Source: a virus | UHGV virus genome: UHGV-0026213 | Length of the DNA: 64,000 nt | Strand: one strand, 5' to 3' | Shown here: in pieces, positions 1-64,000 of the stretch | How positions within the stretch are numbered: the stretch's first letter is position 1 | Layout of the letters: each line of letters opens with the position of its first letter | Notes under the pieces: model-generated | The model's input: the letters and a program-made list of their open reading frames with translations, nothing else | The model's database searches: none | What the model was told of the DNA's origin: nothing | Position numbers and translations under genes: made by a program

Positions 1-1
1 A

Positions 2-3000
2 GAAACAGCGAAGCAACAAACTGACACGTTAGCTTCCACAGTTAGCGAGCAAGCGGGAACCGTTGCCACTAAAACTGCCGAGGTTAGCAAAAAACACGCT
101 GAAGTTTTAGCCGCGAAAACGGCCGTAGATACTGTATTACAATCGGTAAATGAGAAAGCTCAAGCTGTCGCCACAAGCGAACAATCGGTGACGGCTGCAG
201 CGGCTGATGTAACTAAGAAAGCAGAAACGGTTACGCAACAGGCCGGACAAGTTCAACAGACGGCTACCGGTGTCGAGAATACTGCGGCTTCAGTTGAGGC
301 CAGTAAGGGCGCAGTGGAGAAGATTGCTGCACAGGTCGCGAAAGATAAAGAAAGTTCAGAAGGCGCAGCAACACGTTCGGAGTCAGCTGCCTTACGTGCG
401 GAGAAAATCGCTGCGCAGGGCTTAATCGACGCCAGTACGACCGGTAAAGGTATCGTTAAACTTAACGATACACTGACTAGCGAATCCGTGACTGAGGCCG
501 CCACACCGTCCACGGTTAAACAGCTGAATGACGAATTACAGTTAAAAGCCAATAAACATTCGCCGAATTTTACGGGTAAACCGTCATCCCCAACACCCCC
601 GAAGGACTCGAACGACACGAGCATCTCCACAACGGCCTGGGTGCGTGACGCGATTGCGGAACTGGTTGGTTCTTCACCCGAGACGTTAAATACCTTAGCG
701 GAATTAGCTGAGGCGTTAGGTAATGACCCTAACTTCGCAACAACGATTACTGGGGAACTTGCGCAGAAACAACCTCTCAGTCCGTTGCTCACCGCCATTG
801 CCGCAGTCACCACAGCGGCAAATAAACTCATGTATTTCACTGGCAGTAATAAAGTCCGATTAACGGATTTTACAGAAACGGCTAGATCCTTGTTAGCGAA
901 AGGGTCAACTGCGGATATCATCAATTTCTTGGGATTAAGAACCACCGTAGATAAAGCGAATGGTGCGCTACAGAAAAACTCTAACGGCGCTGATATCCCA
1001 GATAAAGAAACTTTTGCTCGAAACATCGGCCTATCTCCTGATACCTATCTGCGTTTCCGTGGCGAAATGCCTGTAGATGCTGATATTAACACATTTGCTC
1101 CAGATGCCAATTACACAGGAACGTGGGCTAAGTCGACATCAACCAATGCGTCGATGGCAAAACACTTCCCAGAAGACGGTGCGGTCGGTTATCTGGAAGT
1201 GTATAAAGCCGGTAATTACAGCGGTGCGCAACGTTTTACCTGTCGTAATGGTAACGTGTACAACCGTATGTTGTCAGGTGCGTGGAATGGTGCCAATGGA
1301 CCCTGGTCGCCGTGGAGAATGGTAACTACTGGTGTACGTCCGTTATCTACCTCTATAGACTTGAACTCTCTGGGTGGCGCTGAGCATATGGGTAACTGGC
1401 GAAACTCAAGCAGTTCGCTGGCTGTGTTTAGCAGACATTACCCTGAAGAAGGTGGTGGTGCGCAAGGCGTACTAGAAGTAATGGAAGGTGGTCTTTTCGG
1501 ACGGTTGCAGCGATACACTACGCGTCGTGGTACAATGTATGTTCGTGGTTTGACTGCAACGTGGGATTCATCAAACCCACAATGGGAAGATTGGATTCAG
1601 GTTGGTTATCAGACTGACGGTGCTTTCTTTAAAGCCAATTTTAACGATCTCGTTAAACCGGGACGTTTCAGTGTCACTGGTGAAGCAACTAATGGCCCAC
1701 TTACCGGTTCTTCTGGTGAAACCATATTAGGTGTTTGTGAAGTTACCTTACGCTTAGACGGTACAGGGGTCGAACAGAATTATACTACATACGGTACGGG
1801 TGTAGAAACTAAAGGTCGTAAATTCCAACGTATCCGTACGGGTAACGCTTGGAGCGATTGGCGTGAGGTTTTCACATCGTATTCGCTTCCGCTGGTATTA
1901 GGTATCGGCGGTGAACGTGCGAATGTTGATCCTTTAGACTGGCAAACCTATGACTTTAAACCAGGTGAGTTAATCTGTACGCCGCTTAACACCATGAAAA
2001 ACATTCCTGCGGGAATGGATTGGGGTGTTATTGACGGTAACTTAGTTAGCATTCTGGTTGGTCCATCAGATGGCGCATCCTCAGCCCGGAGTATGTTGGT
2101 TTGGCGTAGTACGGTGTCTACTGCCAACTATCGATTCTTTGCAGTACGTATCGCTGGTGAGAAAGGTAGTCGTACGATTACGCCACGACAGATGCCTGTA
2201 TTGAATGCAGCACACACCTGGGCAGAAAAACAGACCTTTGCAAAAGGGTTAGCAGGCGAGTTAACAGGCAATGCTTCAACCGCAACGAAATTAAAGACCG
2301 CACGTAGAATTGGTGGAGTCGCTTTCGACGGTAGTGGTGATATTAACCTCCCGGGTGTTAACCAACAAGGTAATCAAAACACCACGGGTAATGCCGGTAC
2401 AGCCACTAAACTTCAAACTGCCAGAAATATTAACGGTGTGAGATTCGATGGTTCTGCTGACATCAATATCAACACCTTGGTGGGTCGTGGTCGGGTTACT
2501 GCACTAACCGGTTCAAACAAAGGTACGCCTGGTATTCAGATGTACGAAGTTTACAATAACGGTTATCCGACCGCTTATGGTAACTTGCTGCATTTGGGCG
2601 GTTCTACTGCGCTAGGTGAAGGTGAACTGTTAATCGGTTGGTCGGGCACGAGTGGTGCGCACGCACCCGTTTATATTCGTAGTCGACGCGATACAGCGGA
2701 TGCGCCGTGGTCAGATTGGGCACAAGTTTATACTGCCCGTGATAGTATTCCTGGTGTAAATACCACCGGTAATCAAGATACTACTGGTAACGCTGCTACC
2801 GCGACGAAACTGAAAACTGCTCGCAGAATCGGGGGCGTTACCTTTGACGGTACTGGGGATATCAATTTACCGGGGGTTAACCAGCAAGGTAACCAGAATA
2901 CGACAGGTAATGCAGCAACCGCCACTAAGTTACAAACACCACGTAAGATCGGTGGTGTTAACTTTGACGGTTCGCAAGACATTAGTCTGCCCGGTGTGAA

Positions 3001-4375
3001 CCAAACCGGTAACCAATCGACTACGGGGAATGCTGCGACTGCGACTAAGCTCCAGACTGCGCGAAATATAGGTGGCGTAGCTTTTGATGGTACCAAAGAC
3101 ATCAACTTACCTGGCGTAAACCAAACGGGTAATCAGTCGACCACCGGAAACGCGGCCACGGCAACGAAGTTGCAAACTGCAAGGACCATCAACGGTGTTC
3201 CGTTTGATGGCACTAAAAACATCGAAATAACGGCTGAAAGTTTAAACCTTGGGCAAACTGTAGAATTGGCCGGTGGGTCATTGCAGAAGAAACAGAACGG
3301 TGCCGATATTCCAGATAAAAGGAAATTCTTACGAAATGTTGGTGCCCCGAACACAACAACCATATCTTTTAATGGTGGTGCCGGATGGTTCAAACTGGCA
3401 ACTGTAACGATGCCACAAGCCAGTTCCGTGGTTTACATAAGCCTGATTGGTGGTGCAGGGTTTAACGTTGGTTCCCCGCATCAAGCAGGTATCTCTGAGC
3501 TGGTTCTGCGTGCAGGAAATGGGAATCCAAAAGGTATTACTGGTGCGTTATGGCGACTGACCTCAGTCGGCTTCACTAATTTTGCATGGGTGAATACATC
3601 TGGTGACACTTACGATATTTATGTTGAAATAGGTAATTACGCCACCGGTGTTAATATTCAGTGGGACTACACTAGTAATGCCAACGTAACGATTCACACA
3701 TCGCCAAGTTATACGGCTAATAAACCCGCAGGACTAACAGACGGTACCGTCTATCTGATTTACAGCACACACAACAAACCTAACGCTGGTGACGTCGGTG
3801 CGTTACCGTCAGGGGGCGGTACTATAGGTGGCGATTTAACCGTTAACGGTAAATTGGTCACTAAGTACCCTGATTTTCGAATCGCTTACGGCAACTACGG
3901 CTTTATGTTACGTAACGATGGTGCCAATACCTATTTCTTAGTAACCGACGCCGGACAAGCTGCAACGGGTTCCTGGAACGGACTACGTCCGTTGTATTTT
4001 AATAACGCTAACGGCCAAGTAACCTTTGGTCATAACGTTACTGGCAGCGGTAACGGTTCGTTTAACGACGTACAGATTCGTTCTGACCGTCGTAACAAAC
4101 GTAATCTGGTGAAACTGGATAAAGCTTTGGATCGGTTAGAGTTACTAACCGGTTATTTGTACGAAATTCAGCATCCGGATGACGGTTGGCAAACCTCTGT
4201 AGGTCTAATTGCTCAAGACGCATTAGAAGCGTTACCTGAACTTGTGTCTGAGGATGATGATGCCATTTCAGGCGAAAAACGTTTACGTCTAAACTACAAT
4301 GGCGTTATTGCGCTGTTAGTAGAGGGTATGAAAGCGTTGCGTCAAGAGGTTAACGAAATTAAAGGAAGATCCTAA
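2..4375 (+). CDS. Long tail fibre protein, 5' partial (frame open from window start); coiled-coil N-terminal part, about seven ~34-aa fibre repeats, C-terminal intramolecular chaperone (peptidase S74-like) domain
   Basis: Frame is open from position 2 with no stop before the first listed start at 188. Repeats of the form GNQxTTGNAATATKLxTARxIGGVxFDGxxDI match the phage tail fibre repeat pattern. C-terminus RSDRRNKRNLVKLDKALDRLELLTGYLYEIQ...EGMKALRQEV matches self-cleaving chaperone domains of endosialidase and L-shaped tail fibres. Conserved NGADIPDK(x)F(x)RN(I/V)G motif occurs twice. Confidence 0.85.
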   Translation, partial: ETAKQQTDTLASTVSEQAGTVATKTAEVSKKHAEVLAAKTAVDTVLQSVNEKAQAVATSEQSVTAAAADVTKKAETVTQQAGQVQQTATGVENTAASVEASKGAVEKIAAQVAKDKESSEGAATRSESAALRAEKIAAQGLIDASTTGKGIVKLNDTLTSESVTEAATPSTVKQLNDELQLKANKHSPNFTGKPSSPTPPKDSNDTSISTTAWVRDAIAELVGSSPETLNTLAELAEALGNDPNFATTITGELAQKQPLSPLLTAIAAVTTAANKLMYFTGSNKVRLTDFTETARSLLAKGSTADIINFLGLRTTVDKANGALQKNSNGADIPDKETFARNIGLSPDTYLRFRGEMPVDADINTFAPDANYTGTWAKSTSTNASMAKHFPEDGAVGYLEVYKAGNYSGAQRFTCRNGNVYNRMLSGAWNGANGPWSPWRMVTTGVRPLSTSIDLNSLGGAEHMGNWRNSSSSLAVFSRHYPEEGGGAQGVLEVMEGGLFGRLQRYTTRRGTMYVRGLTATWDSSNPQWEDWIQVGYQTDGAFFKANFNDLVKPGRFSVTGEATNGPLTGSSGETILGVCEVTLRLDGTGVEQNYTTYGTGVETKGRKFQRIRTGNAWSDWREVFTSYSLPLVLGIGGERANVDPLDWQTYDFKPGELICTPLNTMKNIPAGMDWGVIDGNLVSILVGPSDGASSARSMLVWRSTVSTANYRFFAVRIAGEKGSRTITPRQMPVLNAAHTWAEKQTFAKGLAGELTGNASTATKLKTARRIGGVAFDGSGDINLPGVNQQGNQNTTGNAGTATKLQTARNINGVRFDGSADININTLVGRGRVTALTGSNKGTPGIQMYEVYNNGYPTAYGNLLHLGGSTALGEGELLIGWSGTSGAHAPVYIRSRRDTADAPWSDWAQVYTARDSIPGVNTTGNQDTTGNAATATKLKTARRIGGVTFDGTGDINLPGVNQQGNQNTTGNAATATKLQTPRKIGGVNFDGSQDISLPGVNQTGNQSTTGNAATATKLQTARNIGGVAFDGTKDINLPGVNQTGNQSTTGNAATATKLQTARTINGVPFDGTKNIEITAESLNLGQTVELAGGSLQKKQNGADIPDKRKFLRNVGAPNTTTISFNGGAGWFKLATVTMPQASSVVYISLIGGAGFNVGSPHQAGISELVLRAGNGNPKGITGALWRLTSVGFTNFAWVNTSGDTYDIYVEIGNYATGVNIQWDYTSNANVTIHTSPSYTANKPAGLTDGTVYLIYSTHNKPNAGDVGALPSGGGTIGGDLTVNGKLVTKYPDFRIAYGNYGFMLRNDGANTYFLVTDAGQAATGSWNGLRPLYFNNANGQVTFGHNVTGSGNGSFNDVQIRSDRRNKRNLVKLDKALDRLELLTGYLYEIQHPDDGWQTSVGLIAQDALEALPELVSEDDDAISGEKRLRLNYNGVIALLVEGMKALRQEVNEIKGRS
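2270..3240 (+). repeat. Tandem in-frame ~100-120 nt coding repeats (fibre repeat units) inside the tail fibre gene
   Basis: Repeated protein units ...TGNAATATKL(Q/K)TAR.IGGV.FDG..DINLPGVNQ(Q/T)GNQ.T... in the translation; they create the spurious antisense ORFs 2773..3105 and 3133..3393. Confidence 0.8.
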
Positions 4376-5157
4376 TGGCAGTTGTCGGCGTAGGTGGTTG
4401 GATTGGTTCTTCAGCAAAAGCTGAAGCTGGTAACGAATGGATGTCTGGCGCGATGCGCACACTTGGTGTGCCGGTTCCAGGCTGGATGTCGCAATTGGCG
4501 GGAAAATCAAAAGAGGTCCATTATTCTATTGGTGCTAACCATAGCTATAATAAGGATACTCTTATTAACTATTTACGTTCTTTAGGCTCTACTGCTGTCG
4601 TTGTGACCATTACAGGGGATTTAGTGTCTTATAGTAGCGGGGTTCCTTGTTTAGAATTCCCTAGCAATCTTCCAAATTCGTATATTACACTCATCATCAA
4701 TCCTGGGGTTACAGTATACGGCAGAGGAGGCAACGGCGGTTCTAACTCACCAGGCGGTGCAGGTGGAACCGCAATACAGAACGGAATAGGAAACAGACTG
4801 CGTATAACCAACCGTGGCGCTATTGCCGGAGGCGGTGGCGGCGGTGGCGGCGGTAACAGGGGTAGACTAATATTTGGTGGTGGCGGTGGTCGCCCATTCG
4901 GTGCTGGTGGGTCTTCCTCTCATATGAGTTCCGGTGCGGCTGCTGGTACTATTTCCGCTCCTGGTAAAGGATCTGTTGGTGAGGGGTCTCTTAGTGCATA
5001 TACAGGCGGTTCGGGTGGTAATGTCGGTGCTGCTGGAGGAAGATGTAATACTCATGGTAACGGTACAGAATATAACGGCGGAGCAGCTGGTGCAGCTGTT
5101 ACTGGTAATGCGCCAAGATGGGACGCAGTAGGTGCAATATACGGTTCACGTGTTTAA
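4375..5157 (+). CDS. Glycine-rich tail-fibre tip adhesin-like protein (T2/S16 gp38-like, from recalled similarity)
   Basis: Start overlaps the fibre gene stop (TAATG) with AAAGGAAG RBS. N-terminus MAVVGVGGWIGSSA...WMSQLAGKS followed by Gly-rich motifs (GGNGGSNSPGGAGG, G9 run, GGGGGRPFGAGG). Position immediately 3' of a processed fibre gene fits a receptor-binding adhesin. Confidence 0.6.
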   Translation: MAVVGVGGWIGSSAKAEAGNEWMSGAMRTLGVPVPGWMSQLAGKSKEVHYSIGANHSYNKDTLINYLRSLGSTAVVVTITGDLVSYSSGVPCLEFPSNLPNSYITLIINPGVTVYGRGGNGGSNSPGGAGGTAIQNGIGNRLRITNRGAIAGGGGGGGGGNRGRLIFGGGGGRPFGAGGSSSHMSSGAAAGTISAPGKGSVGEGSLSAYTGGSGGNVGAAGGRCNTHGNGTEYNGGAAGAAVTGNAPRWDAVGAIYGSRV

Positions 5158-5173
5158 TTAAAAAAGAGGGTAG

Positions 5174-5677
5174 ATGGGGGTAGCGTCAGGATGGGTCGGT
5201 TCTTCGGCCAAGAACGAAACGGGCGAACAATGGATGAGCGCTGCGGGTAGTAAATTAGGATTGGGTAGACCTTTTATGATGAGCCAAATGGTGGGACGAT
5301 CTATGGGCTGTAAAATTGCAACTGCTGCATATAGCGATTCTTTAGGTAAGAAATGGGGAGCAGTAGGGCCAAGTTGGCCGTTAAACCAGAAAAATCAGGG
5401 GACCATTCAAAACGCGGGTAACTGCGGGGTGGGAACTTTAGTAGGTATTGAGTTACAGTTAACGACGATAGTTGCCAACGCAAAGCCTACTTTAGCGGTT
5501 TACTTACAAGGAGGCAGAGCCTCTAACATTACCGTAAATTTAGGTGGCAACACCTGCGCGCTGACCTATCAGCAGGTTATTAACGGACAGCATTATTACT
5601 GGACTAATAACATCAGCGCTGCGTTCCAAAACGTGATGAAATCGACAGGCGCACTACGTGATTTGAGAATTAGCTAA
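5174..5677 (+). CDS. Paralogue of the adhesin-like protein: shared N-terminal ~45 aa, different C-terminal domain
   Basis: N-terminus MGVASGWVGSSAKNETGEQWMSAAG...MMSQMVGRS aligns with the 4375 protein N-terminus; C-terminal part lacks poly-Gly runs. Confidence 0.5.
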   Translation: MGVASGWVGSSAKNETGEQWMSAAGSKLGLGRPFMMSQMVGRSMGCKIATAAYSDSLGKKWGAVGPSWPLNQKNQGTIQNAGNCGVGTLVGIELQLTTIVANAKPTLAVYLQGGRASNITVNLGGNTCALTYQQVINGQHYYWTNNISAAFQNVMKSTGALRDLRIS

Positions 5678-5711
5678 TTATTTTCAAGTCATAGTGCTTG
5701 AAAACATAATC

Positions 5712-5721
5712 GGGGGGGGGG
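5712..5721. repeat. Intergenic G10 homopolymer followed by TGA
   Basis: cggggggggggtgaaatg read directly; same GGGGGGGGGTGA string as at 6737. Confidence 0.7.
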
Positions 5722-5760
5722 TGAAATGCTTTAGCCAACATTTTATGACTCCCCTAACCG

Positions 5761-6291
5761 TTGGAGGTAAACTTTATGGGGCAATTCACACCAGATTTAT
5801 CATTAACTTCAACTAACATGGTTATATCGCTGATCAACTACGACCTTCAGCTCGATCTGCAAGAAAACGAGGTTGAGTTCAGCAACGTAAATCCTACTGA
5901 AGAAATGAATCGTGATACCACTGCCGTTGTAAAGATTAAGCGTCCTGGAAACAGAACGTTGCAGATCTATTACAACCGTTTAACCGCAGAGCGGTGGTTA
6001 AACCAGCAACCTATTCTGGTAAAAGTAATCGGGGAAGGGTTTACCACACACGATTTAATCGAAGCGATTAACGCAGCTTGTGGCAGTAACTTACAAGCTG
6101 AAGATCTAACAGATAATTCATTTACTGTAGGAAAAGACGCGGTAACGTTGCAGGTATCGCCTAGTTCACTAGGTTATAAAGGTCAATTCTCTGTTCTGGT
6201 TTTCGGTAACGGTGAAGAAGCCGCAGTAACAAAAGACGACGATTTAATCGTTACCGCAGATAATCGTGTATTAACTTTCGGAGATCATTAA
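5761..6291 (+). CDS. Hypothetical protein
   Basis: 176-aa ORF with GGAGG RBS 8 nt upstream of ATG. Confidence 0.55.
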   Translation: MEVNFMGQFTPDLSLTSTNMVISLINYDLQLDLQENEVEFSNVNPTEEMNRDTTAVVKIKRPGNRTLQIYYNRLTAERWLNQQPILVKVIGEGFTTHDLIEAINAACGSNLQAEDLTDNSFTVGKDAVTLQVSPSSLGYKGQFSVLVFGNGEEAAVTKDDDLIVTADNRVLTFGDH

Positions 6292-6305
6292 TGGCTAAAA
6301 CTTAA

Positions 6306-6575
6306 GTGGCGTTGGTATTTTTTACATCGATAACAATCTATCCGCAAATACTCTACTTATCTGAAAGTAACGAATTACTGGACGTTAAATATTACGTTGC
6401 GGATGCTTCCACAAAAGCATCGGTGGTAATGTTGACTATCTTGGTAACAATGTCTAAAGTCCATGGTGTTACTATTGATATCAACAATCTCGATGAAGTC
6501 CCTATTACGGAAGAACAAACCCCGGTTAAATTTATCGTTGGTACTGCCTTATCACAGAACGGCATGTCGCGCTAA
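6306..6575 (+). CDS. Hypothetical small protein (GTG start, weak)
   Basis: 89-aa ORF filling the gap between flanking genes; no strong RBS. Confidence 0.3.
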   Translation: MALVFFTSITIYPQILYLSESNELLDVKYYVADASTKASVVMLTILVTMSKVHGVTIDINNLDEVPITEEQTPVKFIVGTALSQNGMSR

Positions 6576-6610
6576 CCGGAAGAGCATTGGTTTAAAAATT
6601 GGAGGTTACA

Positions 6611-6748
6611 ATGGTTCAACCAATTGGAAAGAAACGTATCCATGAACTCGACAATTTCTCTGGCGATCTCAAAGGTGCGGTAGTTCTCCTTTCTAAGGAA
6701 GAAAAAGAATATAAAATTGATATTGCAGAACTTCAAGGGGGGGGGTGA
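6611..6748 (+). CDS. 45-codon ORF with strong RBS ending in GGG GGG GGG TGA; candidate N-terminal segment of the downstream esterase via frameshift or homopolymer length change
   Basis: GGAGG RBS 5 nt before ATG at 6611; translation MVQPIGKKRIHELDNFSGDLKGAVVLLSKEEKEYKIDIAELQGGG*. The downstream ORF frame is open from 6721 and is reached by a -1 shift or one extra G. Confidence 0.35.
   Translation: MVQPIGKKRIHELDNFSGDLKGAVVLLSKEEKEYKIDIAELQGGG
6737..6745 (+). repeat. G9 homopolymer at the junction between the 45-codon ORF and the esterase ORF
   Basis: cttcaagggggggggtgacg read directly. Confidence 0.7.
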
Positions 6749-8736
6749 CGGAACCGGATTATTACTTCGTGATCCCTATAGCCGGGCAATCTAATGCGAT
6801 GAGTTATGGTGAAGGATTGCCTCTACCAGCGACGTTGGACGCTCCCGATCCGCGGATTAAACAGATGGCACGCCGTACGAAGGTAACGCCTAATGGAGCT
6901 GATTGTAAGTATAACGACGTCATTCCAGCGGATCACTGTCTGCACGACGTGCAAGATATGTCCGTATTCTCGCATCCCAATGCCAATTTGGACAAAGGTG
7001 AATACGGATGTGTGGGTCAAGGTCTACACATCGCGAAGCGTCTTCTCCCGTATATTCCTAGCAACGCTGGTATCTTACTAGTACCCTGCGCACGCGGTGG
7101 TTCTGCTTTTACAGGTGGTGCAGAAGGTACCTTCGATGACGCCACAGGAGCCTCTGCGGCGTCATCGGTATGGGGGGTGGAAAAACCGCTTTATAAAGAT
7201 TTAGTTAGCCGGACCAAAAAAGCTCTGGAGGTTAATCCTAAAAATAAACTCCTGGCTGTAGTGTGGATGCAGGGAGAGTATGATCTGACTAAAGTAGGTT
7301 ACGCACAACAACCAGCGCTATTTAACGCTATGGTAGAGCGTTTCCGAACTGATCTCTCTGACCATCTCCCTCAGATGCCCGAGTACGACACCGCCGAAGT
7401 ACCATGGATCTGCGGGGACACTACCTACTATTGGAAGGAAAAATATCCTGCTCAATATGAAACCATATACGGTAATTATCGTAACAATGAACAAAAAAAT
7501 ATCTTTTTTGTTCCATTCATGTACGACGATAATGGCCAACGTGTACCGACTAATGATCCCACTGACGATCCTGATATCGCCGCTGCTGCTTACTACGGTG
7601 CTGCCTCCCGTAGTAATAAAAACTGGACGTCTGAAACAAGGAATAGCCATTTCAGTTCTTGGGCTCGACGCGGTATTATCTCAGAGAGAATAGCTGCTGA
7701 GATATTATCAAGAACAGCGATTGGTGCAATGCTCATGACGAAGAACGACACTAAAGAGCTCAAAGACAATATGAATGTGGTAAGAAGCTATACCCCATTA
7801 GTAGAGTCTGTGGGTTATAACGGACGTCGTGGAGATGGTTCCCTGAAAGGGCAAGGTTGGAACAATACCATTGATTGTAACGTAACCGTGCAAAAATCTG
7901 AGGATGGAAATGGACATTTCGTCGAATTAAGAAAGGCTGTAAGTAACAAACCTTGGAATGTAACCAGGTCAATGGCAACAGCTGCAGACATGATACGTTA
8001 CGGTGGACGTCTGACCGTTACTTTTAGACTAAAAGGTGATTTAGCAGCAAATCGTTTCGGGTTAGGACTTTATTGGCGTATCTCCGCGTCCGACCTACCT
8101 TCTGGTACTACACTTGCTGACGCTAGTGTGGCTGATACGAACCCGTACCTAATGTCTTTTTTCTTACAGACCGACGCTACGAATCTTTATCTGATGCATC
8201 ATAAAAAGCAGAATGTGCAATTAGGAACTTTCGGTGCGTACGATAATAACTGGCATACGCTTGAAATCATTTATCCGGGTGACAATAAAATCAAAGTCAC
8301 GCCTGTGCTTGACGGCAAGAATGGCACTCCATTTGATCTGGCGAACAGTACAGCTAAGACCAATTTGAACGAATTGGTTCTGACAGATATTACGAAAGTT
8401 ATTGCCTACGATATCGATATTTCGAAGTTTGAGATCTCGGTCAATCGTGATTCTGGTAGTATAGTGTTATCTGAGGAAGATGTATCGTCTTATGTGTATT
8501 TCCCAGCCACCAACCGTGGCGGCCAACTTACTATTCCTGATCTAGAATATAGCGTGGGTAGAAATATTCAGATCGTGGCAAATAAGGCTGGTTCGATCAC
8601 CGTTAAACCGGAAAATTCAAACGTTCTCATCACTCCAAAGAGTGGGACGGAAGGTCTTGCCAAACCCATTGAGACCAATGAAAGTATTACGCTAATGCAA
8701 GTTGGCTCCGATGGTAAAAGCTGGGTAGTTATTTAA
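6745..8736 (+). CDS. SGNH/SASA-like carbohydrate esterase with C-terminal beta-rich domain; candidate virion-associated polysaccharide deacetylase
   Basis: N-terminal VIPIAGQSNAMSYG resembles the GQSNM motif of sialate O-acetylesterase-like SGNH hydrolases. 663 aa; sits in the tail-fibre neighbourhood. Annotated GTG start is the last base of a G9 run. Confidence 0.55.
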   Translation: MTEPDYYFVIPIAGQSNAMSYGEGLPLPATLDAPDPRIKQMARRTKVTPNGADCKYNDVIPADHCLHDVQDMSVFSHPNANLDKGEYGCVGQGLHIAKRLLPYIPSNAGILLVPCARGGSAFTGGAEGTFDDATGASAASSVWGVEKPLYKDLVSRTKKALEVNPKNKLLAVVWMQGEYDLTKVGYAQQPALFNAMVERFRTDLSDHLPQMPEYDTAEVPWICGDTTYYWKEKYPAQYETIYGNYRNNEQKNIFFVPFMYDDNGQRVPTNDPTDDPDIAAAAYYGAASRSNKNWTSETRNSHFSSWARRGIISERIAAEILSRTAIGAMLMTKNDTKELKDNMNVVRSYTPLVESVGYNGRRGDGSLKGQGWNNTIDCNVTVQKSEDGNGHFVELRKAVSNKPWNVTRSMATAADMIRYGGRLTVTFRLKGDLAANRFGLGLYWRISASDLPSGTTLADASVADTNPYLMSFFLQTDATNLYLMHHKKQNVQLGTFGAYDNNWHTLEIIYPGDNKIKVTPVLDGKNGTPFDLANSTAKTNLNELVLTDITKVIAYDIDISKFEISVNRDSGSIVLSEEDVSSYVYFPATNRGGQLTIPDLEYSVGRNIQIVANKAGSITVKPENSNVLITPKSGTEGLAKPIETNESITLMQVGSDGKSWVVI

Positions 8737-8742
8737 TTTAAA

Positions 8743-8785
8743 CCGTAGGATGGACTAAGTCCATCCTACGGTTTTTATATTTTTT
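8743..8785 (+). terminator. Intrinsic terminator
   Basis: ccgtaggatgg-actaagt-ccatcctacgg hairpin followed by tttttatatttttt. Confidence 0.8.
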
Positions 8786-8787
8786 CT

Positions 8788-8812
8788 CAGATATATATTA
8801 CCTAGGAGAGAG
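8788..8812 (+). promoter_or_regulatory. Conserved promoter-like motif, copy 1 (cagatatatattacCtaggAgagag) with downstream palindrome
   Basis: One of four near-identical 25-bp motifs, each in an intergenic region upstream of a plus-strand gene block; followed by inverted repeat gagtgaa...ttcactc. Confidence 0.6.
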
Positions 8813-8859
8813 TGAAATTTACATTCACTCCATTAGTTATAGCCGAAAAGGAGGATTAG

Positions 8860-9711
8860 ATGTCACACCCGTATTATCTCCCGCACATTCTAGCAAATAG
8901 GGACCCTGGTTATTACTACGAACAAACAAAGGGATTTGTTGAACGACTTTATATTCGTGAATTTAATACCGATGAAATGACTGATGGCCAGTATCTAGAG
9001 TATCTAAAAGACCTTTACGCTTTTTCAAAATCGAATAAAGGTGGGTTTGGACGTTACTCGGTCATTAGAGATGATGAATATCGTCATTTAGCTAAGCCTG
9101 TTACGTACCCTATTGTTACACGCGCTTATACATCGGATAGGCAATATAAAGCTGAGCTAAAATTTCCTTTACGGATAGACGGACCTCAAATTAGCGCTAT
9201 AGAAGTAGAAATTCAACCAATTGCTGAAGACTATATTAGAGACTACTTCAAGAAAGCTAAAGACGTACTCGACGAGGGTTTAAGTTACTCTGAAGAAGGT
9301 ACGATTTGTCTTCTCTCGTTGCTCTCGAAGACTTATGTCACGGCAAATTTCCGTGTCTCTGATTCCAGTAACTACAATACACTTACTCCCTCTAAGACAA
9401 AACCGGTTTATTGGGACGATCGGTTAGTCGACAGACAACGCTGGCTTACTATCTTAGATAAAGTAAAATTCGAACCCCCTAAACACACCGAAGACAACTT
9501 TATTTTATTGGACGACTTCGAACCGATCTATATCCCGACACATTTTGAACAAGCCTTACGTCATCGGTTGAAATATGTGTTGGAATTACGGTACGGAAAG
9601 ATAAACGGACTAACCTGTTCTGGTGAATTGGGAGAAGAAGAACGCGAGAAAATAAAAATCGTGTTTGATGAGTTGGTTGAAGATTACATTAAGAAGGAAG
9701 GGCAATTATGA
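8860..9711 (+). CDS. Hypothetical protein
   Basis: 283-aa ORF, AAAAGGAGG RBS. Confidence 0.6.
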   Translation: MSHPYYLPHILANRDPGYYYEQTKGFVERLYIREFNTDEMTDGQYLEYLKDLYAFSKSNKGGFGRYSVIRDDEYRHLAKPVTYPIVTRAYTSDRQYKAELKFPLRIDGPQISAIEVEIQPIAEDYIRDYFKKAKDVLDEGLSYSEEGTICLLSLLSKTYVTANFRVSDSSNYNTLTPSKTKPVYWDDRLVDRQRWLTILDKVKFEPPKHTEDNFILLDDFEPIYIPTHFEQALRHRLKYVLELRYGKINGLTCSGELGEEEREKIKIVFDELVEDYIKKEGQL

Positions 9712-10151
9712 AACCAAATACTACTAATGGCATTATGTTACTTTGTGATTCTGAAACGTTAGCAAACCGTATTCGTGGTTTGATGCAAGTACGTTGGCAG
9801 CAGAAAGTTCTCGTGGATTACGATGCACCGTTTGTTCACGTTAGTTGGTTGCCAGAATCTAGTGATTTCAAAGAAAGTATAACCACGAGAAGAATTAAAG
9901 AATGGTTATCGGCAATCATTAATAAACAGATTACCGTTATCAATTTCCAGTTGTTCGGTACCGCTGAAGAACATGAAATCTTGAAACAGTGTTTAAAAGC
10001 GTTGGGTCTTGCCTTCTCTGTTCGTGGAAGTTGCTACACGGCTTACTTTATCGGTTCACTTGAACTGTTTAAGAATACGCTAATGCTTCAACTAAAAGAC
10101 GACTACAAACTTTTAGATAAAATCGATTTCGAATTCCCAGGCATGATTTAA
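9708..10151 (+). CDS. Hypothetical protein
   Basis: 147-aa ORF, ATGA start/stop overlap with upstream gene. Confidence 0.6.
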   Translation: MKPNTTNGIMLLCDSETLANRIRGLMQVRWQQKVLVDYDAPFVHVSWLPESSDFKESITTRRIKEWLSAIINKQITVINFQLFGTAEEHEILKQCLKALGLAFSVRGSCYTAYFIGSLELFKNTLMLQLKDDYKLLDKIDFEFPGMI

Positions 10152-10197
10152 AGAATCATCGCTTAATCACCCCACCATTTACCTAAAGGAGCATTAA

Positions 10198-10713
10198 ATG
10201 TCAGTAAATATTAACATGAATCTTTATACTAAACGTGAACGTCAGATTCTGGCGAATCAACCCGGTGTTACGACTATCGACGGTAAACCTATTGACCGTT
10301 TAAAAGTTATCGTTGCGCGAAATTGTCATGAACGCGATTGGGACATTACCTACTTCCGTTGTTGTTCGGTCGCAAATGCGCTTACTCAACTCTCTAACTA
10401 CCACTCAGGACCGCTATTAAAAGACTGGGTTTGGTTAGTGCCTAGAACACCCTCAGCAATTGAGTATCCTTCTGGGTTAGTTTATATTCGTCCTGTCGCT
10501 TACCCAGAGCGTCTGAAAGAGTATCTTGAAGTTATCTGGAACCGTCCTCGTAAAGAGCTGGTGACGATTATTAATTTACTGCAGCAGATCGAAATCCCTG
10601 GTGTTTTGAATTTGAAACTCACGTCTCGCGATATTAACCAGGCTTACTGGGAACTAGAGTGGACTGAACCGAAATTCGAAAACAGTAACCGCATTTTCTT
10701 GCATCGGGGGTAA
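10198..10713 (+). CDS. Hypothetical protein
   Basis: 171-aa ORF preceded by the recurrent tttacctaaaggag RBS context. Confidence 0.6.
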   Translation: MSVNINMNLYTKRERQILANQPGVTTIDGKPIDRLKVIVARNCHERDWDITYFRCCSVANALTQLSNYHSGPLLKDWVWLVPRTPSAIEYPSGLVYIRPVAYPERLKEYLEVIWNRPRKELVTIINLLQQIEIPGVLNLKLTSRDINQAYWELEWTEPKFENSNRIFLHRG

Positions 10714-10715
10714 AA

Positions 10716-10997
10716 ATGTTAGATTGGTTGTTGGGATTAATTAACTCACGTCAACAGGAGCTTTATAAAGAAAACGCACGGTTACGGCAGGAACTTAGTA
10801 ACAATCGTCAAACCAAACGACAATTAATTCGGATGGTAAAACAACAGGCGCGTTGTATACGGGATATCGATTATCAGTATCACCGTCTGAATACCTTAGA
10901 CCCAACAACAAAAGCTTTAGGTAGTACGATTGGACACGCACGTAAAGTCAGTCACGATGCGTTAGTTCGAATCGATACAGTAGAAGAGAAACTGTGA
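10716..10997 (+). CDS. Hypothetical small basic coiled-coil protein
   Basis: 93-aa ORF; N-terminal helical basic region (ELYKENARLRQELSNNRQTKRQLIRMVKQQ). Confidence 0.5.
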   Translation: MLDWLLGLINSRQQELYKENARLRQELSNNRQTKRQLIRMVKQQARCIRDIDYQYHRLNTLDPTTKALGSTIGHARKVSHDALVRIDTVEEKL

Positions 10998-11040
10998 TAT
11001 AGCCCCTCTCAGGAAATCCTGAGAGGGGGGAGAAAGAAAG

Positions 11041-11349
11041 ATGCATGGTATTTTGATTATTCTTAAAGCCAAACTATACAAAATTGCCTTTTCTTTGTTT
11101 TACGGCCGTATTGTAGAGGAGGTTGTATCGGAATCCGAACCCCATGAAGAAACAGTGATTCGTTTTGGAAAGGAATACACAGTCATGGTTCGTGATGTTG
11201 TGATAGACGTTTACTCTACCGGGGGAATCTTAAAAGGAAAACCTAAGCGCAGATTGTACGGTAAAAGACTTCCTTACATGAGAGATCATTTAATTCTGGG
11301 CTCGTTACAAGAATTTTTCGATTTAAGAGATAATGCAAGAAGTAAATGA
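11041..11349 (+). CDS. Hypothetical protein, possible distant member of the 11353/11722 family
   Basis: 102-aa ORF; RBS lies inside an upstream 12-bp palindrome. Confidence 0.5.
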   Translation: MHGILIILKAKLYKIAFSLFYGRIVEEVVSESEPHEETVIRFGKEYTVMVRDVVIDVYSTGGILKGKPKRRLYGKRLPYMRDHLILGSLQEFFDLRDNARSK

Positions 11350-11352
11350 AAT

Positions 11353-11718
11353 ATGCTGAACAAAATTAAATATTGGTTAAACGATTCGTTTAAAACCTGG
11401 GCTTGTGGTAAGAATGCCTTAACGGTAGTTAAATCGGGCGATTGGTATACAGAGATTATTACATTAGCAAACGGAGGATTGCAAAACATACAAGTTCGTA
11501 ACGTTGTTGTTAAAATAGGGCGCGAGGGAGGAGCAATCTTCAACTCTGAATACTATCAAGTTTCTGCCCTGGAGTTGAAAAACGGTCCGATTTTATTTAT
11601 CGGTACAGCACAACACCTTTACGATACAGTAGTTAAGTTTAGTGAAAGAGTAAAACGTTTAAATGAATCGCTTAGTAAGTTTATTAAAGAAACTGAACGA
11701 ACTACAGTGGAGATTTAA
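11353..11718 (+). CDS. Hypothetical protein, tandem paralogue A
   Basis: Shares W(A/L)CGK...VVK.GDWYTE(I/V)(I/V)T..NG.L.N...R.V.VK(I/V)GR.GG with the 11722 gene. Confidence 0.6.
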   Translation: MLNKIKYWLNDSFKTWACGKNALTVVKSGDWYTEIITLANGGLQNIQVRNVVVKIGREGGAIFNSEYYQVSALELKNGPILFIGTAQHLYDTVVKFSERVKRLNESLSKFIKETERTTVEI

Positions 11719-11721
11719 AAG

Positions 11722-12108
11722 ATGCGTTTATTTTACTTAAAAAGGCGTTTGTCATTAAAAGCCCAACTGTTTGTTAACGAGAAAGTTAAAAACTGGCTGT
11801 GTGGTAAAAGGGTACAATATGTCGTTAAAGAAGGCGACTGGTATACGGAGGTTGTGACTTCCCCTAACGGTGAACTTATAAACGTTACTATTCGTGACGT
11901 TATGGTTAAGGTTGGTAGGGGAGGCGGTCTGTTATTTGGATCAGAAACTATAAGGGTCGTTGCTAAACAATTGAAAGATGGTCGAGTTATATTCAATGTT
12001 ACCGCCCAGAAATACTACGACAATTTATTCGAGTGTCAACGAGCAATAGACAGAATGACCCGTGAGATGCGAAGAATGCACATTACGGAGATCACTATAG
12101 GAGTTTAA
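11722..12108 (+). CDS. Hypothetical protein, tandem paralogue B
   Basis: See 11353. Confidence 0.6.
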   Translation: MRLFYLKRRLSLKAQLFVNEKVKNWLCGKRVQYVVKEGDWYTEVVTSPNGELINVTIRDVMVKVGRGGGLLFGSETIRVVAKQLKDGRVIFNVTAQKYYDNLFECQRAIDRMTREMRRMHITEITIGV

Positions 12109-12419
12109 TGATGGAAAGTAAAATCACAAACACATCGGTACCTGAGAACATTGTCAACTATATTCTCCGTGGTGGGTTGTTAGAAGACAATAAAGAAACG
12201 TGCGATAAACTCGTTTCTCAACTACTACCTATTCGTTCAGAATACTGCGAAATCGTTATCTTAGGTTCCGAGTATTGCGTACGTTCTTACTGCCGTCGTT
12301 ACGAAGCCTTACGCGTCCCTCGTACGTTAGGTGGCGTGATCTTGCTGATTTCGTCTTTTCAAGACGCTCATGTGCGTGTGGCGACCTGGATTGCCAAAGG
12401 AGGTAACAGTGGTTTTTAA
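12108..12419 (+). CDS. Hypothetical protein
   Basis: 103-aa ORF, ATGA overlap with upstream gene. Confidence 0.5.
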   Translation: MMESKITNTSVPENIVNYILRGGLLEDNKETCDKLVSQLLPIRSEYCEIVILGSEYCVRSYCRRYEALRVPRTLGGVILLISSFQDAHVRVATWIAKGGNSGF

Positions 12420-12717
12420 ATTGCTAGGTTTCGGAAAATGCAAAGCGTGCGCAAAGCACGAAGAATATATCAAGTTATTAGAAGAAACAGTTGAAACGCA
12501 GCAAGAACTTATCTCTGAATACCGTGCGAAAACCGGTTCGGTAGAATATTTGACTGTTCTCGTTTGTGCTATTGCTGAATTGGGTTGTGAGGGGAAATTG
12601 CCTAAAGAGGAGATATTAAAACTATTAAAAGAAAAAACGTCGTTTTACCGTAAAGATATTGAAGACTGTAAACGTGAGATTATAAGAGCGAATTGGGAGA
12701 TTATCAATGAAGCGTGA
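12409..12717 (+). CDS. Hypothetical protein (start moved to GTG at 12409)
   Basis: AAAGGAGG RBS 5 nt upstream of GTG at about 12409; the longer listed ORF from 12370 has no RBS. Confidence 0.45.
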   Translation: MVFKLLGFGKCKACAKHEEYIKLLEETVETQQELISEYRAKTGSVEYLTVLVCAIAELGCEGKLPKEEILKLLKEKTSFYRKDIEDCKREIIRANWEIINEA

Positions 12718-12988
12718 AACGGTTGTATTTCGTAGTAATGGTGATGTGGTTTTGTATCGTGGTAAGAAACGTATTCGTACGTTAGATTATCGCGAAGCAA
12801 AACGTTTCGTTGAAGAGTGTGCGTGGTTAATGCATTACGAAGGGAACTATCGGGCCATCTTAGAAGCACCGCGTTTAGAACGTGCAGTTGCGCAGATGGC
12901 AATAGGTAATCCTAAGAACTGTTACCTGGCACGCAAACCAAAATACCTGCAACGTGTCTCGCTAGGCAGTTTTATTGCGGGATTTTAA
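12707..12988 (+). CDS. Hypothetical protein
   Basis: 93-aa ORF. Confidence 0.5.
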   Translation: MKRETVVFRSNGDVVLYRGKKRIRTLDYREAKRFVEECAWLMHYEGNYRAILEAPRLERAVAQMAIGNPKNCYLARKPKYLQRVSLGSFIAGF

Positions 12989-13000
12989 TAAAAATAATTT

Positions 13001-13025
13001 CAGATATATATTACTTAGGTGAGAG
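13001..13025 (+). promoter_or_regulatory. Conserved promoter-like motif, copy 2 (cagatatatattacttaggtgagag) with downstream palindrome
   Basis: Identical over about 37 bp (aaaaataatttcagatatatattacttaggtgagagt) to the copy at 49407; followed by gagagtacaaaagctctc. Confidence 0.65.
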
Positions 13026-13068
13026 TACAAAAGCTCTCACTTAACGAACCATTTTAGGAGAATATACC

Positions 13069-13335
13069 ATGAACTTCACTAAAGCTGATTATGCTAAAGA
13101 ATTAGTTTCTAAAGAAGATTACAAGTTTACTGTTGAACTAGACTATGTATTAACCGAAGATGAAAAAGATGCGCTGTATAAAGCGTTCCGCAAACACTTC
13201 GGTGCGTTGTTCTTTATGGGTTTCCGTAAAGACTCTATCGATATTGGCTATACTGTCGCAGTACGTACCGATGAGGAAATGTTCAATATGGTGTGCGAAA
13301 TCGTCAGTACCATTACTGCTAAACGTGCGATTTAA
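13069..13335 (+). CDS. Hypothetical protein
   Basis: 88-aa ORF; RBS context aggagaatataccATG identical to that of the 46178 gene. Confidence 0.6.
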   Translation: MNFTKADYAKELVSKEDYKFTVELDYVLTEDEKDALYKAFRKHFGALFFMGFRKDSIDIGYTVAVRTDEEMFNMVCEIVSTITAKRAI

Positions 13336-13358
13336 CTTCAACGTTTAATTACACTACA

Positions 13359-13388
13359 GGGTAAGGGAATCCCTTACCCTATTATTTC
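13359..13388 (+). terminator. Intrinsic terminator
   Basis: gggtaaggg-aat-cccttaccc hairpin followed by T/A-rich tract. Confidence 0.7.
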
Positions 13389-13416
13389 GATATGTAAAAC
13401 TAAAAGGAAAATAAAA

Positions 13417-14193
13417 ATGAAAACTGTTGAGTTTAAAAATAGCAGTCTTTGGGCATACTCGCACATCATTACGAGTTTCCTGAAAAACGTTACTTCGCAC
13501 CTCGCTTATCAGTTTTGTGGAAATGAGCTCACTATCGGCGGTTTTAACGAGGAAGAATTAAAACGTGCAAAAGAGTTCATTGACGATGTTCTTCATGGCG
13601 ACGCGACGTGTTTAGTTGCGAGTTACGTTGCTAAAGACAAAGGAAGATTAAACATCATGGCAATCTTCCGGGCGCTCTCCGAAAAAGTATACGAAGTTGA
13701 GAAGGCTAGTCATGGCGTTTATATTGTTTACTTTAAACGTTCAGCGGAGAAAAACGCTGATAAACTTCTGGAGTATTTCGACTGTAACCCAGGGGAAGGT
13801 ATGGATGTCTATACGCTCGGTTATGATGGGGTACCTCACCGGAATAACCTTATTCGAGTTGACGAACCTTTTTCAGTCAATGATAACTCCACGCCTATAG
13901 AGTTGGTTCTGGTTCACAAAGATCGTTTCGCGCATTACGATTCTGATACTATTCAACGTGTCCTGAACAACGTTAATATACAGTTTTCACAAACCGAGCA
14001 CCTGGTACGTGCTTGTGTTAGGTCTAATGGCACAACATCATTTTTCCTGGAACGTCAAATCATTTGGCAGACTTATCTGGCTTTGATGGAAGAACTCGAT
14101 AGGATCGAACCAGTTCAGGTTGGTACAAATTGCTTATATTGGATAAAAACAAAGGGGTTCAAGAATGAAAACACTCAATTCAGATTTGCGTGA
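13417..14193 (+). CDS. Hypothetical protein
   Basis: 258-aa ORF. Confidence 0.6.
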   Translation: MKTVEFKNSSLWAYSHIITSFLKNVTSHLAYQFCGNELTIGGFNEEELKRAKEFIDDVLHGDATCLVASYVAKDKGRLNIMAIFRALSEKVYEVEKASHGVYIVYFKRSAEKNADKLLEYFDCNPGEGMDVYTLGYDGVPHRNNLIRVDEPFSVNDNSTPIELVLVHKDRFAHYDSDTIQRVLNNVNIQFSQTEHLVRACVRSNGTTSFFLERQIIWQTYLALMEELDRIEPVQVGTNCLYWIKTKGFKNENTQFRFA

Positions 14194-14593
14194 TTATATC
14201 CGTAAGTACCCGGCCAGTATTCCTGTACTGGCTTCACTTACACTTTCAGGTACTGACGTTAACATCTTAACGGTGGAACAGTTCCACGAGATAATAAAAA
14301 CCGCCTATAACTCCATTACCGCAACGTCAGTACGTAAACGTTGCGATTATCCCGATGGTCCTTTCGGTACAGAGATGTTCACAGACTACGCAGTTGCGTT
14401 TCTGTTAGGGCGACACTGCCTCGATAAGCTTAACACTGCTGTAGAAGGGGAAACAGTGACGGAAATAGTCAATGCTTGGCAGCAACGTATTCTTAATGAC
14501 CCTTACTGTCGCCAAGCGTTAAAACGAATGTCCACAACGGCGATTACAAACGACCAACGTGCTTTAGAGTTCTTTAAGCACAACTACAGCTAA
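14165..14593 (+). CDS. Hypothetical protein, paralogue of the 15807 gene
   Basis: N- and C-terminal similarity to 15807 product (L..(D/E)(L/I)R(D/N)Y(I/V)R..P...VL ... Y....E..G..M..D...). Confidence 0.6.
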   Translation: MKTLNSDLRDYIRKYPASIPVLASLTLSGTDVNILTVEQFHEIIKTAYNSITATSVRKRCDYPDGPFGTEMFTDYAVAFLLGRHCLDKLNTAVEGETVTEIVNAWQQRILNDPYCRQALKRMSTTAITNDQRALEFFKHNYS

Positions 14594-14615
14594 TTTACCA
14601 AAAAGGAAAAATGAT

Positions 14616-15737
14616 ATGTTTAATATCGAAATTACCCCGCTCGTTAAAACTGAAATCCGTCCGGTTCCCGAAGCACAATTACTCGATCAGCTTTATCATG
14701 TATTCCTGGATAAAGGTGTACATTTCCGTGTAGAGCAGGTCAACGATGAAAGCATCGTGTTCTACTGGACTCACTGCAACGATTATCTTTGCGACACTAT
14801 TGCGGTGGAAATCGGTGAGTTACTCAACCCGGTAGCCGAGAACGCCAAGGTAAAAGCGACCGAGACAGAGCAACCGAAAGTCGAAGAGCAGCAGTGGTCT
14901 ATAAACAATGAAGACTCGTCATACGTAAATCAATATGATGTTGAAACGATCGAGAAAATTAAAGAGGCATTAAATATCCTCTATCCCGATGCCTTATACA
15001 TTAGTCAAGAATACGACATGTTAGCTTTCAGGATGAAGGAATTCGATCCTAAGATCATGAAAGCTATTCGCATCGTCGTTGCTCTGATCGTCAAAGACGC
15101 CGTTCGACTTATTTCGGTTCGTGATATCGGAAAAGAAGACGCAGATGAAATCATGCGTGGTGCTGTTCACGAACACAAGGGGAAAATTCGTGGGTCTAAT
15201 TATGTTGACGGCACGCTAACTGTGCTTGTTGATAATGATCCTGTCGTTATTAAATGGTTCGAAGAACCGTATTCCTTTACTTACACTGGTCCAGAAGCCG
15301 TAGCGATTAATGATACCTTGACAGCTTTCTATCCTACCAAAGTAGAGACTAAACTCGAGGGCGAAAAACTCACCATTAAATGGAAATGGTGGGACGCTGC
15401 TCTTGACGAAGAAATTAGCAACCTCATTAATGAGATTGTTGACAATCGTCTACGTCTTCTGACAATCACTACTATTGGGAAAGAAGATGCCGATACGTTT
15501 ATGCGTGATATCGCTCGTTGGTTTCCTGAGAAAGTCCGTCAGTGGACTTACACAGACAATATACTTACCATTCTACTCAACTATGAACCCGGTATTATCG
15601 GAAAGTTAAAAACTCATCTGCGTGACTTGGCGGGAGCTCGTTTTCTTAAGAATAATGAGCACTCGATCGACGCGATCTTTAGAGAAATATCATCTGGCAT
15701 AGGCTGCGATTGCCCTGCTTGTCAAAAATTTCGTTAA
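14616..15737 (+). CDS. Hypothetical protein with internal duplication and C-terminal CDCPAC motif
   Basis: Two internal repeats containing (S/T)(V/I)..IGKEDAD.(I/F)MR; 373 aa. Confidence 0.6.
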   Translation: MFNIEITPLVKTEIRPVPEAQLLDQLYHVFLDKGVHFRVEQVNDESIVFYWTHCNDYLCDTIAVEIGELLNPVAENAKVKATETEQPKVEEQQWSINNEDSSYVNQYDVETIEKIKEALNILYPDALYISQEYDMLAFRMKEFDPKIMKAIRIVVALIVKDAVRLISVRDIGKEDADEIMRGAVHEHKGKIRGSNYVDGTLTVLVDNDPVVIKWFEEPYSFTYTGPEAVAINDTLTAFYPTKVETKLEGEKLTIKWKWWDAALDEEISNLINEIVDNRLRLLTITTIGKEDADTFMRDIARWFPEKVRQWTYTDNILTILLNYEPGIIGKLKTHLRDLAGARFLKNNEHSIDAIFREISSGIGCDCPACQKFR

Positions 15738-15756
15738 TTAACTAAAATCGTACAAG

Positions 15757-15784
15757 GGGTGGTAAACCACCCCTCCATTATTGT
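15757..15784 (+). terminator. Hairpin, possible terminator (weak T-tract)
   Basis: ggggtggt-aaa-ccacccc. Confidence 0.4.
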
Positions 15785-15806
15785 AATTACCTAAAGGAGT
15801 ATTAAA

Positions 15807-16238
15807 ATGTTTTTCGTATTAAATGATGAAATCCGTAACTACGTTCGTAACAACCCTATTGCTCTGAGCGTTTTAGTAGGTTTCTGCCGCCCGAATACTG
15901 GCTTCGATTTACTTAAGTTAGAGGAATACAAAGAGATTGTAAACACGGCCTATATGGAGATTTGCAGCTGGGGTAAACGTCCTCGTGAAGAGTATCCCGC
16001 AGGTGAGTTAGGTGACACCATGCATCGTGACCAGAATCTGATGCACGAATTCGTTGAATACACACTGGAAAATCTTAACTATCCACTGCTGGTCGACACT
16101 GTACCAGAAATGGTTGACGAATGGTTAAAACGTCTTTATAGCGATCCTACCGCCAACAAGTTACTGAGCCAGATGTCACAAACTTCTCGTGACACCGACA
16201 CTCGTTCTCTGATGTACTTAGCACATAACGTTCGCTAA
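15807..16238 (+). CDS. Hypothetical protein, paralogue of the 14165 gene
   Basis: See 14165; preceded by ttacctaaaggagtattaaaATG. Confidence 0.6.
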   Translation: MFFVLNDEIRNYVRNNPIALSVLVGFCRPNTGFDLLKLEEYKEIVNTAYMEICSWGKRPREEYPAGELGDTMHRDQNLMHEFVEYTLENLNYPLLVDTVPEMVDEWLKRLYSDPTANKLLSQMSQTSRDTDTRSLMYLAHNVR

Positions 16239-16245
16239 CCTCTCT

Positions 16246-16300
16246 CCGCTATAGGCTTCGGTCTATAGCGGAATTAATTTTCTTTCCCTTTTCTTTTTTT
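16246..16300 (+). terminator. Intrinsic terminator
   Basis: ccgctatag-gcttcggt-ctatagcgg followed by a long T-rich tract. Confidence 0.7.
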
Positions 16301-16405
16301 GTTATTTTGACACTACTTTGCTTACCCTCTACTCGACTATTCCTATGCTGGCTGAGGGATGTAAAACGACCTCTTAAACCTTTTTACTTATTGTGAGTTA
16401 ACGCG

Positions 16406-17254
16406 ATGTCTCTTACGTCAAAACAGAAACTGCTAAAACTCATCAACACTGAAAACAATATTGTTCCACCATTGACCTTCAGTGATGTTGATATCGGCGA
16501 ACCTACTGGTACTGGGGTTGATACCCAGGTGGTTCTGACTTCTAAACTCAAAGGCGATGAGTCTACTACTTTAACCGTGACTTACCATCGTCGTAATTTG
16601 CCCGAATACCTAACAGGTGAGTTGGTATTCGGTAACGACGGTGTTGTAACCGCCGCAGATTTGCTTAATGCAATCAACGCAAAATACGATTTAAATATCC
16701 TGCCGTCGGATATCGTTGATGCGAAAGTTGAAGGCGAAACCCACCAACTTACCGCTAACGAGAAATCCTACGAGTGGTGCGGCGAGGTGACACTTACGCT
16801 ACGCGATCCTATTGATCTGGCTAAACTATTACCTGTTACTCAATTAGAAAACCTGGTAGAGTATCCGTCCACTAAGAAAGGTAACGCTGCGGTTTATTCT
16901 TATCCAATTGACTTCACCGCAGAAAAAGATTACCTCGATCCGATTACCATTAACGACACTGTCGACCTGGCTGAGTTAGCCACTAAACTGGTCAACGTCG
17001 TTGATGAGAAATGGGTAAGCGTACCTAAAAACGCTGCTAATAACCTCTACGGTGCTAAGGTTATCTACGATGGGCCTACCGCAGGTTATGAAGGTGCAAA
17101 CACAAAGTACACGCGTGTGCTGGTACTCGCACTCAGTGGGCTGTGTGCTAACCTGACCGGTAATCTGTTAATCCACTTTAACGGAACCGATCGTCCGAAG
17201 TCGAAGATTGAATTAGCTAAAACTAATTCGGTCTTACCGGGATTCTTAGATTAA
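16406..17254 (+). CDS. Hypothetical protein, member of a four-gene family (16406, 17268, 20409, 21020)
   Basis: Shared N-terminal pattern (L.N......T..DV.(I/F)G.P........T.V.LT...). Confidence 0.6.
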   Translation: MSLTSKQKLLKLINTENNIVPPLTFSDVDIGEPTGTGVDTQVVLTSKLKGDESTTLTVTYHRRNLPEYLTGELVFGNDGVVTAADLLNAINAKYDLNILPSDIVDAKVEGETHQLTANEKSYEWCGEVTLTLRDPIDLAKLLPVTQLENLVEYPSTKKGNAAVYSYPIDFTAEKDYLDPITINDTVDLAELATKLVNVVDEKWVSVPKNAANNLYGAKVIYDGPTAGYEGANTKYTRVLVLALSGLCANLTGNLLIHFNGTDRPKSKIELAKTNSVLPGFLD

Positions 17255-17267
17255 GAGGATTACAGTA

Positions 17268-17744
17268 ATGACCAGTCAAGAAACTATCTTCGACCTTATT
17301 AAAAAGGCTAACCCAGACGCTGAGCTCGACACCGCCAAAGTTACATTGGGTGAGCCCGTCGTAAGTACCGGTGCGTACAACACCGAAGTTACGGTTGCGT
17401 CAATTAAGAATCTCGGTTATGCTAATAAGCAAACGTTCCAGTATAACCGCATCGATGCAGGTTTGTATTTCCTCAACGTATTGCCGAAACTGTTAGTTGA
17501 ATCAGCTACCACAACTGCGGACTTGCTGCCTGTAATCAATGAGCAGTATGGCTTAACCCTTACTGAAGACGACGTATGGGTAGAGCAGGTTGGTGAGTTA
17601 CCGCTGGACGGCAGTGCAATCGAGCACGGCATTTTCTTCCGTCCTGAATGCCTAACCTGGGTCGGTGGTTTTACAGTGCGCGTTGCACGTAAACCGACTG
17701 TTGAAACACCGCCAGCTAAGCCATCACGCGCTAAGAAGAAATAA
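17268..17744 (+). CDS. Hypothetical protein, family member
   Basis: See 16406. Confidence 0.6.
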   Translation: MTSQETIFDLIKKANPDAELDTAKVTLGEPVVSTGAYNTEVTVASIKNLGYANKQTFQYNRIDAGLYFLNVLPKLLVESATTTADLLPVINEQYGLTLTEDDVWVEQVGELPLDGSAIEHGIFFRPECLTWVGGFTVRVARKPTVETPPAKPSRAKKK

Positions 17745-17748
17745 CGAC

Positions 17749-17783
17749 AGGGTGGGGTAATCCCACCCTCTTTTCTTTTTTTG
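17749..17783 (+). terminator. Intrinsic terminator
   Basis: agggtggg-gtaat-cccaccct followed by cttttctttttttg. Confidence 0.8.
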
Positions 17784-17805
17784 TGTAAAAGAGGAGTTAA
17801 ACAAA

Positions 17806-18396
17806 ATGGCCGAACGTTGGACTAAAGAAGGTATTATTGCTTCGAAAACAGATTTAGAAGGCGGGTACGTAAACGACCCTGACGATAAAGGTGGGGAAAC
17901 CTGTCACGGTGTAACACTAACAACTGCACGCGAATACGGGTATAAAGGAAAAATGAAGGATCTGACCCGTGCGCAGGCGTTTGATATTTACGATCGCGGT
18001 TGGTGGAAGAAACTTAAACTCGATGAGATTTTAGCTATTTCACCCTTACTCGCAGACCGGATGTTTGATTTTGCTATTAACTCTGGCCGCGTTAACTGTG
18101 TGAAATCGTTACAACGTATTCTGAACGTTTTAAATAACGAAGGGAAACTTTACGCAGATATTGACACCGACGGTGGCATGGGGCCTAAAACGCTAGGTGC
18201 CCTGAATGCTTATCTGAATTACCGTAAAGGCGAGGGGTTAGGTATCTTAATCTTTGCGTTAATCTCACACCAGGTAACCTACTACACGGAAATCTCCGAA
18301 AAGCGTAAGAAGAATGAAAAATTCGCTTACGGCTGGTACGCACGCGTGTTCAGAGAAATGCCGGATTATGTGGCGAAGGCAGGGTTAGTAAAATGA
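17806..18396 (+). CDS. Endolysin: GH108-type lysozyme domain plus C-terminal PG_binding_3-like domain
   Basis: EGGYVNDPDDKGGETCHGVT matches the GH108 signature motif; C-terminal GGMGPKTLGALN...YGWYARV resembles the peptidoglycan-binding domain paired with GH108. Confidence 0.8.
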   Translation: MAERWTKEGIIASKTDLEGGYVNDPDDKGGETCHGVTLTTAREYGYKGKMKDLTRAQAFDIYDRGWWKKLKLDEILAISPLLADRMFDFAINSGRVNCVKSLQRILNVLNNEGKLYADIDTDGGMGPKTLGALNAYLNYRKGEGLGILIFALISHQVTYYTEISEKRKKNEKFAYGWYARVFREMPDYVAKAGLVK

Positions 18397-18497
18397 ACTG
18401 GTTTGCTAAACTCTTAGCAGTATTGTGGAAAGCGTTAACGTCTGGACGGAAACGTAAAGACGAAAAACGCGGGTACGAATTTTTCTGGTTTCTATAA
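18393..18497 (+). CDS. Small 34-aa amphipathic peptide overlapping the endolysin stop (ATGA)
   Basis: MNWFAKLLAVLWKALTSGRKRKDEKRGYEFFWFL; below the ORF-track length cutoff, found by reading. Confidence 0.3.
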   Translation: MNWFAKLLAVLWKALTSGRKRKDEKRGYEFFWFL

Positions 18498-18503
18498 GGG
18501 AAG

Positions 18504-19178
18504 GTGTGGGTAATGGAGAAGCTTCAATATAAACGTTTAGACAATAAGTGGTTTGTATTAACGGAGGATTACCATTATCCGTTTACGTTACGCGAGATTT
18601 ATCACGACCACGTACACTTAGACCGTGCGGTTTATTTAACCGGTGTATTGCCTGACACACAACTGTGGTTAACGGCACCGAAAGGGTTCGTTACCGATTT
18701 AGCGTCAATTCCTGAACACCTCCAGGGAATTTTCCATCCTGACGGGCCGTGGGCACCTGCGGCTTGCATTCACGACCTACTCTATCAAAAATGCAACACG
18801 GAGCGCAGCTATCCCATGACACCGGGTGGTAACGTTTCGCGCATTATCGATAAAGAGTTCTCTGACTTAACGTTCCTGCGTATTATGCAGTCGTTGGAAA
18901 TCTCGCCTTATATCTGCCAAACATTTTATAAGGCCGTCGTTGAATTCGGCTGGGATTCCTACGTAGATCCTAATGCAAAGCCATCCTACAACACTAACGC
19001 GTTTCGTACGTTAGATTACAATCGAAACTATTTATTCGTTCGCGAGTTTAAGGAACCTGCAATCCCTGACCACGAACGTATTGATATCACCACAGATCAG
19101 CCCGTTAATGTCAAATACCTGAACATTAAACGTGCTTTTCTGTCTGGGAGGGAAGATGTTTCATCCAAATCCGAGTAA
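18504..19178 (+). CDS. DUF1353-like phage protein
   Basis: GFVTDLASIP...HD.LY motif; alternative ATG start at about 18513. Confidence 0.45.
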   Translation: MWVMEKLQYKRLDNKWFVLTEDYHYPFTLREIYHDHVHLDRAVYLTGVLPDTQLWLTAPKGFVTDLASIPEHLQGIFHPDGPWAPAACIHDLLYQKCNTERSYPMTPGGNVSRIIDKEFSDLTFLRIMQSLEISPYICQTFYKAVVEFGWDSYVDPNAKPSYNTNAFRTLDYNRNYLFVREFKEPAIPDHERIDITTDQPVNVKYLNIKRAFLSGREDVSSKSE

Positions 19179-19671
19179 CTTTAAACTCAAAGAGTTAGTA
19201 CCACAGTCTTATATTGCCAAATACGGCGATTCTGCAATTCGGTTTATGAATCCGTTGTTAATGATTTCGCTACAGCAGATTCGTAACCGTTTCGGTAGAA
19301 TGGTCATTAACTCAACCGCCGCGCAACAACGCGGACTAAGAACCTTAGACTTCTTTATTAATCAAGAAAAGCCTAAGGGTGGTAATTATAAACAACGTGC
19401 GTTACAGCTTTACGCCGATTCAGGAAGTCAACATAAATTCGGTAACGCCATTGATGCAACGTTGTTGGATAGCACCGTAAAACAGGTTCACGACTACATC
19501 GCTGCTAACCCTGATGAGTTTCCGTTCATTCACTTTATTGAATGTGACATCAGTTGGTTACACATCGATGTTCGTAACCAGCCTAACATTACTTTCTGGT
19601 CACCGAATCGGGGTACTGTGAAAGTGGTTAAGCAAAAACCAATCGACTGGAGCGCCTTAGTCGAGATTTAA
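19156..19671 (+). CDS. Peptidase M15-like (LAS zinc metallopeptidase) cell-wall hydrolase
   Basis: GGNYK...SGSQHKFGNAIDA fits the S.H..G.A.D zinc-binding motif of M15 peptidases. Start moved to ATG at 19156 with GGGAGGGAAG RBS; the listed ORF begins at 19132. Confidence 0.5.
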   Translation: MFHPNPSNFKLKELVPQSYIAKYGDSAIRFMNPLLMISLQQIRNRFGRMVINSTAAQQRGLRTLDFFINQEKPKGGNYKQRALQLYADSGSQHKFGNAIDATLLDSTVKQVHDYIAANPDEFPFIHFIECDISWLHIDVRNQPNITFWSPNRGTVKVVKQKPIDWSALVEI

Positions 19672-19756
19672 CTATTTCTAAGGCGTTTATACCTTATTTT
19701 GTATAAAGACGCTTAGAATGCGTTTTACGCACGATTTGGCGGTTAAAATGAATATA

Positions 19757-19793
19757 CCCTACTCCTTATCGGGAGTAGGGTAGTTTTTTATTG
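19757..19793. terminator. Terminator between convergent genes
   Basis: ccctactcc-ttatcg-ggagtaggg followed by tagttttttattg. Confidence 0.75.
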
Positions 19794-20270
19794 TTCCGCA
19801 GGATGGAGCATTGTTCCGGTGTCAGGGGCTACACCTTCTTTACAGTGGAAGAAAGTAATGCCTTTACCATCACCCGTTTTATATTCTAAAGTAGAATACG
19901 CAAATGTTGGCGTTTTTGAAAGTAACCCATTTACACGATAGTAACGTTGTCCAGTGATAGGATCGATATTTCCATTAACTTTACCTAATAGATCTTTATA
20001 AAGTTGTGGCGACTCAATCTTACCATTTGGCCAAGTGGCTACCCAGTTAGCACCAGTATCGATTATAGTTACTGAGCCTAACATTAGGTTAGTCGAACTG
20101 ACGACAGGTTTGTAATTTACAAAATCTTGCTCTACACCCATACAGGTGTAAATAACCATGTCGTGTGGTTCCACCGGCACAGTCGAGAATTGACCGTTAG
20201 CGGTGGGTTGTAAAGCACATCCTGCTAATGAAAAAACACCAACCATAGCGATAAGAAAACGTTTTAGCAT
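19788..20270 (-). CDS. Putative lipoprotein
   Basis: Signal peptide plus lipobox (MLKRFLIAMVGVFSLAGC); AAGGTGA RBS before ATG at 20270. Listed ORF extends to 20330 without RBS. Confidence 0.6.
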   Translation of the reverse strand: MLKRFLIAMVGVFSLAGCALQPTANGQFSTVPVEPHDMVIYTCMGVEQDFVNYKPVVSSTNLMLGSVTIIDTGANWVATWPNGKIESPQLYKDLLGKVNGNIDPITGQRYYRVNGLLSKTPTFAYSTLEYKTGDGKGITFFHCKEGVAPDTGTMLHPAEQ

Positions 20271-20408
20271 GTTTTCACCTTTTATAAAAAAGTTAAAAAT
20301 AATAATTTTACAGACGACCCTTACTGCCATCTGTCATAACTATTAAAACCACTTCTATAATCCGAACAATACTATGCAATCCACCCTGCCACACACGAGG
20401 TAAAAACG

Positions 20409-20954
20409 ATGGCTAAAGCTTTCAATCTGCAGCTCATTGAAGCTGTTAAAGCTAAAAACCCTGAAACTGCTTCTAAACTGACCGTAAATGATGTCGATTT
20501 CGGGGCCGTAGAAGCTTACACCCCGGCCGGTAAAAGCGACACCCGTAACACTAAAGTTGTCCTGACAGCGAAGAGCACGAGTGCTAACTTCACCGGTAAT
20601 AAAGAATTTCATTACATCCGTCTGGCGTCCGCTAACCTGATTGGAGCCAAAGCTTACCAGCAAGAAGGTAGCCTCGACCTGGAAAATGACGCTATCGTAA
20701 CCAAACTCAATCAAGAAATGGTTACTAAAGGTTATGTCGATGACGCGTTCGCTGTAGGTGAACTCACTATTGAGAAAACTAATGGCGAGAGCGGTGCTAA
20801 GGTTTACACTATCAAAGTAAATGCTGGGCACATTAAATTCCTACCAGGTACCATTGCCACCTTCACCTATACCAACCCGGTTCCTCCGAAGGTAGCTCTG
20901 AGCGGCCTGGAAGGTGAACTGGATGGTTTCACCGCACCGTCTCCTAAAGAGTAA
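20409..20954 (+). CDS. Hypothetical protein, family member (see 16406); C-terminal LEGELDGFT motif
   Basis: N-terminal family pattern; C-terminus shared with the 21020 product (NGELDGFTS). Confidence 0.6.
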   Translation: MAKAFNLQLIEAVKAKNPETASKLTVNDVDFGAVEAYTPAGKSDTRNTKVVLTAKSTSANFTGNKEFHYIRLASANLIGAKAYQQEGSLDLENDAIVTKLNQEMVTKGYVDDAFAVGELTIEKTNGESGAKVYTIKVNAGHIKFLPGTIATFTYTNPVPPKVALSGLEGELDGFTAPSPKE

Positions 20955-20960
20955 TTAAAT

Positions 20961-20992
20961 CGGGGAGGGGGTAACCTCCCCGATATTTCTTT
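20961..20992 (+). terminator. Intrinsic terminator
   Basis: cggggagg-gggtaa-cctccccg followed by atatttcttt. Confidence 0.6.
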
Positions 20993-21019
20993 AACTCGTA
21001 CTATTAAGGATTTAAGATA

Positions 21020-21550
21020 ATGGCAGCTACTAACCAGATGATGTTGGTCGCGCTTTATAATGCTGCTAACACTGAGCTACCACATCAGATTACTGATAAA
21101 GAAGTGTCCTTTGGTTTGCCTACTGCGCTGGAAGGCGAAGGTAAGAATACCAAAGTTACCATGACTGCACTACCAGGTTCTGAGAATTTCAAAGGCGCAA
21201 TCGAACTGCATTACGATCGTCTGGAACCGGGTGTTGTAGGGCGTATTGAACTAACTGACGATCTGTCTCGTTGGGAAGATCAAAACGAATTGCGCGCATG
21301 GTTACAATATTACATCAATAAAGTTAAACCGAACGATGCTATTCATCCAGCGGACGTTTCTTATTCTACCGAAGACCAGAAAGACGAACATGAAAACGTC
21401 ACTCTGCGTACGGTAACGTGCACCGTTACTGAAAAGAACCTCCGTTATAAACCAGGTGTAATGGCAACTTTCGTAATTACGCCGAAAGTTGTTGATAATC
21501 GTATTGACCTGGCCACCACCAACGGTGAGCTGGACGGCTTTACGTCCTAA
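21020..21550 (+). CDS. Hypothetical protein, family member (see 16406)
   Basis: See 20409. Confidence 0.6.
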   Translation: MAATNQMMLVALYNAANTELPHQITDKEVSFGLPTALEGEGKNTKVTMTALPGSENFKGAIELHYDRLEPGVVGRIELTDDLSRWEDQNELRAWLQYYINKVKPNDAIHPADVSYSTEDQKDEHENVTLRTVTCTVTEKNLRYKPGVMATFVITPKVVDNRIDLATTNGELDGFTS

Positions 21551-21562
21551 GAAAAAATAAAA

Positions 21563-21608
21563 ATACCTACCTCCTATTACGGGAGGTAGGTATACTATTT
21601 TTTTTCGC
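21563..21608. terminator. Bidirectional terminator between convergent transcription units
   Basis: atacctacctcc-tattacg-ggaggtaggtat flanked by an A-run upstream and T9 downstream. Confidence 0.8.
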
Positions 21609-21614
21609 TGTCGA

Positions 21615-22286
21615 TTACAGCCCTTGCTCTAACGCAAACGCTTTAATTGAATCGTAATCACGTGCTTCAGCCCAAGCCCTGACTTCTCTTTTCTGCTCAG
21701 ACATTGCGTGGTGTAGTCTTTGATCACGCTCAACGATTGCTGCCAGCAACGTCTTGCACTGTTCTAACGTAAACGGTTCGATACGGGTGTTGTTAGCCGT
21801 TAACCAATACGCTGGCGCAGTTTCTGACTGGATATAACGACTCAGTGCTACCTGTGACTTCTCATCTGCCTGGAAAGTGAAATCACCTACCTGAATCTCA
21901 GCATAGCGTGCATCCTGATAACGGAATTCCAAAGCGCTTAGAATTTTCTGAACATCAGTAAAGATATACCGCACCGTGGAACGTAAACCTGTACGAATTT
22001 CTTCCAGGTCAATCCCCAACGTGTCGTTAACAAAGTCTTTCGCTTTCTGTAGCGTAAACCGTGCTTCGATTTCAGACATGTCGTAGTTACGCATTTGTTC
22101 CAATGCTTCGCGATCAGACATCCCATCAATCAGCTTATAGTGCAGTAACGCACAAAACCCTGTACGACCGTGATCTTCGCTACCGATTTTCTCCATGTAG
22201 TTACCATGACGGTCAATCGGTAGATCGTGCGCAAAATAACGGCGACGGATTTCTTCTTTCGTTAAGCCTTCACCAGTAGCAGACAT
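21615..22286 (-). CDS. Hypothetical protein, last gene of the radical-SAM/peptide operon
   Basis: 223-aa ORF overlapping the upstream gene by 25 nt. Confidence 0.55.
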   Translation of the reverse strand: MSATGEGLTKEEIRRRYFAHDLPIDRHGNYMEKIGSEDHGRTGFCALLHYKLIDGMSDREALEQMRNYDMSEIEARFTLQKAKDFVNDTLGIDLEEIRTGLRSTVRYIFTDVQKILSALEFRYQDARYAEIQVGDFTFQADEKSQVALSRYIQSETAPAYWLTANNTRIEPFTLEQCKTLLAAIVERDQRLHHAMSEQKREVRAWAEARDYDSIKAFALEQGL

Positions 22287-22834
22287 TCATCGTCTCCTTT
22301 AATCAACCCTAATTCGATTAACAGTTCAAAATCGATATGACGGAATCTTGTGTCGAAGTCAGATTCCCAATCGATACGGATACCCTGGCATTCTTCTGGC
22401 GTTAGCTCAGGAAAAATCACGCTATTAAATTTCTCCCGCTCATCGTAAAACCCATCAATCGGTGAGTTCGGGTTACGTGTTGCGAAGATAGTAATGCCTG
22501 GGAAGGACAATGCCAACACAGTGATAGATTCTGCGCTGGGTTCGCTTAAAGAGCGGCGTAGAAACGCAATTTTGTGACGTGGGAAATCCAATACCCGCTC
22601 TTCAAACCCTGGATTACGTTTTTCGATTTCCGCGACCGACAGGTCAGTAAGTTCGGTGCAGTACATCGGGATGATCACAGTCACGCCGTGACGAATCAGC
22701 AAGCGTTTTACGTCATCGGTAAAATCTTCACCGTTAATCACCACATAACAACCGAATAGCTTACTGTTTTCCAGAAACTTATCCAGAAGTCGAATTCTAC
22801 GCTTCGTAATATTGTTGATCAGAATTGGTTTCAT
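22262..22834 (-). CDS. Hypothetical protein in the radical-SAM/peptide operon
   Basis: 190-aa ORF overlapping the radical-SAM gene end. Confidence 0.55.
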   Translation of the reverse strand: MKPILINNITKRRIRLLDKFLENSKLFGCYVVINGEDFTDDVKRLLIRHGVTVIIPMYCTELTDLSVAEIEKRNPGFEERVLDFPRHKIAFLRRSLSEPSAESITVLALSFPGITIFATRNPNSPIDGFYDEREKFNSVIFPELTPEECQGIRIDWESDFDTRFRHIDFELLIELGLIKGDDECLLLVKA

Positions 22835-24119
22835 CTTTGGCTTCTCTTAATAATTTTTCCTTTTGGGCGCGTTCACGGACACAGCGTGGACAATAACACA
22901 TACTCGTGTCGTGGAACGCTTTTGCTGACGTCGTACCCATCTTCTGTTTCCAGTATTCCGCCACCATCAGTTTCGCTGTCGTCCAGCCACACTGACGTCG
23001 TTCAGCGTGATACGCTTTACGGTCTTCTAACGTTCCTTCCCCGTTCTCGTAAGAAGCCGCCGCGCAGCTACCACAAGCGTGTTTCATCGGACAACCTAAA
23101 CAGGTCTCTGGGTAGTTGGTATATTGCGTTTGAATCTCTTCTAACAATTTACCGTTGTCCAGACTGACGAATTCCCGACCTACCAACTCAAACACCGCAG
23201 AACGTGACGTTACCGTTGACATAAAGCGGTTACAGCCAAAGATCTTACGGTCAAACCCTAAGCACGTCATGTGCGTTAACGTCCCACAGAACGGACGTAA
23301 ACGTTCTGGGTTCAACCGTACGGTGTCATTATACAGTAACTGGTCACGCCAGTTCGGTTCCCAAATCGTATCGAAATCCAACCCTTCTGGAATGATGTGC
23401 GATAAGATATTACGTGGGTTGGTGTGTAATCCTTTCTCAACCCAATAATCTATCACATCCATCATCTGTAAAGCGATTGACGTCGCCATGCTACGTGGCA
23501 TAACGTCTTCGAAAGTTACGTTTCCAGAAATTGTCCCACCGCCAGTAATGTCAATTAATGACTTCATCCCCGCAGCATAGAACGGCAGCGTTTCTAACGT
23601 AAAGGTTGCTTTTACGCCGAGCTCTGCAATGCCAACCTCTTTTAAGTAGTTATAGCCACGTACTGCGGCTTCGTAAGAACCTTGACGTGTCGTTGTGAAG
23701 ATACGGTATCGATCGTGGGACTCCGGTAAGCCGTCAATCGAAACCCCAACTGAAAGTTTGTCTTTCCAACGTTCTACAATCTCACGGTTCAACGGACGAT
23801 CTAACAGCGTTCCGTTCGTGGAGATACTAAACATAAACGGTCGGTTGTGTTCTTTGCACAACTGCTCAGCGGTTTCAAACGCAGCCAGCAGCAGTTTAGG
23901 CTGCATGAACGGCTCACCACCGATAATGTCGATAATAACTTCAACATTCGGTTCGTTTTTATCACGTTCAAAACAGGCGTGCAAGAAATCAACAATGTCG
24001 GCCGCTTTGTTGTTACGTGGGTACTTACGTTCGTAACAATATTCGCAGTCCAGGTTACACGAAAGGTTGGTTACAATCTGATACGTTAACTGCTTAGGGA
24101 ATTCATTTGCTTGGCTCAT
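22797..24119 (-). CDS. Radical SAM enzyme with SPASM/twitch-like Cys-rich C-terminal domain; candidate peptide maturase
   Basis: CNLDCEYC (CX3CX2C) at residues about 21-28 and IIGGEPFM glycine-rich SAM motif; C-terminal CGTLTHMTC...CLGCPMKHACGSC...CYCPRC cysteine cluster. Confidence 0.8.
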   Translation of the reverse strand: MSQANEFPKQLTYQIVTNLSCNLDCEYCYERKYPRNNKAADIVDFLHACFERDKNEPNVEVIIDIIGGEPFMQPKLLLAAFETAEQLCKEHNRPFMFSISTNGTLLDRPLNREIVERWKDKLSVGVSIDGLPESHDRYRIFTTTRQGSYEAAVRGYNYLKEVGIAELGVKATFTLETLPFYAAGMKSLIDITGGGTISGNVTFEDVMPRSMATSIALQMMDVIDYWVEKGLHTNPRNILSHIIPEGLDFDTIWEPNWRDQLLYNDTVRLNPERLRPFCGTLTHMTCLGFDRKIFGCNRFMSTVTSRSAVFELVGREFVSLDNGKLLEEIQTQYTNYPETCLGCPMKHACGSCAAASYENGEGTLEDRKAYHAERRQCGWTTAKLMVAEYWKQKMGTTSAKAFHDTSMCYCPRCVRERAQKEKLLREAKDETNSDQQYYEA

Positions 24120-25026
24120 TTGCCGCCCCTCTATTACGCCCTGCCATCACCACACGACGAATATATTCGTACGCCTCTACACCGATAGAGAAGGCCAGTT
24201 GGTTACATCCCGATTCCAGAACGTTAGGCGCATTCTGGAGTTGGTGCTCACCGCCGTCTGCATTAATCCAAAGACTTTCGCTGCAAACGTTACACCCTTC
24301 TTCAAACACTTTACTTACCGTAAAGCCGCATTCACGACTATTTACTACATTCAGTCGTTCAATGTTGTCCTGAACCTGATAGTAGCCGTAAATAAAGTTC
24401 ATGACGTGGTCAGGCGATAAAGGTTTTGGCATTTTCGCATCTAAGAGTAACGTCATTGCACGGAAACCGTAATGGTAAATCGCGCTGTGCAGCTGAATAA
24501 TATCTTCGTGCCAGCGTTTGTCCCCTAAACGGTCCCGTGTCAGGACACCCCAAGTCTGGACATTATCCAGCTCGTAGATCGTTTCCAGTGCTTCGTAACA
24601 GCCTTCGTCAATAAAGCGCATAAACGGGCGCTCAGACGACTTAAACCCATCGATGCTAACGTAGACATTGTCAAACTGTTTTAGCAACGGGAGATGCGAT
24701 TTACGCATCTTTAAGCCATTGGTATACAACTGGTGTTTGAGTTCTGGACGAATCACTTTTAATTCGTCAACAAACGCCTCAATTTTACGGGTTGCCAGTA
24801 ATGGCTCACCACCCGTCCACTGAATTTCGGTAATGGTTGGATTAGCTTCCAGCGCTTCCAAAATTCGTTCACGTTGAAACTCTCGCGGAGAATCTTCACG
24901 ATTCATGTAATAGGCTCCACCGCAGAAGCTACAGTCCAGGTTACACTTGGACGTAGCGACTACGGACAATACGGTGGGTTTATCGTATAAACGATTCGAT
25001 AACCTTGGTTCTGCATTGGTTGTCAT
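24103..25026 (-). CDS. Radical SAM enzyme (second, shorter)
   Basis: CNLDCSFCGG CX3CX2C motif and WTGGEPLL; GGAG RBS. Confidence 0.75.
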   Translation of the reverse strand: MTTNAEPRLSNRLYDKPTVLSVVATSKCNLDCSFCGGAYYMNREDSPREFQRERILEALEANPTITEIQWTGGEPLLATRKIEAFVDELKVIRPELKHQLYTNGLKMRKSHLPLLKQFDNVYVSIDGFKSSERPFMRFIDEGCYEALETIYELDNVQTWGVLTRDRLGDKRWHEDIIQLHSAIYHYGFRAMTLLLDAKMPKPLSPDHVMNFIYGYYQVQDNIERLNVVNSRECGFTVSKVFEEGCNVCSESLWINADGGEHQLQNAPNVLESGCNQLAFSIGVEAYEYIRRVVMAGRNRGAANEPSK

Positions 25027-25047
25027 TGCAGGTGACTCCGGTCGTTT

Positions 25048-25947
25048 TTAAATATAATCAATGGCGAACAAAGGATCGTCGTCTACGTTAGCACCAGGGG
25101 TTAACAAGAATGGAGAGTTATACGCTTCCAAAATACGGTTAAGGTCTTTATAACGGACATTTAAACGTTCTAAATCCGCTAACGTTACGTTACGGTCCAA
25201 CACCGCCGACACTGCTGCTTTCTCTTCGTCAGTTAACGTGACTTTCGTCATTAAGAAACTAACGAGTTTTGCCAGATCCGCTTCTGTTGACGGATGCTCG
25301 CCAATACGTGTTTGAATCAAATGCTGCATCCAAGGCTTACGGATGCGTTTTGTGATTTCGTGTTCATCCGTCAGGGCAATCCACACGGAACGTTCACGAT
25401 CCCACACGAACTTATAGCTATACGCCATTAAATCCGCTAAGCAATTAATCCCTAACGCTTCGTACCCTTCAATTTCGATATACGATTCCGTATCGAAATA
25501 GTTCTTCGTTTCTGGTGTTACCAGGGTAAAGAAATACGGGAACGAGCCTAAGTAATCCGGCGACCACCAACGACGGGCAACTGGTTTTGCGCCCATTTCT
25601 TCAAATGGGGTAAAGAACAATTCCATATCTACGGAGTTATTCAAAATCCCGTCACTAAAGAAATATTTACCCGCAACCAGTTTACCACGCAACTCGGAGT
25701 CACCGGTAAAGACCACTACACTTTCTGCCGTCAGATCACGAATCTTAAACGTATTTTCTACACGATAGTTTTTACGATCGGTAAAGAAACGTCCGCGCAC
25801 TTTAGGCCATTCGCCCGGCAACTGAGTCAGCAGACGAACTTCATCTGCTAAGTGTGCACGTACGGAATCAGGGGAAGAAATGTGAAGTGGATGATTGAAA
25901 ATTGTTTTGTACGCTAAATGTAAATCATTCTTCATTGATTGCTCCAT
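25048..25947 (-). CDS. Hypothetical protein between peptide genes and radical-SAM genes
   Basis: 299-aa ORF, no motif recognised; candidate accessory protein by position only. Confidence 0.5.
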   Translation of the reverse strand: MEQSMKNDLHLAYKTIFNHPLHISSPDSVRAHLADEVRLLTQLPGEWPKVRGRFFTDRKNYRVENTFKIRDLTAESVVVFTGDSELRGKLVAGKYFFSDGILNNSVDMELFFTPFEEMGAKPVARRWWSPDYLGSFPYFFTLVTPETKNYFDTESYIEIEGYEALGINCLADLMAYSYKFVWDRERSVWIALTDEHEITKRIRKPWMQHLIQTRIGEHPSTEADLAKLVSFLMTKVTLTDEEKAAVSAVLDRNVTLADLERLNVRYKDLNRILEAYNSPFLLTPGANVDDDPLFAIDYI

Positions 25948-26084
25948 TTATTTCACGGTCAAACGGACATTCAGGGTATAGAACCCACCGCGCCATTGCC
26001 TACCGGTGACTTGAAACTCAGTAGTAAACCCGTACGATTAACTCGGTTATTGCGTAATAGACATACTACCACTGGAGGGCTTAG

Positions 26085-26291
26085 TTACCTTCCCCCCGCA
26101 CCTTTACTACAGCTACCACTGCACGACCAGCTACATCCACCGTTACAGTTATAATGGCTTAAAGGTAAACCGGCAAGGTTGTTGGTTGAAGACACGGTGC
26201 CTTGGTTTGCAATATAGTTGTTTGCGTTAGCGGTCGTAATATACCCTTCCGCTGTTACTAACCGATCACGAAGGTTCTTAAGGCTAATCAC
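26085..26291 (-). CDS. Cys-rich precursor-like peptide C (short core)
   Basis: GGGAGG RBS 4 nt before GTG at about 26291; product (M)ISLKNLRDRLVTAEG...LSHYNCNGGCSWSCSGSCSKGAGGR. Leader and leader-core junction are conserved with peptides A and B. Confidence 0.55.
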   Translation of the reverse strand: MISLKNLRDRLVTAEGYITTANANNYIANQGTVSSTNNLAGLPLSHYNCNGGCSWSCSGSCSKGAGGR

Positions 26292-26293
26292 AA

Positions 26294-26692
26294 TTACCTC
26301 CCAGAACACCCACCAGAACAACTACCTGAGCAGCCTGCAGAACAGTTTCCTACACACGAGTTAGAACAACTCCCCGTACAGCTTCCTGAACAGCCACCAG
26401 AACAGGTATTCGAACATCCACTACAGCCTGCACTACAACCTGATACACAGTTTGCAGAACAGGAAGAACCACAGCCGCCTGATGCGTTCCCCGTACAACC
26501 ACCAGAACAGCTCGAACAGGTCCAGCTACAGCTCCCACCACAGTCATAGTGGTTGCGAGCTTGTCCACCGAATAAGTCTGCGTTGTTCGTCGCTTTCCCA
26601 CGAATATAGTTTTGTACTGCACCCGTATTCTTCAATGCAGTGTTGTCAATGTTATTTAGCCGCGCTTGTAGCGCAGGTAATCCAATTGCCAT
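26294..26692 (-). CDS. Cys-rich precursor-like peptide B (about 50-aa leader plus about 80-aa Cys/Gly/Ser core)
   Basis: Core ...HYDCGGSCSWTCSSCSGGC... with Cys every 3-5 residues (about 24 Cys); leader similar to peptide A. Confidence 0.65.
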   Translation of the reverse strand: MAIGLPALQARLNNIDNTALKNTGAVQNYIRGKATNNADLFGGQARNHYDCGGSCSWTCSSCSGGCTGNASGGCGSSCSANCVSGCSAGCSGCSNTCSGGCSGSCTGSCSNSCVGNCSAGCSGSCSGGCSGR

Positions 26693-26702
26693 TTTTCACC
26701 TC

Positions 26703-27098
26703 TTAGGTTGGGCCAGAACAGCCACCAGAGCAAGCACCAGAACAACCCGTAGAACAACGGCCCGAGCAAGCGCCCCCACAGGTCCCACTGCAACCTGAGC
26801 AGCCACCGGAACACGTTGAACTACATCCAGTACACTGGTTACCGCACGCGGATGAGCAGCTACCTACACACACTGACGTGCAGGTGCCCGAACAACTCGT
26901 ACAGCCATGCGTACAACCGTTTGAGCACGTCCAGCTACAGCTTCCCCCGCAGTCTAACCGACTTGGCGTCCAACCCGAAAAAGTGTCGGCGGCATTATGT
27001 GCTTTCGACGCAACTTGCGGATCAACACGTGGGCCAGTTGCCATTTGGTTCTCTACGTTGGTGATTCGGTCACGTACATTTTTAACACTGATCGCCAT
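26703..27098 (-). CDS. Cys-rich precursor-like peptide A
   Basis: AAGGA RBS then ATG at about 27098; leader MAISVKNVRDRITNVENQ..., core ...RLDCGGSCSWTCSNGCTHGC... with about 25 Cys. Confidence 0.65.
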   Translation of the reverse strand: MAISVKNVRDRITNVENQMATGPRVDPQVASKAHNAADTFSGWTPSRLDCGGSCSWTCSNGCTHGCTSCSGTCTSVCVGSCSSACGNQCTGCSSTCSGGCSGCSGTCGGACSGRCSTGCSGACSGGCSGPT

Positions 27099-27103
27099 CA
27101 CGT

Positions 27104-27156
27104 ATCCTTAAAATAAAAAAGAATGGAGGACTACGCCCATAAGCATAGTTCCTCCT
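27104..27156 (-). terminator. Minus-strand terminator/attenuator between the 401-aa fibre gene and the Cys-rich peptide genes
   Basis: On the minus strand: ggaggaactatg...cgtagtcctcc hairpin followed by attcttttttatttt, about 20 nt before the peptide A start codon. Confidence 0.6.
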
Positions 27157-27165
27157 GTAATAAAG

Positions 27166-28371
27166 TTATTTCGTACCCGCTTCTGCCTGAACGTCATCAC
27201 GGGACGTCAAGTTAGCGTTAACGTGTACTGGAGCCTGAACCACACCACCGTATTTCTTGTGGAGATAGCCTGTGTGTGGGTTATCTGCCGCAATATGGTT
27301 TTGTAGGTTCTGATTCGCCTGACTGATTGCGTTCGTGTTATTCGCAACCTGTTGTTTAAGCGCATCCAGGTTTTGTTGCAGATTATCAATTTTCTGATCG
27401 GACTCATTACCCCGCTGTTCTAACGCAGCAATGCGCTGAATCGCTTGATTGAGTTTGGTGCTCAGATCGTTGATATTTTTCTGTAACTGTAACACTAGCG
27501 AATTTAGGTTCGCCAATGCCAATGCCATTTTCTGGTAGTTTTGGGCAACGATGTTAAGTTGGTCGTTCCACGCTTCCAAAGATTTGACAACAGCATCAAT
27601 ACGTTTTCCTAACGCTTCGTCTGCTTTCTTCAACGCATTAATATCAGTAATGGTTGCATCGATGGCAGACTGCACATCACGGATCAGTGCACGGATCTCC
27701 GTTTCTGTTAACCCGTTAACCTGGTGAATATCCAGATGGTGGACGTTACCCGTGGCGTTAATGTGCGCGTTCAGTGCGTCCAGGAAATCGTTTTTCAGGC
27801 TTTCGAGAATCGCTTTGATGTTCTCAAGCTGTACAGCATCGCCCGCCGTTATCGCATCTTTAATGCCAGCGAGCACTGTAATGATATATTCGAAGCCGTA
27901 AATATCACCGACGTCTTTATACGTCGGTGCCGACGGAAATGTATCAGGAACATTTCGCAAGTCTTTAAAGCCAACAGTTCGATTATCGAGATTCAACTCA
28001 GCAATCGCCTGTTCTATCGCGGGCACGTTTGCCGACTGCGGACCCCCGACTACTTGCGCCGATACCGTGATATCGGTCGGAATCGCGGTGTTCGTTACAA
28101 CAACCGCCATTACTACTTCCCGGTTCTTCGTCAATTTCTCGTAAGCCTGGTGTGCAAAAATCAACTCATAGTCCGTTCCGCGCTCATACGTCGCATCTGG
28201 GCGGTTGGCAACCCGCAAGCGAAACGTATCAGCATAAAACGGTCCATCAGGAAAAGCAAACGCACGGTTAACTTTACCTGTACCTAACGTAACCTGACGC
28301 TCCACGGCGTTAGAGGTTAGGGTTCCCGTTAAATCTAAAGGGTATTGGTATACAATGGAGGCCATGGCCAC
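27166..28371 (-). CDS. Tail fibre-like protein: N-terminal module shared with the three giant fibre genes plus long coiled coil
   Basis: N-terminal FPDGPFY...GTDYEL module; residues about 170-360 are heptad-rich helical sequence. Confidence 0.6.
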   Translation of the reverse strand: MAMASIVYQYPLDLTGTLTSNAVERQVTLGTGKVNRAFAFPDGPFYADTFRLRVANRPDATYERGTDYELIFAHQAYEKLTKNREVVMAVVVTNTAIPTDITVSAQVVGGPQSANVPAIEQAIAELNLDNRTVGFKDLRNVPDTFPSAPTYKDVGDIYGFEYIITVLAGIKDAITAGDAVQLENIKAILESLKNDFLDALNAHINATGNVHHLDIHQVNGLTETEIRALIRDVQSAIDATITDINALKKADEALGKRIDAVVKSLEAWNDQLNIVAQNYQKMALALANLNSLVLQLQKNINDLSTKLNQAIQRIAALEQRGNESDQKIDNLQQNLDALKQQVANNTNAISQANQNLQNHIAADNPHTGYLHKKYGGVVQAPVHVNANLTSRDDVQAEAGTK

Positions 28372-28405
28372 TCTCCTTAATCCGAGACGTCCTTGTCCCG
28401 TGGCG

Positions 28406-31400
28406 TTAAGATGTAAACATAAGATTGAACTGGAGCTTATCGATATCGCGCGTTTGTGCTGGGTTAACCGCGTCGTACGTGGTTGCCACGTAGACCGTTA
28501 ATGTCCCGTCAGCAAACGAAGTTTTCACCGGTGGCGTAGTCCCTGTCTGTCCATCAGTTACAATGACGACAGGTTGAGACGGGAGTTGATGGAACTGACC
28601 CTTAACCGCTTTATACACCAAACCAGATTGCGCTGCTAACTCCGTGTCGGTATAGACGATAAACGGCGTGTCGATATCTGTCTGTTTAATGACAGTGTTC
28701 GTCTCAACGTCAATCAGCTGAACAGCACCGAACTTCGTACGGTAGCTATCGTATTCATTTTTTGGAATGACAAACGTAGCATGTACACGGACTTCTTCGG
28801 CGGGCTTAAATCCGGCGTGTTCTTTTTCCAGATAGCTGTTAGCAGTTAACGTTACTGTCTGTTCAGTCATCGTACCACCAGACTGGTTTAACCCGTAACG
28901 AACTTGGGTTATACCTGTCGGAGCCGCAAGCCTGATTTTTAGTCTACGGTTAGCGGTACCAGGATCGCCTGGCACTCTAACACGCAGACTCATCGCCAGA
29001 TATGCTTTCGCACCGGTAGTCGGTTTCGTATACGCACCCAACCACTTCATATTCGCGGTTGCCGCTTGACTGTTCTCAGAAGCAGTAGCCGCTGCAACGT
29101 TCGCAGCAACCGCTTTCTGCCAGAACTGGTCAGCACAGTTCTCATACGCTACTCTACCGATACTTTTATAACCTGCGTAGGTTTCCTGTATCGGTAGCTT
29201 GGGTCGTGTTGTAACCCCGTTCAACGCATTCCATCTCTGACCATCGACATACCCTGCACCATTGCTCGCAGATGCCGTGGGGGCTTTCAGCGGTTGGTTA
29301 ACCAAGGTTTGGAGTGGACCCGTTTTTCGATCGTACGCCGCTGCAACGTCGTGCTGATCTCTAACGGCAGCGTGTTCTTCTAATTCACGAACCCTGCCTA
29401 GTCGTTTCACTTTATCGATGTTGATAGCAACTATGCGCTTTTTATCGGTTGTGACTGTACCAACAAATAATCGCGAAGTCGTATCAGGCAGCTTTTCCAG
29501 GCCGATCTGATATTGAGCTTTCGAACCTACAAGAGCAGCATGAACATAGAACGTCTGGTTAGCATGGTTTTCTGGGAATTCATTGCTTAAATCCACCGAC
29601 CACGTCGGTAATGTATAGCTATTACTACCGAAATCTAACCTGACCTCTTCCGTCAAGTATAGAATCCAACCTTCCGCGGTTTCCACGCCTGCGATAATAA
29701 CTGCCTGCCCCGCTGTTGAGAATGTGGTATCATTAACGAACTCTTCGACTGTGTATGCGTTACCTGAACAGAAAACGCGGTCAGCTTTAGAGAAAATTCG
29801 TGCCATCTTGTCCCAATTACCCGCACCCATGTAACAACCAGATTCTGGGTTGTGGGCAGGAGCCATCTGACGCAACTGTGACTTACCGGGAACGCGAGTC
29901 CAACCCGACCCTGGGTCGAAGGTGTACTTCGCAGCGTAACCCAAAGCATTTAGGTCCCCGATATTCCGTAATGTCAGCGTATAAGGTAGCCATAGACCGA
30001 AGTTTACACCGTCGGCAGAAGCAAAAATTGGCTGGCCTACACGTCGCGTTTTATTACCCGCTTCTTCCCTCAGAGACTGATTACTTAAGCCGTAATCAAG
30101 GTCTAAGAACCAATCTACCAGCTTAAAGGTTGCAGAGTTAAAACGTAGATAACCGTTTTCTTTAGTCGGACTCACCATGAAATAATAGATGTCGAGAACT
30201 CGACGTCCGTTACTCAAGATTTTCATGCATGAGACTTGTAATAAGTCGAACTCACAAACAGTGTTAATGCCTAGCAACCATAGCGCAAACAACGCGTTGC
30301 CGCTTTGGTGTGCTGCGCTGATGCGCTCGTTCGCGTAACCGTTTGCTTGGCCAGATGGTGCACCATCGACAATCATCCTAATCATTTTCTGGCGATCCGC
30401 TTCCTCTAACGTCAGCCGTTCTGATGACAGGGCAAAGTTACCGTAGATGTTCCGATATGGAAAGGTTTCCGCTTTCGTCAAATACCAACCATTTAACTGA
30501 CCGTGACGCTCCTCTGGAGTCATGCAAGCAGCCATACAGCTTAACTGTTCGTAAAGCGTCGGATCAACTTCTCGACGGTTGTTGTTCGGGCCATAACCGC
30601 CGTATCCCGGAACGTCATAAGGTTTACTTGGGTCAACTTCTACTTCGATCGTATAGCGGTTACGTGGATTGGATAGCCAAACCTTATTCGAACCACCAAT
30701 ACCGACAGGATGAGAAAGACCAATGGTATAGATAGAACCACGACCTTTATCCCAAGCAAATGATCCTTCACCTGAGGTATTGTTCGGGTTATCGTAACGC
30801 AAATAATCAAAAAGCTCTTTGCCTTGCGTCCCTTTAATAGTAACGCTTGGCATCTGGTCCGCATCGTTAATCTGCCAGCAGGAAAGCATCATTCCTGTGC
30901 CGTTGGGTTTAGCATACGTCGCAAAACAACGATTATTTGCTATACCGCCACCCCACTTACGACTGGTTTCTACAGTTGAGCCATCCGCGAACGATAGTCT
31001 GGTAGTATCAACTTTAAGTGGGAATCTCTCGGCACCCTCTAACGTAACTCTGCCCGTTAACGTATCGATTGTGAAACTTGTTGACCATTGACGGAAATTA
31101 ATCGTCGAACCGTCGGCTGCCGCAAACCACACGGTGGGTACATGGTTCACACGAATCACGCTGTCGCGGACCGCACAAGCATGGCTACACTCTGGACCGT
31201 GAACAAAGCTGTGACCGATTGTCCATTTAGCCCGTGCCTCTGGCGGGTAATACGTAAAGAACTGACCAGTCTGCGACTCTTCGGTCTTCTGACCAATTCG
31301 TAAACAGAGGTTATCTCCGAATTGCCCCATTTCTCCGGTTAGGGTTACACGTTCAAATTCTAACTCAGTATTGGTAGTCAAATCGGCTTTACGTAAACGC

Positions 31401-33589
31401 CATGCCGCCACGGCATAAGCAGCGTTATTTACCGTAGAACGAAGAAGATAAACGTGGTCGTCAACTAACACAACATCGTCAGCTTCTGGCCAAGGATTCC
31501 AGGTTTGTTCCACAGTACCGCTGGGGTTGCCATTACGGTATTTAGGCATTGTAACACGACATACCACCGTGTGTTTACTGTGGTCCATTGAACCATTGAA
31601 CAACACCAAATAACGGTTATTGTCAGAACCCAGACAAATAATCGCTTCCTGGCCACCGATCAAAATCGCTTTTAAGGTCACTCCAGGGTATTTACTCATC
31701 CCAACAGGATGGTATTTCACCGAAGTTTGCTGAGGGTTCACAAACGCATTCGACGTATTGATATCAGCATAACCGTAGTAAATCGCCTCTGTACCAGGCA
31801 CACCATTAGAAGCATTACGTAACGAATAAACTTTACCTTGCTGATAACCCACGACACCTTTCTGATAGGACTGGTTCTTTGTAAAGCCTGAATAATTACC
31901 GAGTGCCGGAATGGGTAAGAAGTTTTTGTTACCGAACTTCGCCCCACCGACAGTCCACGCAGGTAAGATGGTATTCAGTTTATCGGAAACCTTCTTGATC
32001 TCTTTTGCGAACAACCACCCTTGACGCGACGTGACAGCTTTGTCGTTCGTGGCATCAATCGCATCCCACAGCTGTAAGATACCATCCACGGTCGCACTAC
32101 CAATCGGGACATTATCCAAATCGGCGGTAGTGTGCGTGTGCTCCTTCACACTTTTATTTTTCAGCACATTCGCTAACGCTTTTGTTACCGGTTTAGCGAT
32201 CGGCATGGTGTTATCCATCTTATCGATACCGAAATCGGTTTTCGTTAAGGTTAACACCATTTTATCGCCCGTCTTAACAAACCCTTTACCGTTAACCGTG
32301 TAGTCATCGTCAACGTACAGGTCCAAGCGGTCTTTTAATTCGGTCACCGCCTTTTGGGAAATAGCAGTGCCTAGTGCTACGGAGGTTGCGATATTCGTAA
32401 TCGAAAACACCCCATAAACCGACTCAGTTGCTGTGGGAATATTCGCGTTCAACGTTAGCGGATTAGACTGCTTCGCTGTACCGTATGGTTTTACGGTGTC
32501 TGATGGTTTGAAATAGGCATTTGCTTCAAGTAACGTTACAGACGTCAGGTACATGTTCACCATTTCTGGTGTAACCAAATACACAGAGTTGTAAACCGGC
32601 GCTAATACATCCTGTTCTGTCCCAGAGTGTACCCAAAGCGTATTCAGTCCCGCACTAAATTCAACCGCCAAACCCGATTCGTTGTTGTCCTGGTCTGCTT
32701 TAATCACCAACGGTTGTGGTGAGGTAATTAACCACTTATCACCACGGATGCTGATAATGTGTCCGCCTGCTGTTTTAAACGTCAGTTCGTTACCGTTCGT
32801 GCTACCCCAACGACCGTAAACGGTACCAAGGGCTTCACCCATTAACTGATCAACGTCTGATTGCTCAATACCCGCCGAACCCATCAGCGTAGCCAATTCG
32901 TCAATCGTCAGTCCAAACGCTTTTGTAGCGTCGACAGCACGTCCCAAAACCGGAAGGGCACCAACATCAGTGGTCGTATACTGGTGTGCGTTAGGATTAA
33001 GGTGGTGTTGGTATAACTCCTCGTCGAAAACCTTTTTACCGTTCTCGTAAATCAGGTTAGTGACTTCGGTAAACGCTGCATCTAACTCTGTTGAACGTTG
33101 AATGATTTTCTTACGGATGTCGTTTAACGCTTTAACAACCTCATCCCTCAGAATAGCTTCTTCTAAGTTAGCAGGAGGATCGATGGGTTGAATAACTGGC
33201 GCATACGCCATTAACTCTGACCAGTCCACGTTACGTGGGTCTTTCAGGTCAGTACGAACTAAGAACTTTCCGATTTCAGATTGTGGTACACGATACTGGC
33301 GTGCTACCCCTAAAATCTCATATTCTATTTCTGTTGCGGTCAGCAACATGAACCCGCCGTAAATCTGATCTTGCTCAGCTTCTGCGAGTTCTTTAAAGTA
33401 ATAGCCTAAATAGTAGTCCAACCCCTCAATCAGAGTACGACGTCCGTTAGGCGCGGTATCGTCGGCTACTGTGAGTTTTAATCCGATACGATAAAAAGGT
33501 CCTTCGGGCGGAATGACCACATTAAATCGGTTAGGGTACGTCGCTGTGCTTAACGTACCGTTAAACTGCGCCGCGTCTTCTCTCGGCAT
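28406..33589 (-). CDS. Giant tail fibre or tailspike-like structural protein (1727 aa)
   Basis: N-terminal PPEGPFY...GLDYYL module shared with neighbours; AGGAG RBS. Confidence 0.65.
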   Translation of the reverse strand: MPREDAAQFNGTLSTATYPNRFNVVIPPEGPFYRIGLKLTVADDTAPNGRRTLIEGLDYYLGYYFKELAEAEQDQIYGGFMLLTATEIEYEILGVARQYRVPQSEIGKFLVRTDLKDPRNVDWSELMAYAPVIQPIDPPANLEEAILRDEVVKALNDIRKKIIQRSTELDAAFTEVTNLIYENGKKVFDEELYQHHLNPNAHQYTTTDVGALPVLGRAVDATKAFGLTIDELATLMGSAGIEQSDVDQLMGEALGTVYGRWGSTNGNELTFKTAGGHIISIRGDKWLITSPQPLVIKADQDNNESGLAVEFSAGLNTLWVHSGTEQDVLAPVYNSVYLVTPEMVNMYLTSVTLLEANAYFKPSDTVKPYGTAKQSNPLTLNANIPTATESVYGVFSITNIATSVALGTAISQKAVTELKDRLDLYVDDDYTVNGKGFVKTGDKMVLTLTKTDFGIDKMDNTMPIAKPVTKALANVLKNKSVKEHTHTTADLDNVPIGSATVDGILQLWDAIDATNDKAVTSRQGWLFAKEIKKVSDKLNTILPAWTVGGAKFGNKNFLPIPALGNYSGFTKNQSYQKGVVGYQQGKVYSLRNASNGVPGTEAIYYGYADINTSNAFVNPQQTSVKYHPVGMSKYPGVTLKAILIGGQEAIICLGSDNNRYLVLFNGSMDHSKHTVVCRVTMPKYRNGNPSGTVEQTWNPWPEADDVVLVDDHVYLLRSTVNNAAYAVAAWRLRKADLTTNTELEFERVTLTGEMGQFGDNLCLRIGQKTEESQTGQFFTYYPPEARAKWTIGHSFVHGPECSHACAVRDSVIRVNHVPTVWFAAADGSTINFRQWSTSFTIDTLTGRVTLEGAERFPLKVDTTRLSFADGSTVETSRKWGGGIANNRCFATYAKPNGTGMMLSCWQINDADQMPSVTIKGTQGKELFDYLRYDNPNNTSGEGSFAWDKGRGSIYTIGLSHPVGIGGSNKVWLSNPRNRYTIEVEVDPSKPYDVPGYGGYGPNNNRREVDPTLYEQLSCMAACMTPEERHGQLNGWYLTKAETFPYRNIYGNFALSSERLTLEEADRQKMIRMIVDGAPSGQANGYANERISAAHQSGNALFALWLLGINTVCEFDLLQVSCMKILSNGRRVLDIYYFMVSPTKENGYLRFNSATFKLVDWFLDLDYGLSNQSLREEAGNKTRRVGQPIFASADGVNFGLWLPYTLTLRNIGDLNALGYAAKYTFDPGSGWTRVPGKSQLRQMAPAHNPESGCYMGAGNWDKMARIFSKADRVFCSGNAYTVEEFVNDTTFSTAGQAVIIAGVETAEGWILYLTEEVRLDFGSNSYTLPTWSVDLSNEFPENHANQTFYVHAALVGSKAQYQIGLEKLPDTTSRLFVGTVTTDKKRIVAINIDKVKRLGRVRELEEHAAVRDQHDVAAAYDRKTGPLQTLVNQPLKAPTASASNGAGYVDGQRWNALNGVTTRPKLPIQETYAGYKSIGRVAYENCADQFWQKAVAANVAAATASENSQAATANMKWLGAYTKPTTGAKAYLAMSLRVRVPGDPGTANRRLKIRLAAPTGITQVRYGLNQSGGTMTEQTVTLTANSYLEKEHAGFKPAEEVRVHATFVIPKNEYDSYRTKFGAVQLIDVETNTVIKQTDIDTPFIVYTDTELAAQSGLVYKAVKGQFHQLPSQPVVIVTDGQTGTTPPVKTSFADGTLTVYVATTYDAVNPAQTRDIDKLQFNLMFTS

Positions 33590-33604
33590 CGTAAAGACTC
33601 CTAC

Positions 33605-33645
33605 TTTTAAATAAAATGGATACCCCTCCCCGTTACAGGGAGGGG
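33605..33645 (-). terminator. Minus-strand terminator between the 1402-aa and 1727-aa genes
   Basis: cccctccc-cgttaca-gggagggg hairpin with T-rich sequence on the minus-strand 3' side; a second hairpin at about 33649-33674. Confidence 0.6.
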
Positions 33646-33683
33646 TTACCTACGGACACACAACTGCCCGTAGGCAGCCTGTC

Positions 33684-36600
33684 CTAAGTACGATCCCCTA
33701 ACTGCTTCCCGTTAAGTTCTCGTTTCAGTACAGCCAAAATCCACTTCCACGCTTTACTCGTGATGTGGTACGGATTGCGTTTCTCCATTAAGAACTGACT
33801 TTCGCCGCTACGGAGTTCGAAGCTCTGCGCATTGAGTTGGTCTTGGCGAACACCGTTCTCGTCAGTGACATCTAACGAACAGGTAAAGTTAAGCTCGTAG
33901 CCTTCAGGATTATTACCCGGTGGTTCTAAGACAATATAAATATCCTGCCCTACACGTAGATCCTTTGGCGTAAGGGTAACTGCTTTACCTGTGTCGGCGC
34001 TGGTCGAAAGCGCAAACGGCACGCTATCAATAGCTGATACATACGCGTCCTTCCCAGCATCGCCGATAATCACCTTACCCGGCCAGTTACACTTCACCGT
34101 TCCTGTCACTTTTGCAATACGGTACTGCTGTTTATCAGTACCTTGTGCAAAGCGTAAAATGAGTTTATGCCGATACCGGTTTGCGGCAGCTTTGGATGTA
34201 CTCCACTCATTGTTCCAGGAGGTATGAAGTTCACCTTTCTTGGCCATCAAAGCACCACGAGACAGCTTACGTGGGAAGAATTGTGCCGGAAGTTGCCCAT
34301 CGTGGGAGATCGCTACACTCCCTTGTCCGGTTGGAAGTGCTATTGTTTCCGTAGGGCAATAATTTAACTCACTCACGTATGATGTAGGATCGATCAATTT
34401 CTGATAGTAATCACCGTCCTTACTGTCCGCTAACCAACCAACGGAAGAGTCCGTATACGATTCAAACAGTGAACGTAAATAGTGATACTTATCGATATCG
34501 ATGTTACCCGTTTTTGGATCGATCAGAGCATGGTTAATAGTGAGGAAACACTTCTCACTCAAACCATTAAACGCCAAACCCACACCGTCACCAGTAAAAT
34601 AGTCTACCAGGTCAAATGGAAGCGTCATTTCTATTTGTCGCAAGTTGATAGTCGTTGAACCAAACTGCGAAAAAGATAGCGCTAAACGAAGTACACGAGT
34701 ATTAACATTATAACGATAACGTATCATCCCACGCGGCGCGTGGTTCGCGGAGATCTTATCACCGTTTGCGCCCCACCCAATTAAATCGAGTATTTCAGCG
34801 TTTGTTACTTCACCGTTAAACAAAACGTCTTTAGTCGTGATTTCAACTGACGTTTCCCTTCCGGCATCCATTAACATCGAACCGTTATTCAACTCGAAGC
34901 TCTTGTGCCAAACTTCTGAAGTCGAGCCAGCACCTACACCCACCTTACAAGTTTTACTAGTAAGGTTAATACGCACATAACGGCGTCCCACTGTACCGCC
35001 CTGCGAGCTTGCACACAAAATAAGATCAGGTGCCGCAGACAGTGCCTTGGTCCCTGCAATGTCATCAACATCGAAAACGAATGAGCCTTCGAACGTTGGT
35101 GCGTTATTTTCCTTCGGGTTAAATGGTGTAAACCAACAATAAGGCATCGCGCCCTCGGTTGAGAAAATCAACTCTAAGTCAGATTTAACATTTAATCCGT
35201 GGGAATAAGAAAAAAGACCGCGACTTAAGGTACAAAGCGTACCACCACTTCCAGCACCTAACAATTTTCGATATATTAAGGCACGGGGTTCTGGGATAGC
35301 ACGGTTTAATAACGGCAACCGTGGGTTATCCGTTAACGTCCAATCTACAGAACTGAGTCCGTGTGCCTTACGAGTGCTAATGTGCTCACTAACCTCGGCA
35401 CTTTTCCCGAAATCAAATGTGGTTTCAAAACTCACGGTTTTATTCGAGTAGGATTCACCACCTGCAACAATATCAACGTAACCGATATAACCGCGCTCAG
35501 GATCGACTGCAATACTCTGAATTGGCTCAGTACGCGAATACAGAGAGCCTGTGAGCATGTTAACGTACAGATAATGACGAATCCCTACGTGTGTTGTAAC
35601 AAACTCTTGGAGAAGCTCTACGTGCGTTTCAGGCCCACTGAAATAAACGGGGTAGTCACCGTCGTAAATTTCGAATTGCACCGCTGCGGATTTAGCCGTG
35701 TCGCTACACTCAGCTTTAACCGCTACGGTGTAGTTTTCAACGTCCGCTGATGTTTCGTACACTGCAACGAGCGGAGACTGGCCTGTGGCTGCCTGGATAC
35801 CGTTAATGTAAACTGTAACCGGGCCACCCCCTGCGGCATAAACCCAAAGCTTCGGCTGGCGTGCCCTTACCCGCGTTTTTGCCAACACAGTAACAACTGA
35901 CTGGTCGCCCATCTGTGAGGCGGTTTTACCTACCGGAACAGATTGGAAACCCATTAGTGGTGGTTCTTCAATACCTGTCCAGTTAATGCCCTTACCAGCG
36001 CTCACTTTCCCCGTAGGCCAGGTCGTCTCAATTTGGTTGTTCGGTGAGAACCAGTTAAACATCGGCGTAGTTTGCAGGTCAATCGAACCTGTAACGGCGC
36101 TATCAGCTTTCGCGCCGTTCAGCAAATAGAAATACTTCAAATCTTGGACGGAGATTGCCGTACCCTGACTATTAAAGCGCCAGTCTGCGCCTTTTACCGC
36201 AGCGAAATCCGTTACCGACCCTTCTTTCGCGTTTGCAATCGCCGCAGCAACCACATCTAAACGCGCCGAAAGTTCTTTTAAGACGTTCGGCACCACTGCA
36301 CGGTTTTCAACCAAACCGTTCTGGTTAGTTGCGTAACGACCGATACCGTAAACGGTTTGCGAGGCTTTATAAATGCCTAGTTCCGACCAATCGTGGTGGT
36401 GACCTGCATCCGCTAAACCACTAAGCGCCGTATTTAACTCGGTAGACAACGGCTTGTCAACGTCTGCGGTGTTATCCGCTTGCCCTAACCCCAGATCAGC
36501 TTTCGTGATTGTCCTGGAGCCGTCATTCATCGGCTTACCGTTAATCATGGTCGTTTTAGCCACATACCCCGATAGGTCAGTTGAGTATGGTGCTAACGAA

Positions 36601-37892
36601 GCCGGTGTTGCAGCAACCCCAGTCGTTTCTGTACCTTTACCTGTTTTAAGTTTAGCGACGCCTTTTTCGGCGGTTGTCGCTTTTGTTGGGTCGATAGTCC
36701 CCACGATAGGGTCGGCGCGAGAACCTTTACCGGTAAAGCTAATCCCATTACGACCTTCAATGTACACCTTCGAGTCATCAGGGTCGCCACCGCCACCAGA
36801 ACCCGCATCTGGATCTTGTTGGTATTCCATCAACGCCGTGGTAGTCAGTAACGGGTTACCGTTCAGGGTGAGTTTGTTCATCCCTAAAGCATCGCCTGTT
36901 GACTCGATGCGTAATGTGTTTTTACCGGCACGCCAGTTGATATAACGTCCTGCACCCGTACCTTCCAGATGCCCTACCGCTAATACCACAGAACCGTTGG
37001 ATTTTAACGTAAAACCATCGTTGGCAAAAATGATTTCGGACTCACCGTTTTTCGAACGGAACTGTGCGCGGTTTCCTGACACCGTACAGTTAAACACGCC
37101 CCGCACTTCCGAAGAAATCCAGTGAGAGATATACGTATCGATAACCGACTGCGGTAAACGAAACGCTTTCAGCTCATCCGTCAGTGCTTTCAACTTTAAC
37201 CCGTACGCCATAAAGGTGTCGGGTGTTTTCAAGTTAACAGGATGCGCGTTAATCTGCGCGGATGTGGTTTCGTGCGGGTTCTTCGCTGCGATATGTGCTG
37301 GGTAATTAAATGCTTCGATTTCTTTACCCAACGCAGTCACTAACGCTTTAACTTCAGCTAATTTGTCTTTAATTAGCTGGTTAGCGTCGTCGGTTTTCAA
37401 TTCAATATCGTGAACTGCCGACGCTAAATATTTTTTGTTCAGCAAATCCGCCCAGGACGTTGCTGCTGGCGTCGCTGGATATAACGATGGTCTACCGTCT
37501 AATAACAGCCAGTCAGCACTGACTGGGTTATTCAAATATTTCACCAGTTCATCGAGAATATCAACAAACGGGTCGTAGAACGTACCGCCGAGCATTTGTC
37601 CTTCAAAGGTTACGATACCCTTGATGGATGGGTTGATAAGGTGTACCCCACAATACACGTTGGCTGCTACCGAGTCATCCAGTTCCGTCAGCTGATATTG
37701 CAGTTCGTAGTCCACCCCACGACTCAGTGGGGTGGTTGAACCTGGTTGTCTGACGACCAAATCTTCAAAGAACGGGCGGTGGTCTAAAATCACCACCCGA
37801 TCGTTGTTGTTCTCTGACCCGATGATACGCTCCTCTAAGAAGTGATTCTCGGCTTTCGTCCCCCGAGGATCGTAAGGATACGCTTTCATCAA
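33684..37892 (-). CDS. Giant tail fibre or tailspike-like structural protein (1402 aa)
   Basis: N-terminal HRPFF...GVDYELQY module. Confidence 0.65.
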   Translation of the reverse strand: MMKAYPYDPRGTKAENHFLEERIIGSENNNDRVVILDHRPFFEDLVVRQPGSTTPLSRGVDYELQYQLTELDDSVAANVYCGVHLINPSIKGIVTFEGQMLGGTFYDPFVDILDELVKYLNNPVSADWLLLDGRPSLYPATPAATSWADLLNKKYLASAVHDIELKTDDANQLIKDKLAEVKALVTALGKEIEAFNYPAHIAAKNPHETTSAQINAHPVNLKTPDTFMAYGLKLKALTDELKAFRLPQSVIDTYISHWISSEVRGVFNCTVSGNRAQFRSKNGESEIIFANDGFTLKSNGSVVLAVGHLEGTGAGRYINWRAGKNTLRIESTGDALGMNKLTLNGNPLLTTTALMEYQQDPDAGSGGGGDPDDSKVYIEGRNGISFTGKGSRADPIVGTIDPTKATTAEKGVAKLKTGKGTETTGVAATPASLAPYSTDLSGYVAKTTMINGKPMNDGSRTITKADLGLGQADNTADVDKPLSTELNTALSGLADAGHHHDWSELGIYKASQTVYGIGRYATNQNGLVENRAVVPNVLKELSARLDVVAAAIANAKEGSVTDFAAVKGADWRFNSQGTAISVQDLKYFYLLNGAKADSAVTGSIDLQTTPMFNWFSPNNQIETTWPTGKVSAGKGINWTGIEEPPLMGFQSVPVGKTASQMGDQSVVTVLAKTRVRARQPKLWVYAAGGGPVTVYINGIQAATGQSPLVAVYETSADVENYTVAVKAECSDTAKSAAVQFEIYDGDYPVYFSGPETHVELLQEFVTTHVGIRHYLYVNMLTGSLYSRTEPIQSIAVDPERGYIGYVDIVAGGESYSNKTVSFETTFDFGKSAEVSEHISTRKAHGLSSVDWTLTDNPRLPLLNRAIPEPRALIYRKLLGAGSGGTLCTLSRGLFSYSHGLNVKSDLELIFSTEGAMPYCWFTPFNPKENNAPTFEGSFVFDVDDIAGTKALSAAPDLILCASSQGGTVGRRYVRINLTSKTCKVGVGAGSTSEVWHKSFELNNGSMLMDAGRETSVEITTKDVLFNGEVTNAEILDLIGWGANGDKISANHAPRGMIRYRYNVNTRVLRLALSFSQFGSTTINLRQIEMTLPFDLVDYFTGDGVGLAFNGLSEKCFLTINHALIDPKTGNIDIDKYHYLRSLFESYTDSSVGWLADSKDGDYYQKLIDPTSYVSELNYCPTETIALPTGQGSVAISHDGQLPAQFFPRKLSRGALMAKKGELHTSWNNEWSTSKAAANRYRHKLILRFAQGTDKQQYRIAKVTGTVKCNWPGKVIIGDAGKDAYVSAIDSVPFALSTSADTGKAVTLTPKDLRVGQDIYIVLEPPGNNPEGYELNFTCSLDVTDENGVRQDQLNAQSFELRSGESQFLMEKRNPYHITSKAWKWILAVLKRELNGKQLGDRT

Positions 37893-37902
37893 AAAATTCT
37901 CC

Positions 37903-40900
37903 TTAATCGCGAATGATTACCGCCTGCACTTTATTGTTGGTGTCGATAAACGACATTACGCGCTCCTTGTTAAGATAAGGAGGTATCGGTAACGCAGCGT
38001 AATCCACCAGGTTGTTATTAAATTCAGTTGCCACTAACGCATTAAGCGTTTCGGGGTCTGAACTGACACCGGTCAATTCCATAACGCGCACACGATTTAA
38101 TGAGGAATAGTTGCTAATATAGTCTAACAACGTACCATAGACTTTATTCGCGGTTGCGCTATCTGCCGTAGAACGGATGTTGGCACGAACTTCATCCTCA
38201 TAAAGTCCCCCTAAACCGTAGTAAATAGGGGTATACGGATCGTTAACGATAGGTTCGATATTGAACCCTGTTAAACGGTCGGTTAATGGGATTTTCTGCG
38301 TAGTTCCCCCTGCCGCCGTACAACTTACATATTTGTCCGTCGCAGATAAATGCACCGCGACAGTATACGTAGTCCCCGCTAAGGTCAGTCTTGCACTAAA
38401 CGTTATTGCGTTGGTTGCACTACGGTTGTGGGTAAACGATACTTCAGGTTGTAATGAACTCCACGGTGCTGGCGTGACACGTTTCGTTGGTGTGAAACCC
38501 ACCACTACCGATTTCCCGCTACCGAAGTTCAAACCGAACCCTGCGTAACAATATTCACCGTTACTGTCGGTTAAACGATACCCGCGAGTGATAAGTAACG
38601 ACAACCGCATAAACTCGCCGTCGGTGTTTTTCCAACAACCTAAAACAGTTTCTAACACCGTGCCGGTTTTTGCGTTGCTTTCTGTTTCCCAACTGACTCG
38701 CATTCCTGCGTTCTTAAAAGCTGGGAACATGTTGTGGATAAACCCGTGTAGGTTATCGCTTACCCCTTTCGCGTCAAAAATCCACTTGGATGCGAGCTGG
38801 TCGTATTTCACCCCGTCTAAAGCTTTATACTGCCCACCGGCAACATAACGCCAATCTGCTTCACCGCGTACTACTGCCTGGAGTCCAGAAGCCCAGCAAG
38901 GCGCACCTACTGTTAAGTTAGCTAACCCAAGCGCTGCACGTGACGCGGAGCGCTGAATGTGTGCGTTGTCATCGGCTTTATGATCTTTCAGTTCACGGAA
39001 ATCGCCCAACCGTGTGACATTACGCATCTCCGTAACGAACACCTCAGAAATGTCGTTAACACCAATCAACCCTACACGCGTCATGGTATCCGTTTCAGCC
39101 TGACTGTAGCTGTCGTGGACAATATACTTCGCTTTGTTGTCAACAATATCAACAAAAATCCCTGCGTAGATTTCTGTATTCAATTTCGGAAAACGTTCAC
39201 TGACGTTAATCGTCATCAACGGAACGTCGTATGTTTCACCACCGATAAAATACGTTGAAGCTGGAAGCGTGACCAGAATTTTGTCTTTGACCGTAAGGTC
39301 TATTAAGTCGTTACCAGACTCACCAAAACGTATAATGTCAAGACGTGCCTCCGAGTCAACACCGCTGACAGCGCGCTCCAATTTTTCAATCTGGGATGTC
39401 TGCGCCATTACCACACTCCCATCGAGTGCTAAAGTCACATCATCCACATCCAGACCAAATTTAATCAGACCACGTTGCGCTGTGGTTGCGTTCCCTGTAC
39501 CAAAAGCGGTAAACGGGTGTTGGTGAACTTTAGGCGAGTATTTATCTAACTCCGCACGCTGTGCTGTAGAAATCGGTAAATCGGCATCGGGCGTATTCGC
39601 AACATTACCTAAACCAAAGGTAATCTTATCGATAGTAACCGAGCTGGTAAGTTGCATGTCGTTAATGTACGATTTAACTGCAACTAACTTACCGGTGAAC
39701 TCCGCATCGAGTTTTTCAATCAGTGCTGGCGTTGCTGCAAGGTTTTCAGCGGTACCGAACTCATCGGTCAACTGCCAAGCTGCCAGAGCTGTTGTATCGG
39801 TCGCGGTAGGAAGAATAAAGGTCGCTACGAACGGCGAGGCTTTTATCCCGCTACCGGTGATCGTAACCGTTGTTGTCGAACTTGCGTAGAATAAACCTGT
39901 GCCACCTGCGGTATTGCCTGGCAGATACGGGGCTACGGTGGTGGGGTCTAAGAGTTTTTTACCACGCCACAACAATCCTCGGTCATCGGGGTATAGCACA
40001 AGCTGGTTAGTACCTGCTTGGAACGTTACGGGGTTGTTACCCACGTTAACATCAGTTGAACCTTGGCCAATAAACTTGATGGATTTCGGATCAACAACAA
40101 ACTGGGCACCTAAACGTGTCTCGTCAACAACATCCGGTGCTTTCTTAATGGTAACCGTGTTACCTTTGTTTTGCGAACTAATGGTAACGGCGTCGGCAAC
40201 ATTATTGATCAGCGATTTAAAGTGGTGCTGATTCTCTAATGCTTCTAACGCAGCGTCCATGTTATCGAAGTTAATCCGACCGCTATACGTTTTACCGTTT
40301 ACGGTAATAACGACGTCAAACACGTTCCCTGTACGCTTCAGTTGAAAACGTAGCGTAAAATCCCCATCCGGTATTGCCGGATTAGGAGCTTGAGAAATAT
40401 AACGTACCGACGGTAACGGACTCCCGTAACCGTTCAATGTCAGACTGATAGTAAGGGTACCACCCCAGATTTGACCAGTAATCTCTACGAACTTACCGGA
40501 GTTACTACCCGGGTTTTCGTAGAAACGTAAACCAACCCTACCGACCGCTTCATTACCAGACGCTGTTTTACGTCCAGTAACAATAAAGTCAATATCTTGC
40601 AGGTTGGCAGGCACTGCATTAAAGTTAGCAATGAAACCGCTTTTCGCTCCTGTATAACGAAGCGCGCCGTGATATCTGTGACCACTACTAACATAGCTTT
40701 CGCTAAAATAAGGACTCACGTATTTCGACATCGAGACCGGATCAACTTCCGTCGTGAACGAAGTAAAACCCGGAAGTGTGGTAATCGTGCCGTTAACGTT
40801 CTTGCTCGGCGATTCACGAAGCAGTTTTTTCTGTGCGGTTAACGTTGCTTGTGTTGGGTACTTAGCATTAACATAATCCGTTAACTGCTGTTTCGTCTTC

Positions 40901-42225
40901 CCGTAAGCTAACGCGGCATCTGTCGCAATACCATTCAGCTCTAACGCACGGATCGGACCCCACGTATCGGTGTGCGGGTTGTCCTTACGTGTAACGTGTT
41001 CGTGTGCAGGCGCGTTACGATACAGCTGCTCAACTAACTGATGGTATTTGACTATTAACTGGTAAACATCGTTATCGATGTCAGGTTCTGGTGCGCCGGG
41101 TAAAGAACGAATTTGAATATAATCGTTTTCGGCCGCATACCAGTTTAAATTAATGTTCGTTTTAAACTTCAACCATTTAGCAACATCCGTTTTCGAATAC
41201 CCTGCCGAGAACTCATCAGGCGGCGTATCGACATTGAATGTGTAATCCATGGTCTGTTTATTTGTTTTTACTACGATGACGTAAACACCGTTTCCGGGTT
41301 GACGGGTTACACTAAAATCGATATCGTTTTTTAACTCATCGTCAGTTAAACCGTTGATTAACGTATAATCGTAGTTTGTTGAACCGCTACCAATAGCGAC
41401 CGTTAAGACCAGTGAGATTTTGCGCTGTTTTAGCTGCAGCCGTAGAATACTTGCACCGCCGTTAGCATAACAGAGCATCCAATCGATCTGTTCGTTTGGA
41501 TTCAATTTCGTCATGTCTGGCAGAATAGCAGGAATTATGTGTTTCACTGACAGGGCGTAGTCGTTAAAGGTTGCAGTTTTATAACTCAAGCTATAACGAT
41601 GACGGGCAGTGTTGTAGGTGAAGCCACCTTTATTGTCGTATACGGCATACTGCTCGGAAGTGATAACCTTGCTATTAGCACGGTATTCTAAATCCAGGGT
41701 ATTGCGTGCGATGGGGTTAAGCCGACTCACGACTTCCCCTAACGAATCGCCTAATCCAGCAATAGCCTGCATTAATTCCAGTTCACCTTTCCAATTCTCC
41801 CAATCGAACTGAATATCGACCGGCGGAAAGTAAACGTCCCCGATGACGGTGTCCCACTGACACGCAGACGGGTATTTATCTTTATTGAGTTCGCGTTCTG
41901 CGCTAATCTGTTGTTGGGTAGCCTGACCACAACCAACGGCGTGGTAATCTACCGTAAAATTCGATTTGTATTTGTCATTAACAATCCAAATCATCCCGTG
42001 AATGAGATAGGCTGTGCGCAACATACCGGTCTCGTACGGGTGTGTAATAACGTAATCGTCGCCTAAGGTCAGTGTTTTGCCGCCGCTCTTGACCACCAGG
42101 GATGTGGTGAAAAAAGGGGCGTGGGCAGGTACCAACATTCGGTATTTCGTACCAATGACGGCGACCGCTTCACCGGTTATTTTATTCCCCGGTTTTTTGA
42201 AGTGTGGGTCTAAGACGACAGCCAT
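37903..42225 (-). CDS. Giant tail fibre or tailspike-like structural protein (1440 aa)
   Basis: N-terminal HAPFF...GDDYVI module; first gene of the minus-strand structural operon. Confidence 0.65.
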   Translation of the reverse strand: MAVVLDPHFKKPGNKITGEAVAVIGTKYRMLVPAHAPFFTTSLVVKSGGKTLTLGDDYVITHPYETGMLRTAYLIHGMIWIVNDKYKSNFTVDYHAVGCGQATQQQISAERELNKDKYPSACQWDTVIGDVYFPPVDIQFDWENWKGELELMQAIAGLGDSLGEVVSRLNPIARNTLDLEYRANSKVITSEQYAVYDNKGGFTYNTARHRYSLSYKTATFNDYALSVKHIIPAILPDMTKLNPNEQIDWMLCYANGGASILRLQLKQRKISLVLTVAIGSGSTNYDYTLINGLTDDELKNDIDFSVTRQPGNGVYVIVVKTNKQTMDYTFNVDTPPDEFSAGYSKTDVAKWLKFKTNINLNWYAAENDYIQIRSLPGAPEPDIDNDVYQLIVKYHQLVEQLYRNAPAHEHVTRKDNPHTDTWGPIRALELNGIATDAALAYGKTKQQLTDYVNAKYPTQATLTAQKKLLRESPSKNVNGTITTLPGFTSFTTEVDPVSMSKYVSPYFSESYVSSGHRYHGALRYTGAKSGFIANFNAVPANLQDIDFIVTGRKTASGNEAVGRVGLRFYENPGSNSGKFVEITGQIWGGTLTISLTLNGYGSPLPSVRYISQAPNPAIPDGDFTLRFQLKRTGNVFDVVITVNGKTYSGRINFDNMDAALEALENQHHFKSLINNVADAVTISSQNKGNTVTIKKAPDVVDETRLGAQFVVDPKSIKFIGQGSTDVNVGNNPVTFQAGTNQLVLYPDDRGLLWRGKKLLDPTTVAPYLPGNTAGGTGLFYASSTTTVTITGSGIKASPFVATFILPTATDTTALAAWQLTDEFGTAENLAATPALIEKLDAEFTGKLVAVKSYINDMQLTSSVTIDKITFGLGNVANTPDADLPISTAQRAELDKYSPKVHQHPFTAFGTGNATTAQRGLIKFGLDVDDVTLALDGSVVMAQTSQIEKLERAVSGVDSEARLDIIRFGESGNDLIDLTVKDKILVTLPASTYFIGGETYDVPLMTINVSERFPKLNTEIYAGIFVDIVDNKAKYIVHDSYSQAETDTMTRVGLIGVNDISEVFVTEMRNVTRLGDFRELKDHKADDNAHIQRSASRAALGLANLTVGAPCWASGLQAVVRGEADWRYVAGGQYKALDGVKYDQLASKWIFDAKGVSDNLHGFIHNMFPAFKNAGMRVSWETESNAKTGTVLETVLGCWKNTDGEFMRLSLLITRGYRLTDSNGEYCYAGFGLNFGSGKSVVVGFTPTKRVTPAPWSSLQPEVSFTHNRSATNAITFSARLTLAGTTYTVAVHLSATDKYVSCTAAGGTTQKIPLTDRLTGFNIEPIVNDPYTPIYYGLGGLYEDEVRANIRSTADSATANKVYGTLLDYISNYSSLNRVRVMELTGVSSDPETLNALVATEFNNNLVDYAALPIPPYLNKERVMSFIDTNNKVQAVIIRD

Positions 42226-42293
42226 TCTCTACTCCTATAGTCCGTGGGCGTCGAAGTTCATACTATGACTTGAATCTATAGAGGAAAAGAGCT

Positions 42294-43556
42294 GTGACTA
42301 CTGCTTATCAAGTGCGGCCCGACAGCGCTTTTGGCTTCTCTCGAGAGTCCCGTACCTGGGGAGCCATCGATGTCACGCAACCCTTAAATACGTTGTGTTC
42401 AGACTACCACACCTTTGAGATCGGTTTAAGTGCACTTGGTAAAGACTATACGTTAGTCAGCCAATACCATCTTGCCGAGCTACAAAACCGAACAGACACT
42501 TTACAAGATTGGTTAAATGAAAAGGCCGGAAACGTCATCCCCACTCTAAAGGCCGGATTGCCGAAACTCGAATTCAGTTGGGCGCATTACCAATCGATTA
42601 ATGCTGACGTGCCCGTTGAAACGTACCTGTGTCCGCCGGGGTACCACCACAGTCAAGATTTCAGCTTAGACGATGCTGACGACGTTGTCATCGTTTGTGA
42701 GGACAAGTGGAAGGACAAATACCGTAATAGCGTTCTGTACAACATTAACGGTCAGTGGGTACCGCATCAGACGGATACCGTAGGTGTCCGATTACCCGGG
42801 GCCGGTAAAATTGTACGAAGGGCCTGTACGCCAGATATCGGCTGTATGGTTTTTGGTCAGTTAGGGAATGTTAAAACTTACCCCATCGCCAACCTTACCC
42901 TAAACAAGCTCGACACTACACGTGACTATTACTCCACGTTAATGATTTCACTGCCCGAATCTATTACGGGGAAAACGGTGGGTTTCGTCATCGGTGGTCT
43001 GTTACGTTGGTTGCCCCCAGGCGGTTATTTCTCCGACCGTGCGATCATGATTTCTTTACCGAATTTTGATCTTGCGCGGACCGTTCTGGAAACCCGTCGC
43101 TATTACGACTGGGACGCCATCGGTGTAGGGGATTTATCAACGCCTACTAATGTCCAACGTATTCGCAACCCCGAAACATTAAAGGCACTTTTACTCCACG
43201 AGTCTTCGTTTATCTTTACGGTAGATAACCCGTATTTAGAAGAAGAGGTTGTGGGTGTATCGCATAACGCAGTTTGGGGACGTTGTTATCTCAAGGACCC
43301 TAGCGATCCTGATTCTGAAAAACCATTAGGGTACTTAAATAATCGTTTCGGAAAGACGGTGGGCTATTGGCCTACATGGGAGGAGGGTGAGTGGGTATTT
43401 AACACCACGGAGTTCGACAGTCAAAACTACGTCTTTCGTGAAGCCCGGTGGTATAATCAGAAGAAGATTAACGACGCGCAAGCAATCGTCGGTCCATTCG
43501 GTCCCTGGGAAAAAGTGTATTTAGAAATGCATCGCTTTAGAGCACGAAAAAAATAA
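42294..43556 (+). CDS. Hypothetical protein (GTG start), divergent from the fibre operon
   Basis: 420-aa ORF. Confidence 0.55.
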   Translation: MTTAYQVRPDSAFGFSRESRTWGAIDVTQPLNTLCSDYHTFEIGLSALGKDYTLVSQYHLAELQNRTDTLQDWLNEKAGNVIPTLKAGLPKLEFSWAHYQSINADVPVETYLCPPGYHHSQDFSLDDADDVVIVCEDKWKDKYRNSVLYNINGQWVPHQTDTVGVRLPGAGKIVRRACTPDIGCMVFGQLGNVKTYPIANLTLNKLDTTRDYYSTLMISLPESITGKTVGFVIGGLLRWLPPGGYFSDRAIMISLPNFDLARTVLETRRYYDWDAIGVGDLSTPTNVQRIRNPETLKALLLHESSFIFTVDNPYLEEEVVGVSHNAVWGRCYLKDPSDPDSEKPLGYLNNRFGKTVGYWPTWEEGEWVFNTTEFDSQNYVFREARWYNQKKINDAQAIVGPFGPWEKVYLEMHRFRARKK

Positions 43557-43562
43557 AGTAAC

Positions 43563-43605
43563 CTCCTACCCTCTAAGAGGGTAGGAGTAGCACGTTTTTT
43601 TTTTC
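43563..43605. terminator. Bidirectional terminator
   Basis: ctcctaccctc-taa-gagggtaggag flanked by A-run and T10. Confidence 0.8.
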
Positions 43606-43607
43606 GC

Positions 43608-43818
43608 TTAGTCTTTTTTGTAGACAATTGCGTTACCGTGCAGTTTGTTGTTGCCGGAAATACCGATAACTTTGAATGCGTCGCCGCCAATTTTTTCAGC
43701 TTCAGCAGCCAGCTTACCCGTTACATGATCAACGGTGTCGCCGAAAGCGCTAACGTTACCGATTTTCTTAAACTCTTCTGGAATATGCTCAGCAGAAGAG
43801 AACTCTTTAATAGACATA
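43608..43818 (-). CDS. DUF1471 (YdgH/BhsA/McbA)-like small protein without signal peptide
   Basis: GGAGAG RBS then ATG at about 43818; product MSIKEF...IGNVSAFGDTVDHVTGKLAAEAEKIGGDAFKVIGISGNNKLHGNAIVYKKD fits the enterobacterial DUF1471 pattern. Confidence 0.5.
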
Positions 43819-44023
43819 ACAGCTCTCCATTTCAAAAGGAAGGTGGTCTAAGACCGACGTGTGTTACAACCGAAGCATAAGATAGCTCCTCCCCGTAGGG
43901 AGGAGTAGAGTGCGCGAAAAAAGTGGCCTGCTTAACTAAACGATGGGTTTAAGAAAAGTGTTGATAAAAAGCTTTACCAACGTCAGGTCACAATATATAA
44001 ACACAACGTAAGAAAAAGGGGAA

Positions 44024-44989
44024 TTATTGCGGAGGTGATGTCGGACCATGTTTACCTTGGTGAATGTGAACGCTAAAGGTAATACCGGAAATAATGGCAT
44101 CTTTAACCGTAAAGACACCCACACCTTCACCCGTACCACCGTATTTGAAGTTCTTAGCAACTTCCAAATTACCGGTGAACATCGCTTCCTTCCCTTCTTG
44201 TTTAAAGTTCGGCGTTTTAAACGTTGTCGAACTGCCCGCTTCTGTTAACCAGGTTTGTGTTTTAAACGTAACGGAACTCGCTGCTTCCGTATTGCGGACT
44301 TCGCATTTTTCATTAATCGTTTTCGTTTCCAGGTTAATAGAACGCTTTGAATAAATGAACGCATCTTCTTTGTTGATGTTCACTTTTGAAAGCATCGCAT
44401 TCTCAAACCCGAGATCATCTTCAACCGAGTTAATGTAATACTTGTTTCCTTTATGGTCAACGCACTGCCACGTACCGTTTGCATTATCAAACTGAAACAA
44501 CCACGCCGCTTTCTCGCCATTCACCATACTCGTTCTTAGCGTGATATGTTTGTCAATCGTCGAAACGTTCAACACATACGCATTGGACAAGTCATCCGCC
44601 ATTTGGTTTTCAGGGTCAGCCGACCACGCATAAACCGCATCTTCTAATCGCTTAACGTTAGCGAAGTTCAGATCAATCCAAAAATAAATATCGGTTTTCC
44701 CCAAACGTAACAAGATAACGTAATCTTCTCGTTTAACGTCAGGGGAATTAATTCGGTTGGAGTTAAACTTCCACCACTTTGCTGTTATCGTGTTACCCGT
44801 CTTAATGGTTAGGTTATCTGTTGCACCAGATGTTTCGTGCGTCTTTTCAGTTGCTGAAGAAACAGATTGCACCACGGTAGGGTTAGCAAAGTTGGTTTCA
44901 ATTGGTATCACTTTTACCCGATCTGTACCACGGGGTTTGTCTTCCGCGACGATACCAATTGAGAAAAAATCAACACTGGATTTCTCCAT
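44024..44989 (-). CDS. Hypothetical protein (possibly structural)
   Basis: 321-aa ORF. Confidence 0.55.
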   Translation of the reverse strand: MEKSSVDFFSIGIVAEDKPRGTDRVKVIPIETNFANPTVVQSVSSATEKTHETSGATDNLTIKTGNTITAKWWKFNSNRINSPDVKREDYVILLRLGKTDIYFWIDLNFANVKRLEDAVYAWSADPENQMADDLSNAYVLNVSTIDKHITLRTSMVNGEKAAWLFQFDNANGTWQCVDHKGNKYYINSVEDDLGFENAMLSKVNINKEDAFIYSKRSINLETKTINEKCEVRNTEAASSVTFKTQTWLTEAGSSTTFKTPNFKQEGKEAMFTGNLEVAKNFKYGGTGEGVGVFTVKDAIISGITFSVHIHQGKHGPTSPPQ

Positions 44990-45018
44990 CGGGACGTTCC
45001 TTAGATCGGAATTGAATT

Positions 45019-45044
45019 CAGATATATATTACTTAAGTGAATAG
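45019..45044 (+). promoter_or_regulatory. Conserved promoter-like motif, copy 3 (cagatatatattacttaAgtgaatag)
   Basis: Lies in the divergent intergenic region upstream of the 45.1-49.3 kb plus-strand block. Confidence 0.6.
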
Positions 45045-45410
45045 GGGCTGAAGTGCCAGTTCAGCCACTACGGACACGTTTCATTCGAAACGGATTGATT
45101 AAACCATTTGGGGAGACAGATCATGTCTACTAAAAAGAAAGAAAGTCTCAATGAGCTGCTCAAACGGCTTAAAGACTACACTCCATTTAGTACCTTCCGA
45201 TAACAGGTACTAAAATTTTACAGTCTGTCCCTTTATTCTGCTACTCGGGATACCGGTAGGGGGTAGGGGGCATTATGTATACGGATATAAATAGCGGAGG
45301 TATACGGAGTATACCGACATACTCTTCCCAGAGGAACGTAGTGACTTCCTTATACCTCTTTTACAATCCATAATAATAGCCTTCCCTTCATTGGGATTAG
45401 CGAGTAAATC

Positions 45411-46148
45411 ATGAGAGAATTATTAGACGATATCTTTACCAACACCAGTTTAGAACTTTCTTCTACGGTGGTTAACGAACTAATAGGGCAAACCCAACCT
45501 GCTAAGTTAATCGATGTTGGAACAATTAAACCTGAAGATTATCCAGACAGTGACGTTATCGACTGTATGATTGACGAATACGTGATAGGAAGTTACGCCA
45601 ACCGCGTCTTCTTTGTTATTAATACCGAAACCAGTGTCATGTTAATCTATAAGTTGATCAGTGATGCCGAACTTGAAGTTGTGGCTGACCACATTCGTCT
45701 TCTTGCGAACACACCTACTAGTATCGCTGATGTGCTTATTGGGAACGGTTGGGCTTTACCACCACTATTCTCTTACTTCCCTCTGTTTAGAAATGGGATA
45801 GGGTTACTCCGAAATGCAGAAAATCTTCCCGATAACGTCGAGTTATCACTGCTTGGACCCGGCATCGATCTTTGTCCATTAGAAGACGAGGGCACGCTAT
45901 ATGGTTTGCGCATCTATGTTTCTGTGTTAAACGGATACCGCGTTATTGAACTAATTGCATCCGACTTAGCAAAACAGATCCCAGATGTGGAAACGATTTC
46001 TAAAGCCACCCACCTGGTTGAGATTAACTCAGATGATCCCTTATTGAAATATCACGAGAAAATTGATCTTCGTAAAATCGCCACGATGAGAGGGTGGGGT
46101 TGTGCTGAGATTACGAAGGACTATCTGCTGTTAATTAAAACCGCGTAA
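45411..46148 (+). CDS. Hypothetical protein, loosely related to the GW...LLF C-terminal family
   Basis: C-terminus RGWGCAEITKDYLLLIKTA. Confidence 0.55.
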   Translation: MRELLDDIFTNTSLELSSTVVNELIGQTQPAKLIDVGTIKPEDYPDSDVIDCMIDEYVIGSYANRVFFVINTETSVMLIYKLISDAELEVVADHIRLLANTPTSIADVLIGNGWALPPLFSYFPLFRNGIGLLRNAENLPDNVELSLLGPGIDLCPLEDEGTLYGLRIYVSVLNGYRVIELIASDLAKQIPDVETISKATHLVEINSDDPLLKYHEKIDLRKIATMRGWGCAEITKDYLLLIKTA

Positions 46149-46177
46149 TTAAGAAAACCGAAAAAGGAGAATATACC

Positions 46178-46732
46178 ATGTTTCAAACTGAACTGAAAAA
46201 TGAAATTATCCAAACCCTTGAAAAGGGCGTAGGCGAACATTTCTTTGTCCGTCCTTATACCGTACTGACCAATACCATTATTCAGCCTGGTGCGATGATA
46301 GTAGGGGTAAGTGTACAAGCTGTAGAGGAAACCCCGCTGCGTCGTAACATCACACGTAAAACCCATATCCCATTTAAAACAGGTTTTACAGATTACCTTC
46401 AGAGCTTACTGGGGGATAGCGCTTGGAAAACAGGCAGCTTCTTCCACGAAGGGAAGACTTCCACGCTGGTTTATAAAGAGAGCACCAAGTATCTGGTTGA
46501 TTTTCTCTTAGCGCGTCAGTATACTTTCTTTCCAACCCCTACTGACTGCACCCCAGACAACCCAGGTAAGTTATTAAACCAAAGCGAAGCCGAGGCACTC
46601 TTTACAAGACTTCGGAATGAACAGTGCGATGTTGACGACTGGGAAACGTTGATCGCGGTCGCTAAAGCCCACGGTTGGTATACCGTACGTAAAATCGGCC
46701 AGCAGCTGTTGTTCTTAGCTTACCCTGCTTAA
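46178..46732 (+). CDS. Hypothetical protein, GW...QLLF C-terminal family
   Basis: C-terminus AHGWYTVRKIGQQLLFLAYPA. Confidence 0.6.
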   Translation: MFQTELKNEIIQTLEKGVGEHFFVRPYTVLTNTIIQPGAMIVGVSVQAVEETPLRRNITRKTHIPFKTGFTDYLQSLLGDSAWKTGSFFHEGKTSTLVYKESTKYLVDFLLARQYTFFPTPTDCTPDNPGKLLNQSEAEALFTRLRNEQCDVDDWETLIAVAKAHGWYTVRKIGQQLLFLAYPA

Positions 46733-46761
46733 GTAACGAAAAAACCTAAAGGAGAGTAAAA

Positions 46762-47913
46762 ATGCGAAATATTATTTCTAAACCAGGACATGCCAAGATC
46801 CTAAAAGAACTGATGGACAGATGCTATAATCGGACTTGGTCACTACCAAGCTTAACCATCGAATCTTCATTACAACGTGAGTTGTTTGGTTATAACTTGG
46901 GCTGCTGTGTACTTACTGAATACAATGAGATTATCGCACCTGTCGATGTCTGTACTTACGATGAAGAAATTGAAGGTTACAAGTTCGCGGTTTACACAAA
47001 TTGTGGACTAAATTACCGTAAACTCGTTGTTAGGGAAAAGAGTAGCAACCGGAAGATTATGTTTAAGGTCTTCCCAAGTGGTAAAGTCAGTAATTTATGT
47101 CTTCAGCTTGAGAAAGTGCCCTTTCACGGTGCAGCCATTTTAACTAAACCAGAACTCCTGTTATTAAGCGGGTTAATTGGCTTTGAAGTAAAAACCATCA
47201 AAGTTGAGCAGGAACTTACACGAAACGATTTCGGCTCAACTTGGTACGAAAGTTTCTTCCGCTACGAAATGTTAAGTGATAAAGCTATCAAACTCACTTA
47301 CCGTTCTACCGACGATATCGTTTACCACATTTTAATTAGCGGCGAACCCCACCAGATTATTGAAGACGAAGGAGAAAAATCAGTGTGCACCTTAAAAGAT
47401 GAATTAACTGATTTTGTTAACAAAATTGATAACGTGGGTATCAGTGAATTATTGTTCCCGATACAGCATCCAGAGTTGCTTGACGAGAAATCTGAAAACG
47501 TGGTTATGGGTGTGCATTTACTTCCTGACCATCTTGCTATCTACCGTACACTTTCTAAAAATCAACTTAAAGTGTGGTGCCTGTTAAAAGACCTTTTAAC
47601 AGAGGCGGGGTGGTCGTGTAGTGTAGATGTTAACTGTGAAGGAGTTGCGTTCTTCATCACAATAGGCAATCGTAGTTTTTCTGTCGATTTACCTACTCGC
47701 AGCTATTACAATTTCTTCCCGACCGCAGAAGGACGTACTGAAAAAGAACCCGCATTACTGCTCAGTGCTGAGGAGTCCAATGCGTTAATGACGAAACTAA
47801 AAGCGAAAGACGAGAAGCTGGATGCTTTACATCTACCTATAATCGGGAAAGACTACGGTTGGGCTGACGTGCAAAAATACGGCAGCCAACTGTTGTTTGT
47901 TGCCAACATTTAA
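46762..47913 (+). CDS. Hypothetical protein, GW...QLLF C-terminal family
   Basis: C-terminus DYGWADVQKYGSQLLFVANI. Confidence 0.6.
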   Translation: MRNIISKPGHAKILKELMDRCYNRTWSLPSLTIESSLQRELFGYNLGCCVLTEYNEIIAPVDVCTYDEEIEGYKFAVYTNCGLNYRKLVVREKSSNRKIMFKVFPSGKVSNLCLQLEKVPFHGAAILTKPELLLLSGLIGFEVKTIKVEQELTRNDFGSTWYESFFRYEMLSDKAIKLTYRSTDDIVYHILISGEPHQIIEDEGEKSVCTLKDELTDFVNKIDNVGISELLFPIQHPELLDEKSENVVMGVHLLPDHLAIYRTLSKNQLKVWCLLKDLLTEAGWSCSVDVNCEGVAFFITIGNRSFSVDLPTRSYYNFFPTAEGRTEKEPALLLSAEESNALMTKLKAKDEKLDALHLPIIGKDYGWADVQKYGSQLLFVANI

Positions 47914-47980
47914 TAAGTGAAACTACACTTTCTCTAACTGCCGCGCTTTAGTCGCGGCTTTTGTTAAGAAGGAAATAGAA

Positions 47981-48754
47981 ATGAAAGTCCATTTAGACGA
48001 TATCTTTAAAACCGAACCGTATATGATCGAAGGCCCGCTATCATCACTACTATTTGCCGATAGATTAGATCGTACGCTGCAATTACAATCGGTCGAATCT
48101 GCACCCGTTGATGATGTAGAGCGTTACGAGCGCATCAACCATACGCGGGGTGAGTATCGTCGCTATAAGCCAAATTCACTAAGCATCAAGCTCTGGCAAG
48201 TGAGCACAGGTAAAGTATTAACTTATCGCGCTGTTGGTAGTTATTACATTCAACAAGCCAAGGAATGGCTAGAGAAAGTTAAAGAACTGAACTTCGATCT
48301 ACTGAGCAAAAAACTGCGCGATCATAACGCCAGTTTGCCGATACGTAATTATTTCTCCACGATTGAAAATAGTCGTTGTTTCGTTTCTCGTGAATCCACG
48401 ATATTACCTGGGGATGATGTTCAGACGACACTAAAAGATGTGGTTGTGAAGAAAATCTTTCATGAATCTGAACACGTTGGGTTCCGTATCTACTTAACAC
48501 ACAAGAGACCATTTACCGTTATTCACGTTGATACCGCACCCGAAGGCTCAGCGGTTATTCGAGAACTTCCTGATGCTCGAGACCGTTGCCCTAATGAGCC
48601 GCTTTATTTAATGTCAGGAACAAAATCAACCGCGTTGATGTCCCGTTACAGCATGTTAGATGTTGTTGACGCTGCTATGAAACTAGGTTGGAAAGAAGTG
48701 CAGCAACATGGTAAACAATTGCTGTTTATTGCCGATGTAAAACTTAATCAATAG
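47981..48754 (+). CDS. Hypothetical protein, GW...QLLF C-terminal family
   Basis: C-terminus KLGWKEVQQHGKQLLFIADVKLNQ. Confidence 0.6.
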   Translation: MKVHLDDIFKTEPYMIEGPLSSLLFADRLDRTLQLQSVESAPVDDVERYERINHTRGEYRRYKPNSLSIKLWQVSTGKVLTYRAVGSYYIQQAKEWLEKVKELNFDLLSKKLRDHNASLPIRNYFSTIENSRCFVSRESTILPGDDVQTTLKDVVVKKIFHESEHVGFRIYLTHKRPFTVIHVDTAPEGSAVIRELPDARDRCPNEPLYLMSGTKSTALMSRYSMLDVVDAAMKLGWKEVQQHGKQLLFIADVKLNQ

Positions 48755-48766
48755 TGAGGTGGTACC

Positions 48767-49345
48767 GTGTACCGATTAATAGAAATGCGAAAAGACGTTT
48801 GGTTGGAAAACCTCGTCGATGGGGAGCTTGAGGGAATAGAGCTTTCCTTACCAGAAAGAGCGGACACGGTATTGGTCTTTCTGATAAAACAGGCAGCGAA
48901 TGAACCGGTAGGAATCTTCAGCGTGGACTATAAAGACCCACGAGGGATTCATTTACGGAACATTTGCAGTGGTTTAGAAAGCTTACCGGCTAATCCGTTC
49001 TTAAACTACGCAAAACGTAAACTCCAGCCTGGACAACATCTCTGGGTAGTTCTAGCGCCTGATACACGCATTATACGTGACGACCTGACTGCGTTTGTCC
49101 AAGCAACGAAAGTCAGTTTGTACAATCCTAATGCGGATCGTACCGATATGCCGTTTACAATCACCTTAGAAGACGATGGAACGCAAGAGGGTATTGAGGC
49201 AATTACGGAATTAGTAAACTCTTATCCGGTAGCGTCTATTGAGTTAGAAAACCCAAACCGATTACCGTTGGGTGATTTACTCGAATGGATTGAGCTGAAT
49301 ACCGAGTTCCTCATTAACTCCCGGCAGTACCGGTTCGATGTATAA
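48767..49345 (+). CDS. Hypothetical protein (GTG start)
   Basis: 192-aa ORF. Confidence 0.55.
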   Translation: MYRLIEMRKDVWLENLVDGELEGIELSLPERADTVLVFLIKQAANEPVGIFSVDYKDPRGIHLRNICSGLESLPANPFLNYAKRKLQPGQHLWVVLAPDTRIIRDDLTAFVQATKVSLYNPNADRTDMPFTITLEDDGTQEGIEAITELVNSYPVASIELENPNRLPLGDLLEWIELNTEFLINSRQYRFDV

Positions 49346-49349
49346 CATC

Positions 49350-49383
49350 GGTGGGGGTTTACCCCCCACCTTTTATTTTTTTG
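49350..49383 (+). terminator. Intrinsic terminator
   Basis: ggtggggg-ttta-ccccccacc followed by ttttatttttttg. Confidence 0.8.
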
Positions 49384-49406
49384 TTCGTTAATATTAAAAA
49401 TAATTT

Positions 49407-49431
49407 CAGATATATATTACTTAGGTGAGAG
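49407..49431 (+). promoter_or_regulatory. Conserved promoter-like motif, copy 4 (cagatatatattacttaggtgagag)
   Basis: Identical to copy 2 including the upstream A/T block; precedes the secreted-protein gene array. Confidence 0.65.
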
Positions 49432-49476
49432 TTACGATTAACTCTTTATACATTAACGCCATGAAGGAGCAAAACA

Positions 49477-49938
49477 ATGAAAATCTTCACTTCCTTTTTA
49501 ATCGCCCTTTTCGTAATCGGTTTCAATACTGCACACGCCGCTATCAATAACTGGGAACAAATACAAAACCCTGGCCAGGCAGTTTACGAAATTGAAGACA
49601 CCGCCGGAAACGGACTGTCTATCAACTGTGACACAGAAACTGCGAATCGCAAATTTTACGGTCGCATGGTTTGGTATTACGGTGAACCCGTAGGTGCAAC
49701 TAACGCGGAAGATAACACGTTGGATATTGTCGTAAACGGCAAGACCTATAACATCCCTACCGTGGACGGTAGTGACAAAGCAGAACACGCTTGGGTTGCT
49801 TTCGTTAATGCTATCGGTAATGCCAAAACTTTCAGTGTGAGTATCAATGGTAACGACACCGCTAACTTTACCGTAGAAGGCGAACGTCTGTCTGAAACTT
49901 TCTTCCAGAACTGTGGACACACCCGTCCTAACAAATAA
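49477..49938 (+). CDS. Small secreted protein 1 (signal peptide)
   Basis: MKIFTSFLIALFVIGFNTAHA signal peptide; AAGGAG RBS. Confidence 0.6.
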   Translation: MKIFTSFLIALFVIGFNTAHAAINNWEQIQNPGQAVYEIEDTAGNGLSINCDTETANRKFYGRMVWYYGEPVGATNAEDNTLDIVVNGKTYNIPTVDGSDKAEHAWVAFVNAIGNAKTFSVSINGNDTANFTVEGERLSETFFQNCGHTRPNK

Positions 49939-49960
49939 CTATTAGTCTTTTTTAGAGTGC

Positions 49961-50353
49961 GTGAAAATGAATATCAGAACTATACTTTATATCATCATTA
50001 TTTTCTGTGCGGTCGGAATTACTGGCACTTATGCTTTCGGTGATTCGGATGTCCGCTATTACGAACCGGCTCCTGACTCACCGATTATCAACCCGGATGA
50101 GACGCCTGCGTTAATGCGCAGTTTCGGTAAACTGCAAGTTTATCGTTTAGTGCGTGGTGAAACCTGTACGGGTTTACTCATTGCTGACACCCGTGCACAA
50201 GTCTACCAACGTCTAACCGATATCGCCTGCGAACAACCAAAAGTCATGTCGGTTAGTATCCATCCGCTATCAGTTGGTAACTATACCGCTGTGGACTTCT
50301 TTCACAACGCCGAATTAATCGGGCGCGTTACCTTAAATCGTCCTGCCGAATAA
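49961..50353 (+). CDS. Small secreted or membrane-anchored protein 2
   Basis: N-terminal hydrophobic segment ILYIIIIFCAVGITGTYA. Confidence 0.55.
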   Translation: MKMNIRTILYIIIIFCAVGITGTYAFGDSDVRYYEPAPDSPIINPDETPALMRSFGKLQVYRLVRGETCTGLLIADTRAQVYQRLTDIACEQPKVMSVSIHPLSVGNYTAVDFFHNAELIGRVTLNRPAE

Positions 50354-50371
50354 TCTAAAGGAGTAGTTATA

Positions 50372-50857
50372 ATGAAACGTTTACACACATTGATGTTCTT
50401 TCTGGTTTTCTTGTTTATCGGTACCACGCCAACTGTAGATGCGGCCTCCGTAGACGAATTGCTTACCTGCGATGGAAACGCTTGGGAAGGTCAGCCAAAT
50501 GCGTGCCCAAACATCAACGACTTGTACGATACCGATAAGTCGTTTAAAGCCGTTGTTGATAAAACATTAGACCCTGTGGGGCTGGATGGTATGTTCGGCT
50601 CTAAAGGTTACATGGATGGTCCTGGCGGTAACATGTATCCGGTAAACATCAACAACAAAATCTGGATTGAAAGTGGCGGTTGTAAAGCTAACGCTTGTGG
50701 TTGGGAATACATCGTAACGCTATACAACCCACACACCAAGAAACTCGTCGGCTATTACTACAACATCGACCCCGGTTATCTGATTTGGTTCGGTGATATC
50801 GGTGTTGCTGAATTCGCTTACCTGGTTAAGAAGTACGTAGAACAATCTAAATACTAA
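50372..50857 (+). CDS. Small secreted protein 3
   Basis: MKRLHTLMFFLVFLFIGTTPTVDA signal peptide. Confidence 0.6.
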   Translation: MKRLHTLMFFLVFLFIGTTPTVDAASVDELLTCDGNAWEGQPNACPNINDLYDTDKSFKAVVDKTLDPVGLDGMFGSKGYMDGPGGNMYPVNINNKIWIESGGCKANACGWEYIVTLYNPHTKKLVGYYYNIDPGYLIWFGDIGVAEFAYLVKKYVEQSKY

Positions 50858-50868
50858 GGACTTTTATC

Positions 50869-51279
50869 ATGAAAACTATCATTAATACTCTTCTCATTGC
50901 AATTGCTGTTCTGTTCTCTGTCAACGCTACAGCAAAGACAATACAGTTGCCAGACAATATTAAGTACGTCAATAGCACCGATGATTTCTATTGTACGGAA
51001 ATTGACGGCTTGTACTGTCAGGCAAAGAGCCTGTTTAAATACAAAGGTAGCAGATACGTATTCATCGTTGAGCAAGGTGGTGCCTGGTGCTACGACAGCC
51101 CAATGTCCGTACTCAACCTCGAAACGTGGAAGGCTCAGCGTCTCGAATACAACGACAAACGTCTGTGCTCTGGTAATAACAAACCATTCTTCAAAGTCGT
51201 AGATGGTGTGCCAATGGTAGGGATATTAGACACTTCGGAAAAACCTATCGTTGTAGCTATGGATAAACTTAAAATTTAA
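50869..51279 (+). CDS. Small secreted protein 4
   Basis: MKTIINTLLIAIAVLFSVNATA signal peptide. Confidence 0.6.
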   Translation: MKTIINTLLIAIAVLFSVNATAKTIQLPDNIKYVNSTDDFYCTEIDGLYCQAKSLFKYKGSRYVFIVEQGGAWCYDSPMSVLNLETWKAQRLEYNDKRLCSGNNKPFFKVVDGVPMVGILDTSEKPIVVAMDKLKI

Positions 51280-51289
51280 GGAGTAACTC

Positions 51290-51679
51290 ATGCGTCTCGT
51301 CTGCGTTTTAGCATTCTTCTTCTCCCTGAGTGTAGCAGCATCTACTCAAGTTAACGATTTACTGCTAACCCCAAACAACAATACCGATTACCAGTACAAT
51401 CCTCCTGGGTTTGAAGTTTGTGAAGTCGGTGAAACAATCTGCCAAGAAGTCGGCGCAGACGGGCGCTATATTCTGGTAAAAGCTGATGGTGGCACAATGT
51501 GTCCCGCAGGTTATTACTTTCTGCTCGATTCCGTCGCAAGAGAGGTTCTTCCTATCACCACAAAAACGTGCGACCCTACTGTTGTCTTAACTCTCGCTAA
51601 AAGCAAATCTCGCGACCGTTATCTGATTGTTATCGAAGAACGGGGCAAGATGGCTGGTGCTATCGAATTAGATCATTGA
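51290..51679 (+). CDS. Small secreted protein 5
   Basis: MRLVCVLAFFFSLSVAAS signal peptide. Confidence 0.6.
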   Translation: MRLVCVLAFFFSLSVAASTQVNDLLLTPNNNTDYQYNPPGFEVCEVGETICQEVGADGRYILVKADGGTMCPAGYYFLLDSVAREVLPITTKTCDPTVVLTLAKSKSRDRYLIVIEERGKMAGAIELDH

Positions 51680-51689
51680 GTGTAGTCTT

Positions 51690-51718
51690 GGCCCCGATAC
51701 GTTCGGGGTCCTTTTTAC
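51690..51718 (+). terminator. Intrinsic terminator
   Basis: ggccccga-tacgt-tcggggtc followed by ctttttacg. Confidence 0.65.
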
Positions 51719-51745
51719 GACATGTTTACCTAAAGGAGTATTAAA

Positions 51746-52222
51746 ATGCAATTATCTAACGTTTACCAAGCTGCGCAATTTCATCATGACCTGTCGGCTA
51801 AACCTGAACAAATTCGCCACAACTTAACGGTGGCCTGGAAACTGCTGCGTATCGCCGAAGCCTCCCGCCTTAACGATCAGTCGACGATTATCGAGACGGT
51901 GCGCACACTACATCCAGTCGACCTGGAAACAATCTGGACCTTTGATTTAACCCGAATTTATCACCGTCGTTTTAATGCGGCAGTTGATGCAATCCGTCCT
52001 TACTTTCATCACCTGCGAACAACACGCGAAAATGACACCGCACTTGAGTGGGTATTGGTACAAAGCGTATGGAGCGACTACATTTATCTCCTTTCTTTAG
52101 AGACGGGTGAATGTATCGTTGCTAACGAAGTTTTTTCAAGTAACGCAGAAATGTATCGTTCCTTCGCGACGATTAAAGGTGAAACACAACCTATTTTATC
52201 ACTCACGCACTTAGGGCTGTAA
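51746..52222 (+). CDS. Hypothetical protein
   Basis: 158-aa ORF preceded by tttacctaaaggagtattaaaATG. Confidence 0.6.
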   Translation: MQLSNVYQAAQFHHDLSAKPEQIRHNLTVAWKLLRIAEASRLNDQSTIIETVRTLHPVDLETIWTFDLTRIYHRRFNAAVDAIRPYFHHLRTTRENDTALEWVLVQSVWSDYIYLLSLETGECIVANEVFSSNAEMYRSFATIKGETQPILSLTHLGL

Positions 52223-52224
52223 TT

Positions 52225-52258
52225 AGCCCGGCCCCGTTTACTCGGGGCTTCTTTTTTT
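52225..52258 (+). terminator. Intrinsic terminator
   Basis: agcccggccccg-ttta-ctcggggct followed by tctttttttg. Confidence 0.7.
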
Positions 52259-52278
52259 GATCTAAAAGGAAAGACCAG

Positions 52279-52887
52279 ATGAACGAAATTACATTAGTTC
52301 GTTTTCTTGAAGCGATGCAAAATGCAGAGCGCTTTTCACATACGCCTTTATTCATTGACTTAATGGAAGAAGAAGTAGAGGGCTTCCTGGCGTACCCTCG
52401 CTTACGGGAATATTTTAAACGCAAAACACCGACTGCTTACGAAAAGTTGGTTTACGCGCTTGAGAACAGTACAACATTGTTAACGTCACCTTTTAAGGCG
52501 TTGGAGGCTTTAGACCCGGCTGGTACCACAAGTATCCCACAACGTGTTGTGTTCTACTATATCGACCACGATCGAATTAAAGCCGATGTTGTTAACTGGA
52601 TCTCTGAAAACGCAGTTCCTGAAACACGCACTTTTAATCTCTGTCCTGTAGAAGAAGGGTGGAAGGTCGGTAGCCACTATTCTTACCCGTACCAATCCAT
52701 TAAATCGCCGTTTTTATATCCGGTTTATCTGGATGATGTTACACCTGGAAATTGTATCCCGGTAACAAATCTGATCTGTACATTGACAATGGAAGTCTTA
52801 GCCACAAAGGCGGGACAGGTTTGGGTAGAAAACACGAAGAACGTCGATTATTGGACTTCAATGGGTTATCACCTGTACACCAAATAA
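52279..52887 (+). CDS. Hypothetical protein
   Basis: 202-aa ORF. Confidence 0.6.
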   Translation: MNEITLVRFLEAMQNAERFSHTPLFIDLMEEEVEGFLAYPRLREYFKRKTPTAYEKLVYALENSTTLLTSPFKALEALDPAGTTSIPQRVVFYYIDHDRIKADVVNWISENAVPETRTFNLCPVEEGWKVGSHYSYPYQSIKSPFLYPVYLDDVTPGNCIPVTNLICTLTMEVLATKAGQVWVENTKNVDYWTSMGYHLYTK

Positions 52888-52892
52888 CGTTT

Positions 52893-52935
52893 GGGAGAAC
52901 CTTCGGGTTCTCCCTTTCTTTATTTTTTTCTTTTT
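52893..52935 (+). terminator. Intrinsic terminator
   Basis: gggagaacc-ttcg-ggttctccc followed by tttctttatttttttcttttt. Confidence 0.8.
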
Positions 52936-52965
52936 ACACCACACTCCGTCTTTATGGAGGTGGGT

Positions 52966-55470
52966 ATGCTAAAAGTTGAACGCATTATACTCAAAGGTTT
53001 TACGGGGATGGGGTTACATGAAATTGAAACCTTCGATTTCACTATCCAGTCTCCGACAACAATTATCCTGGGTGGGAACGGCTGCGGGAAAACCAGTCTA
53101 CTGTCTGTGTTCTTACCCTTAGCACCGGCTAAAACAGAATTTAGGGACGGCGGTTCTTACACAAACTACTGTTTAGTTGGCGATCAACGCTATCGTTTCA
53201 AAGTTGCTCGTAAAGGCAACTCATTGGTTTGCGATATTGAGAACTTGACTACGGGGGCAAAGATCGTCGAGCAAGGTAATGCGAAAGTCTACAACTCCCG
53301 TGTTGAAGAAATCACAGGTATTACGAAAGAGATTAAAGAATTATTAAATGGTGAGGTGTTGTTAACCGATGCGGGAACTGAATTACGCCGCAAATGGTTT
53401 TACCGTTTAAGTACCTCTGACCTCACTTACGCGTTAGGGTTTTATCAACGTTTACGTAAAAACCTTACTGCCTTAAATGGGGGTATTGAAATCACCAGCC
53501 GTAAAATCGCCGAATTGCGGACGCGTGTTATTGAGAACGAGGAAGAACGGCAGCAGTTGGCGACGAGATTAAAAGGTTTGGAATCGGATTTACGTGAACT
53601 GAACCGAGAAATCGAACAGTTGCCAGGATTAAATCGTGCCGTCACCATCGAAACAATCCAAGCGTTATTAAACAGCTTGGGCCCAACCATCGACGCAATA
53701 TTACAACATCGTGGTGGACTGCCTACTGATGAACAGATACTGGCCGCGCGACAAAACGAAGCGACGGCCCGCGAAGCTGTCGTGTCTACTGAAACAGAGG
53801 TATCGATGTTGAATAAAGACTTGTCGTTATTGATGGATGAGTCGACACGACAGGACTACCTGATGCGGAATCACGAAGGTCTCAAGAATACGCTGGCACG
53901 TTTACGTGAGTTACTTACCAAATGGGACACTGAACATCTCTTTCCGGGTCTATTTAACGATAACGTCAATTTAGACCAACTTCGTGCGGCTACCGACGCG
54001 CGTGTTTGGGGACAACGGTTAGGAACAACGCTGGACGCAATTCATTCGACCGAAAAACTCAATGTTTTGGAAGAACGGCTTCTGGTGATGGATCAAAAAA
54101 CCGCCGGGTTGCGGGATAGACTCCAGCGAGTGGAGAACGTTTTACAGAATTTAAATCACGAACGTAACCACTACTTAGAAACAGCGGAAGTGGATTGTCC
54201 GCAGTGTCGGTTTAAGTTTCGACCAGGCGTTACGCGTTCTTTGCCTGAACTTGAGTCTTCGATTCGTGGACAGCAACAGCAGCGCACGGAACTGCAAACG
54301 CAGTTAGAGACCTTATTACGCGATCGTGTTGAATTAGAATCTGATGTAACTTATATGCGGCAGGTTCGTGAGATTGTACTGACGTATTCAAAGGACCCGG
54401 TATTGAGCATGTTCTTTAAGCGTTTGCAAGAACGTAACGTTTTCACAGAATCACGCGAACAGTTCGGGAGTCTATGCGCAGCGTTTGACAGCGAGTTGTA
54501 CTCTGCTATTGAGTACCATGAAACCCGTCAACGGTTAGTGAAGGCGGAAAAAGAATGGCAGGATGCCGTGGCGACCGTTGGTAACGTCGATGGTGCTTTA
54601 CAACAGAAAATCGCCTTCCAACAGTCACGATTAGGTAAAGCCACAGAAATGCTCTCAATGCGTCGTAGAGAGCACGAACTGGCTAACACGACACTTACCT
54701 ATCTGGTGAATGTTAAACGTGCTGTAGATGATTTCAGTGCGTTATTCGAACGGTTAGAGAGTGATGTTAAGGTTACGTTGACAAATACGGTCGTCGAGGA
54801 ACTCTTACGTGCACGAGAAGGGAAGCTGGATGCTTTTACAACCGCACGCGAACGTTATCGTCAGATGGAAAATGAATTGAATCAGCTCAACAGTTTGGAA
54901 CGCGAACTTGCTGACTTACAAGCCCAGCAGTTCAATAACAAACTGATGATTCAAGCCTTCTCTCCAGAAAAGGGTGTACTTAGAAAGTATTTTTACAACG
55001 CTATCGTTAGAATCACAGAGTTAATGACGCGTTATATCGAACAAGTCTGGACGTACCCCATGCGCGTTATGCCTTGTGACCTCACTGACGGTGATTTGGA
55101 TTATACTTTTCCTGTCCAGCTAAAAACGCATCCTGAGCCTGTTCCTGACGTGCGTAAAGGGTCTAAGGCGCAGCGTGCGATATTTAATCTGATGTTCAGG
55201 CTGACTGCGTACAAAGCGCTGATGTTGCATCAGTTTCCATTGCTTTTGGATGAGCCTTCGGAAGGCATGGATGAGGAGCACCGTAACAACCTGGTCGGCT
55301 TTATTAAAACGTTAGCAAACTCGGGAGAATTTTCTCAACTGTTGGTAGTCTCCCACGAAGCCGAGGTTCATTCTAAACTTAATGAAGCATCGTACTGTGT
55401 CATCGAACCGGAAGGGGTGACATTGCCTGCGGTGTATAACGAAGGAGTAAAAATTGTTTATGCAAACTGA
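52966..55470 (+). CDS. Rad50/SbcC-like SMC-family ATPase with central zinc hook (CPQC)
   Basis: Walker A GGNGCGKTS near the N-terminus, long coiled-coil middle, CPQC in the centre, C-terminal LLLDEPSEGMDEEH Walker B/D-loop. Start set to ATG at 52966 (GGAGG RBS) downstream of the terminator; the listed ORF begins at 52891. Confidence 0.65.
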   Translation: MLKVERIILKGFTGMGLHEIETFDFTIQSPTTIILGGNGCGKTSLLSVFLPLAPAKTEFRDGGSYTNYCLVGDQRYRFKVARKGNSLVCDIENLTTGAKIVEQGNAKVYNSRVEEITGITKEIKELLNGEVLLTDAGTELRRKWFYRLSTSDLTYALGFYQRLRKNLTALNGGIEITSRKIAELRTRVIENEEERQQLATRLKGLESDLRELNREIEQLPGLNRAVTIETIQALLNSLGPTIDAILQHRGGLPTDEQILAARQNEATAREAVVSTETEVSMLNKDLSLLMDESTRQDYLMRNHEGLKNTLARLRELLTKWDTEHLFPGLFNDNVNLDQLRAATDARVWGQRLGTTLDAIHSTEKLNVLEERLLVMDQKTAGLRDRLQRVENVLQNLNHERNHYLETAEVDCPQCRFKFRPGVTRSLPELESSIRGQQQQRTELQTQLETLLRDRVELESDVTYMRQVREIVLTYSKDPVLSMFFKRLQERNVFTESREQFGSLCAAFDSELYSAIEYHETRQRLVKAEKEWQDAVATVGNVDGALQQKIAFQQSRLGKATEMLSMRRREHELANTTLTYLVNVKRAVDDFSALFERLESDVKVTLTNTVVEELLRAREGKLDAFTTARERYRQMENELNQLNSLERELADLQAQQFNNKLMIQAFSPEKGVLRKYFYNAIVRITELMTRYIEQVWTYPMRVMPCDLTDGDLDYTFPVQLKTHPEPVPDVRKGSKAQRAIFNLMFRLTAYKALMLHQFPLLLDEPSEGMDEEHRNNLVGFIKTLANSGEFSQLLVVSHEAEVHSKLNEASYCVIEPEGVTLPAVYNEGVKIVYAN

Positions 55471-55639
55471 TTGGTTCCGTCGTATTGTGGATGCGGCAGG
55501 GTTTGGCTTCATGTCCATTCTAGCGGTTCTTTATGTCATGTTTTGTGTGGTGATGATTTTATGGGTAGTTTCATCTTATCTGATTAAACTATCGTGGGGT
55601 TCAATTTGGCGTCAACGCGAATGCGAATGGCGGAATTAG
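55460..55639 (+). CDS. Small membrane protein
   Basis: Hydrophobic segment GFGFMSILAVLYVMFCVVMILWVVSSYLI; GGAG RBS before ATG at about 55460. Confidence 0.5.
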   Translation: MQTDWFRRIVDAAGFGFMSILAVLYVMFCVVMILWVVSSYLIKLSWGSIWRQRECEWRN

Positions 55640-55649
55640 GAGAGGGAAT

Positions 55650-55748
55650 ATGGTTGTAGGGGTTCTGTTAACACTTGGCTCGTTGTGGTTAATTGGTAAA
55701 GGTTTAAACTTGCTGATTAAACGTCACCGTTGGGCGTTTGAAGATTAA
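55650..55748 (+). CDS. Small membrane peptide (32 aa)
   Basis: MVVGVLLTLGSLWLIGKGLNLLIKRHRWAFED; AGGAGAGGG RBS. Found by reading; below the ORF-track length cutoff. Confidence 0.35.
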   Translation: MVVGVLLTLGSLWLIGKGLNLLIKRHRWAFED

Positions 55749-55805
55749 CCACCCAAATAATCCAGAAGATACCCTCCGGTGTGAGGGTATTGACAGGAGC
55801 AGAAA

Positions 55806-55934
55806 ATGACCACGATAAACGCTACGAATGTAGCGATATCCGCACTATACGACGCGGAACTTTCATGGGGTGGATTGATAATCACCACAGCCATATTAGC
55901 CGCTGCGGCTTTCGTCATCGCGCGTTGGTTTTAA
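55806..55934 (+). CDS. Small membrane peptide (42 aa)
   Basis: MTTINATNVAISALYDAELSWGGLIITTAILAAAAFVIARWF; CAGGAG RBS. Found by reading. Confidence 0.35.
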   Translation: MTTINATNVAISALYDAELSWGGLIITTAILAAAAFVIARWF

Positions 55935-55965
55935 TTTTACTTTTTTGCGTCTCTAAGGTTTGCAA

Positions 55966-56439
55966 ATGGAAATTTATTTGTTGAACGCATCTTCTAAAGT
56001 CGGTGAGCGTCAAGCTGCCGATTTACTCAAACTACACTACCGTTACTTAGACCACCAGGCCACGTTACTGAAAATCAAAATGTCGGTGCCGAAGTTAAAT
56101 GCGCGACAGCTGATCGAAGGTAACTGCATAGTTCTGGTGTATCAGGATGATGTCGCGGTAGGATACTGTAGTTATCGGAATCGTAACGGTTCACTTAAGA
56201 TACGTTCGGTATACGTGCTCCCAGACTATCGTCAACGGGGTGTAATGAAAGAGATTTTCAAAGCAATTGCAGCTATGCGAAATGTAAAGAAGCAAAAGAG
56301 TATTTCATCCGACGCGGCTATCAGGCGGTTTACTCACGCGATCGTGAGTGGGTCGATTTTAGCAAAACATTCTAAAAACAATAAAGCTCTCTTGGCGTAC
56401 CTCACTATGAGTGTGAGAAATTTACGTCAGGAGAGCTAA
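55966..56439 (+). CDS. GNAT-family acetyltransferase-like protein
   Basis: VYVLPDYRQRGVMKEIFKAI resembles GNAT motif A (R/Q-x-x-G-x-G/A). Confidence 0.45.
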   Translation: MEIYLLNASSKVGERQAADLLKLHYRYLDHQATLLKIKMSVPKLNARQLIEGNCIVLVYQDDVAVGYCSYRNRNGSLKIRSVYVLPDYRQRGVMKEIFKAIAAMRNVKKQKSISSDAAIRRFTHAIVSGSILAKHSKNNKALLAYLTMSVRNLRQES

Positions 56440-56441
56440 TT

Positions 56442-56687
56442 ATGTTAAAATCGTGCGGAGTGGGTGGTTTGGATACGAGTATTTGTTGGAAGGAATACGA
56501 ACGTGCGAAAGCGTTCTTACAACATCCCAATGTGGGGACAATAGGTAAGGTCTGTTTCGGCAAACCTTCACTGACGGCCTGTATCCAAGGGGCTTTAGGG
56601 ACGTTGCCACCCGAATCACATTTCGAGCCTGAGGAGAATATGAATGTTCACAGAGAACCCATCAATTTACGGCATACCGTTGAATGA
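56442..56687 (+). CDS. Hypothetical protein
   Basis: 81-aa ORF. Confidence 0.45.
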   Translation: MLKSCGVGGLDTSICWKEYERAKAFLQHPNVGTIGKVCFGKPSLTACIQGALGTLPPESHFEPEENMNVHREPINLRHTVE

Positions 56688-57012
56688 AATTGATATTCTG
56701 CAAATTTGTTATCAGTGTGGCGACTTCGGTAAGACGCAGGTAACGCCGTTAGTTAATCTTTTAGGTTACTTGCCTGAAATCGAGCTACCTTTTGTTAAAC
56801 CTAGCTTAGTTCGTCGCGCATCGTGTCGTGAAGCTTATTTGCTCTGGAAACACAATATTTCAGTAGAGAAGGTCTGGGACCGTATGAACGATCATCAGTT
56901 CCGTGAGCAGGTCGTGCACACGCTTAACTTGGCACTGACTATGCAACGCCTGGGCTTACAACACGAGGGTTTAGAAGCGGCGGTCAAGCAATGGATTACG
57001 AAAAATCGATAA
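56644..57012 (+). CDS. Hypothetical protein
   Basis: 122-aa ORF, GAGGAG RBS. Confidence 0.45.
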   Translation: MFTENPSIYGIPLNEIDILQICYQCGDFGKTQVTPLVNLLGYLPEIELPFVKPSLVRRASCREAYLLWKHNISVEKVWDRMNDHQFREQVVHTLNLALTMQRLGLQHEGLEAAVKQWITKNR

Positions 57013-57036
57013 TGGGTAAAACATATATCGCTATAC

Positions 57037-57597
57037 TTGTCGAGCTATCAATCGGCGGTACACGTTTTAATACTACACATCAACTCCGGGCGTTTCGTTA
57101 TGTTAACGGTACGTAAAGAATCTGAAATTGGTAACGATCTTTTTAATGCGCCCGAAGACTATAAAGTCGTTACCATTAACTGCGTAGGAGCGATGGGACG
57201 TGGCATTGCACTCGCGTGTCGTGAACGCTACCCCAACCTTTATCAAGATTACCGTAAGCGGTGTCGTGAAGACGAAATTAAGATTGGAAGCGTTTACGTT
57301 TACTCTGACGAAAAGTGTATCTTGCTCCCCACGAAAACACATTGGCGTTTAAAATCCCAGGTTTCTTATGTTACTGCGGGCATTACCGCACTAGCGGATT
57401 GTGCTGAGGATCTGGATACCAGCGTTGCTATCCCTCCATTGGGAATGGCAAACGGGTGGTTAGATTCCTGGGAAAGACAAGAAATCTTTTTGTGGCTTTA
57501 CAAAAAACTTGAACCGAGGAGGCAACGCTACACGTTATACTTACCTGTTAAGTTGTATCAAGAAGCAGAGTCATTAATTCCAAACTCTTTTAAATAG
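57037..57597 (+). CDS. Macro-domain-like protein (possible ADP-ribose processing enzyme); start uncertain
   Basis: VVTINCVGAMGRGIALACRERYP resembles the N-x-V-N-x-x-G-x-M-G-x-G-I-A signature of TARG1/DarG-type macro domains. Confidence 0.45.
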   Translation: MSSYQSAVHVLILHINSGRFVMLTVRKESEIGNDLFNAPEDYKVVTINCVGAMGRGIALACRERYPNLYQDYRKRCREDEIKIGSVYVYSDEKCILLPTKTHWRLKSQVSYVTAGITALADCAEDLDTSVAIPPLGMANGWLDSWERQEIFLWLYKKLEPRRQRYTLYLPVKLYQEAESLIPNSFK

Positions 57598-57697
57598 ATA
57601 TTATCATTAGGGCACACAACAAAGGAGTATTAGCTGTCCGCGCCGTCATTTCGTCTTACGGAATACGGAAATGTATAAATCCAACTGGAGAAACAAA

Positions 57698-58396
57698 ATG
57701 TTTCGTATCTTCTTTCTTTTACTGGTAACACTTTTCGCGTTTAACGCACAGGCGTCAACGTCAACGCCACATTCTAAGCATCAGCGTGAGTTTGCACAAA
57801 TCCAACATCGGTTCGAAAAAGTCAGCCCGTTAATTGTGGAAATCTCACGAAAGCAGGGCGTTGATCCCAAGCTGATGATTACGCTGATTTATCGTGAATC
57901 GCGTTTTGATCCCAAGGCTTACAACAAAAGCTCACGAGCACATAGCCTGGTACAGATGCTTCCAAGTACCAAGCGTAATCTGCTAAAGCTTTATGGAAAA
58001 GAATTAGGTCTTAGTCAGAACGCTGATTTGTATAATCCGCGTAATGCTGTTTTGCTGGCTACCGCGTATGTTAAACATCTTGAGAAGGGGTTAACCAAAC
58101 GACTCAAACGCAAGCCCACCATGGCTGAAATTGCGTTAGCTTACCACTGGGGTGAAAGTGGCGCTCACACGCGAATCAAAAGCAAATCTCGAGCAGCACA
58201 ACGAGAAATGGCAGGCTTTATGAAAGACGCCGCGTTCTATAGCGCGAAAATCGATGTGCCTGTTGTTGTGGGCTCGGCCCCACGTCAGCTTGCGTTTGCG
58301 AAGAAAACACCACGTCAGATTCAACTGGCGGAAGTTAGTAGAATTTGGGATACGATAAACACGAGTTTTCCAATCAATAGAGGAGTTACCCTTTGA
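57698..58396 (+). CDS. Secreted lytic transglycosylase (SLT-domain) protein
   Basis: Signal peptide MFRIFFLLLVTLFAFNAQA; ESRFDPKA and SLVQM resemble SLT catalytic-region motifs. Start set to ATG at 57698 (GGAG RBS); the listed ORF begins at 57671. Confidence 0.6.
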   Translation: MFRIFFLLLVTLFAFNAQASTSTPHSKHQREFAQIQHRFEKVSPLIVEISRKQGVDPKLMITLIYRESRFDPKAYNKSSRAHSLVQMLPSTKRNLLKLYGKELGLSQNADLYNPRNAVLLATAYVKHLEKGLTKRLKRKPTMAEIALAYHWGESGAHTRIKSKSRAAQREMAGFMKDAAFYSAKIDVPVVVGSAPRQLAFAKKTPRQIQLAEVSRIWDTINTSFPINRGVTL

Positions 58397-58902
58397 GCAT
58401 CGTAGTAACCGATTGGTATAAAGGCATTACAAAAGCCGCACAATTGACCGCGAAAGACGTTTACAGTATCGTCCGAAGCAGTATCGAAGACGAGATTAAG
58501 TCGGATGAAGAATTCGCTGAGAAACACGAATTTTACGATGCTTTACCCACAGCATTCGGTGATGACGAAGAAGAAGGTTTAGAGTTTGACTGGAACGTCA
58601 ACCTTGCCTTGTTGTGGATTTGTGGTTTACGACCAACGGTAAAAGAAACCGAAGAAGGGAAAGTCTTGCTTTGGAATTTTACCGGGCAGTATAACCGTAA
58701 TTTAGTCTTTAAACAGGCGTATATGGACGCTACTGTAGAACTTCAAAATCTACTGCTTGGTGAAAACACATACTGCCAGCGTAGTTTTCTAACGATTCTG
58801 GAAAAACTTGTGTCGACACACAAGGTCTGGCGTAAAGAAGACGCCCCAGAACACATGTTCATTTTAGAGTACGCTGTCATTCCAAATCAGCCGTTCTTCT
58901 AA
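58393..58902 (+). CDS. Hypothetical protein (TTG start)
   Basis: 169-aa ORF, AGGAG RBS. Confidence 0.5.
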   Translation: MSIVVTDWYKGITKAAQLTAKDVYSIVRSSIEDEIKSDEEFAEKHEFYDALPTAFGDDEEEGLEFDWNVNLALLWICGLRPTVKETEEGKVLLWNFTGQYNRNLVFKQAYMDATVELQNLLLGENTYCQRSFLTILEKLVSTHKVWRKEDAPEHMFILEYAVIPNQPFF

Positions 58903-58907
58903 TCCCT

Positions 58908-58947
58908 ACCCCTTACCCTTTGTGGAGTAAGGGGTACTTTTATTTTC
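58908..58947 (+). terminator. Intrinsic terminator
   Basis: accccttac-cctttgtgga-gtaaggggt followed by acttttattttc. Confidence 0.7.
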
Positions 58948-58968
58948 ATTCCCTAAAGGAGCAGAGTT

Positions 58969-59448
58969 ATGATAAAGTTCATTTGGCGTTATCCAACGCG
59001 TTTTTGGTTTGTGGTACTTGAATTGTTTATGGTCCTTGTGGCGATTACTTTTGTCGAAGCGCCCGCCTCGCAGTTGGCTATTTTCTGCCTTTTCGTGACT
59101 GTCCCTGTATGGGTGATTGCGAAGGCTATTAAGTTCGTCATGGTGTGTTGGGCGAATTATACCTGTCCGTATAAACCTAAACAAATCATGAACTGGCTGA
59201 TGTATATTGAAGAACGTTTACCGGCGCAGCATAAATTACTGGGCTGGTCGTCAATGTTGGATATTGCGCTAGAAACCAATGCAAAGTTTCCCGGTGCGAA
59301 AAACCCTTATTTGTTGATGGCAGTAATTGTTGCACAACAAAAACTGGTAGGTGACCGTTGGTTGCCAGAAGAAGCGAAAGCGTATATCCGTAAACATCCA
59401 AAAGCTTTTTACTCGGTAGGACAATGGCGTAACTTGCCATTATTTTAA
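58969..59448 (+). CDS. Integral membrane protein
   Basis: Two or three hydrophobic helices in the N-terminal 70 aa. Confidence 0.55.
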   Translation: MIKFIWRYPTRFWFVVLELFMVLVAITFVEAPASQLAIFCLFVTVPVWVIAKAIKFVMVCWANYTCPYKPKQIMNWLMYIEERLPAQHKLLGWSSMLDIALETNAKFPGAKNPYLLMAVIVAQQKLVGDRWLPEEAKAYIRKHPKAFYSVGQWRNLPLF

Positions 59449-59501
59449 CTTTTTACATAACCCTTAGTTGATTTGAACAAACCTAAAAGAGGACTATTAA
59501 A

Positions 59502-60434
59502 ATGACTTTTCCATCAGAAGTAATTTACGAACTGGCTAACACACTGCGTCGTCGTTATAACCACCATATACTGCAAACCAGCGTAGACCAAACCGCTGCT
59601 TTTCTGCGTAATCACTTCCTAGGCAGTAATCAGCCTTCAATTACGCAGAAAGAGATTTTCTCTATTGATCGTACCACCAAAATTCTTCCGATTGACGGTG
59701 CAATTGCGGTTCTAAATGGGGATACGTTCAACTTCTCCATGGGAATGCGCCATACATCCGTTACTGTTGACCCAGGCGTAGGGAACGAACTTTCTTTCAT
59801 GCGCAACCCGTATCCTCTCCCGGATAACTGGTTCGTTGTTGTAGAACAAGGGGTGAATCAGTACGAAGTTGTTGCGGCACGCGACGAGTCTTTCTTTGAC
59901 TTGGGGCAGATTTCACGCCGCCTGGAAATTGCTCTCGAACTTCGCCAGGGCAATATCGGATTAAATGGGGGTGTTGTCTACTTCATCCTGAGCAATTGGT
60001 CGCATGTGAGCTACGTCCTGAGAAAAGCTGACGCAACATTCCACGCAACAGAAGTAAGTTACCTCTCCGCTGAGAATGAAGATCAAGACGAAGAAGAAAC
60101 GGTACCTGGCACAGAAGTCGCCGTTTGTGAAAACTACGATGATCTGAAATCTGTGCTCGTTAAGCGTGATGTTTTCGAATCGTTAAACCTGGATTTCCCT
60201 GGTGACGAAAATGAAATATCCGTAGCTGACCTGGTAGAAGCATTGTGTCAGAAAGACCAAGCTAATGAAATCAGTGACGAAGAAGCAGAACTCTTCCAAG
60301 TTCAACAACTCGTCAGCAAGGTTATCGGTGGGCAGGGAATCGTTGACACCCTTATGGCTTTACCGCCGAAGAAACGTACTCAGAAGTACATTCGTGAACT
60401 GGTTCTTGAAAACCTGGGTCAAACCAAAAAGTAA
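59502..60434 (+). CDS. Hypothetical protein, paralogue of the 60496 gene
   Basis: Shared blocks (NWFVVVEQG/GWKILFDCG; GGVVYFILSNW/GDTVYFIFRTW). Confidence 0.6.
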   Translation: MTFPSEVIYELANTLRRRYNHHILQTSVDQTAAFLRNHFLGSNQPSITQKEIFSIDRTTKILPIDGAIAVLNGDTFNFSMGMRHTSVTVDPGVGNELSFMRNPYPLPDNWFVVVEQGVNQYEVVAARDESFFDLGQISRRLEIALELRQGNIGLNGGVVYFILSNWSHVSYVLRKADATFHATEVSYLSAENEDQDEEETVPGTEVAVCENYDDLKSVLVKRDVFESLNLDFPGDENEISVADLVEALCQKDQANEISDEEAELFQVQQLVSKVIGGQGIVDTLMALPPKKRTQKYIRELVLENLGQTKK

Positions 60435-60442
60435 TTTAAATC

Positions 60443-60478
60443 CCCTACTCCTCCGGGAGTAGGGTTAATTCTTTTTCC
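60443..60478 (+). terminator. Intrinsic terminator
   Basis: ccctactcc-tccg-ggagtaggg followed by ttaattctttttcc. Confidence 0.8.
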
Positions 60479-60495
60479 ATCTTAGGAGTATTAAA

Positions 60496-61047
60496 ATGTT
60501 TCCATCGTCTGAATATTTAACTCATCTGGCTTACGGTATTCGTCGTGGTTCTGTTTTCCGCACACGTTTAAAGGATATAAATTTCCTGGCTAATTTCTTA
60601 TTTGATCGTTTGTGGGATGGCGATAGTGTTTACAAAAAGATCACCGTAACGCAACTTTATTCCCTTATAGCAGCATCTGAAATTGTGCCTACAGATATTC
60701 ATCGATTCAAACGACAACATAACGGGGAGGTTACAATCAGCTTTCTTGATCGTTCTCCTATTACCGTTGAAATCGACGATCGTATTGACGCTAATAGTGA
60801 AATGTCTGGTTGGAAGATTCTTTTTGATTGTGGCAATCGTTATGCGGTACTTGGTTCCTCTGATGAGCGCGACTTCCCTTTCGACAAACCCTACTACTAC
60901 CTCAGCGAAGACGATTTCCCGGATAAAGAATCTAACATCTTTTTAAACGGAGACACAGTTTACTTCATTTTTCGTACCTGGAACGATGTTGCTGCTATGA
61001 TTGCTCAAGGCGTCATCGATTACCGTAAACTAGAAGTCGACATTTAA
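60496..61047 (+). CDS. Hypothetical protein, paralogue of the 59502 gene
   Basis: See 59502; preceded by aggagtattaaaATG. Confidence 0.6.
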   Translation: MFPSSEYLTHLAYGIRRGSVFRTRLKDINFLANFLFDRLWDGDSVYKKITVTQLYSLIAASEIVPTDIHRFKRQHNGEVTISFLDRSPITVEIDDRIDANSEMSGWKILFDCGNRYAVLGSSDERDFPFDKPYYYLSEDDFPDKESNIFLNGDTVYFIFRTWNDVAAMIAQGVIDYRKLEVDI

Positions 61048-61056
61048 AATAAAAGC

Positions 61057-61092
61057 TACCCTACTCCCGAAGGAGTAGGGTAATCTTTTTAG
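61057..61092. terminator. Terminator between convergent genes
   Basis: taccctactcc-cgaa-ggagtagggta followed by atctttttag. Confidence 0.75.
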
Positions 61093-61712
61093 TTAACTAA
61101 CCCGTTAGCTTTAAGAATCTCTAACATTTGGTTGTTTAACTCTTTTAATTTTTTGTTTTCTTCTGTCAACGCAGCAACTTTCTCACCTAATGGAATAGAT
61201 TCACGAATTTTATTTTTTCGTGCCGCTTCCATCTGCAAGTGTTGTTCCTCCGTTACCTTCCCCTCATACTCGAGCGTTGTAATTTCAACTTTCGGCTCAA
61301 TCCCCAGTGTATGCGTGAGAATATCTGAAACGTCTTTTGTTATAGACGACACTTTCACGTAATCCGGTACCAGTGCCAAATCTACCACTAACACATTTCG
61401 TTGATACGTGATCCCGGATAAACCTGGGTATGATTCCAGGTAGGTGTCAGGTATATATACAACTTGACCGTCCCGAGATTTAAATGTCAGAATCGACGCA
61501 CTAACATTCGCATCTGCTAAATATTCTTCACGTCCTAGCCCTACTGGCTGGTAATACGAGTTATAAACGTCAATATTCTGACGTACTAAATCTGGGAAGG
61601 TACGTGACGCTTCTACCGTATAAATGACGGTCTCGGCTAAAGTAAATGGTGTTTTTACTTTAAACAGTCCCGTGGTGTTGACCGGTACCTGGAGTGGTAA
61701 ACGCGTAGCCAT
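61089..61712 (-). CDS. Hypothetical protein
   Basis: 207-aa ORF; helical C-terminal tail (EENKKLKELNNQMLEILK). Confidence 0.55.
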   Translation of the reverse strand: MATRLPLQVPVNTTGLFKVKTPFTLAETVIYTVEASRTFPDLVRQNIDVYNSYYQPVGLGREEYLADANVSASILTFKSRDGQVVYIPDTYLESYPGLSGITYQRNVLVVDLALVPDYVKVSSITKDVSDILTHTLGIEPKVEITTLEYEGKVTEEQHLQMEAARKNKIRESIPLGEKVAALTEENKKLKELNNQMLEILKANGLVN

Positions 61713-61715
61713 TCA

Positions 61716-63089
61716 TTACTCCTCGTCTAACTCGGTGTACCATTTCGCTTTCCGAGACAGGATACGATATTCTACGTTGTCGTATTCAAACACCCAGAAG
61801 TAGTTATCAGGGTCGGCCTCATCGACCAGTTTTACAACATCTAAGCTGGTTTGATACGGGTGGTATTCTTCCGCAGCAATAAGTGCCTGGAAGAATAACG
61901 CCAACCATTCGGTCGTTGTTTTCGACATACGCGCAATATCAGGGTTAGTCGTCGCAATTAACGCATAATCCGGGATAGTTTCGTGTAAGGTCGCTTTCCG
62001 TGTATCGTTTTCCGGCCCACTGATTACAACGCAGTTTAATGATTTATAAACTGTTGGTAAGTCAGTTACGTCTGTTGTAGGTTTACTGATCGTTTTAGTA
62101 TTTCTTTCTGCTACCGTCTGGTCTGCCCATTCTCCAAACCGACTGATAGCTTTGACCCAGAAATCATATGGAAGGATGGGGGAATAAAGCGCCGCCACAT
62201 CTTCCTCATTGGGTATCCCACGAATTTTCCATCCAGGGACAATTGTAAATTTCGTGGTAGTGAAAATTTCGGGAAATACTTTTACCCCGATAGGGACAGT
62301 AAAGCTAGAATTAGCGAGAATATGTTCTCGCAACGCTTGCTTTATTTTCGTTGGGTTTTTTCCCGCACGTCCGTAGATAATAACCGACATTGGGACAACT
62401 AGGGTAGACTCGTAGTTTTCTTGATCGTGCCAAGTATAGTAGTTGGTTTGGATAGCGGTATAAGGAAACCCTGCCATTAACTCATTGATTTTCTTATGGT
62501 GTTCGGTAAGGTTAAACCCTTCCATCGCCTTTTCAACGACTGACTTGGTCGACAAAAATGTGTCGATTGGCGAAATCGGCATCTGTACTTCGATTTCGAA
62601 CCCTGTGTAATCTTGATCGAAGTCTTCATCCGAGAACCAAACAATGATCTGATTATCTACATCAGTGTCATCTTGTACTTGATCTGCCGTTACTTCATAT
62701 TTCCAGCTCACCCAACGTGGGAACCAGTTACTGTTCGTCTGTATCATCGCACCAGACTGAACACCAGAAATGGTTGATTGGAATTGGCCTAATAACAGGC
62801 GCTGGAATTCGAGTTCGTCATTTCTCAGATTCCCCAAGATGGCTTGCTGGTAAATCCATTGAGAAACGGTTAGAATATGATCAGAAAATTCGGCTGGTAC
62901 AACAACCGTCTGTTTTTCTCGTTTAGACGTAAAAGTCACCAATTGAACTTGCAGATTGGTTTTAGTAAACGTCTGTTTACTCTTCGCGTACGAGAGTGTC
63001 AAATCCGACAGCTCGCCCACCGGAGCGGTGACGCCGTCCTGATTGTCAAACAGTGCCGGTATCTGAATAAAACCTTGTAAGTCTAACAT
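61716..63089 (-). CDS. Hypothetical protein
   Basis: 457-aa ORF. Confidence 0.55.
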   Translation of the reverse strand: MLDLQGFIQIPALFDNQDGVTAPVGELSDLTLSYAKSKQTFTKTNLQVQLVTFTSKREKQTVVVPAEFSDHILTVSQWIYQQAILGNLRNDELEFQRLLLGQFQSTISGVQSGAMIQTNSNWFPRWVSWKYEVTADQVQDDTDVDNQIIVWFSDEDFDQDYTGFEIEVQMPISPIDTFLSTKSVVEKAMEGFNLTEHHKKINELMAGFPYTAIQTNYYTWHDQENYESTLVVPMSVIIYGRAGKNPTKIKQALREHILANSSFTVPIGVKVFPEIFTTTKFTIVPGWKIRGIPNEEDVAALYSPILPYDFWVKAISRFGEWADQTVAERNTKTISKPTTDVTDLPTVYKSLNCVVISGPENDTRKATLHETIPDYALIATTNPDIARMSKTTTEWLALFFQALIAAEEYHPYQTSLDVVKLVDEADPDNYFWVFEYDNVEYRILSRKAKWYTELDEE

Positions 63090-63114
63090 AATTAAAAATA
63101 CTCCGAGGTGAGCA

Positions 63115-63618
63115 ATGGGTTCATTTTTTAAAGTGCTTCCGTTCTTCCTTCAGATGTTAATGGAAGCATTTAAACCAGGAGAAGGAGAAAACGTATCAAG
63201 AGCAAGCAAGATAATGACTTTAATCATCACGATCTTGTTGTCGTATTCTGGCTTCGTCTCCTACGCCTATGTACAACAGTTTCACGCGCTCGTTGCAGTG
63301 CAGTCTCATGACACGTATATGTCGCAGTCTTACCAAGAGATGAAACAAGATCGAGATAAACTAAAAGAAGATAATGGGAAGTTATACGACAGGCTCTTCG
63401 TTTGCCTCGGCCAGAAACCGCCATATGAAAGCACGTTTAATTCATCGAAAGCGAGCGGTACGGCGAAGGATCTGTCTTCGACAAAACCAGAAACTCCTGT
63501 TAATCCAGCTTCAACACCAGAACAACGTAAAGAGGCTTCGGCGAGACCTGTTGGCAATTTAAATGCGAACAGCTTTCGACAGGAGATCATAAAGACGCTA
63601 ACGTCTTCTAAGGAGTGA
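63115..63618 (+). CDS. Membrane-anchored protein with charged helical region (spanin-like topology, speculative)
   Basis: N-terminal transmembrane segment (IMTLIITILLSYSGFVSYAYV) then QSYQEMKQDRDKLKEDNGKLYDRL. Confidence 0.45.
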   Translation: MGSFFKVLPFFLQMLMEAFKPGEGENVSRASKIMTLIITILLSYSGFVSYAYVQQFHALVAVQSHDTYMSQSYQEMKQDRDKLKEDNGKLYDRLFVCLGQKPPYESTFNSSKASGTAKDLSSTKPETPVNPASTPEQRKEASARPVGNLNANSFRQEIIKTLTSSKE

Positions 63619-63621
63619 TTG

Positions 63622-64000
63622 ATGAAAATGCTGTTATTCATCATGATGGTGTTCGTGGGGTTGGTGAGTAATAGCTACGGCGACGAAGTTAAACGTCCAG
63701 CTTATAGGCCACTGGAACTTCCTCCTACACCGCCAATAATGGTGAATTGGAAAATTGACAATAATGCAATGCGTGAGTATGTTGCGGATGTCAACACCTA
63801 TGCTTACTACGTTTATGTCTACACCCGAAATTTAAACCAACAAGCCGTTAAACGTGGCTGGAGCCCACCAATGCTGGCTCCACTTTGTGAACGTTATGAG
63901 TTACCGAAGTTACATGTTGTACCTGAACGCTTATCTCTTGATGAAAGTTCTTTAACGCCCCAAGAGATTAGCCGTGATTTATCGCGTAAACTCAATAATT
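63622..64000 (+). CDS. Secreted protein, 3' partial (runs off window end)
   Basis: AGGAG RBS, ATG at about 63622, signal peptide MKMLLFIMMVFVGLVSNSYG, proline-rich LELPPTPP segment; no stop before window end. Confidence 0.45.
   Translation, partial: MKMLLFIMMVFVGLVSNSYGDEVKRPAYRPLELPPTPPIMVNWKIDNNAMREYVADVNTYAYYVYVYTRNLNQQAVKRGWSPPMLAPLCERYELPKLHVVPERLSLDESSLTPQEISRDLSRKLNN

Follow-up and report, generated by a model that had tools for sequence, protein, structure and literature searches.

The closest described counterpart of the locus reported here is the CXXX-repeat system, which consists of a target repeat (NCBIfam TIGR04114), target paralogs (TIGR04117) and a maturase (TIGR04115); it was defined computationally, and we know of no published chemistry for it. 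Two other pairs, CteA/CteB (SCIFF/thermocellin) and SkfA/SkfB, include the nearest solved enzyme structures. Both of these enzymes modify Cys-containing ribosomal peptides, and SkfB has a twitch domain. In the PapA/PapB pair, which belongs to the Paenibacillus polymyxa ranthipeptide freyrasin, PapB forms six thioether rings in CX3D motifs; it joins the Cys sulfur to Asp (beta-carbon) or Glu (gamma-carbon), and a carboxylate is required (PMC9413430). The relatives PapB, CteB and SkfB all form Cys thioethers (for PapB, see PMC9413430).

The window analyzed here is a stretch of 64,000 nucleotides from the virus genome UHGV-0026213, and the source is an SPN3US-like jumbo phage. All of the minus-strand open reading frames (ORFs) listed in a preliminary description of the locus are present. 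Three paralogous peptide genes are followed by five translationally coupled genes and a terminator, with all of the genes on the minus strand. Cys-repeat protein 1 (pep1, 26703-27098) has 131 aa from its ATG and matches phrog_6085 (E 1.6e-40), as does the 132-aa Cys-repeat protein 2 (pep2, 26294-26692; E 4.7e-38). The short Cys-repeat protein 3 (pep3, 26085-26291) has 68 aa, is recognized by the leader HMM (E 9e-20) and begins with a GTG, a start that it shares with SPN3US. The coupled block is headed by an uncharacterised 299-aa protein (25048-25947; phrog_8030, SPN3US gp165 homolog) and continues with the twitch-like radical-SAM enzyme A (24103-25026; 307 aa, with CNLDCSFC and GGEPLL), the radical-SAM/SPASM enzyme B (22797-24119; 440 aa, with CNLDCEYC, GGEPFM and CLGCPMKHACGSC) and a second uncharacterised protein of 190 aa (22262-22834; phrog_7988, SPN3US gp162 homolog), which overlaps its neighbour on each side. 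The final gene encodes a 223-aa DUF4376 protein (21615-22286; PF14301, E 5e-11; SPN3US gp161 homolog). The transcription unit is closed by a bidirectional intrinsic terminator at 21563-21593, as had been proposed, with T-runs on both strands and a 13-bp stem that includes six GC pairs; inside the module, nothing else on the minus strand resembled a terminator.

Each peptide consists of a leader (49, 50 and 48 aa in pep1, pep2 and pep3) and a core (82, 82 and 20 aa, with 21, 20 and 4 Cys, respectively). The preliminary description, which gave a Cys every three to five residues, was right that the cores are Cys-rich, but the register is a stricter one, CXXX: the Cys-Cys spacing is exactly four in 310 of 359 cases among 23 peptides from nine phages. 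In this set, Ser makes up 29% of the core, Gly 27% and Cys 25%. The cores have no Asp, no Glu and a single invariant Trp. The three peptides do share a junction, although the motif quoted for it was only approximate; it reads RLDCGGSCSWTCS in pep1, HYDCGGSCSWTCS in pep2 and HYNCNGGCSWSCS in pep3. The CxGxCSW part of the junction is retained in pep3, whose core has shrunk to C(N/G)G(S/T)CSW(S/T)SSGGAK in the Derbicus- and Wellingtonviruses; in some pep3 orthologs, this junction is the sole remnant of the core. With the TIGR04114 CXXX target repeat, pep2 scores 20.4 bits, the cut-off being 20.

Synteny of the block extends over five jumbo-phage genera, with about 62 cultured phages, and the block is under purifying selection. 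There are exactly three paralogs in a fixed order across the five genera; pep1 has 21 Cys in nine of the nine phages compared, constant over the genera, and pep2 has 20-23, varying across them. The three paralogs, their fixed order and the constant Cys number of pep1 can be read as a stoichiometry-like constraint. The pN/pS ratio is ~0.3 in leader and core alike, with synonymous sites near saturation. Aligned Cys are kept in 20 of 20 or 21 of 21 positions in most comparisons (17 of 19 in one), and their codons often switch between TGT and TGC. Because pN/pS is this low and the Cys are conserved despite the TGT/TGC changes, chance low complexity is excluded, and the Cys-repeat frames are, as judged from these alignments, under purifying selection. 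The leader, both enzymes, the 299-aa protein and the full-length protein encoded directly upstream (see below) have 62-64 phage records each, with matching host-genus counts. In the SPN3US RefSeq record, the peptide genes are missing or called in the wrong frame, gp100 being an out-of-frame overlap. SPN3US virion proteomics lists gp167-170 and not gp161-166; the true peptide ORFs were absent from the database searched, and therefore the peptides were invisible to that analysis and their absence is uninformative either way.

Profile searches bear out the assignment of both enzymes to the radical-SAM proteins (PF04055; E 6e-14 for A and 3e-15 for B). Enzyme B has a CX3CX2C motif and eight invariant auxiliary Cys. 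Its best family matches are PapB (NF047865, 116.8 bits) and TIGR04115 (114.7 bits), both aligned end to end; its residues 10-371 correspond to positions 3-345 of 359 in the TIGR04115 model. These scores are far below every curated cut-off, 115 vs. 350 bits for TIGR04115 and 117 vs. 340 bits for PapB, the cut-off of the SCIFF model being 425 bits; the TIGR04115 scores are continuous, running through 487, 454, 447 (a viral contig), 341, 316, 157 and 115 bits. The nearest solved relative is CteB (5wgg, E 6e-14). On the strength of these sequence matches, enzyme B is a divergent relative of the CXXX-repeat-target maturases (TIGR04115), PapB and CteB. Enzymes A and B share 25% identity over the core, and among solved structures, SkfB (6efn, E 3e-6) is the nearest to enzyme A. 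An auxiliary Cys motif had been attributed to the second enzyme, which is correct, but the first has one as well: in addition to CX3CX2C, it carries a C-terminal CX2C...C, a twitch-like motif of three Cys, and C28, C32, C35, C245, C248 and C274 are invariant in nine orthologs.

The 41 clusters of the 299-aa protein come without exception from phage records or from contigs of jumbo-phage size; its 63 phage records equal those of the peptides in count and host genera. The 190-aa protein (12 clusters) is represented in each of the five genera by orthologs that share the conserved motif S..E.EKRNPGFE.R. Neither protein has a Pfam or PDB match. The DUF4376 protein (phrog_8169) is syntenic in all genera and weakly matches PHROGs of tail fibres and tail proteins. 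Neither the peptides nor the accessory proteins yielded a structure prediction; AF2 on the single sequence of the 299-aa protein gave a pLDDT of 34.

The module is located downstream of four large fibre/baseplate ORFs (27166-28371, 28406-33589, 33684-37892 and 37903-42225), and the terminator at its end is the first on the minus strand. By synteny, the four ORFs occupy the positions of SPN3US gp167-gp170, and the first three were also checked for homology. All four SPN3US proteins are virion proteins; gp168-170 are baseplate/fibre candidates, and gp167, found in virions, carries no head-protein mark. The gp167 homolog, a 401-aa virion fibre/baseplate-associated protein (27166-28371, minus strand), shares 78% identity with SPN3US 'virion structural protein 20'. 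In full length, it has 63 phage records, with the same count and host genera as the module; its N-terminal ~200-250 aa alone occur in 57 further jumbo phages, and residues 223-362 give coiled-coil-type matches. Being encoded directly upstream of the module, it is a possible partner. The preliminary description saw no room here for an independent promoter. This argument falls because the 67-nt gap before pep1 holds a conserved hairpin (27125-27155, minus strand) with an invariant UAUG in its loop, followed by a T-run and then a Shine-Dalgarno sequence. The 76-nt intergenic segment with the hairpin has an MFE of -23.4 kcal/mol (z -4.7), and seven other phages have equivalent hairpins (z -2.6 to -5.4) with different stems and the same loop motif. 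Window-wide, there are seven TATG-loop hairpins vs. ~2.4 expected, and the hairpin is not a recurrent signal.

The same pairing is present elsewhere. A CXXX-repeat ORF on the strand of the enzyme adjoins the enzyme B relative in 77 of 81 viral loci, and the shared strand holds for 65 of 65 non-jumbo viral loci (median gap 845 nt); the best-scoring bacterial loci likewise adjoin CXXX-repeat ORFs. The bacterial members sit in exporter-type RiPP clusters, and one of them, L012, has an ABC exporter and several tandem precursor paralogs. In other phages, the repeats are often within proteins of 200-940 aa among baseplate and tail-fibre genes; in L119, L104, L106 and L113, the neighbours of the repeat proteins match baseplate-wedge, tail and tail-fibre PHROGs. 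In the closest outgroup, L090, the junction seen in the window, N.NA..LGGQ....Y.CGGSCSWSC, recurs at residue ~456 and is fused, together with the repeats, into the C-terminal part of a protein of 568 aa that matches a virion-structural PHROG. The leader in the window has no homology to the domain that precedes the repeats in the large gut-phage proteins (hhalign probability 0.3%). That many unrelated phages pair a Cys-repeat gene with a maturase in their tail clusters suggests a tail-associated protein that is cross-linked enzymatically. Such cross-linking would, if true, be new to the literature. The preliminary description knew of no such phage module, and a literature search found no paper describing one.

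The RiPP-type architecture proposed for this phage is borne out: leader-core Cys-rich peptides adjoin radical-SAM/SPASM enzymes, with the PapB/TIGR04115 match, CteB as the nearest structure and pep2 at the TIGR04114 cut-off. The suggested likeness to sactipeptides and ranthipeptides survives in part; a ranthipeptide maturase, PapB, is among the best matches, but the precise relative is the CXXX-repeat family and not the classical sactipeptides.

We think there is an even chance that the Cys-repeat proteins are tail-associated and receive thioether cross-links from the radical-SAM enzymes, and we would say the same, no more and no less, of the module being a phage CXXX-repeat peptide/radical-SAM maturase system that was co-opted into the tail-fibre region. 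In this scheme, all three Cys-repeat proteins would be made late, along with the fibre genes. Enzyme B, with its SPASM domain and two auxiliary Fe-S clusters, would bind them, and its 5'-deoxyadenosyl radical would lead many of the ~20 evenly spaced Cys thiols to form intramolecular thioether bridges. The acceptors would be carbons of nearby Ser, Thr, Gly or Ala; the Cys-to-Asp/Glu chemistry of PapB is inapplicable because the cores have neither residue. A disordered Gly/Ser/Cys chain would thereby become a ladder of small covalent rings, and a further modification may come from enzyme A, perhaps at the invariant CxGxCSW junction. The products would be tail or baseplate components, either virion parts or assembly factors, and not exported antibiotics. 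What the sequences show is the anatomy of the genes, their conservation, the family relationships, the co-occurrence and the setting in tail clusters; we infer the peptides to be substrates of the enzymes, the bonds to be thioethers and the products to be associated with the tail. Like disulfides, thioethers would confer covalent stability, and they can be formed in the reducing cytoplasm. The preliminary description had left a choice between a modified peptide and cross-linked Cys-rich structural proteins; the comparisons favour the latter because the repeat domain elsewhere is in 200-940-aa proteins inside baseplate/tail-fibre clusters. The tail-cluster location is circumstantial support for tail-associated products. 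The proteins in the window are small and have a leader-core layout like true RiPP precursors, which speaks against their being tail proteins, as does the missing homology between their leader and the region before the repeats in the large gut-phage proteins.

The small size and the leader-core layout would fit a diffusible RiPP, an explanation that we regard as unlikely but deserving of attention. The leaders would guide modification and then be removed by a host or other protease, and the cores, released at lysis, would act on other bacteria, competing phages or host physiology, with the position next to the fibre genes reflecting late timing only. The well-conserved 49-aa leader under purifying selection, the three tandem precursor paralogs, as in bacterial L012, and the exporter-type clusters of bona fide bacterial family members agree with this explanation, as do the conserved hairpin, which separates the module from the fibre genes and makes separate regulation possible, and the fact that the enzymes are not among the SPN3US virion proteins. 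However, profile searches and synteny revealed no protease, exporter or immunity gene in the block conserved across the five genera, and in most other phages the repeats are in large proteins of tail/baseplate clusters, the L090 junction being far along its chain. In addition, an 82-aa core with 21 Cys far exceeds the PapA type, with its six cross-link motifs, and is far larger than RiPPs in general.

It is quite improbable that the Cys-repeat proteins are carriers of metal, Fe-S clusters or sulfur (metallothionein-like or cluster scaffolds) instead of substrates, with the radical-SAM enzymes acting elsewhere, e.g., on fibre proteins or a small molecule. A quarter of Cys within a Gly/Ser matrix does resemble metal-binding proteins, phage-encoded Fe-S enzymes require a cluster supply and the two uncharacterised proteins of the block could be the true targets or partners. 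Yet the enzyme family is defined by adjacent CXXX-repeat targets, as found here in bacteria and phages, its nearest characterised relatives modify Cys-containing peptides, and the strict four-residue register with constant Cys counts fits templated modification better than loose metal binding. We attach hardly any weight to the idea that the enzymes are auxiliary metabolic genes of the nucleotide, cofactor or viperin type and the Cys-rich ORFs spurious low-complexity frames. Models of MoaA, QueE, NrdG and viperin do match enzyme A weakly, the enzyme pair is labelled AlbA and MoaA in one public record, and SPN3US RefSeq lacks the Cys-rich frames. But the matches span the N-terminal radical-SAM core alone and are 5-10 times below the cut-offs; the Cys-rich frames are kept in five genera with their Cys, and the RefSeq call is the out-of-frame overlap. 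The enzyme profile scores, auxiliary Cys, conserved frames and pairing in viral loci refute this idea for practical purposes.

When compared with the known systems, the phage module most resembles the CXXX-repeat system. Enzyme B spans the whole maturase model with CX3CX2C and SPASM cysteines, the putative phage targets repeat a strict Cys-x-x-x unit and have much Gly, Ser and Thr, pep2 meets the target-repeat cut-off and the tandem paralogs are like those of bacterial L012. It differs in the low score of enzyme B (115 bits vs. the cut-off of 350), in having three clade-specific proteins and another radical-SAM enzyme, and in its location in a tail-fibre operon; unlike L012, it has neither an exporter nor AMP-binding enzymes, and its cores have no Asp/Glu, which are common in the bacterial and gut-phage versions. 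PapB is an equal-best family match of enzyme B and, like it, a SPASM enzyme with no N-terminal extension; PapA and the phage substrate candidates both carry repeated Cys-X3 motifs, but the phage cores have ~20 Cys vs. 6 and no Asp/Glu, and enzyme B is far below the PapB cut-off. The three-Cys motif of enzyme A suggests a twitch domain like that of SkfB. In contrast to CteB, enzyme B does not have the N-terminal peptide-binding (RRE) domain, because the alignment begins at CteB residue 105 and enzyme B residue 19; it scores 59.6 vs. 425 bits on the SCIFF model, and SCIFF peptides at many loci have 6 Cys in ~45 aa with no CXXX register. The HK97 capsid 'chainmail' is formed by autocatalytic Lys-Asn isopeptide cross-links. 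In the phage module, dedicated radical-SAM enzymes would instead act on the Cys of tail-associated proteins; the functional analogy that we propose is that, in both cases, covalent bonds that stabilise an extracellular particle would be formed inside the reducing cytoplasm.

The window comes from an SPN3US-like (Seoulvirus-type) jumbo phage, whose two radical-SAM enzyme genes have about 73% DNA identity to those of SPN3US (about 83% at the protein level). Four large ORFs on the minus strand precede the Cys-repeat genes. The first (37903-42225) holds the position of SPN3US gp170, an assignment based on synteny only, and the other three (33684-37892, 28406-33589 and 27166-28371) hold the positions of gp169, gp168 and gp167, respectively, with homology checked; the last of these encodes a 401-aa fibre protein. 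Mass spectrometry of SPN3US virions detected gp167-170, of which gp168-170 are regarded as baseplate/fibre proteins (PMC5694885). Eight genes then follow, also on the minus strand: the three Cys-repeat peptides (peptide 1, 26703-27098; peptide 2, 26294-26692; peptide 3, 26085-26291), a 299-aa protein (25048-25947), radical-SAM enzyme A (24103-25026), radical-SAM enzyme B (22797-24119), a 190-aa protein (22262-22834) and a 223-aa protein that matches DUF4376 (21615-22286). The last five genes nearly abut or overlap (gaps of 21, -17, -38 and -25 nt), no minus-strand terminator-like site was found within the block, and a bidirectional terminator (21563-21593) ends it. Peptide 3 and the 299-aa gene are separated by a 137-nt spacer in the window (25948-26084), much longer than its counterpart in SPN3US and CR5, which measures about 12-22 nt. 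The arrangement given in the preliminary description is thus confirmed as a whole, and all of the motifs that it quoted are present.

Beyond the terminator, the plus-strand ORFs 20409-20954 and 21020-21550 hold the position of SPN3US gp160, i.e., two tandem copies as compared with one in SPN3US. They have N-termini similar to those of two more plus-strand ORFs, 16406-17254 and 17268-17744 ('...LI...N......T..DV.FG.P...'), and from this similarity the four look like members of one paralog family. In SPN3US, gp160 belongs to 'paralog family B' and is a very abundant head protein (PMC5694885). The text of the same paper names gp161, the homolog of the DUF4376 protein, as a virion member of this family; its Supplementary Table 1 includes gp160 (family B) and does not include gp161, and because of this table gp161 is probably not a demonstrated virion protein.

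The block from the 401-aa fibre gene through the DUF4376 gene is syntenic in Seoulvirus, Erskinevirus, Machinavirus, Wellingtonvirus and Derbicusvirus, and the region that flanks it downstream is rearranged. The peptide leader is found in 62 phage records, the 299-aa protein in 63, full-length enzyme B in 64 and the full-length 401-aa fibre protein in 63, and the host-genus counts match among the four sets. Another 57 jumbo phages have the N-terminal half of the fibre protein only. In the records of SPFM5, 6, 7, 8, 9, 10, 12, 14, 15 and 20, the radical-SAM and 299-aa genes are similar in short patches only and still give high HMM scores; in these records the assemblies appear scrambled or riddled with frameshifts, and the module does not look lost.

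Peptides 1-3 begin with leaders of 48-50 aa, after which the cores open with C(G/N)G(S/G)CSW(T/S)CS. Among 23 such proteins from nine phages, a direct count gave a Cys-Cys spacing of exactly four in 310 of 359 cases, and the cores consist of 29% Ser, 27% Gly and 25% Cys. All 23 cores are free of Asp and Glu, have a single invariant Trp and terminate in CSG(P/R) or something very similar. The Cys count is 21 for peptide 1 in nine of nine phages, 20-23 for peptide 2 and four for peptide 3, or two in the Derbicus- and Wellingtonviruses, where the core of peptide 3 is reduced to the junction alone. In each phage examined, an HMM built from the 23 leaders picks out exactly three genes, always in one and the same order; since it has no other match in the window, the idea that the leader is a domain shared with the fibre proteins was dropped. 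The NCBIfam model of the CXXX target repeat, TIGR04114, has a cut-off of 20 bits; peptide 2 lies just above it (20.4 bits) and peptides 1 and 3 lie below (14.4 and 12.8 bits). An AlphaFold2 prediction for peptide 1, with an alignment of the three window paralogs, has a pLDDT of 37 and a helix at residues 5-21 only, so that the core is predicted, with low confidence, to be disordered.

The possibility that these Cys-rich ORFs, or the module as a whole, are an artefact can be given almost no weight. In comparisons with SPN3US, Asesino and CR5, pS is 0.7-0.9 (near saturation) and pN is 0.2-0.4, in the leader and core alike. The aligned Cys residues are kept in 20 of 20 or 21 of 21 cases in most of these comparisons, and TGT/TGC swaps are frequent. 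The peptides are real genes under purifying selection.

The three genes are nevertheless unannotated in both the RefSeq and GenBank records of SPN3US, where they lie on the minus strand at NC_027402 143828-144220 (peptide 1), 143413-143817 (peptide 2) and 143191-143397 (peptide 3); together they correspond to 12167-13196 of our SPN3US locus, or NC_027402 143191-144220. An out-of-frame 111-aa ORF (gp100/SPN3US_0166) is annotated across peptide 2, and in Erwinia phage pEa_SNUABM_29 opposite-strand ORFs are annotated at the Cys-repeat genes. The SPN3US leaders yield ordinary tryptic peptides, e.g., VQIVEANMATGPR and IDAQVASK. The virion proteomics table of this phage includes gp160 and gp167-170 and none of gp161-166 (PMC5694885). 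However, because the true peptide genes are absent from the annotation, the published virion proteomics could not have detected their products. Except for the naming of gp161 in the text of PMC5694885, gp161-166 are not discussed in the SPN3US papers, nor are the module genes discussed in the SPFM genomics paper.

Both enzymes match PF04055 in a Pfam scan, as the preliminary description had proposed. Enzyme B (440 aa) has a CX3CX2C motif at about residues 19-27 and, in an alignment with 13 distant relatives, eight more invariant Cys (C...C...GC, CX2CX5CX2C and C), which is the full SPASM Cys set as judged from the alignment. The SPASM assignment made earlier is borne out by the Cys residues, but not by the Pfam SPASM model itself, which has no match in enzyme B at E<=0.1. 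Residues 10-371 align end to end with positions 3-345 of the 359 in TIGR04115 ('radical SAM peptide maturase, CXXX-repeat target family') with 114.7 bits and an E value of 6.5e-33, a score far below the curated cut-off of 350. The top curated match is PapB (NF047865) with 116.8 bits, also far below its cut-off of 340, with TIGR04115 second by 2 bits; the SCIFF maturase model TIGR03974 gives 59.6 bits (cut-off 425). By sequence, the closest solved structure is the SCIFF thioether synthase CteB. Three CXXX-repeat target genes adjoin enzyme B, 1-3 kb upstream on the same strand, and the top bacterial loci likewise have such a target next to the enzyme.

Enzyme A (307 aa) is 25% identical to enzyme B and has CX3CX2C from residue 28 and three invariant C-terminal Cys (CX2C...C), which in sequence form a twitch-like arrangement. 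Its closest solved relative is SkfB. Assignment to nucleotide- or cofactor-pathway enzymes or to viperin-like enzymes would have counted against peptide maturation, and the searches gave no such result, since the matches of enzyme A to viperin, MoaA, QueE and NrdG models cover the generic core only and are many-fold under threshold. Neither enzyme has an N-terminal RRE/PqqD-like peptide-binding domain; CX3CX2C starts at residue 28 in enzyme A and 20 in enzyme B, and the alignments to RRE-bearing families begin at about positions 85-105 of those families. One of the window's closest relatives, a 224.8-kb contig (IMGVR_UViG_3300045988_078609), carries an extra full-length enzyme A between peptides 1 and 2 (2564-3484 of the locus; E 1e-130 to the enzyme A profile) and also the normal copy.

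The 299-aa and 190-aa proteins occur in this phage clade only. Pfam/NCBIfam profile scans of all of their members and profile searches of PDB sequences gave nothing significant, and the single-sequence AlphaFold2 model of the 299-aa protein has a pLDDT of 34.

The preliminary description had argued for expression together with the fibre genes because there was no room for an independent promoter. This argument does not hold, because a strong hairpin (27125-27155, minus strand; z -4.7) lies in the 67 nt that separate the fibre gene from peptide 1. By single-sequence folds, an equivalent hairpin is present in eight of eight phages compared, with stems that differ in sequence by compensatory change and an invariant UAUG loop; RNAalifold on a MAFFT alignment, in which the arms were misaligned, paired nothing. 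In most genera the hairpin is followed by a T-run and a Shine-Dalgarno sequence. It may be a terminator/attenuator, a stability element or a phage-polymerase promoter or transcription start, and the module need not be expressed in a fixed ratio with the fibre genes. The TATG loop may be linked to phiKZ late promoters; as a general late promoter or punctuation signal it was rejected, there being just seven TATG-loop hairpins in the window, all scattered.

Viral contigs in IMG/VR often encode relatives of enzyme B, with 25-44% identity. An ORF with at least five consecutive Cys at 3-5-residue spacing occurs in 77 of the 81 viral loci fetched, and the following statistics refer to the 65 non-jumbo loci with a Cys run of at least eight. 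The repeat gene is on the enzyme strand in all 65 and upstream of the enzyme in 51, with a median gap of 845 nt, and 85% of the Cys intervals have a spacing of four. The repeat proteins have a median length of 263 aa, reach 937 aa and contain 11-78 Cys; they are not short peptides.

The closest outgroup, L090, is a 213-kb contig with enzyme A-like and enzyme B-like genes and a 568-aa repeat protein. The C-terminus of this protein can be aligned with the window peptides over a stretch that starts at '...N.NA..LGGQ....Y.CGGSCSWSC' and runs across the repeats as far as 'C.GR', and it is the only one that has the last 15 or so leader residues and the junction in common with them. Its PHROG matches are phrog_6085, to which the window peptides belong, and a virion-structural family. 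In the gut-phage locus L119, the repeat protein matches phrog_6085 (E 1.5e-20) and TIGR04114 (36.8 bits), and its gene lies between baseplate-wedge genes (phrog_120, phrog_6) and tail/tail-fibre genes. The flanks of L104, L106 and L113 likewise contain tail-fibre, tail, baseplate or virion-structural genes; those of L129 had no matches to PHROGs. There are sub-threshold matches in the N-terminal parts of the L090 protein (hexapeptide-transferase-like, E 0.05) and the L129 protein (carbohydrate-binding-module-like, E 0.14), and residues 52-130 of the 460-aa Cys-repeat protein of L106 (4529-5920; viral contig of 180 kb) match F5/8 type C, again below the threshold (22.7 versus 28.2 bits). F5/8 type C is a discoidin, sugar-binding domain, and this last match hints that some Cys-repeat proteins may carry receptor-binding domains.

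Non-jumbo modules (e.g., L104, L113, L119, L124 and L160) have two conserved accessory ORFs between the Cys-repeat gene and the enzyme. The ORF next to the enzyme, on its upstream side, encodes about 102 aa (67 loci) and is preceded by one of about 199 aa (61 loci); NCBIfam has no match for either. By hhalign, neither the 299-aa nor the 190-aa protein of the window has similarity to these accessory ORFs. An 'LKNxVRxE' helix seemed to be common to the leader and to a domain of about 110 aa that precedes the repeats in gut-phage proteins, and was rejected because the hhalign probability was 0.3%.

Against the TIGR04115 cut-off of 350 bits, the enzymes form a continuum from two bacterial members (L022, 487 bits; L012, 454) through viral contigs (L104, 447; L106, 341), gut-phage contigs (L119, 316; L124, 309) and L090 (157) down to enzyme B of the window (115). 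The two bona fide bacterial members have precursors of 59-100 aa, three of them in tandem in L012, whose neighbours are two AMP-binding enzymes and an ABC exporter, and no phage genes are near either locus; this is the classical RiPP arrangement. Their maturase ORFs (L012 5851-8067, L022 5944-8124) encode 726-738 aa, about twice the model length, which implies a large uncharacterised C-terminal extension. Relatives at 30-40% identity occur in Deferribacter and Campylobacter. A scan of genome contigs was dominated by generic SCIFF maturases. Weakly matching radical-SAM genes of Campylobacter phages were rejected as relatives because they have no CXXX partner and a different context.

The family therefore occurs in two forms: in bacteria its targets are small peptides for export, and in phages they are repeat domains within larger tail-module proteins. 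The window version is in between, i.e., small and leader-bearing, yet in a tail-fibre operon without a protease or exporter. The first two features are those expected of a diffusible RiPP and the last one is not, and we regard such a product as unlikely. It is even less probable that the Cys-repeat proteins are carriers of metals or Fe-S clusters; their cores are rich in Cys, and their genes adjoin enzymes whose nearest characterised relatives, PapB, CteB and SkfB, all form Cys thioethers. By analogy with these relatives, enzyme B would turn the regularly spaced Cys into intramolecular thioether bridges. Enzyme A may modify the invariant CxGxCSW junction, because this junction is the sole core element left in some peptide 3 orthologs and the cores have two kinds of conserved element; this step of the scheme is weak. 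From their gene context, the products would be tail-associated, and the bridges would presumably offer a covalent, redox-independent stabilisation that, unlike disulfides, could be formed in the reducing cytoplasm.

The consistent tail-cluster placement in unrelated phages, often as a domain of a large protein, is new as far as we could find, and it points to enzymatic cross-linking of tail-associated proteins. No paper that links the CXXX-repeat enzyme family or the module genes to phage tails was found in the literature searched, and the idea of 'hairy' tail fibres in these phages was not borne out and was dropped. Taken together, radical-SAM thioether cross-linking of Cys-repeat, tail-associated proteins has, on sequence and context, about an even chance of being correct. 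A broader proposal, which we hold somewhat more tentatively, is that thioether-ring ladders in the CXXX domains of tail, baseplate and fibre proteins are a widespread, unrecognised class of enzymatically cross-linked virion proteins whose range takes in jumbo phages of Salmonella and Erwinia as well as many gut phages, with the bacterial 'CXXX-repeat RiPP' family as a small-peptide cousin.

If this cross-linking is real, these phages would apply RiPP-type radical chemistry to tail-associated proteins of their own rather than to the making of antibiotics, and an enzyme-made covalent bond would be added to virion architecture. The orphan CXXX-repeat radical-SAM family would gain a function and a chemistry, with substrates that have 20-78 potential cross-links per chain, and there would be an explanation for the pair of conserved 'radical SAM' genes carried by some 60 sequenced jumbo phages that serve in biocontrol work. 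Even if the products are diffusible, this would be a conserved RiPP pathway in strictly lytic phages, of which no report was found in the literature. The question is directly testable in SPN3US, a genetic model for which amber mutants exist and virion mass spectra have been published, and whose three substrate genes are simply unannotated.

How does the module compare with known systems? In a ranthipeptide the Cys sulfur is joined by a thioether to a non-alpha carbon, and in a sactipeptide to the alpha carbon. PapB-type ranthipeptides have Cys-X3-Asp/Glu acceptor motifs; PapB forms six links from Cys sulfur to the beta carbon of Asp in CX3D motifs, and a carboxylate residue is required (PMC9413430). 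The 23 phage cores have no Asp or Glu, and so the chemistry cannot be that of PapB and the acceptor must be a carbon of Ser, Thr, Gly, Ala or Asn, or another Cys-derived position. SCIFF maturases have a partner peptide with six Cys in 45 residues, whereas peptides 1 and 2 of the window instead have 20-21 Cys in CXXX register. Profile scans found no protease or transporter domain in the eight module genes, among which the 299-aa and 190-aa proteins have no assignable fold, and in related phages the repeats form an internal or C-terminal domain of large proteins. As in RiPP precursors, where a leader and core are encoded next to the modifying enzyme, the window peptides have a leader of 48-50 aa and enzymes in the same operon, and the RiPP-like reading of the preliminary description is supported by the leader-core peptides, the enzyme family and the adjacency of the two. 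To judge from the names of the NCBIfam models, and to our knowledge, the CXXX-repeat radical-SAM family is defined only computationally. By curated thresholds the module is not a member of it, and judging from its sequence it is best classed as a divergent form of this system that is adapted to phages.

Follow-up and report, generated by a model that had tools for sequence, protein, structure and literature searches.

Phage phiKZ encodes two multisubunit RNA polymerases of its own, which transcribe all of its genes (PMC4666361, PMC7598289). Its early promoters are AT-rich and contain an element of the ...TATATTAC type (PMC4666361, PMC7598289), its middle promoters carry AAanTTACc at about -24, some of them together with TATG at +1 (PMC4666361, and Ceyssens et al. 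2014 as reported there), and its late promoters have T(-3)ATG(+1) only, with late and some middle transcripts starting at G (PMC4666361, PMC7598289). The non-virion RNA polymerase (nvRNAP) of phiKZ recognises TATG on the opened non-template strand, and an undefined downstream sequence affects promoter strength (PMC12809450, PMC4666361). Purified nvRNAP gave no transcription from middle promoters in vitro (PMC4666361), and a review describes the middle and late promoters of such phages as not bioinformatically predictable (PMC7598289). A middle promoter that has been mapped is P78M, the AAAATTACC element, which possesses a correctly placed TATG (Yakunina et al., PMC4666361). With reference to transcript ends, 133 termination sites have been mapped in phiKZ, many of them of the hairpin type, with at least 61 predicted intrinsic terminators, and 84 intrinsic terminators were predicted over six phages, mostly those of phiKZ (PMC10914365). 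In bacteria, promoter-coupled terminators have been described for the sigma-70 RNA polymerase, where the terminator DNA aids promoter function (bioRxiv 10.64898/2026.08.19.745784). Hairpin terminators and TTAC/TATG promoters in phiKZ, as well as promoter/terminator overlap for bacterial RNA polymerase, are already known.

In phage N4, the early promoters of the virion RNA polymerase take a hairpin form, in which the start region folds into a short DNA hairpin that contains the recognition element. This enzyme (vRNAP) is single-subunit and needs supercoiling and the host SSB, and the hairpins have stems of 5-7 bp and 3-nt loops.

In this study, a 64,000-nt stretch of the UHGV virus genome UHGV-0026213 (the window) was analysed at the gap between a fibre gene and the gene of the Cys-rich peptide A (the pepA gap). 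A strict TTAC-N15-TATG class in SPN3US-group phages seems to be undescribed, and the same holds for a conserved terminator-like hairpin with co-varying arms whose loop contains the start site.

Locus layout and source genome

To judge from its sequence, the source genome is that of an SPN3US-like, phiKZ-related jumbo phage, and the polymerases relevant to the locus are phage-encoded ones, not the host sigma-70 RNA polymerase. The gene order in the window agrees with that of Salmonella phage SPN3US from gp169 to gp161. Protein searches placed the 401-aa fibre protein at 77.6% identity to SPN3US gp167 ('virion structural protein 20'). Erwinia jumbo phages also have relatives over the full length, relatives of the N-terminal part are spread across phiKZ-like phages, and Pfam gave the fibre protein weak coiled-coil matches alone. 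Megablast of the locus against phage genomes returned zero matches, and the relatives emerged from the protein-level searches.

The features of the locus are collected in Table 1. The gap before peptide A had been put at 64 nt by the earlier note, which is true to the GTG at 27101 given by the ORF list; all relatives begin ATGGCGAT, which makes the ATG at 27098 the conserved start, 67 nt from the fibre gene. There are 10 nt between the fibre stop and the start of the stem, and 15 nt between the end of the stem and the Shine-Dalgarno, whose AAGGA/AAAGGA consensus is invariant or nearly so in the alignment of the relatives. The tail 3' of the stem reads AUUCUUUUUUAUUUU and contains the T-run.

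Table 1. Features of the pepA gap and of the second motif copy in the window
Feature	Position	Strand	Basis or remark
Fibre / virion structural gene, 401 aa, coiled-coil, SPN3US gp167 homologue	27166..28371	-	ORF list, protein identity
Fibre stop TAA	27168-27166	-	
Promoter-like upstream box TTTATTAC	27164-27157	-	TTAC at 27160-27157, equal to -22 to -19 from G27138
Hairpin, 13 pairs, one bulged A, UAUG loop	27125..27155	-	Fold, z, covariation, arm-swap
Hairpin 5' arm GGAGGA-a-CUAUGCU, bulge A27149	27155-27142	-	
Hairpin loop UAUG (TATG), with predicted start G27138	27141-27138	-	Invariance, phiKZ analogy
Hairpin 3' arm GGCGUAGUCCUCC	27137-27125	-	
T-run (UUCUUUUUUAUUUU) 3' of stem, proposed terminator U-tract	27123-27110	-	Sequence
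Shine-Dalgarno AAGGA of peptide A	27109-27105	-	6 nt before ATG 27098
Peptide A, Cys-rich CXXX-repeat, 131 aa	26703..27098	-	ORF list, relatives
Mini-ORF, 12 codons (MLMGVVLHSFLF), starting inside the hairpin behind AGGAGG	27108..27146	-	Part of a 30-aa GTG ORF
Second motif copy, TTTTTAC-N15-TATGG	52930..52956	+	Precedes SMC/SbcC-like gene
Canonical CTTCGG-loop terminator before second motif copy	52894-52915		Upstream of SMC/SbcC-like gene

Stability, conservation and covariation of the hairpin

The 42-nt hairpin segment folded at -19.7 kcal/mol, against -8.0 +/- 2.1 kcal/mol for shuffled sequences (z -5.56), and none of 200 dinucleotide shuffles was as good. Three of the 13 pairs are G-U. In a fold of 96 nt the hairpin was dominant, and the only other pairing, a weak one, joined the T-run to the Shine-Dalgarno. 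The hairpin is absent from the list given by a simple terminator scan of the window, presumably because that scan is limited to stems that are short and free of bulges, have a loop of 3-8 nt and abut the T-run, and a search of 25800-27500 against Rfam gave no match at E <= 1.

For the conservation analysis, fibre-peptide A gaps were gathered from phages in GenBank and from contigs of IMG/VR and of metagenomes, and they represent six genus-level groups, namely the window clade, Seoulvirus (SPN3US, STsAS), Erskinevirus (Asesino, phiEaH2), Machinavirus (Parshik, ChrisDB, Caitlin), Wellingtonvirus and Derbicusvirus (Phobos, EarlPhillipIV). A hairpin occupies the equivalent place in all 12 distinct versions from these groups, with energies of -14 to -26 kcal/mol, z of -2.5 to -7.2 and stems of 9-17 pairs, and the arm sequences differ. 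Compensatory changes were observed between the window and the variant L023 (C-G to U-A) as well as between Phobos and EarlPhillipIV (U-A to C-G). When the 5' half from one genus-level group was joined to the 3' half from another, the mean energy of these arm swaps was -9.4 kcal/mol, as compared with -19.6 kcal/mol for the native hairpins. MAFFT and RNAalifold on 13 variants produced no consensus structure, since bulge positions and arm lengths vary among them; conservation was instead judged by per-sequence folds, pair lists and the arm-swap test. The hairpin of the pepA gap is more than chance, and the covariation of its arms together with the loss of about 10 kcal/mol in the chimeras indicates that pairing as such is under selection. 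This bears out the earlier note, which had placed a minus-strand hairpin with a T-run in the gap that separates the fibre stop from the start of peptide A, at the correct coordinates.

Alternatively, the hairpin could be an RNase III-type cleavage site or a block to 3'-exonucleases in read-through RNA, which would separate or stabilise the messages of fibre and peptides with no termination. The stem is long (13-17 bp) and imperfect, which makes it more substrate-like than the short GC-rich terminators nearby, and the pairing is conserved even where the U-tract has been lost. Processing leaves the invariant TATG of the loop and the upstream box unexplained, and a U-tract is present in most of the genera, so we regard this explanation as decidedly improbable.

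Probable termination at the hairpin

The pepA gap displays the features of an intrinsic terminator, that is, a stable G+C-containing stem-loop, a U-rich tract 3' of it, and a position behind a stop codon in sense orientation. The U-rich tail in the window is AUUCUUUUUU, with 8 U within its first 10 nt, and the plus-strand side of the hairpin continues as TGTAATAAAG without a T-run, so that the tail exists in the sense orientation only. Approximately 20 intergenic gaps in the window (about half) carry a GC-rich hairpin followed by a T-run. G-U pairs and a bulge set the pepA-gap stem apart from the perfect GC-rich tetraloop stems of other terminators in the window. Other terminators of the window, for instance 33646-33622 and 20959-20984, do resemble the phiKZ terminator motif BCCYCCCCHWWDGGGRRGGBYTTATKYYGT. 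That motif is not matched by the pepA-gap hairpin, whose arms are reversed (GGAGGA...UCCUCC).

In comparison with the intrinsic terminators of phiKZ-like phages obtained by ONT-cappable-seq (PMC10914365), the hairpin shares the stem-loop with a T-rich tail and the intergenic position after a gene in sense orientation, such terminators being many per genome. It differs in that a pyrimidine-rich 5' arm of CCYCCCC and a TTAT tail are found there, whereas the 5' arm in the pepA gap is purine-rich; moreover, its stem is longer, contains G-U pairs and a bulge, and closes on an invariant TATG loop. The conserved hairpin and U-tail, with their precedents in phiKZ and in the window, make a terminator of the fibre transcript plausible, and we consider real termination here in the source phage rather probable. 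The searchable literature contained no SPN3US-group phage with mapped RNA ends, whether 5' or 3'.

Asesino and Parshik have a strong T-run like that of the window; in SPN3US, ChrisDB and Wellington the T-run is weak. In Derbicusvirus it is absent, the stem being followed by TTTAAAGGA or GTTAAAGGA, while the hairpin and the TATG are retained. A hairpin that is kept with no T-run indicates that canonical termination cannot be the sole selected function.

The earlier note had spoken of a terminator or attenuator. The terminator part of this claim is plausible, but there is no sign of regulated attenuation: no competing fold in the 96 nt, no conserved leader ORF in the relatives and no Rfam family were detected. 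One candidate for such regulation would be a leader-peptide device, in which the mini-ORF starting at the ATG of the loop couples translation to termination or to the translation of peptide A. This ATG is always present by way of the invariant TATG, purine-rich 5' arms (GGAGGA, GAGGAC, GAGGUG) lie 9-11 nt before it, and in the window the stop of the mini-ORF overlaps the Shine-Dalgarno of peptide A. Against these points, the length of the ORF is anywhere between 8 and about 18 codons, its peptide sequence is not conserved, its stop lies before, in or beyond the start of peptide A depending on the phage, the Shine-Dalgarno-like arm is sequestered in the stem, and the 96-nt fold gave no alternative antiterminator structure. 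A coupling device is extremely improbable in our estimation, and the mini-ORF was judged incidental as a functional leader peptide because its length, frame end, Shine-Dalgarno and sequence are unconserved in the relatives.

It may still be that the element is a terminator or attenuator only, where the fibre transcripts partly end, the downstream genes are expressed by read-through alone and the TTAC and TATG have no function at this place. The hairpin and T-run of the window are strong. In the same operon, the 1402-aa and 1727-aa genes are separated by the canonical terminator 33646-33622, which has no TTAC-N15-TATG, from which it follows that read-through past terminators is probably used in this gene block. 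The evidence on the other side comes from the loop and its upstream box, presented below.

The TTAC-N15-TATG motif class

Upstream of PHIKZ078, phiKZ carries GTGTAAAATTACC-AAATGTGTTAAATA-TATG, that is, TTAC-N15-TATG with the box AAAATTAC at the distance equivalent to that of the pepA gap, and this is the sole match in a 50-kb phiKZ stretch. The sequence includes exactly the AAAATTACC element published for P78M. The whole genome of SPN3US contains 29 matches to TTAC-N15/16-TATG, 15 of which are wholly or mostly in the non-coding 5% of the genome, and all 15 have N=15. When the spacer of TTAC-Nk-TATG was varied from k=8 to k=24 in the non-coding DNA of SPN3US, there were 13 copies at k=15 and 0-1 at any other k; the shuffle control for k=15 gave 0.46 expected, with a maximum of 4 in 3000. 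Most of the 15 sites have a start on the same strand 24-100 nt downstream, their consensus is W-rich and then TTTAC(G/A)-N14-TATG, and the usual layout (about 5 of the 15 sites) runs terminator hairpin, T-run, TTAC box, spacer and TATG. The homologue of the pepA element (144258-144280, minus strand) is among the 13 intergenic copies. Judged by this distribution, TTAC-N15-TATG is probably a promoter signature of the SPN3US phage group.

Within the window, upstream intergenic DNA holds two coding-strand copies of the strict TTAC-N15-TATG against 0.09 expected, one in the pepA gap and one before the SMC/SbcC-like gene. Over the whole window, neither TTAC-N13-19-TATG nor WWAC-N15-TATG was enriched above chance, and the enrichment shows up solely when the spacing is held at N=15 and the count is confined to non-coding DNA. 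The true start of the SMC/SbcC-like gene is the ATG at 52966, and its upstream layout, a CTTCGG-loop terminator, a T-run and then TTTTTTAC-N15/16-TATG, is common to the window, Erskinevirus, Seoulvirus, Machinavirus (Machina, ChrisDB), Wellingtonvirus and Derbicusvirus. TATA replaces TATG at this site in Derbicusvirus, and the spacer is unconserved across the six genus-level groups. The motif is a sequence-only prediction of one SPN3US promoter class, with two loci conserved in related enterobacterial jumbo phages.

TATG alone is not visibly above expectation in the intergenic gaps of the window, by an informal count. The early-type CAGATATATATTAC motif was found at four sites of the window.

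The promoter-like element of the pepA gap

The pepA gap carries TTTATTAC-N15-TATG (27164-27138, minus strand), with an A/T-rich TTAC box at -26 to -19 and the TATG at 15-nt spacing, as in phiKZ P78M. The positions that are invariant in the alignment are the Shine-Dalgarno, two stem bases, the TATG of the apex and the AC 15 nt upstream of it. This AC box is invariant in all 13 aligned relatives, with a spacing of 16 nt in Wellington, and is outside the stem in most of the phages. It reads TTAC in the window clade, Seoulvirus, ChrisDB, Caitlin and Wellington, and deviates to AAAC in Erskinevirus, TAAC in Derbicusvirus and ATAC in Parshik. At the SMC promoter these phage groups use TTAC, suggesting that the pepA promoter may be weak or lost in the phages with a deviant box.

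The middle and late promoters of phiKZ (PMC4666361) and the pepA element have in common the TTAC box, the 15-nt spacer identical to that of P78M, the TATG, the A/T-rich upstream DNA and the placement upstream of a gene on the coding strand. They are separated by genus and host, the start in the pepA gap is predicted, and its spacer and early region form a conserved hairpin that is absent in P78M and P119L. By analogy with phiKZ, we lean towards a functional start at G27138. RNA from G27138 would have a leader of 40 nt, the T-rich tract included, that is unstructured (z +0.7) and is without the 5' arm of the hairpin; folding found no structured 5' leader downstream of this predicted start.

These data do not favour two further claims of the earlier note, namely that the peptide and radical-SAM genes are expressed via read-through and that the next promoter space is the gap 25948-26084. 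The pepA gap itself holds the promoter-like TTTATTAC-N15-TATG in the architecture of P78M, and the predicted start falls within 27100-27165, the interval where a mapped start was said to speak against read-through. The 137-bp gap at 25948-26084 has TAAC-N18-TATG alone and no match to the strict motif, and its counterpart is short in Asesino and phiEaH2.

For the explanation by a terminator or attenuator alone, the departure of the box from TTAC in three genus-level groups is a favourable point. Against it, neither the TATG nor the AC 15 nt before it varies, in contrast to stems and flanks, the motif class is spacing-specific in SPN3US with the homologous pepA element as one of the 13 copies, neither a conserved loop nor a box outside the stem is needed for termination, and the Derbicusvirus hairpin persists without a T-run. 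We hold this explanation to be unlikely.

Proposed mechanism

Starting from the observed conservation and covariation of the hairpin and the observed spacing-specific enrichment of the motif, we infer termination, initiation, their efficiency and the polymerase, and propose a compound element in which the hairpin would terminate the fibre transcripts while an overlapping phage promoter would drive the peptide and radical-SAM genes. To this reading as a whole we assign about an even chance. RNA of the fibre gene would hold both arms and the U-tract, forming a factor-independent terminator or a 3'-end hairpin for the phage RNA polymerase, and most fibre transcripts would end at about 27118-27110. 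On the same DNA, a promoter of the phiKZ 'middle' type, TTTATTAC-N15-TATG, would start transcription at G27138 within the hairpin loop. The signals would be superposed in such a way that the promoter spacer is the 5' arm, the TATG is the loop, and the 3' arm is made up of the first 13 bases transcribed behind the start G. An RNA begun at G27138 would possess the 3' arm alone, could not form the terminator hairpin and would therefore continue into peptide A and on through the remaining Cys-rich peptide genes and those of the radical-SAM proteins. The pepA element would be an overlapped variant of the usual order of terminator, T-run and TTAC box in SPN3US.

Bacterial promoter-coupled terminators (Fletcher et al., bioRxiv 10.64898/2026.08.19.745784) are comparable in that termination and initiation signals overlap in short DNA. 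They differ from the pepA gap, which has a non-canonical phage-polymerase motif and the predicted start inside the terminator loop.

Under the compound reading, the downstream module is probably mainly its own transcription unit with some read-through, and it probably belongs to a temporal class different from that of the late fibre genes, presumably the phiKZ 'middle' type. A terminator or attenuator as originally stated would be routine genome punctuation. The Cys-rich peptide/radical-SAM module probably has its own phage-polymerase promoter and may thus follow a schedule unlike that of the late fibre genes, in place of a fixed sub-stoichiometric ratio to the fibre proteins. A start in the terminator loop of the preceding gene would be a compact design, which bears on the choice of start sites by unusual polymerases.

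Hairpins at other predicted promoters of the class

Upstream of SPN3US gp76, a TTAC-N15-TATG site has a TATG-centred hairpin in SPN3US, STsAS, Asesino and ChrisDB and a weaker one in Wellington (z -4.3, -3.4, -2.6, -3.5 and -1.4), with differing arms and with no T-run after it; in Wellington, a canonical terminator is already present upstream of this site. No TATG-centred hairpin was observed at the SMC promoter in 5 of 6 relatives. As a general feature of the promoters, the TATG-centred hairpin was rejected, being absent from phiKZ P119L and P78M and from about 11 of the 15 SPN3US sites.

These hairpins bear on the alternative that the pepA element is a promoter only, whose inverted repeat around the start site serves initiation or its control, perhaps through an extruded DNA hairpin with a single-stranded TATG or through the modulation of melting, with no termination. 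Such a role would agree with the binding of TATG on the opened strand by phiKZ nvRNAP and the effect of the downstream sequence (PMC12809450, PMC4666361), with the TATG-centred hairpin of the gp76 site in relatives from four genera without a T-run, with the canonical terminator that Wellington already has upstream of that site, and with the retention of the pepA hairpin in Derbicusvirus without a U-tract. It conflicts with the lack of a hairpin at about 11 of 15 SPN3US promoters and at the SMC promoter in 5 of 6 relatives, with the hairpin-free P119L and P78M of phiKZ, and with the strong T-run found behind the hairpin in most genera, at a position just 3' of a gene. A promoter without termination is, in our view, quite unlikely.

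A wider speculation is that some TTAC-N15-TATG sites of SPN3US-group jumbo phages are 'hairpin promoters', in which a co-varying inverted repeat around the start would offer the TATG to the non-canonical multisubunit polymerase in a single-stranded loop or would switch between terminator and promoter states. It arises from two independent sites, pepA and gp76, that have such hairpins across genera, and we rate it as improbable. If it were true, nucleic-acid structure would be the undefined 'downstream determinant' in the choice of promoters by phiKZ nvRNAP. The hairpin promoters of N4 are similar in having the recognition element in a hairpin at the start region, and extrusion or recognition of a DNA hairpin in the pepA gap is only hypothetical.

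The downstream peptide and radical-SAM module

The unit downstream of the gap consists of peptides A, B and C, a 299-aa protein, two radical-SAM proteins, and proteins of 190 aa and 223 aa, and it ends at a bidirectional terminator (21593-21563) detected by the terminator scan. Peptide B is a match to TIGR04114, a family of CXXX-repeat targets; similarity to TIGR04115 and to maturases of the CXXX-repeat and PapB types, below their cut-offs, was seen for the 440-aa radical-SAM protein. As a side observation, this module represents more unusual biology than the hairpin/promoter element in front of it.

Hairpins at predicted start sites and at signals like those for ribosome binding

In the SPN3US genome, the TTAC-N15-TATG site upstream of gp76 (72639-72680; 22639-22680 of L047, a stretch of that genome) bears a hairpin centred on TATG, GGGCACTGGG-TATG-AACCCGTGCCC, with a folding energy of -18.6 kcal/mol. 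It is also found in STsAS, Asesino and ChrisDB, and weakly in Wellington, with arms that differ among them (stretches L051-L054). No T-run was detected 3' of this hairpin in SPN3US or in these four homologues. It is the second hairpin seen at a predicted start site, a hint that such hairpins may do more than terminate transcription.

The hairpin between the fibre gene and peptide A (minus strand) was observed to carry a perfect AGGAGG in its 5' arm and UCCUCC, which is anti-Shine-Dalgarno-like, in its 3' arm. A 12-codon ORF (27108-27146) begins between the two arms, and was judged incidental because it is not conserved. Elsewhere in the window, several genes have a near-identical translation-initiation region in common (see the table).

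Features recognized in the window
Feature	Position	Strand	Remarks
Shared translation-initiation region, (TT)TACCTAAAGGAG(T/C)ATTAAAATG	10152-10197, 15738-15806, 51680-51745, 60435-60495	+	
Three Cys-rich CXXX-repeat peptides	26703-27098, 26294-26692, 26085-26321	-	Common leader, which ends in DCGGxCSW
Two radical-SAM proteins	22797-25026	-	After the three Cys-rich peptides
Canonical terminator, ACCCCTCCCTGTAACGGGGAGGGGT + ATCCATTTTA	33622-33646	-	Between 1402-aa and 1727-aa structural genes
Canonical terminator, GGGAGAACCTTCGGGTTCTCCC, then T-run	52894-52915	+	Inside listed N-terminal extension of SMC/SbcC-like ORF
Promoter-like motif, TTTTTAC-N15-TATGG	52930-52957	+	Inside the same extension
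ATATATTAC, exact copies	8793, 13006, 45024, 49412	+	Within intergenic gaps; short hairpin after each
Near-palindrome, TCATACTATGA	about 42259-42269	both	68-nt divergent gap, 1440-aa gene (-) and 420-aa gene (+)

Among the Cys-rich peptides, peptide B matches TIGR04114, and the 440-aa protein is similar to TIGR04115/PapB maturases with scores under their cut-offs. The regions homologous to peptide A in SPN3US and many relatives have no annotated feature under the match.

Terminators and read-through

Neither TTAC-N15-TATG nor TATG follows the terminator between the two structural genes on the minus strand, and the large fibre genes beyond it are probably reached by read-through. This is the situation that the earlier note had envisaged for peptide A. 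The 859-aa SMC/SbcC-like ORF is listed from TTG 52891 (+); its true start is ATG 52966 (+), preceded by GGAGGTG, and the leader of its mRNA is predicted to be just 10 nt in the window's phage.

Putative early and late promoters

The four ATATATTAC sites, all in the wider context CAGATATATATTAC(T/C)TAGG, look like candidate early (virion RNA polymerase) promoters of the window's phage, and they resemble the phiKZ early promoter element, which is AT-rich and of the TATATTAC type. The near-palindrome gives TATG on both strands, each 30-35 nt upstream of its start codon; the two may be back-to-back late promoters.

In phiKZ, a terminator-like hairpin, GGGAGCCATTTGGCTCCC, with a T-rich tail (3470-3548 of the phiKZ stretch L045) lies ~50 nt upstream of the start of PHIKZ062 (gene 62), whose mapped middle promoter is P62M. 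This hairpin may be located within the 5' leader, as are the 5'UTR terminators reported for phiKZ.

What the first reader, a model, noticed from the sequence alone, without database searches (positions are those of the whole stretch)
27166..42225. Four consecutive fibre or spike genes sharing an N-terminal module
The 1440-, 1402-, 1727- and 401-aa proteins all begin with a related ~60-aa region (P..(G)PF(F/Y) ... G.DY(E/Y)(L/I)), then diverge completely. A shared docking module with divergent distal domains is the pattern in phages that carry several receptor-binding proteins on one baseplate. With the plus-strand long fibre, adhesin pair and esterase, this window encodes at least six or seven host-recognition proteins.
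Basis: partly seen in the sequence, partly recalled or inferred. Interest (0 to 1): 0.55.

Follow-up and report, generated by a model that had tools for sequence, protein, structure and literature searches.

The report
Jumbo-phage baseplate fibre paralogs
These four neighbouring genes are this giant phage's copy of an already described family of tail-fibre proteins (phiKZ gp131-135, SPN3US gp167-170) that share an N-terminal anchor for the outer baseplate. The finding is real but largely ordinary.

Summary
Four consecutive minus-strand genes (A 37903-42225, B 33684-37892, C 28406-33589, D 27166-28371) share an N-terminal module well above chance. The module is about 200-220 aa, not about 60. 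A, B and C also share further internal modules, so they do not "diverge completely".

The window comes from an SPN3US-like jumbo phage. The genes are syntenic orthologues of SPN3US gp170/169/168/167. All four SPN3US proteins are found in virions by mass spectrometry, and gp168-170 are assigned to the tail.

The module is homologous to the N-terminal domain of phiKZ gp131/133/134/135. A 2026 cryo-EM study fits six such domains per fibre base, beneath gp130. A gp130 homologue lies divergently next to A.

Two points are new here. D is a fourth family member. The family also splits into two old subtypes: A, B and C are type 1 (gp131-like) and D is type 2 (gp133-135-like). All 13 jumbo phages sampled carry at least one of each subtype, never more than three of one subtype, and never both expanded. 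This fits a trimer-plus-trimer anchor better than four independently docking receptor-binding proteins.

A, B and C evolve fastest at their distal ends, and C contains a beta-propeller. D is uniformly conserved and mostly coiled coil.

Verdict: a new member of a known kind, of modest interest.

The parts
37903..42225 (-). Gene A (1440 aa), type-1 fibre paralogue, orthologue of SPN3US gp170 and Asesino gp190.
   Evidence: ORF. phrog_7557 E=0. Synteny. Type-1 HMM 91.6 bits against 72.8 for type 2. Identity to orthologues falls from 73-80% at the N-terminus to 25-37% at the C-terminus.
33684..37892 (-). Gene B (1402 aa; probably 1401 aa from the ATG at 37889), type-1 fibre paralogue, orthologue of SPN3US gp169 and Asesino gp189.
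   Evidence: ORF. phrog_8078 E=0. Type-1 HMM 85.1 bits against 65.0. Colinear with C over aa 32-520. Identity gradient from 70-74% down to about 30-40%.
28406..33589 (-). Gene C (1727 aa), type-1 fibre paralogue, orthologue of SPN3US gp168 and Asesino gp188.
   Evidence: ORF. phrog_7449 E=0. Type-1 HMM 92.5 bits against 24.8. SPN3US gp168 is a tail protein likened to phiKZ gp131. The distal 1200 aa have only 20 database homologues, all orthologues of the same kind.
27166..28371 (-). Gene D (401 aa; probably 399 aa from the ATG at 28365), type-2 paralogue, orthologue of SPN3US gp167 and Asesino gp187. It groups with phiKZ gp133-135 and Goslar gp25.
   Evidence: ORF. phrog_2163 1.6e-103. 77.6% identical to SPN3US gp167. 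Type-2 HMM 158.6 bits against 73.2. Uniform identity of about 78% along its length.
41566..42225 (-). N-terminal anchor module of A (aa 1-220).
37233..37892 (-). N-terminal anchor module of B (aa 1-220).
32930..33589 (-). N-terminal anchor module of C (aa 1-220).
27712..28371 (-). N-terminal anchor module of D (aa 1-220): a beta-sandwich at aa 10-110, the FPS/FPP motif and helices at 158-205.
   Evidence: AlphaFold2 model with pLDDT above 90 for aa 10-110..
27289..27705 (-). D coiled-coil rod (aa 223-361), a single helix of about 140 residues.
   Evidence: AlphaFold2 helix 223-361 with pLDDT 85-94. Only sub-threshold hits to coiled-coil Pfam families.
39469..40029 (-). Module M in A (aa 733-919), shared with B 318-516 and C 313-511. 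It contains a fibre-type ...D.P.S...H.H motif.
   Evidence: hhalign E = 7e-9 (A-B) and 3.7e-5 (A-C). PHROG 'tail fiber' and 'minor tail protein' hits in this stretch.
36345..36941 (-). Module M in B (aa 318-516).
32057..32653 (-). Module M in C (aa 313-511).
30749..31891 (-). Predicted beta-propeller domain of C (about aa 567-947).
40111..40758 (-). Beta-rich domain of about 200 aa inserted in A (about aa 490-705), absent from SPN3US gp170 and Asesino gp190.
   Evidence: Gap in the orthologue alignment. No paralogue in the window. Only two partial hits among 5.8 billion proteins.
42294..43556 (+). Homologue of phiKZ gp130 (SPN3US gp171, Goslar gp30), divergently transcribed next to A. It is the likely docking partner of the fibres.
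   Evidence: BLASTP 3e-13 to KTN4_165 (phiKZ gp130) and 2e-21 to Goslar gp30, both over the full length. phrog_3337. phiKZ fibres attach beneath gp130. SPN3US gp171 is an essential tail protein.
33622..33646 (-). Conserved terminator-like hairpin (11-bp GC-rich stem followed by a T-run) in the B-C intergenic spacer.
   Evidence: It is conserved with compensatory stem changes in SPN3US, Asesino and a close relative.

Best explanation
The four genes encode the peripheral-baseplate fibre set of an SPN3US-like (phiKZ-related) jumbo phage. They belong to the phiKZ gp131-gp135 paralogue family, which in SPN3US is 'paralog family C' (gp168-170) plus gp167.

The shared N-terminal module of about 200 aa (beta-sandwich, W..P..FPP motif, helical hairpin) is the anchor. 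It fixes the proteins to the outer baseplate beneath the gp130 homologue, which is encoded divergently next door.

The module exists in two ancient subtypes. A, B and C are type 1 (gp131-like). They are giant proteins whose distal, fast-evolving beta-domains (a beta-propeller in C) most likely contact the host surface. D is type 2 (gp133-135 / Goslar gp25-like). It is short, uniformly conserved and mostly coiled coil, and most likely a structural partner rather than a receptor binder.

The most likely assembly is joint, not independent. Each fibre base would combine three type-1 and three type-2 N-domains around a helical bundle, as proposed for phiKZ (gp131 x3 + gp133 + gp134 + gp135). Here the numbers are mirrored: D x3 plus A, B and C.

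Shown: homology, synteny, the subtype split, the conservation gradient and the fold classes. Inferred: docking under gp130, the 3+3 stoichiometry and receptor binding by the distal domains.
For: Family membership:
- A profile built only from the four window N-termini hits phiKZ gp131 (8.8e-27), gp135 (3.9e-22), gp134 (3e-17), gp133 (4.4e-11), Goslar gp25 (2e-38) and Goslar gp29 (3.3e-24).
- The block is syntenic with SPN3US gp170-167 and Asesino gp190-187.
- All 256 database homologues carry the domain at the extreme N-terminus.

Virion and tail location of the orthologues:
- SPN3US gp167-170 are all detected by mass spectrometry, with spectral counts per kDa of 1.90, 1.08, 1.41 and 1.00. The portal (12 copies) gives 0.93-1.29 and gp171 gives 0.74.
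- gp168-170 are absent from a tailless mutant.

Anchor role:
- The phiKZ cryo-EM atlas places six gp131-like N-domains and a six-helix bundle at each of 12 attachment sites under gp130.
- The gp130 homologue is adjacent and divergent in the window, as it is next to the first fibre gene in SPN3US, phiKZ, PhiPA3 and Goslar.

Two subtypes:
- HMMs trained without any SPN3US-like sequence classify A, B and C as type 1 and D as type 2. Clustering of 274 N-domains gives the two big clades, with D in type 2 and A and C in type 1; B falls out as a separate small cluster.
- In the fibre loci of 13 phages the type-1: type-2 counts are 3:1 in five, 1:1 in five, 1:2 in one and 1:3 in two. There is always at least one of each, never more than three of a type, and never both expanded.

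Non-redundancy: phiKZ gp131-135 all lack transposon insertions.

Host-contact role of A, B and C: identity to orthologues falls from 70-86% at the N-terminus to 15-40% at the C-terminus. Against a relative that is about 90% identical overall, it falls from 97-100% to 66-83%. C has a confident propeller domain.

D: its uniform conservation and 140-residue helix are.
Against: - Nothing was measured on this phage. Virion location and stoichiometry are borrowed from SPN3US and phiKZ.
- The phiKZ hetero-hexamer is itself called a 'candidate' model by its authors. It rests on rigid-body fits of AlphaFold3 models into maps of about 4.4-4.6 A, shown low-pass filtered to 6 A.
- The spectral-count ratio of gp167 to gp168-170 is about 1.5-2.4, not 3. 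It does not exclude 1:1:1:1.
- A is not colinear with B and C: its collar and M module are shifted by about 200-400 aa. That is awkward for a heterotrimeric shaft.
- B's subtype margin is modest (20 bits), and B was an outlier in the clustering.
- Paralogue counts cover only 14-20 kb either side of the hit, not whole genomes.
- The N-domain fold search found no significant PDB match; the best E-value was 0.02.
Confidence: 0.7

Rival explanations
1. A, B, C and D are four independent homotrimeric receptor-binding fibres or spikes. Each uses the same N-terminal plug to occupy its own socket on the baseplate, so the phage has a multi-receptor, multi-host repertoire, as in Ackermannviridae TSP1-4 or phage phiK64-1.
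For: - The proteins share an N-terminus and have divergent distal parts.
- A, B and C differ in length and in module order, which suits separate homotrimers.
- Many family members in other phages end in a Peptidase_S74 intramolecular chaperone, a hallmark of homotrimeric fibres (the Goslar gp25 annotation).
- The module contains a degenerate version of the trimeric fibre repeat W..I.GKP..FPP..H.H.
- The roughly equal abundance of SPN3US gp168-170 also fits equal numbers of homotrimers.
Against: - D has essentially no distal domain.
- The two module subtypes always co-occur, and only one of them is ever expanded.
- phiKZ density shows six N-domains per site, not three.
- All phiKZ paralogues appear essential on a single host. 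Accessory RBPs are usually dispensable; that generalisation is from my own knowledge.
- No T4 gp10-like branching domain or depolymerase beta-helix was detected.
Confidence: 0.2
2. The proteins are architectural parts of the enlarged jumbo-phage baseplate (struts or braces) and play no direct part in receptor recognition. The true receptor binders would be the T-even-type long fibre and Gp38 adhesins at the left end of the window.
For: - The window carries a complete-looking Gp37-like fibre with Gp34_trimer and S74 domains, plus two Gp38-type adhesins that are 76-80% identical to RB49-group adhesins.
- No carbohydrate-binding or enzymatic family was detected by sequence in A, B or C.
- The literature calls the phiKZ set a 'paralogous baseplate protein family'.
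Against: - The steep N-to-C conservation gradient, seen even between phages that are about 90% identical, is what host-interacting tips show. Scaffold proteins do not.
- The phiKZ atlas assigns the homologues to the twelve flexible fibres and places the gp131 propeller at the distal tip.
- Family members elsewhere carry fibre-type S74 chaperones.
- No megablast match to the Gp37/Gp38 cassette was seen among the listed jumbo-phage records. SPN3US itself was not checked specifically.
Confidence: 0.08
3. The N-terminal resemblance is a compositional or chance artefact.
For: The A-B and A-D pairs are weak by BLASTP alone (E = 0.22 and none).
Against: - Shuffle z-scores are 3.6-16.7.
- Leave-one-out HMMs recover each paralogue.
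- External profiles recover all four: phrog_2163 and the type-1/type-2 HMMs trained without these sequences.
Confidence: 0.01

Closest known systems
phiKZ gp131, gp133, gp134, gp135 (paralogous peripheral-baseplate fibre proteins; Sycheva 2012, known to me only as cited; structural atlas PMC13250141)
   Same: - The N-terminal domain is homologous.
- The genes are tandem and follow a divergent gp130 gene.
- The distal parts are unrelated to one another.
- Both sets contain type-1 and type-2 subtypes.
- A beta-propeller lies in the distal part of a type-1 member: phiKZ gp131 (4GBF) and C here.
   Different: - The numbers are mirrored. phiKZ has one type-1 gene (gp131, 771 aa) and three type-2 genes of about 460 aa. 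This window has three giant type-1 genes (1402-1727 aa) and one short type-2 gene.
- Beyond the N-domain there is no detectable sequence homology to gp131.
- No gp132-like short ORF is present.
Salmonella phage SPN3US gp167-gp170 ('paralog family C' = gp168, gp169, gp170; Thomas et al. 2016, Ali et al. 2017)
   Same: These are direct syntenic orthologues: D 78%, A 46%, B 48% and C 48% identical over the window protein, gaps counted. Gene order, flanking gp171 and radical-SAM genes are the same.
   Different: - The authors list only gp168-170 as paralogues. Here the gp167 orthologue is shown to carry the same module.
- A has an extra domain of about 200 aa.
- The distal thirds are only 15-40% identical.
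- The host is probably E. coli or a close relative, not Salmonella. This is inferred from the RB49-like Gp38 and from the E. coli source labels of two near hits.
Goslar gp29 and gp25 (E. coli chimallivirus; bioRxiv 10.64898/2026.04.21.720040)
   Same: The N-domain is homologous. gp29 is type 1 and lies next to the divergent gp30 (gp130-like). gp25 is type 2. Both are found in virions and are suggested to be peripheral baseplate or fibre components.
   Different: Goslar has the minimal 1:1 set. Its type-2 protein ends in a Peptidase_S74 chaperone, which D lacks. The Goslar peripheral baseplate was not resolved.
Branched multi-RBP systems with a shared N-terminal adaptor (Ackermannviridae CBA120 TSP1-4; Klebsiella phages phiK64-1 and RaK2) - compared from my own knowledge
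   Same: Several long, distally divergent virion proteins are encoded in tandem and share conserved N-terminal attachment regions.
   Different: No T4 gp10-like (XD) branching domains or beta-helix depolymerase domains were detected. The paralogues here look obligatory and co-assembling rather than optional add-ons.
T7 gp17-type fibre N-terminal anchor domain
   Same: Six of the eight best Foldseek hits for D's model are N-terminal fibre or tail attachment chains of podophage tail complexes (7boz_c, 7ey9_b/c, 8ck1_B, 7y22_e, 9efk_AE, 8i4m_M).
   Different: None is significant (E = 0.02-0.15, TM <= 0.39). This is a lead only.

Membership tests
phiKZ gp131-like paralogous fibre/baseplate family (SPN3US paralog family C; PHROG 2163) | An N-terminal domain of about 200 aa homologous to gp131-N, gp133-N, gp134-N and gp135-N. 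| tested here: met
   HMM built from the four window N-termini against phiKZ/KTN4 proteins: 8.8e-27, 4.4e-11, 3e-17 and 3.9e-22. hhalign of A and C against gp131: 4.3e-7 and 1.5e-5. phrog_2163 hits all four.
phiKZ gp131-like paralogous fibre/baseplate family | The domain sits at the extreme N-terminus, followed by unrelated distal regions. | tested here: met
   Domain positions in the window ORFs. 256 of 256 database homologues start the domain within the first 25 residues. The C-terminal controls show no similarity.
phiKZ gp131-like paralogous fibre/baseplate family | Tandem paralogues next to a divergently transcribed gp130 homologue. | tested here: met
   Window ORF 42294-43556(+) against phiKZ gp130 3e-13 and Goslar gp30 2e-21. 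The same layout is annotated in SPN3US, phiKZ/KTN4, PhiPA3 and Goslar. A similar-sized divergent ORF sits in that position in pVp-JHP1101, Xoo-sp14 and Eowyn, but its homology was not tested.
phiKZ gp131-like paralogous fibre/baseplate family | The proteins are present in the virion tail or at the baseplate periphery. | not testable with these tools
   Known only for orthologues: SPN3US gp167-170 by mass spectrometry, with gp168-170 absent from a tailless mutant, and phiKZ by cryo-EM and immunogold.
phiKZ gp131-like paralogous fibre/baseplate family | Six N-domains and a six-helix bundle per fibre base (hetero-hexamer). | not testable with these tools
   No multimer prediction or map was available. 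Indirect support comes from the two subtypes always co-occurring, with at most three copies of one. B, C and D also have a helical segment of roughly equal length (about 50-60 residues) between the FPP and NPH motifs.
Trimeric phage tail fibres with Phage_fiber_2 / HxH repeats and a Peptidase_S74 intramolecular chaperone | Pfam PF03406 and/or PF13884 reach their thresholds. | tested here: not met
   Pfam found no family for A, B or C, and only sub-threshold coiled-coil hits for D. Related proteins in other phages do carry PF13884. A degenerate W..P..FPP motif aligns to the fibre repeat of 9d93 and the R2-pyocin fibre.
Branched multi-tailspike adaptors (T4 gp10-like XD domains, Ackermannviridae type) | N-terminal gp10-like domains and beta-helix depolymerase bodies. 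| tested here: not met
   No such Pfam or PHROG hit. The modelled N-domain is a small beta-sandwich followed by helices. The distal part of C is a propeller plus beta-sandwiches. The folds of A and B were not modelled.
Glycoside-hydrolase or lectin beta-propellers (GH43/62/32/130, sialidase, AAL lectin) | A propeller fold together with family-specific catalytic or binding residues. | tested here: inconclusive

The most novel reading that the evidence does not exclude
The paralogue arithmetic (1:1, 1:2, 1:3 or 3:1, never both subtypes expanded, never more than three) reflects a conserved trimer-plus-trimer anchor in which each of the three positions of one trimer can be taken over by its own gene.

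In SPN3US-type phages this would mean that A, B and C form a heterotrimeric anchor together with a D homotrimer. Every one of the roughly 12 fibre bases would then carry three different giant, largely monomeric arms (A, B and C) at once: a three-in-one fibre, rather than three kinds of fibre.

This predicts 12:12:12:36 copies, and loss of the whole complex when any one gene is removed.
Probability: 0.3. Interest if true: 0.55.

Novelty: new member of a known kind. Interest (0 to 1): 0.3.

Why it matters
It places this phage's largest structural gene block (15 kb) in a family for which a structural framework now exists. It also marks the distal parts of A, B and C as the stretches to swap or mutate when studying host range.

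The one point beyond the literature is the two-subtype rule with mirrored expansions. It gives a concrete, testable prediction for how chimallivirus fibres are built (a type-1 trimer plus a type-2 trimer). It also offers an independent comparative check on the still tentative phiKZ hetero-hexamer model.

Otherwise the finding is expected for a phiKZ/SPN3US-like phage.

Tried and rejected
- Pfam on all four proteins gave nothing for A, B and C, and only sub-threshold coiled-coil noise for D.
- PDB sequence searches with three-orthologue profiles of A, B and C gave no hit at E <= 0.1.
- The D profile against PDB hit only the short fibre-repeat motif.
- Foldseek of the D model against PDB gave no significant match. 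The copy of the PDB searched by sequence holds only the C-terminal domain of gp131 (4GBF), which suggests the true homologue was not available to be found.
- hhalign of A and C against full-length gp131 showed only the N-domain to be homologous. There is no sequence link between C's propeller and gp131's.
- DNA repeats between the four genes that might indicate cassette switching or recombination: none.
- Sigma-70 promoter scan: fewer hits than in shuffles and not informative for this kind of phage.
- The profile search of 1.84 billion representatives picked up collar (NPH) repeats as well as the N-domain, because the profile grew to 544 positions. Its counts (9527 at E <= 1e-3) overstate the N-domain family, so I used only the retrieved sequences.
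- Origin of the insertion in A: only two partial hits, so no origin could be assigned.
- Several fetched loci did not reach the Python sandbox. I worked around this through alignment files.
- Sycheva 2012 could not be read.

Full report
**What is there**

Four co-directional minus-strand ORFs occupy 27166-42225:
- A, 37903-42225, 1440 aa
- B, 33684-37892, 1402 aa
- C, 28406-33589, 1727 aa
- D, 27166-28371, 401 aa

Each is preceded by a GGAG-type ribosome-binding site, and the gaps between them are 10, 94 and 34 nt. RBS spacing and the orthologue N-termini suggest that B really starts at the ATG at 37889 and D at the ATG at 28365. That would make them 1401 and 399 aa (inference).

**Is the N-terminal similarity real?**

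Yes.
G-D-Y is invariant in the four-way alignment.
- Smith-Waterman scores of the first 220 aa exceed 500 shuffles for all six pairs (z = 3.6-16.7). The last 220 aa give z between -1.2 and 1.1.
- Leave-one-out HMMs built from three paralogues find the fourth as the best non-training hit among 260 window ORFs (E = 1.4e-3 for A, 5e-11 for B, 1.3e-6 for C, 2e-9 for D). No other ORF in the 64-kb window has the module.
- The independent profile phrog_2163 hits all four N-termini.

Two parts of the description need correcting.
- The module is about 200-220 aa, not about 60.
- The proteins do not diverge completely afterwards. B and C are colinear to about residue 520 (hhalign E = 5.5e-18). An M module is shared by A 733-919, B 318-516 and C 313-511. 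A 966-1091 matches C 1289-1415.

**Where the window comes from**

The block is syntenic with Salmonella phage SPN3US gp170-gp167 and Erwinia phage Asesino gp190-gp187. The synteny includes the flanking divergent gene on one side and a radical-SAM pair on the other. D is 77.6% identical to SPN3US gp167. At the DNA level only fragments match deposited phages, so this is an undeposited SPN3US-like jumbo phage. A Logan-assembled contig carries the same four genes at about 86-92% protein identity.

**What is already known about the family**

- SPN3US gp168, gp169 and gp170 were described as 'paralog family C'. They are virion proteins, are missing from a tailless mutant, and were likened to phiKZ gp131 (PMC5105663, PMC5694885, PMC10052503).
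- gp167 is also in the virion but was not listed as a paralogue.
- The phiKZ structural atlas (PMC13250141) reports twelve fibre-attachment sites beneath gp130. [quoted passage not shown] The authors interpret this as a candidate hetero-hexamer of gp131 x3 + gp133 + gp134 + gp135.
- A phiKZ transposon screen found no insertions in any of gp131-135 (PMC12676376).
- In Goslar, gp25 and gp29 are in the virion, but the peripheral baseplate was not resolved.

**Membership**

- A profile made only from the four window N-termini hits phiKZ gp131, gp135, gp134 and gp133 (8.8e-27 to 4.4e-11) and Goslar gp25 and gp29 (2e-38, 3.3e-24).
- The window ORF at 42294-43556(+), divergent from A, is a full-length homologue of phiKZ gp130 (3e-13) and Goslar gp30 (2e-21). 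So the likely docking partner is encoded next door, as in the other phages.

**Anatomy**

D:
- AlphaFold2 on D with 75 aligned sequences gives a mean pLDDT of 79.
- It predicts a confident beta-sandwich (aa 10-110), a poorly defined linker carrying the FPS/FPP motif, two helices (158-205), an NPH collar, and then one 140-residue helix (223-361).
- The W..P..FPP stretch is a degenerate copy of the common trimeric-fibre repeat.
- Foldseek finds no significant PDB match. The best, weak hits are T7 gp17-type fibre anchors.
- The searched PDB copy holds only the C-terminal domain of gp131.

C:
- The distal 1200 aa have only 20 homologues in 5.8 billion proteins, all orthologues.
- The AlphaFold2 model (pLDDT 73) is a string of beta domains.
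- There is no sequence-level link to the gp131 propeller.

A, B and C by sequence:
- Pfam and PDB sequence searches give nothing for A, B or C.
- A carries an inserted beta-rich domain of about 200 aa. It is absent from SPN3US and Asesino and almost unique in the databases.

**Evolutionary pattern**

- Identity to the SPN3US and Asesino orthologues falls from 70-86% in the first 100 aa to 15-40% in the last few hundred for A, B and C. D stays at about 78% throughout.
- The gradient persists against the close relative: 97-100% at the N-terminus and 66-83% distally.
- This is what is expected if the N-terminus contacts conserved virion parts and the distal ends of A, B and C contact the host. 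D behaves as a structural element.

**Two subtypes**

- Clustering 274 N-domains gives two large clades. One contains D, phiKZ gp133-135 and Goslar gp25. The other contains A, C, phiKZ gp131 and Goslar gp29. B is an outlier.
- HMMs trained on each clade without any SPN3US-like sequence score as follows (type 1 / type 2 bits): A 91.6/72.8, B 85.1/65.0, C 92.5/24.8, D 73.2/158.6.
- Counting type 1 : type 2 in the fibre loci of 13 phages gives:
  - 3:1 in this window, its close relative, SPN3US, Asesino and Vibrio pVp-JHP1101
  - 1:1 in Goslar, PCH45, Xoo-sp14, Bacillus AgentSmith and Eowyn
  - 1:2 in RAY
  - 1:3 in phiKZ and PhiPA3
- Both types are always present, only one is ever expanded, and never beyond three.
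- That is what a type-1 trimer plus type-2 trimer anchor would produce. It mirrors the phiKZ proposal, and in this phage the expanded side is the other one.
- SPN3US spectral counts per kDa fit roughly equimolar A, B and C near 12-18 copies, with more D: gp167 1.90; gp168-170 1.0-1.4; portal (12 copies) 0.93-1.29; gp171 0.74. They cannot separate the stoichiometric models.

**Interpretation**

The surrounding window does hold further host-recognition genes:
- a T-even-type long fibre with Gp34_trimer and S74 domains
- two Gp38-type adhesins
- a SASA esterase
- DUF7941 proteins

The picture of four independent RBPs is less likely than co-assembly. D is not RBP-like. No depolymerase or lyase fold was found. 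The 859-aa ORF is SbcC-like.

What remains unresolved is whether A, B and C form one heterotrimer per site or separate homotrimers. The non-colinearity of A with B and C argues against a heterotrimeric shaft. The globular, monomer-foldable distal domains of C and the three-paralogue ceiling argue for three separate arms on a mixed anchor.

**Verdict**

It belongs to a family already described in SPN3US and phiKZ. Two things are new: recognising the gp167-type protein as a member, and the mirrored two-subtype pattern. Novelty is 'new member of a known kind', and interest is modest.

Noticed in passing
window 22797-27101 (minus strand), immediately downstream of D: Two tandem 132-aa ORFs (26703-27101 and 26294-26692) end in about 80 aa of (C-x-x-x)n Cys/Gly/Ser repeats. 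One touches the cut-off of NCBIfam TIGR04114, 'Cys-rich repeat' rSAM target. They are followed by a phrog_8030 protein and two radical-SAM enzymes. The 440-aa enzyme matches the 'CXXX-repeat target' peptide maturase TIGR04115 (6.5e-33, below the curated cut-off) and the PapB ranthipeptide maturase. Together this looks like a phage-encoded RiPP-like precursor and maturase cassette. The radical-SAM pair is syntenic in SPN3US (gp163/164), Asesino and the close relative, while the small ORFs between it and D differ among them. SPN3US gp163-166 do not appear in the virion mass-spectrometry supplementary tables searched. A search combining 'radical SAM', 'SPN3US' and 'cysteine-rich' turned up no paper on it. 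It may merit its own analysis.
   Followed up: partly
window 2-5677 (plus strand): A T-even-type distal long-tail-fibre gene runs off the left end of the window and is at least 1395 aa. It has Phage_fiber_2, Gp34_trimer and Peptidase_S74 domains. It is followed by a full Gp38 adhesin (4375-5157; 76-80% identical to RB49/JSE-group Gp38) and a second Gp38_N-type adhesin (5174-5677). GC content is 0.48 here against 0.40-0.44 nearby. This looks like a horizontally acquired fibre and adhesin cassette in a jumbo phage, and it points to an E. coli-like host.
   Followed up: partly
window 6745-8736 (plus strand): A 663-aa protein with a SASA carbohydrate-esterase domain and DUF6645.
   Followed up: partly
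window 5761-6291, 16406-17254 and 17268-17744 (plus strand): Likely DUF7941 paralogues; Pfam DUF7941 hits the first two, and the third matches only the same PHROGs (1037, 2935). DUF7941 is the family of Goslar gp22 and gp23, proposed to form a 'fiber cloud' on the peripheral baseplate.
   Followed up: no
window 33590-33683 (B-C intergenic spacer), hairpin at 33622-33646 (minus strand): The B-C spacer holds a GC-rich 11-bp hairpin followed by a T-run, conserved with compensatory stem changes in SPN3US, Asesino and the close relative. Reading the alignment, a second conserved GGAC...GTCC hairpin appears to lie just upstream of it. This looks like an intrinsic terminator or attenuator that splits the block into A-B and C-D units.
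   Followed up: partly
window 40111-40758 (A, about aa 490-705): A beta-rich domain inserted in A that SPN3US gp170 and Asesino gp190 lack. Only two partial database hits exist, from Proteus mirabilis and E. coli assemblies.
   Followed up: partly
window 52891-55470 (plus strand): The 859-aa ORF is SbcC/SMC-like (phrog_77 4.2e-92; sub-threshold SMC_N match). It is not a host-recognition protein.
   Followed up: yes
window 17806-19178 (plus strand): An endolysin-like ORF (phrog_315) and a 'tail assembly chaperone' ORF (phrog_1158) sit between the DUF7941 genes and the radical-SAM block.
   Followed up: no
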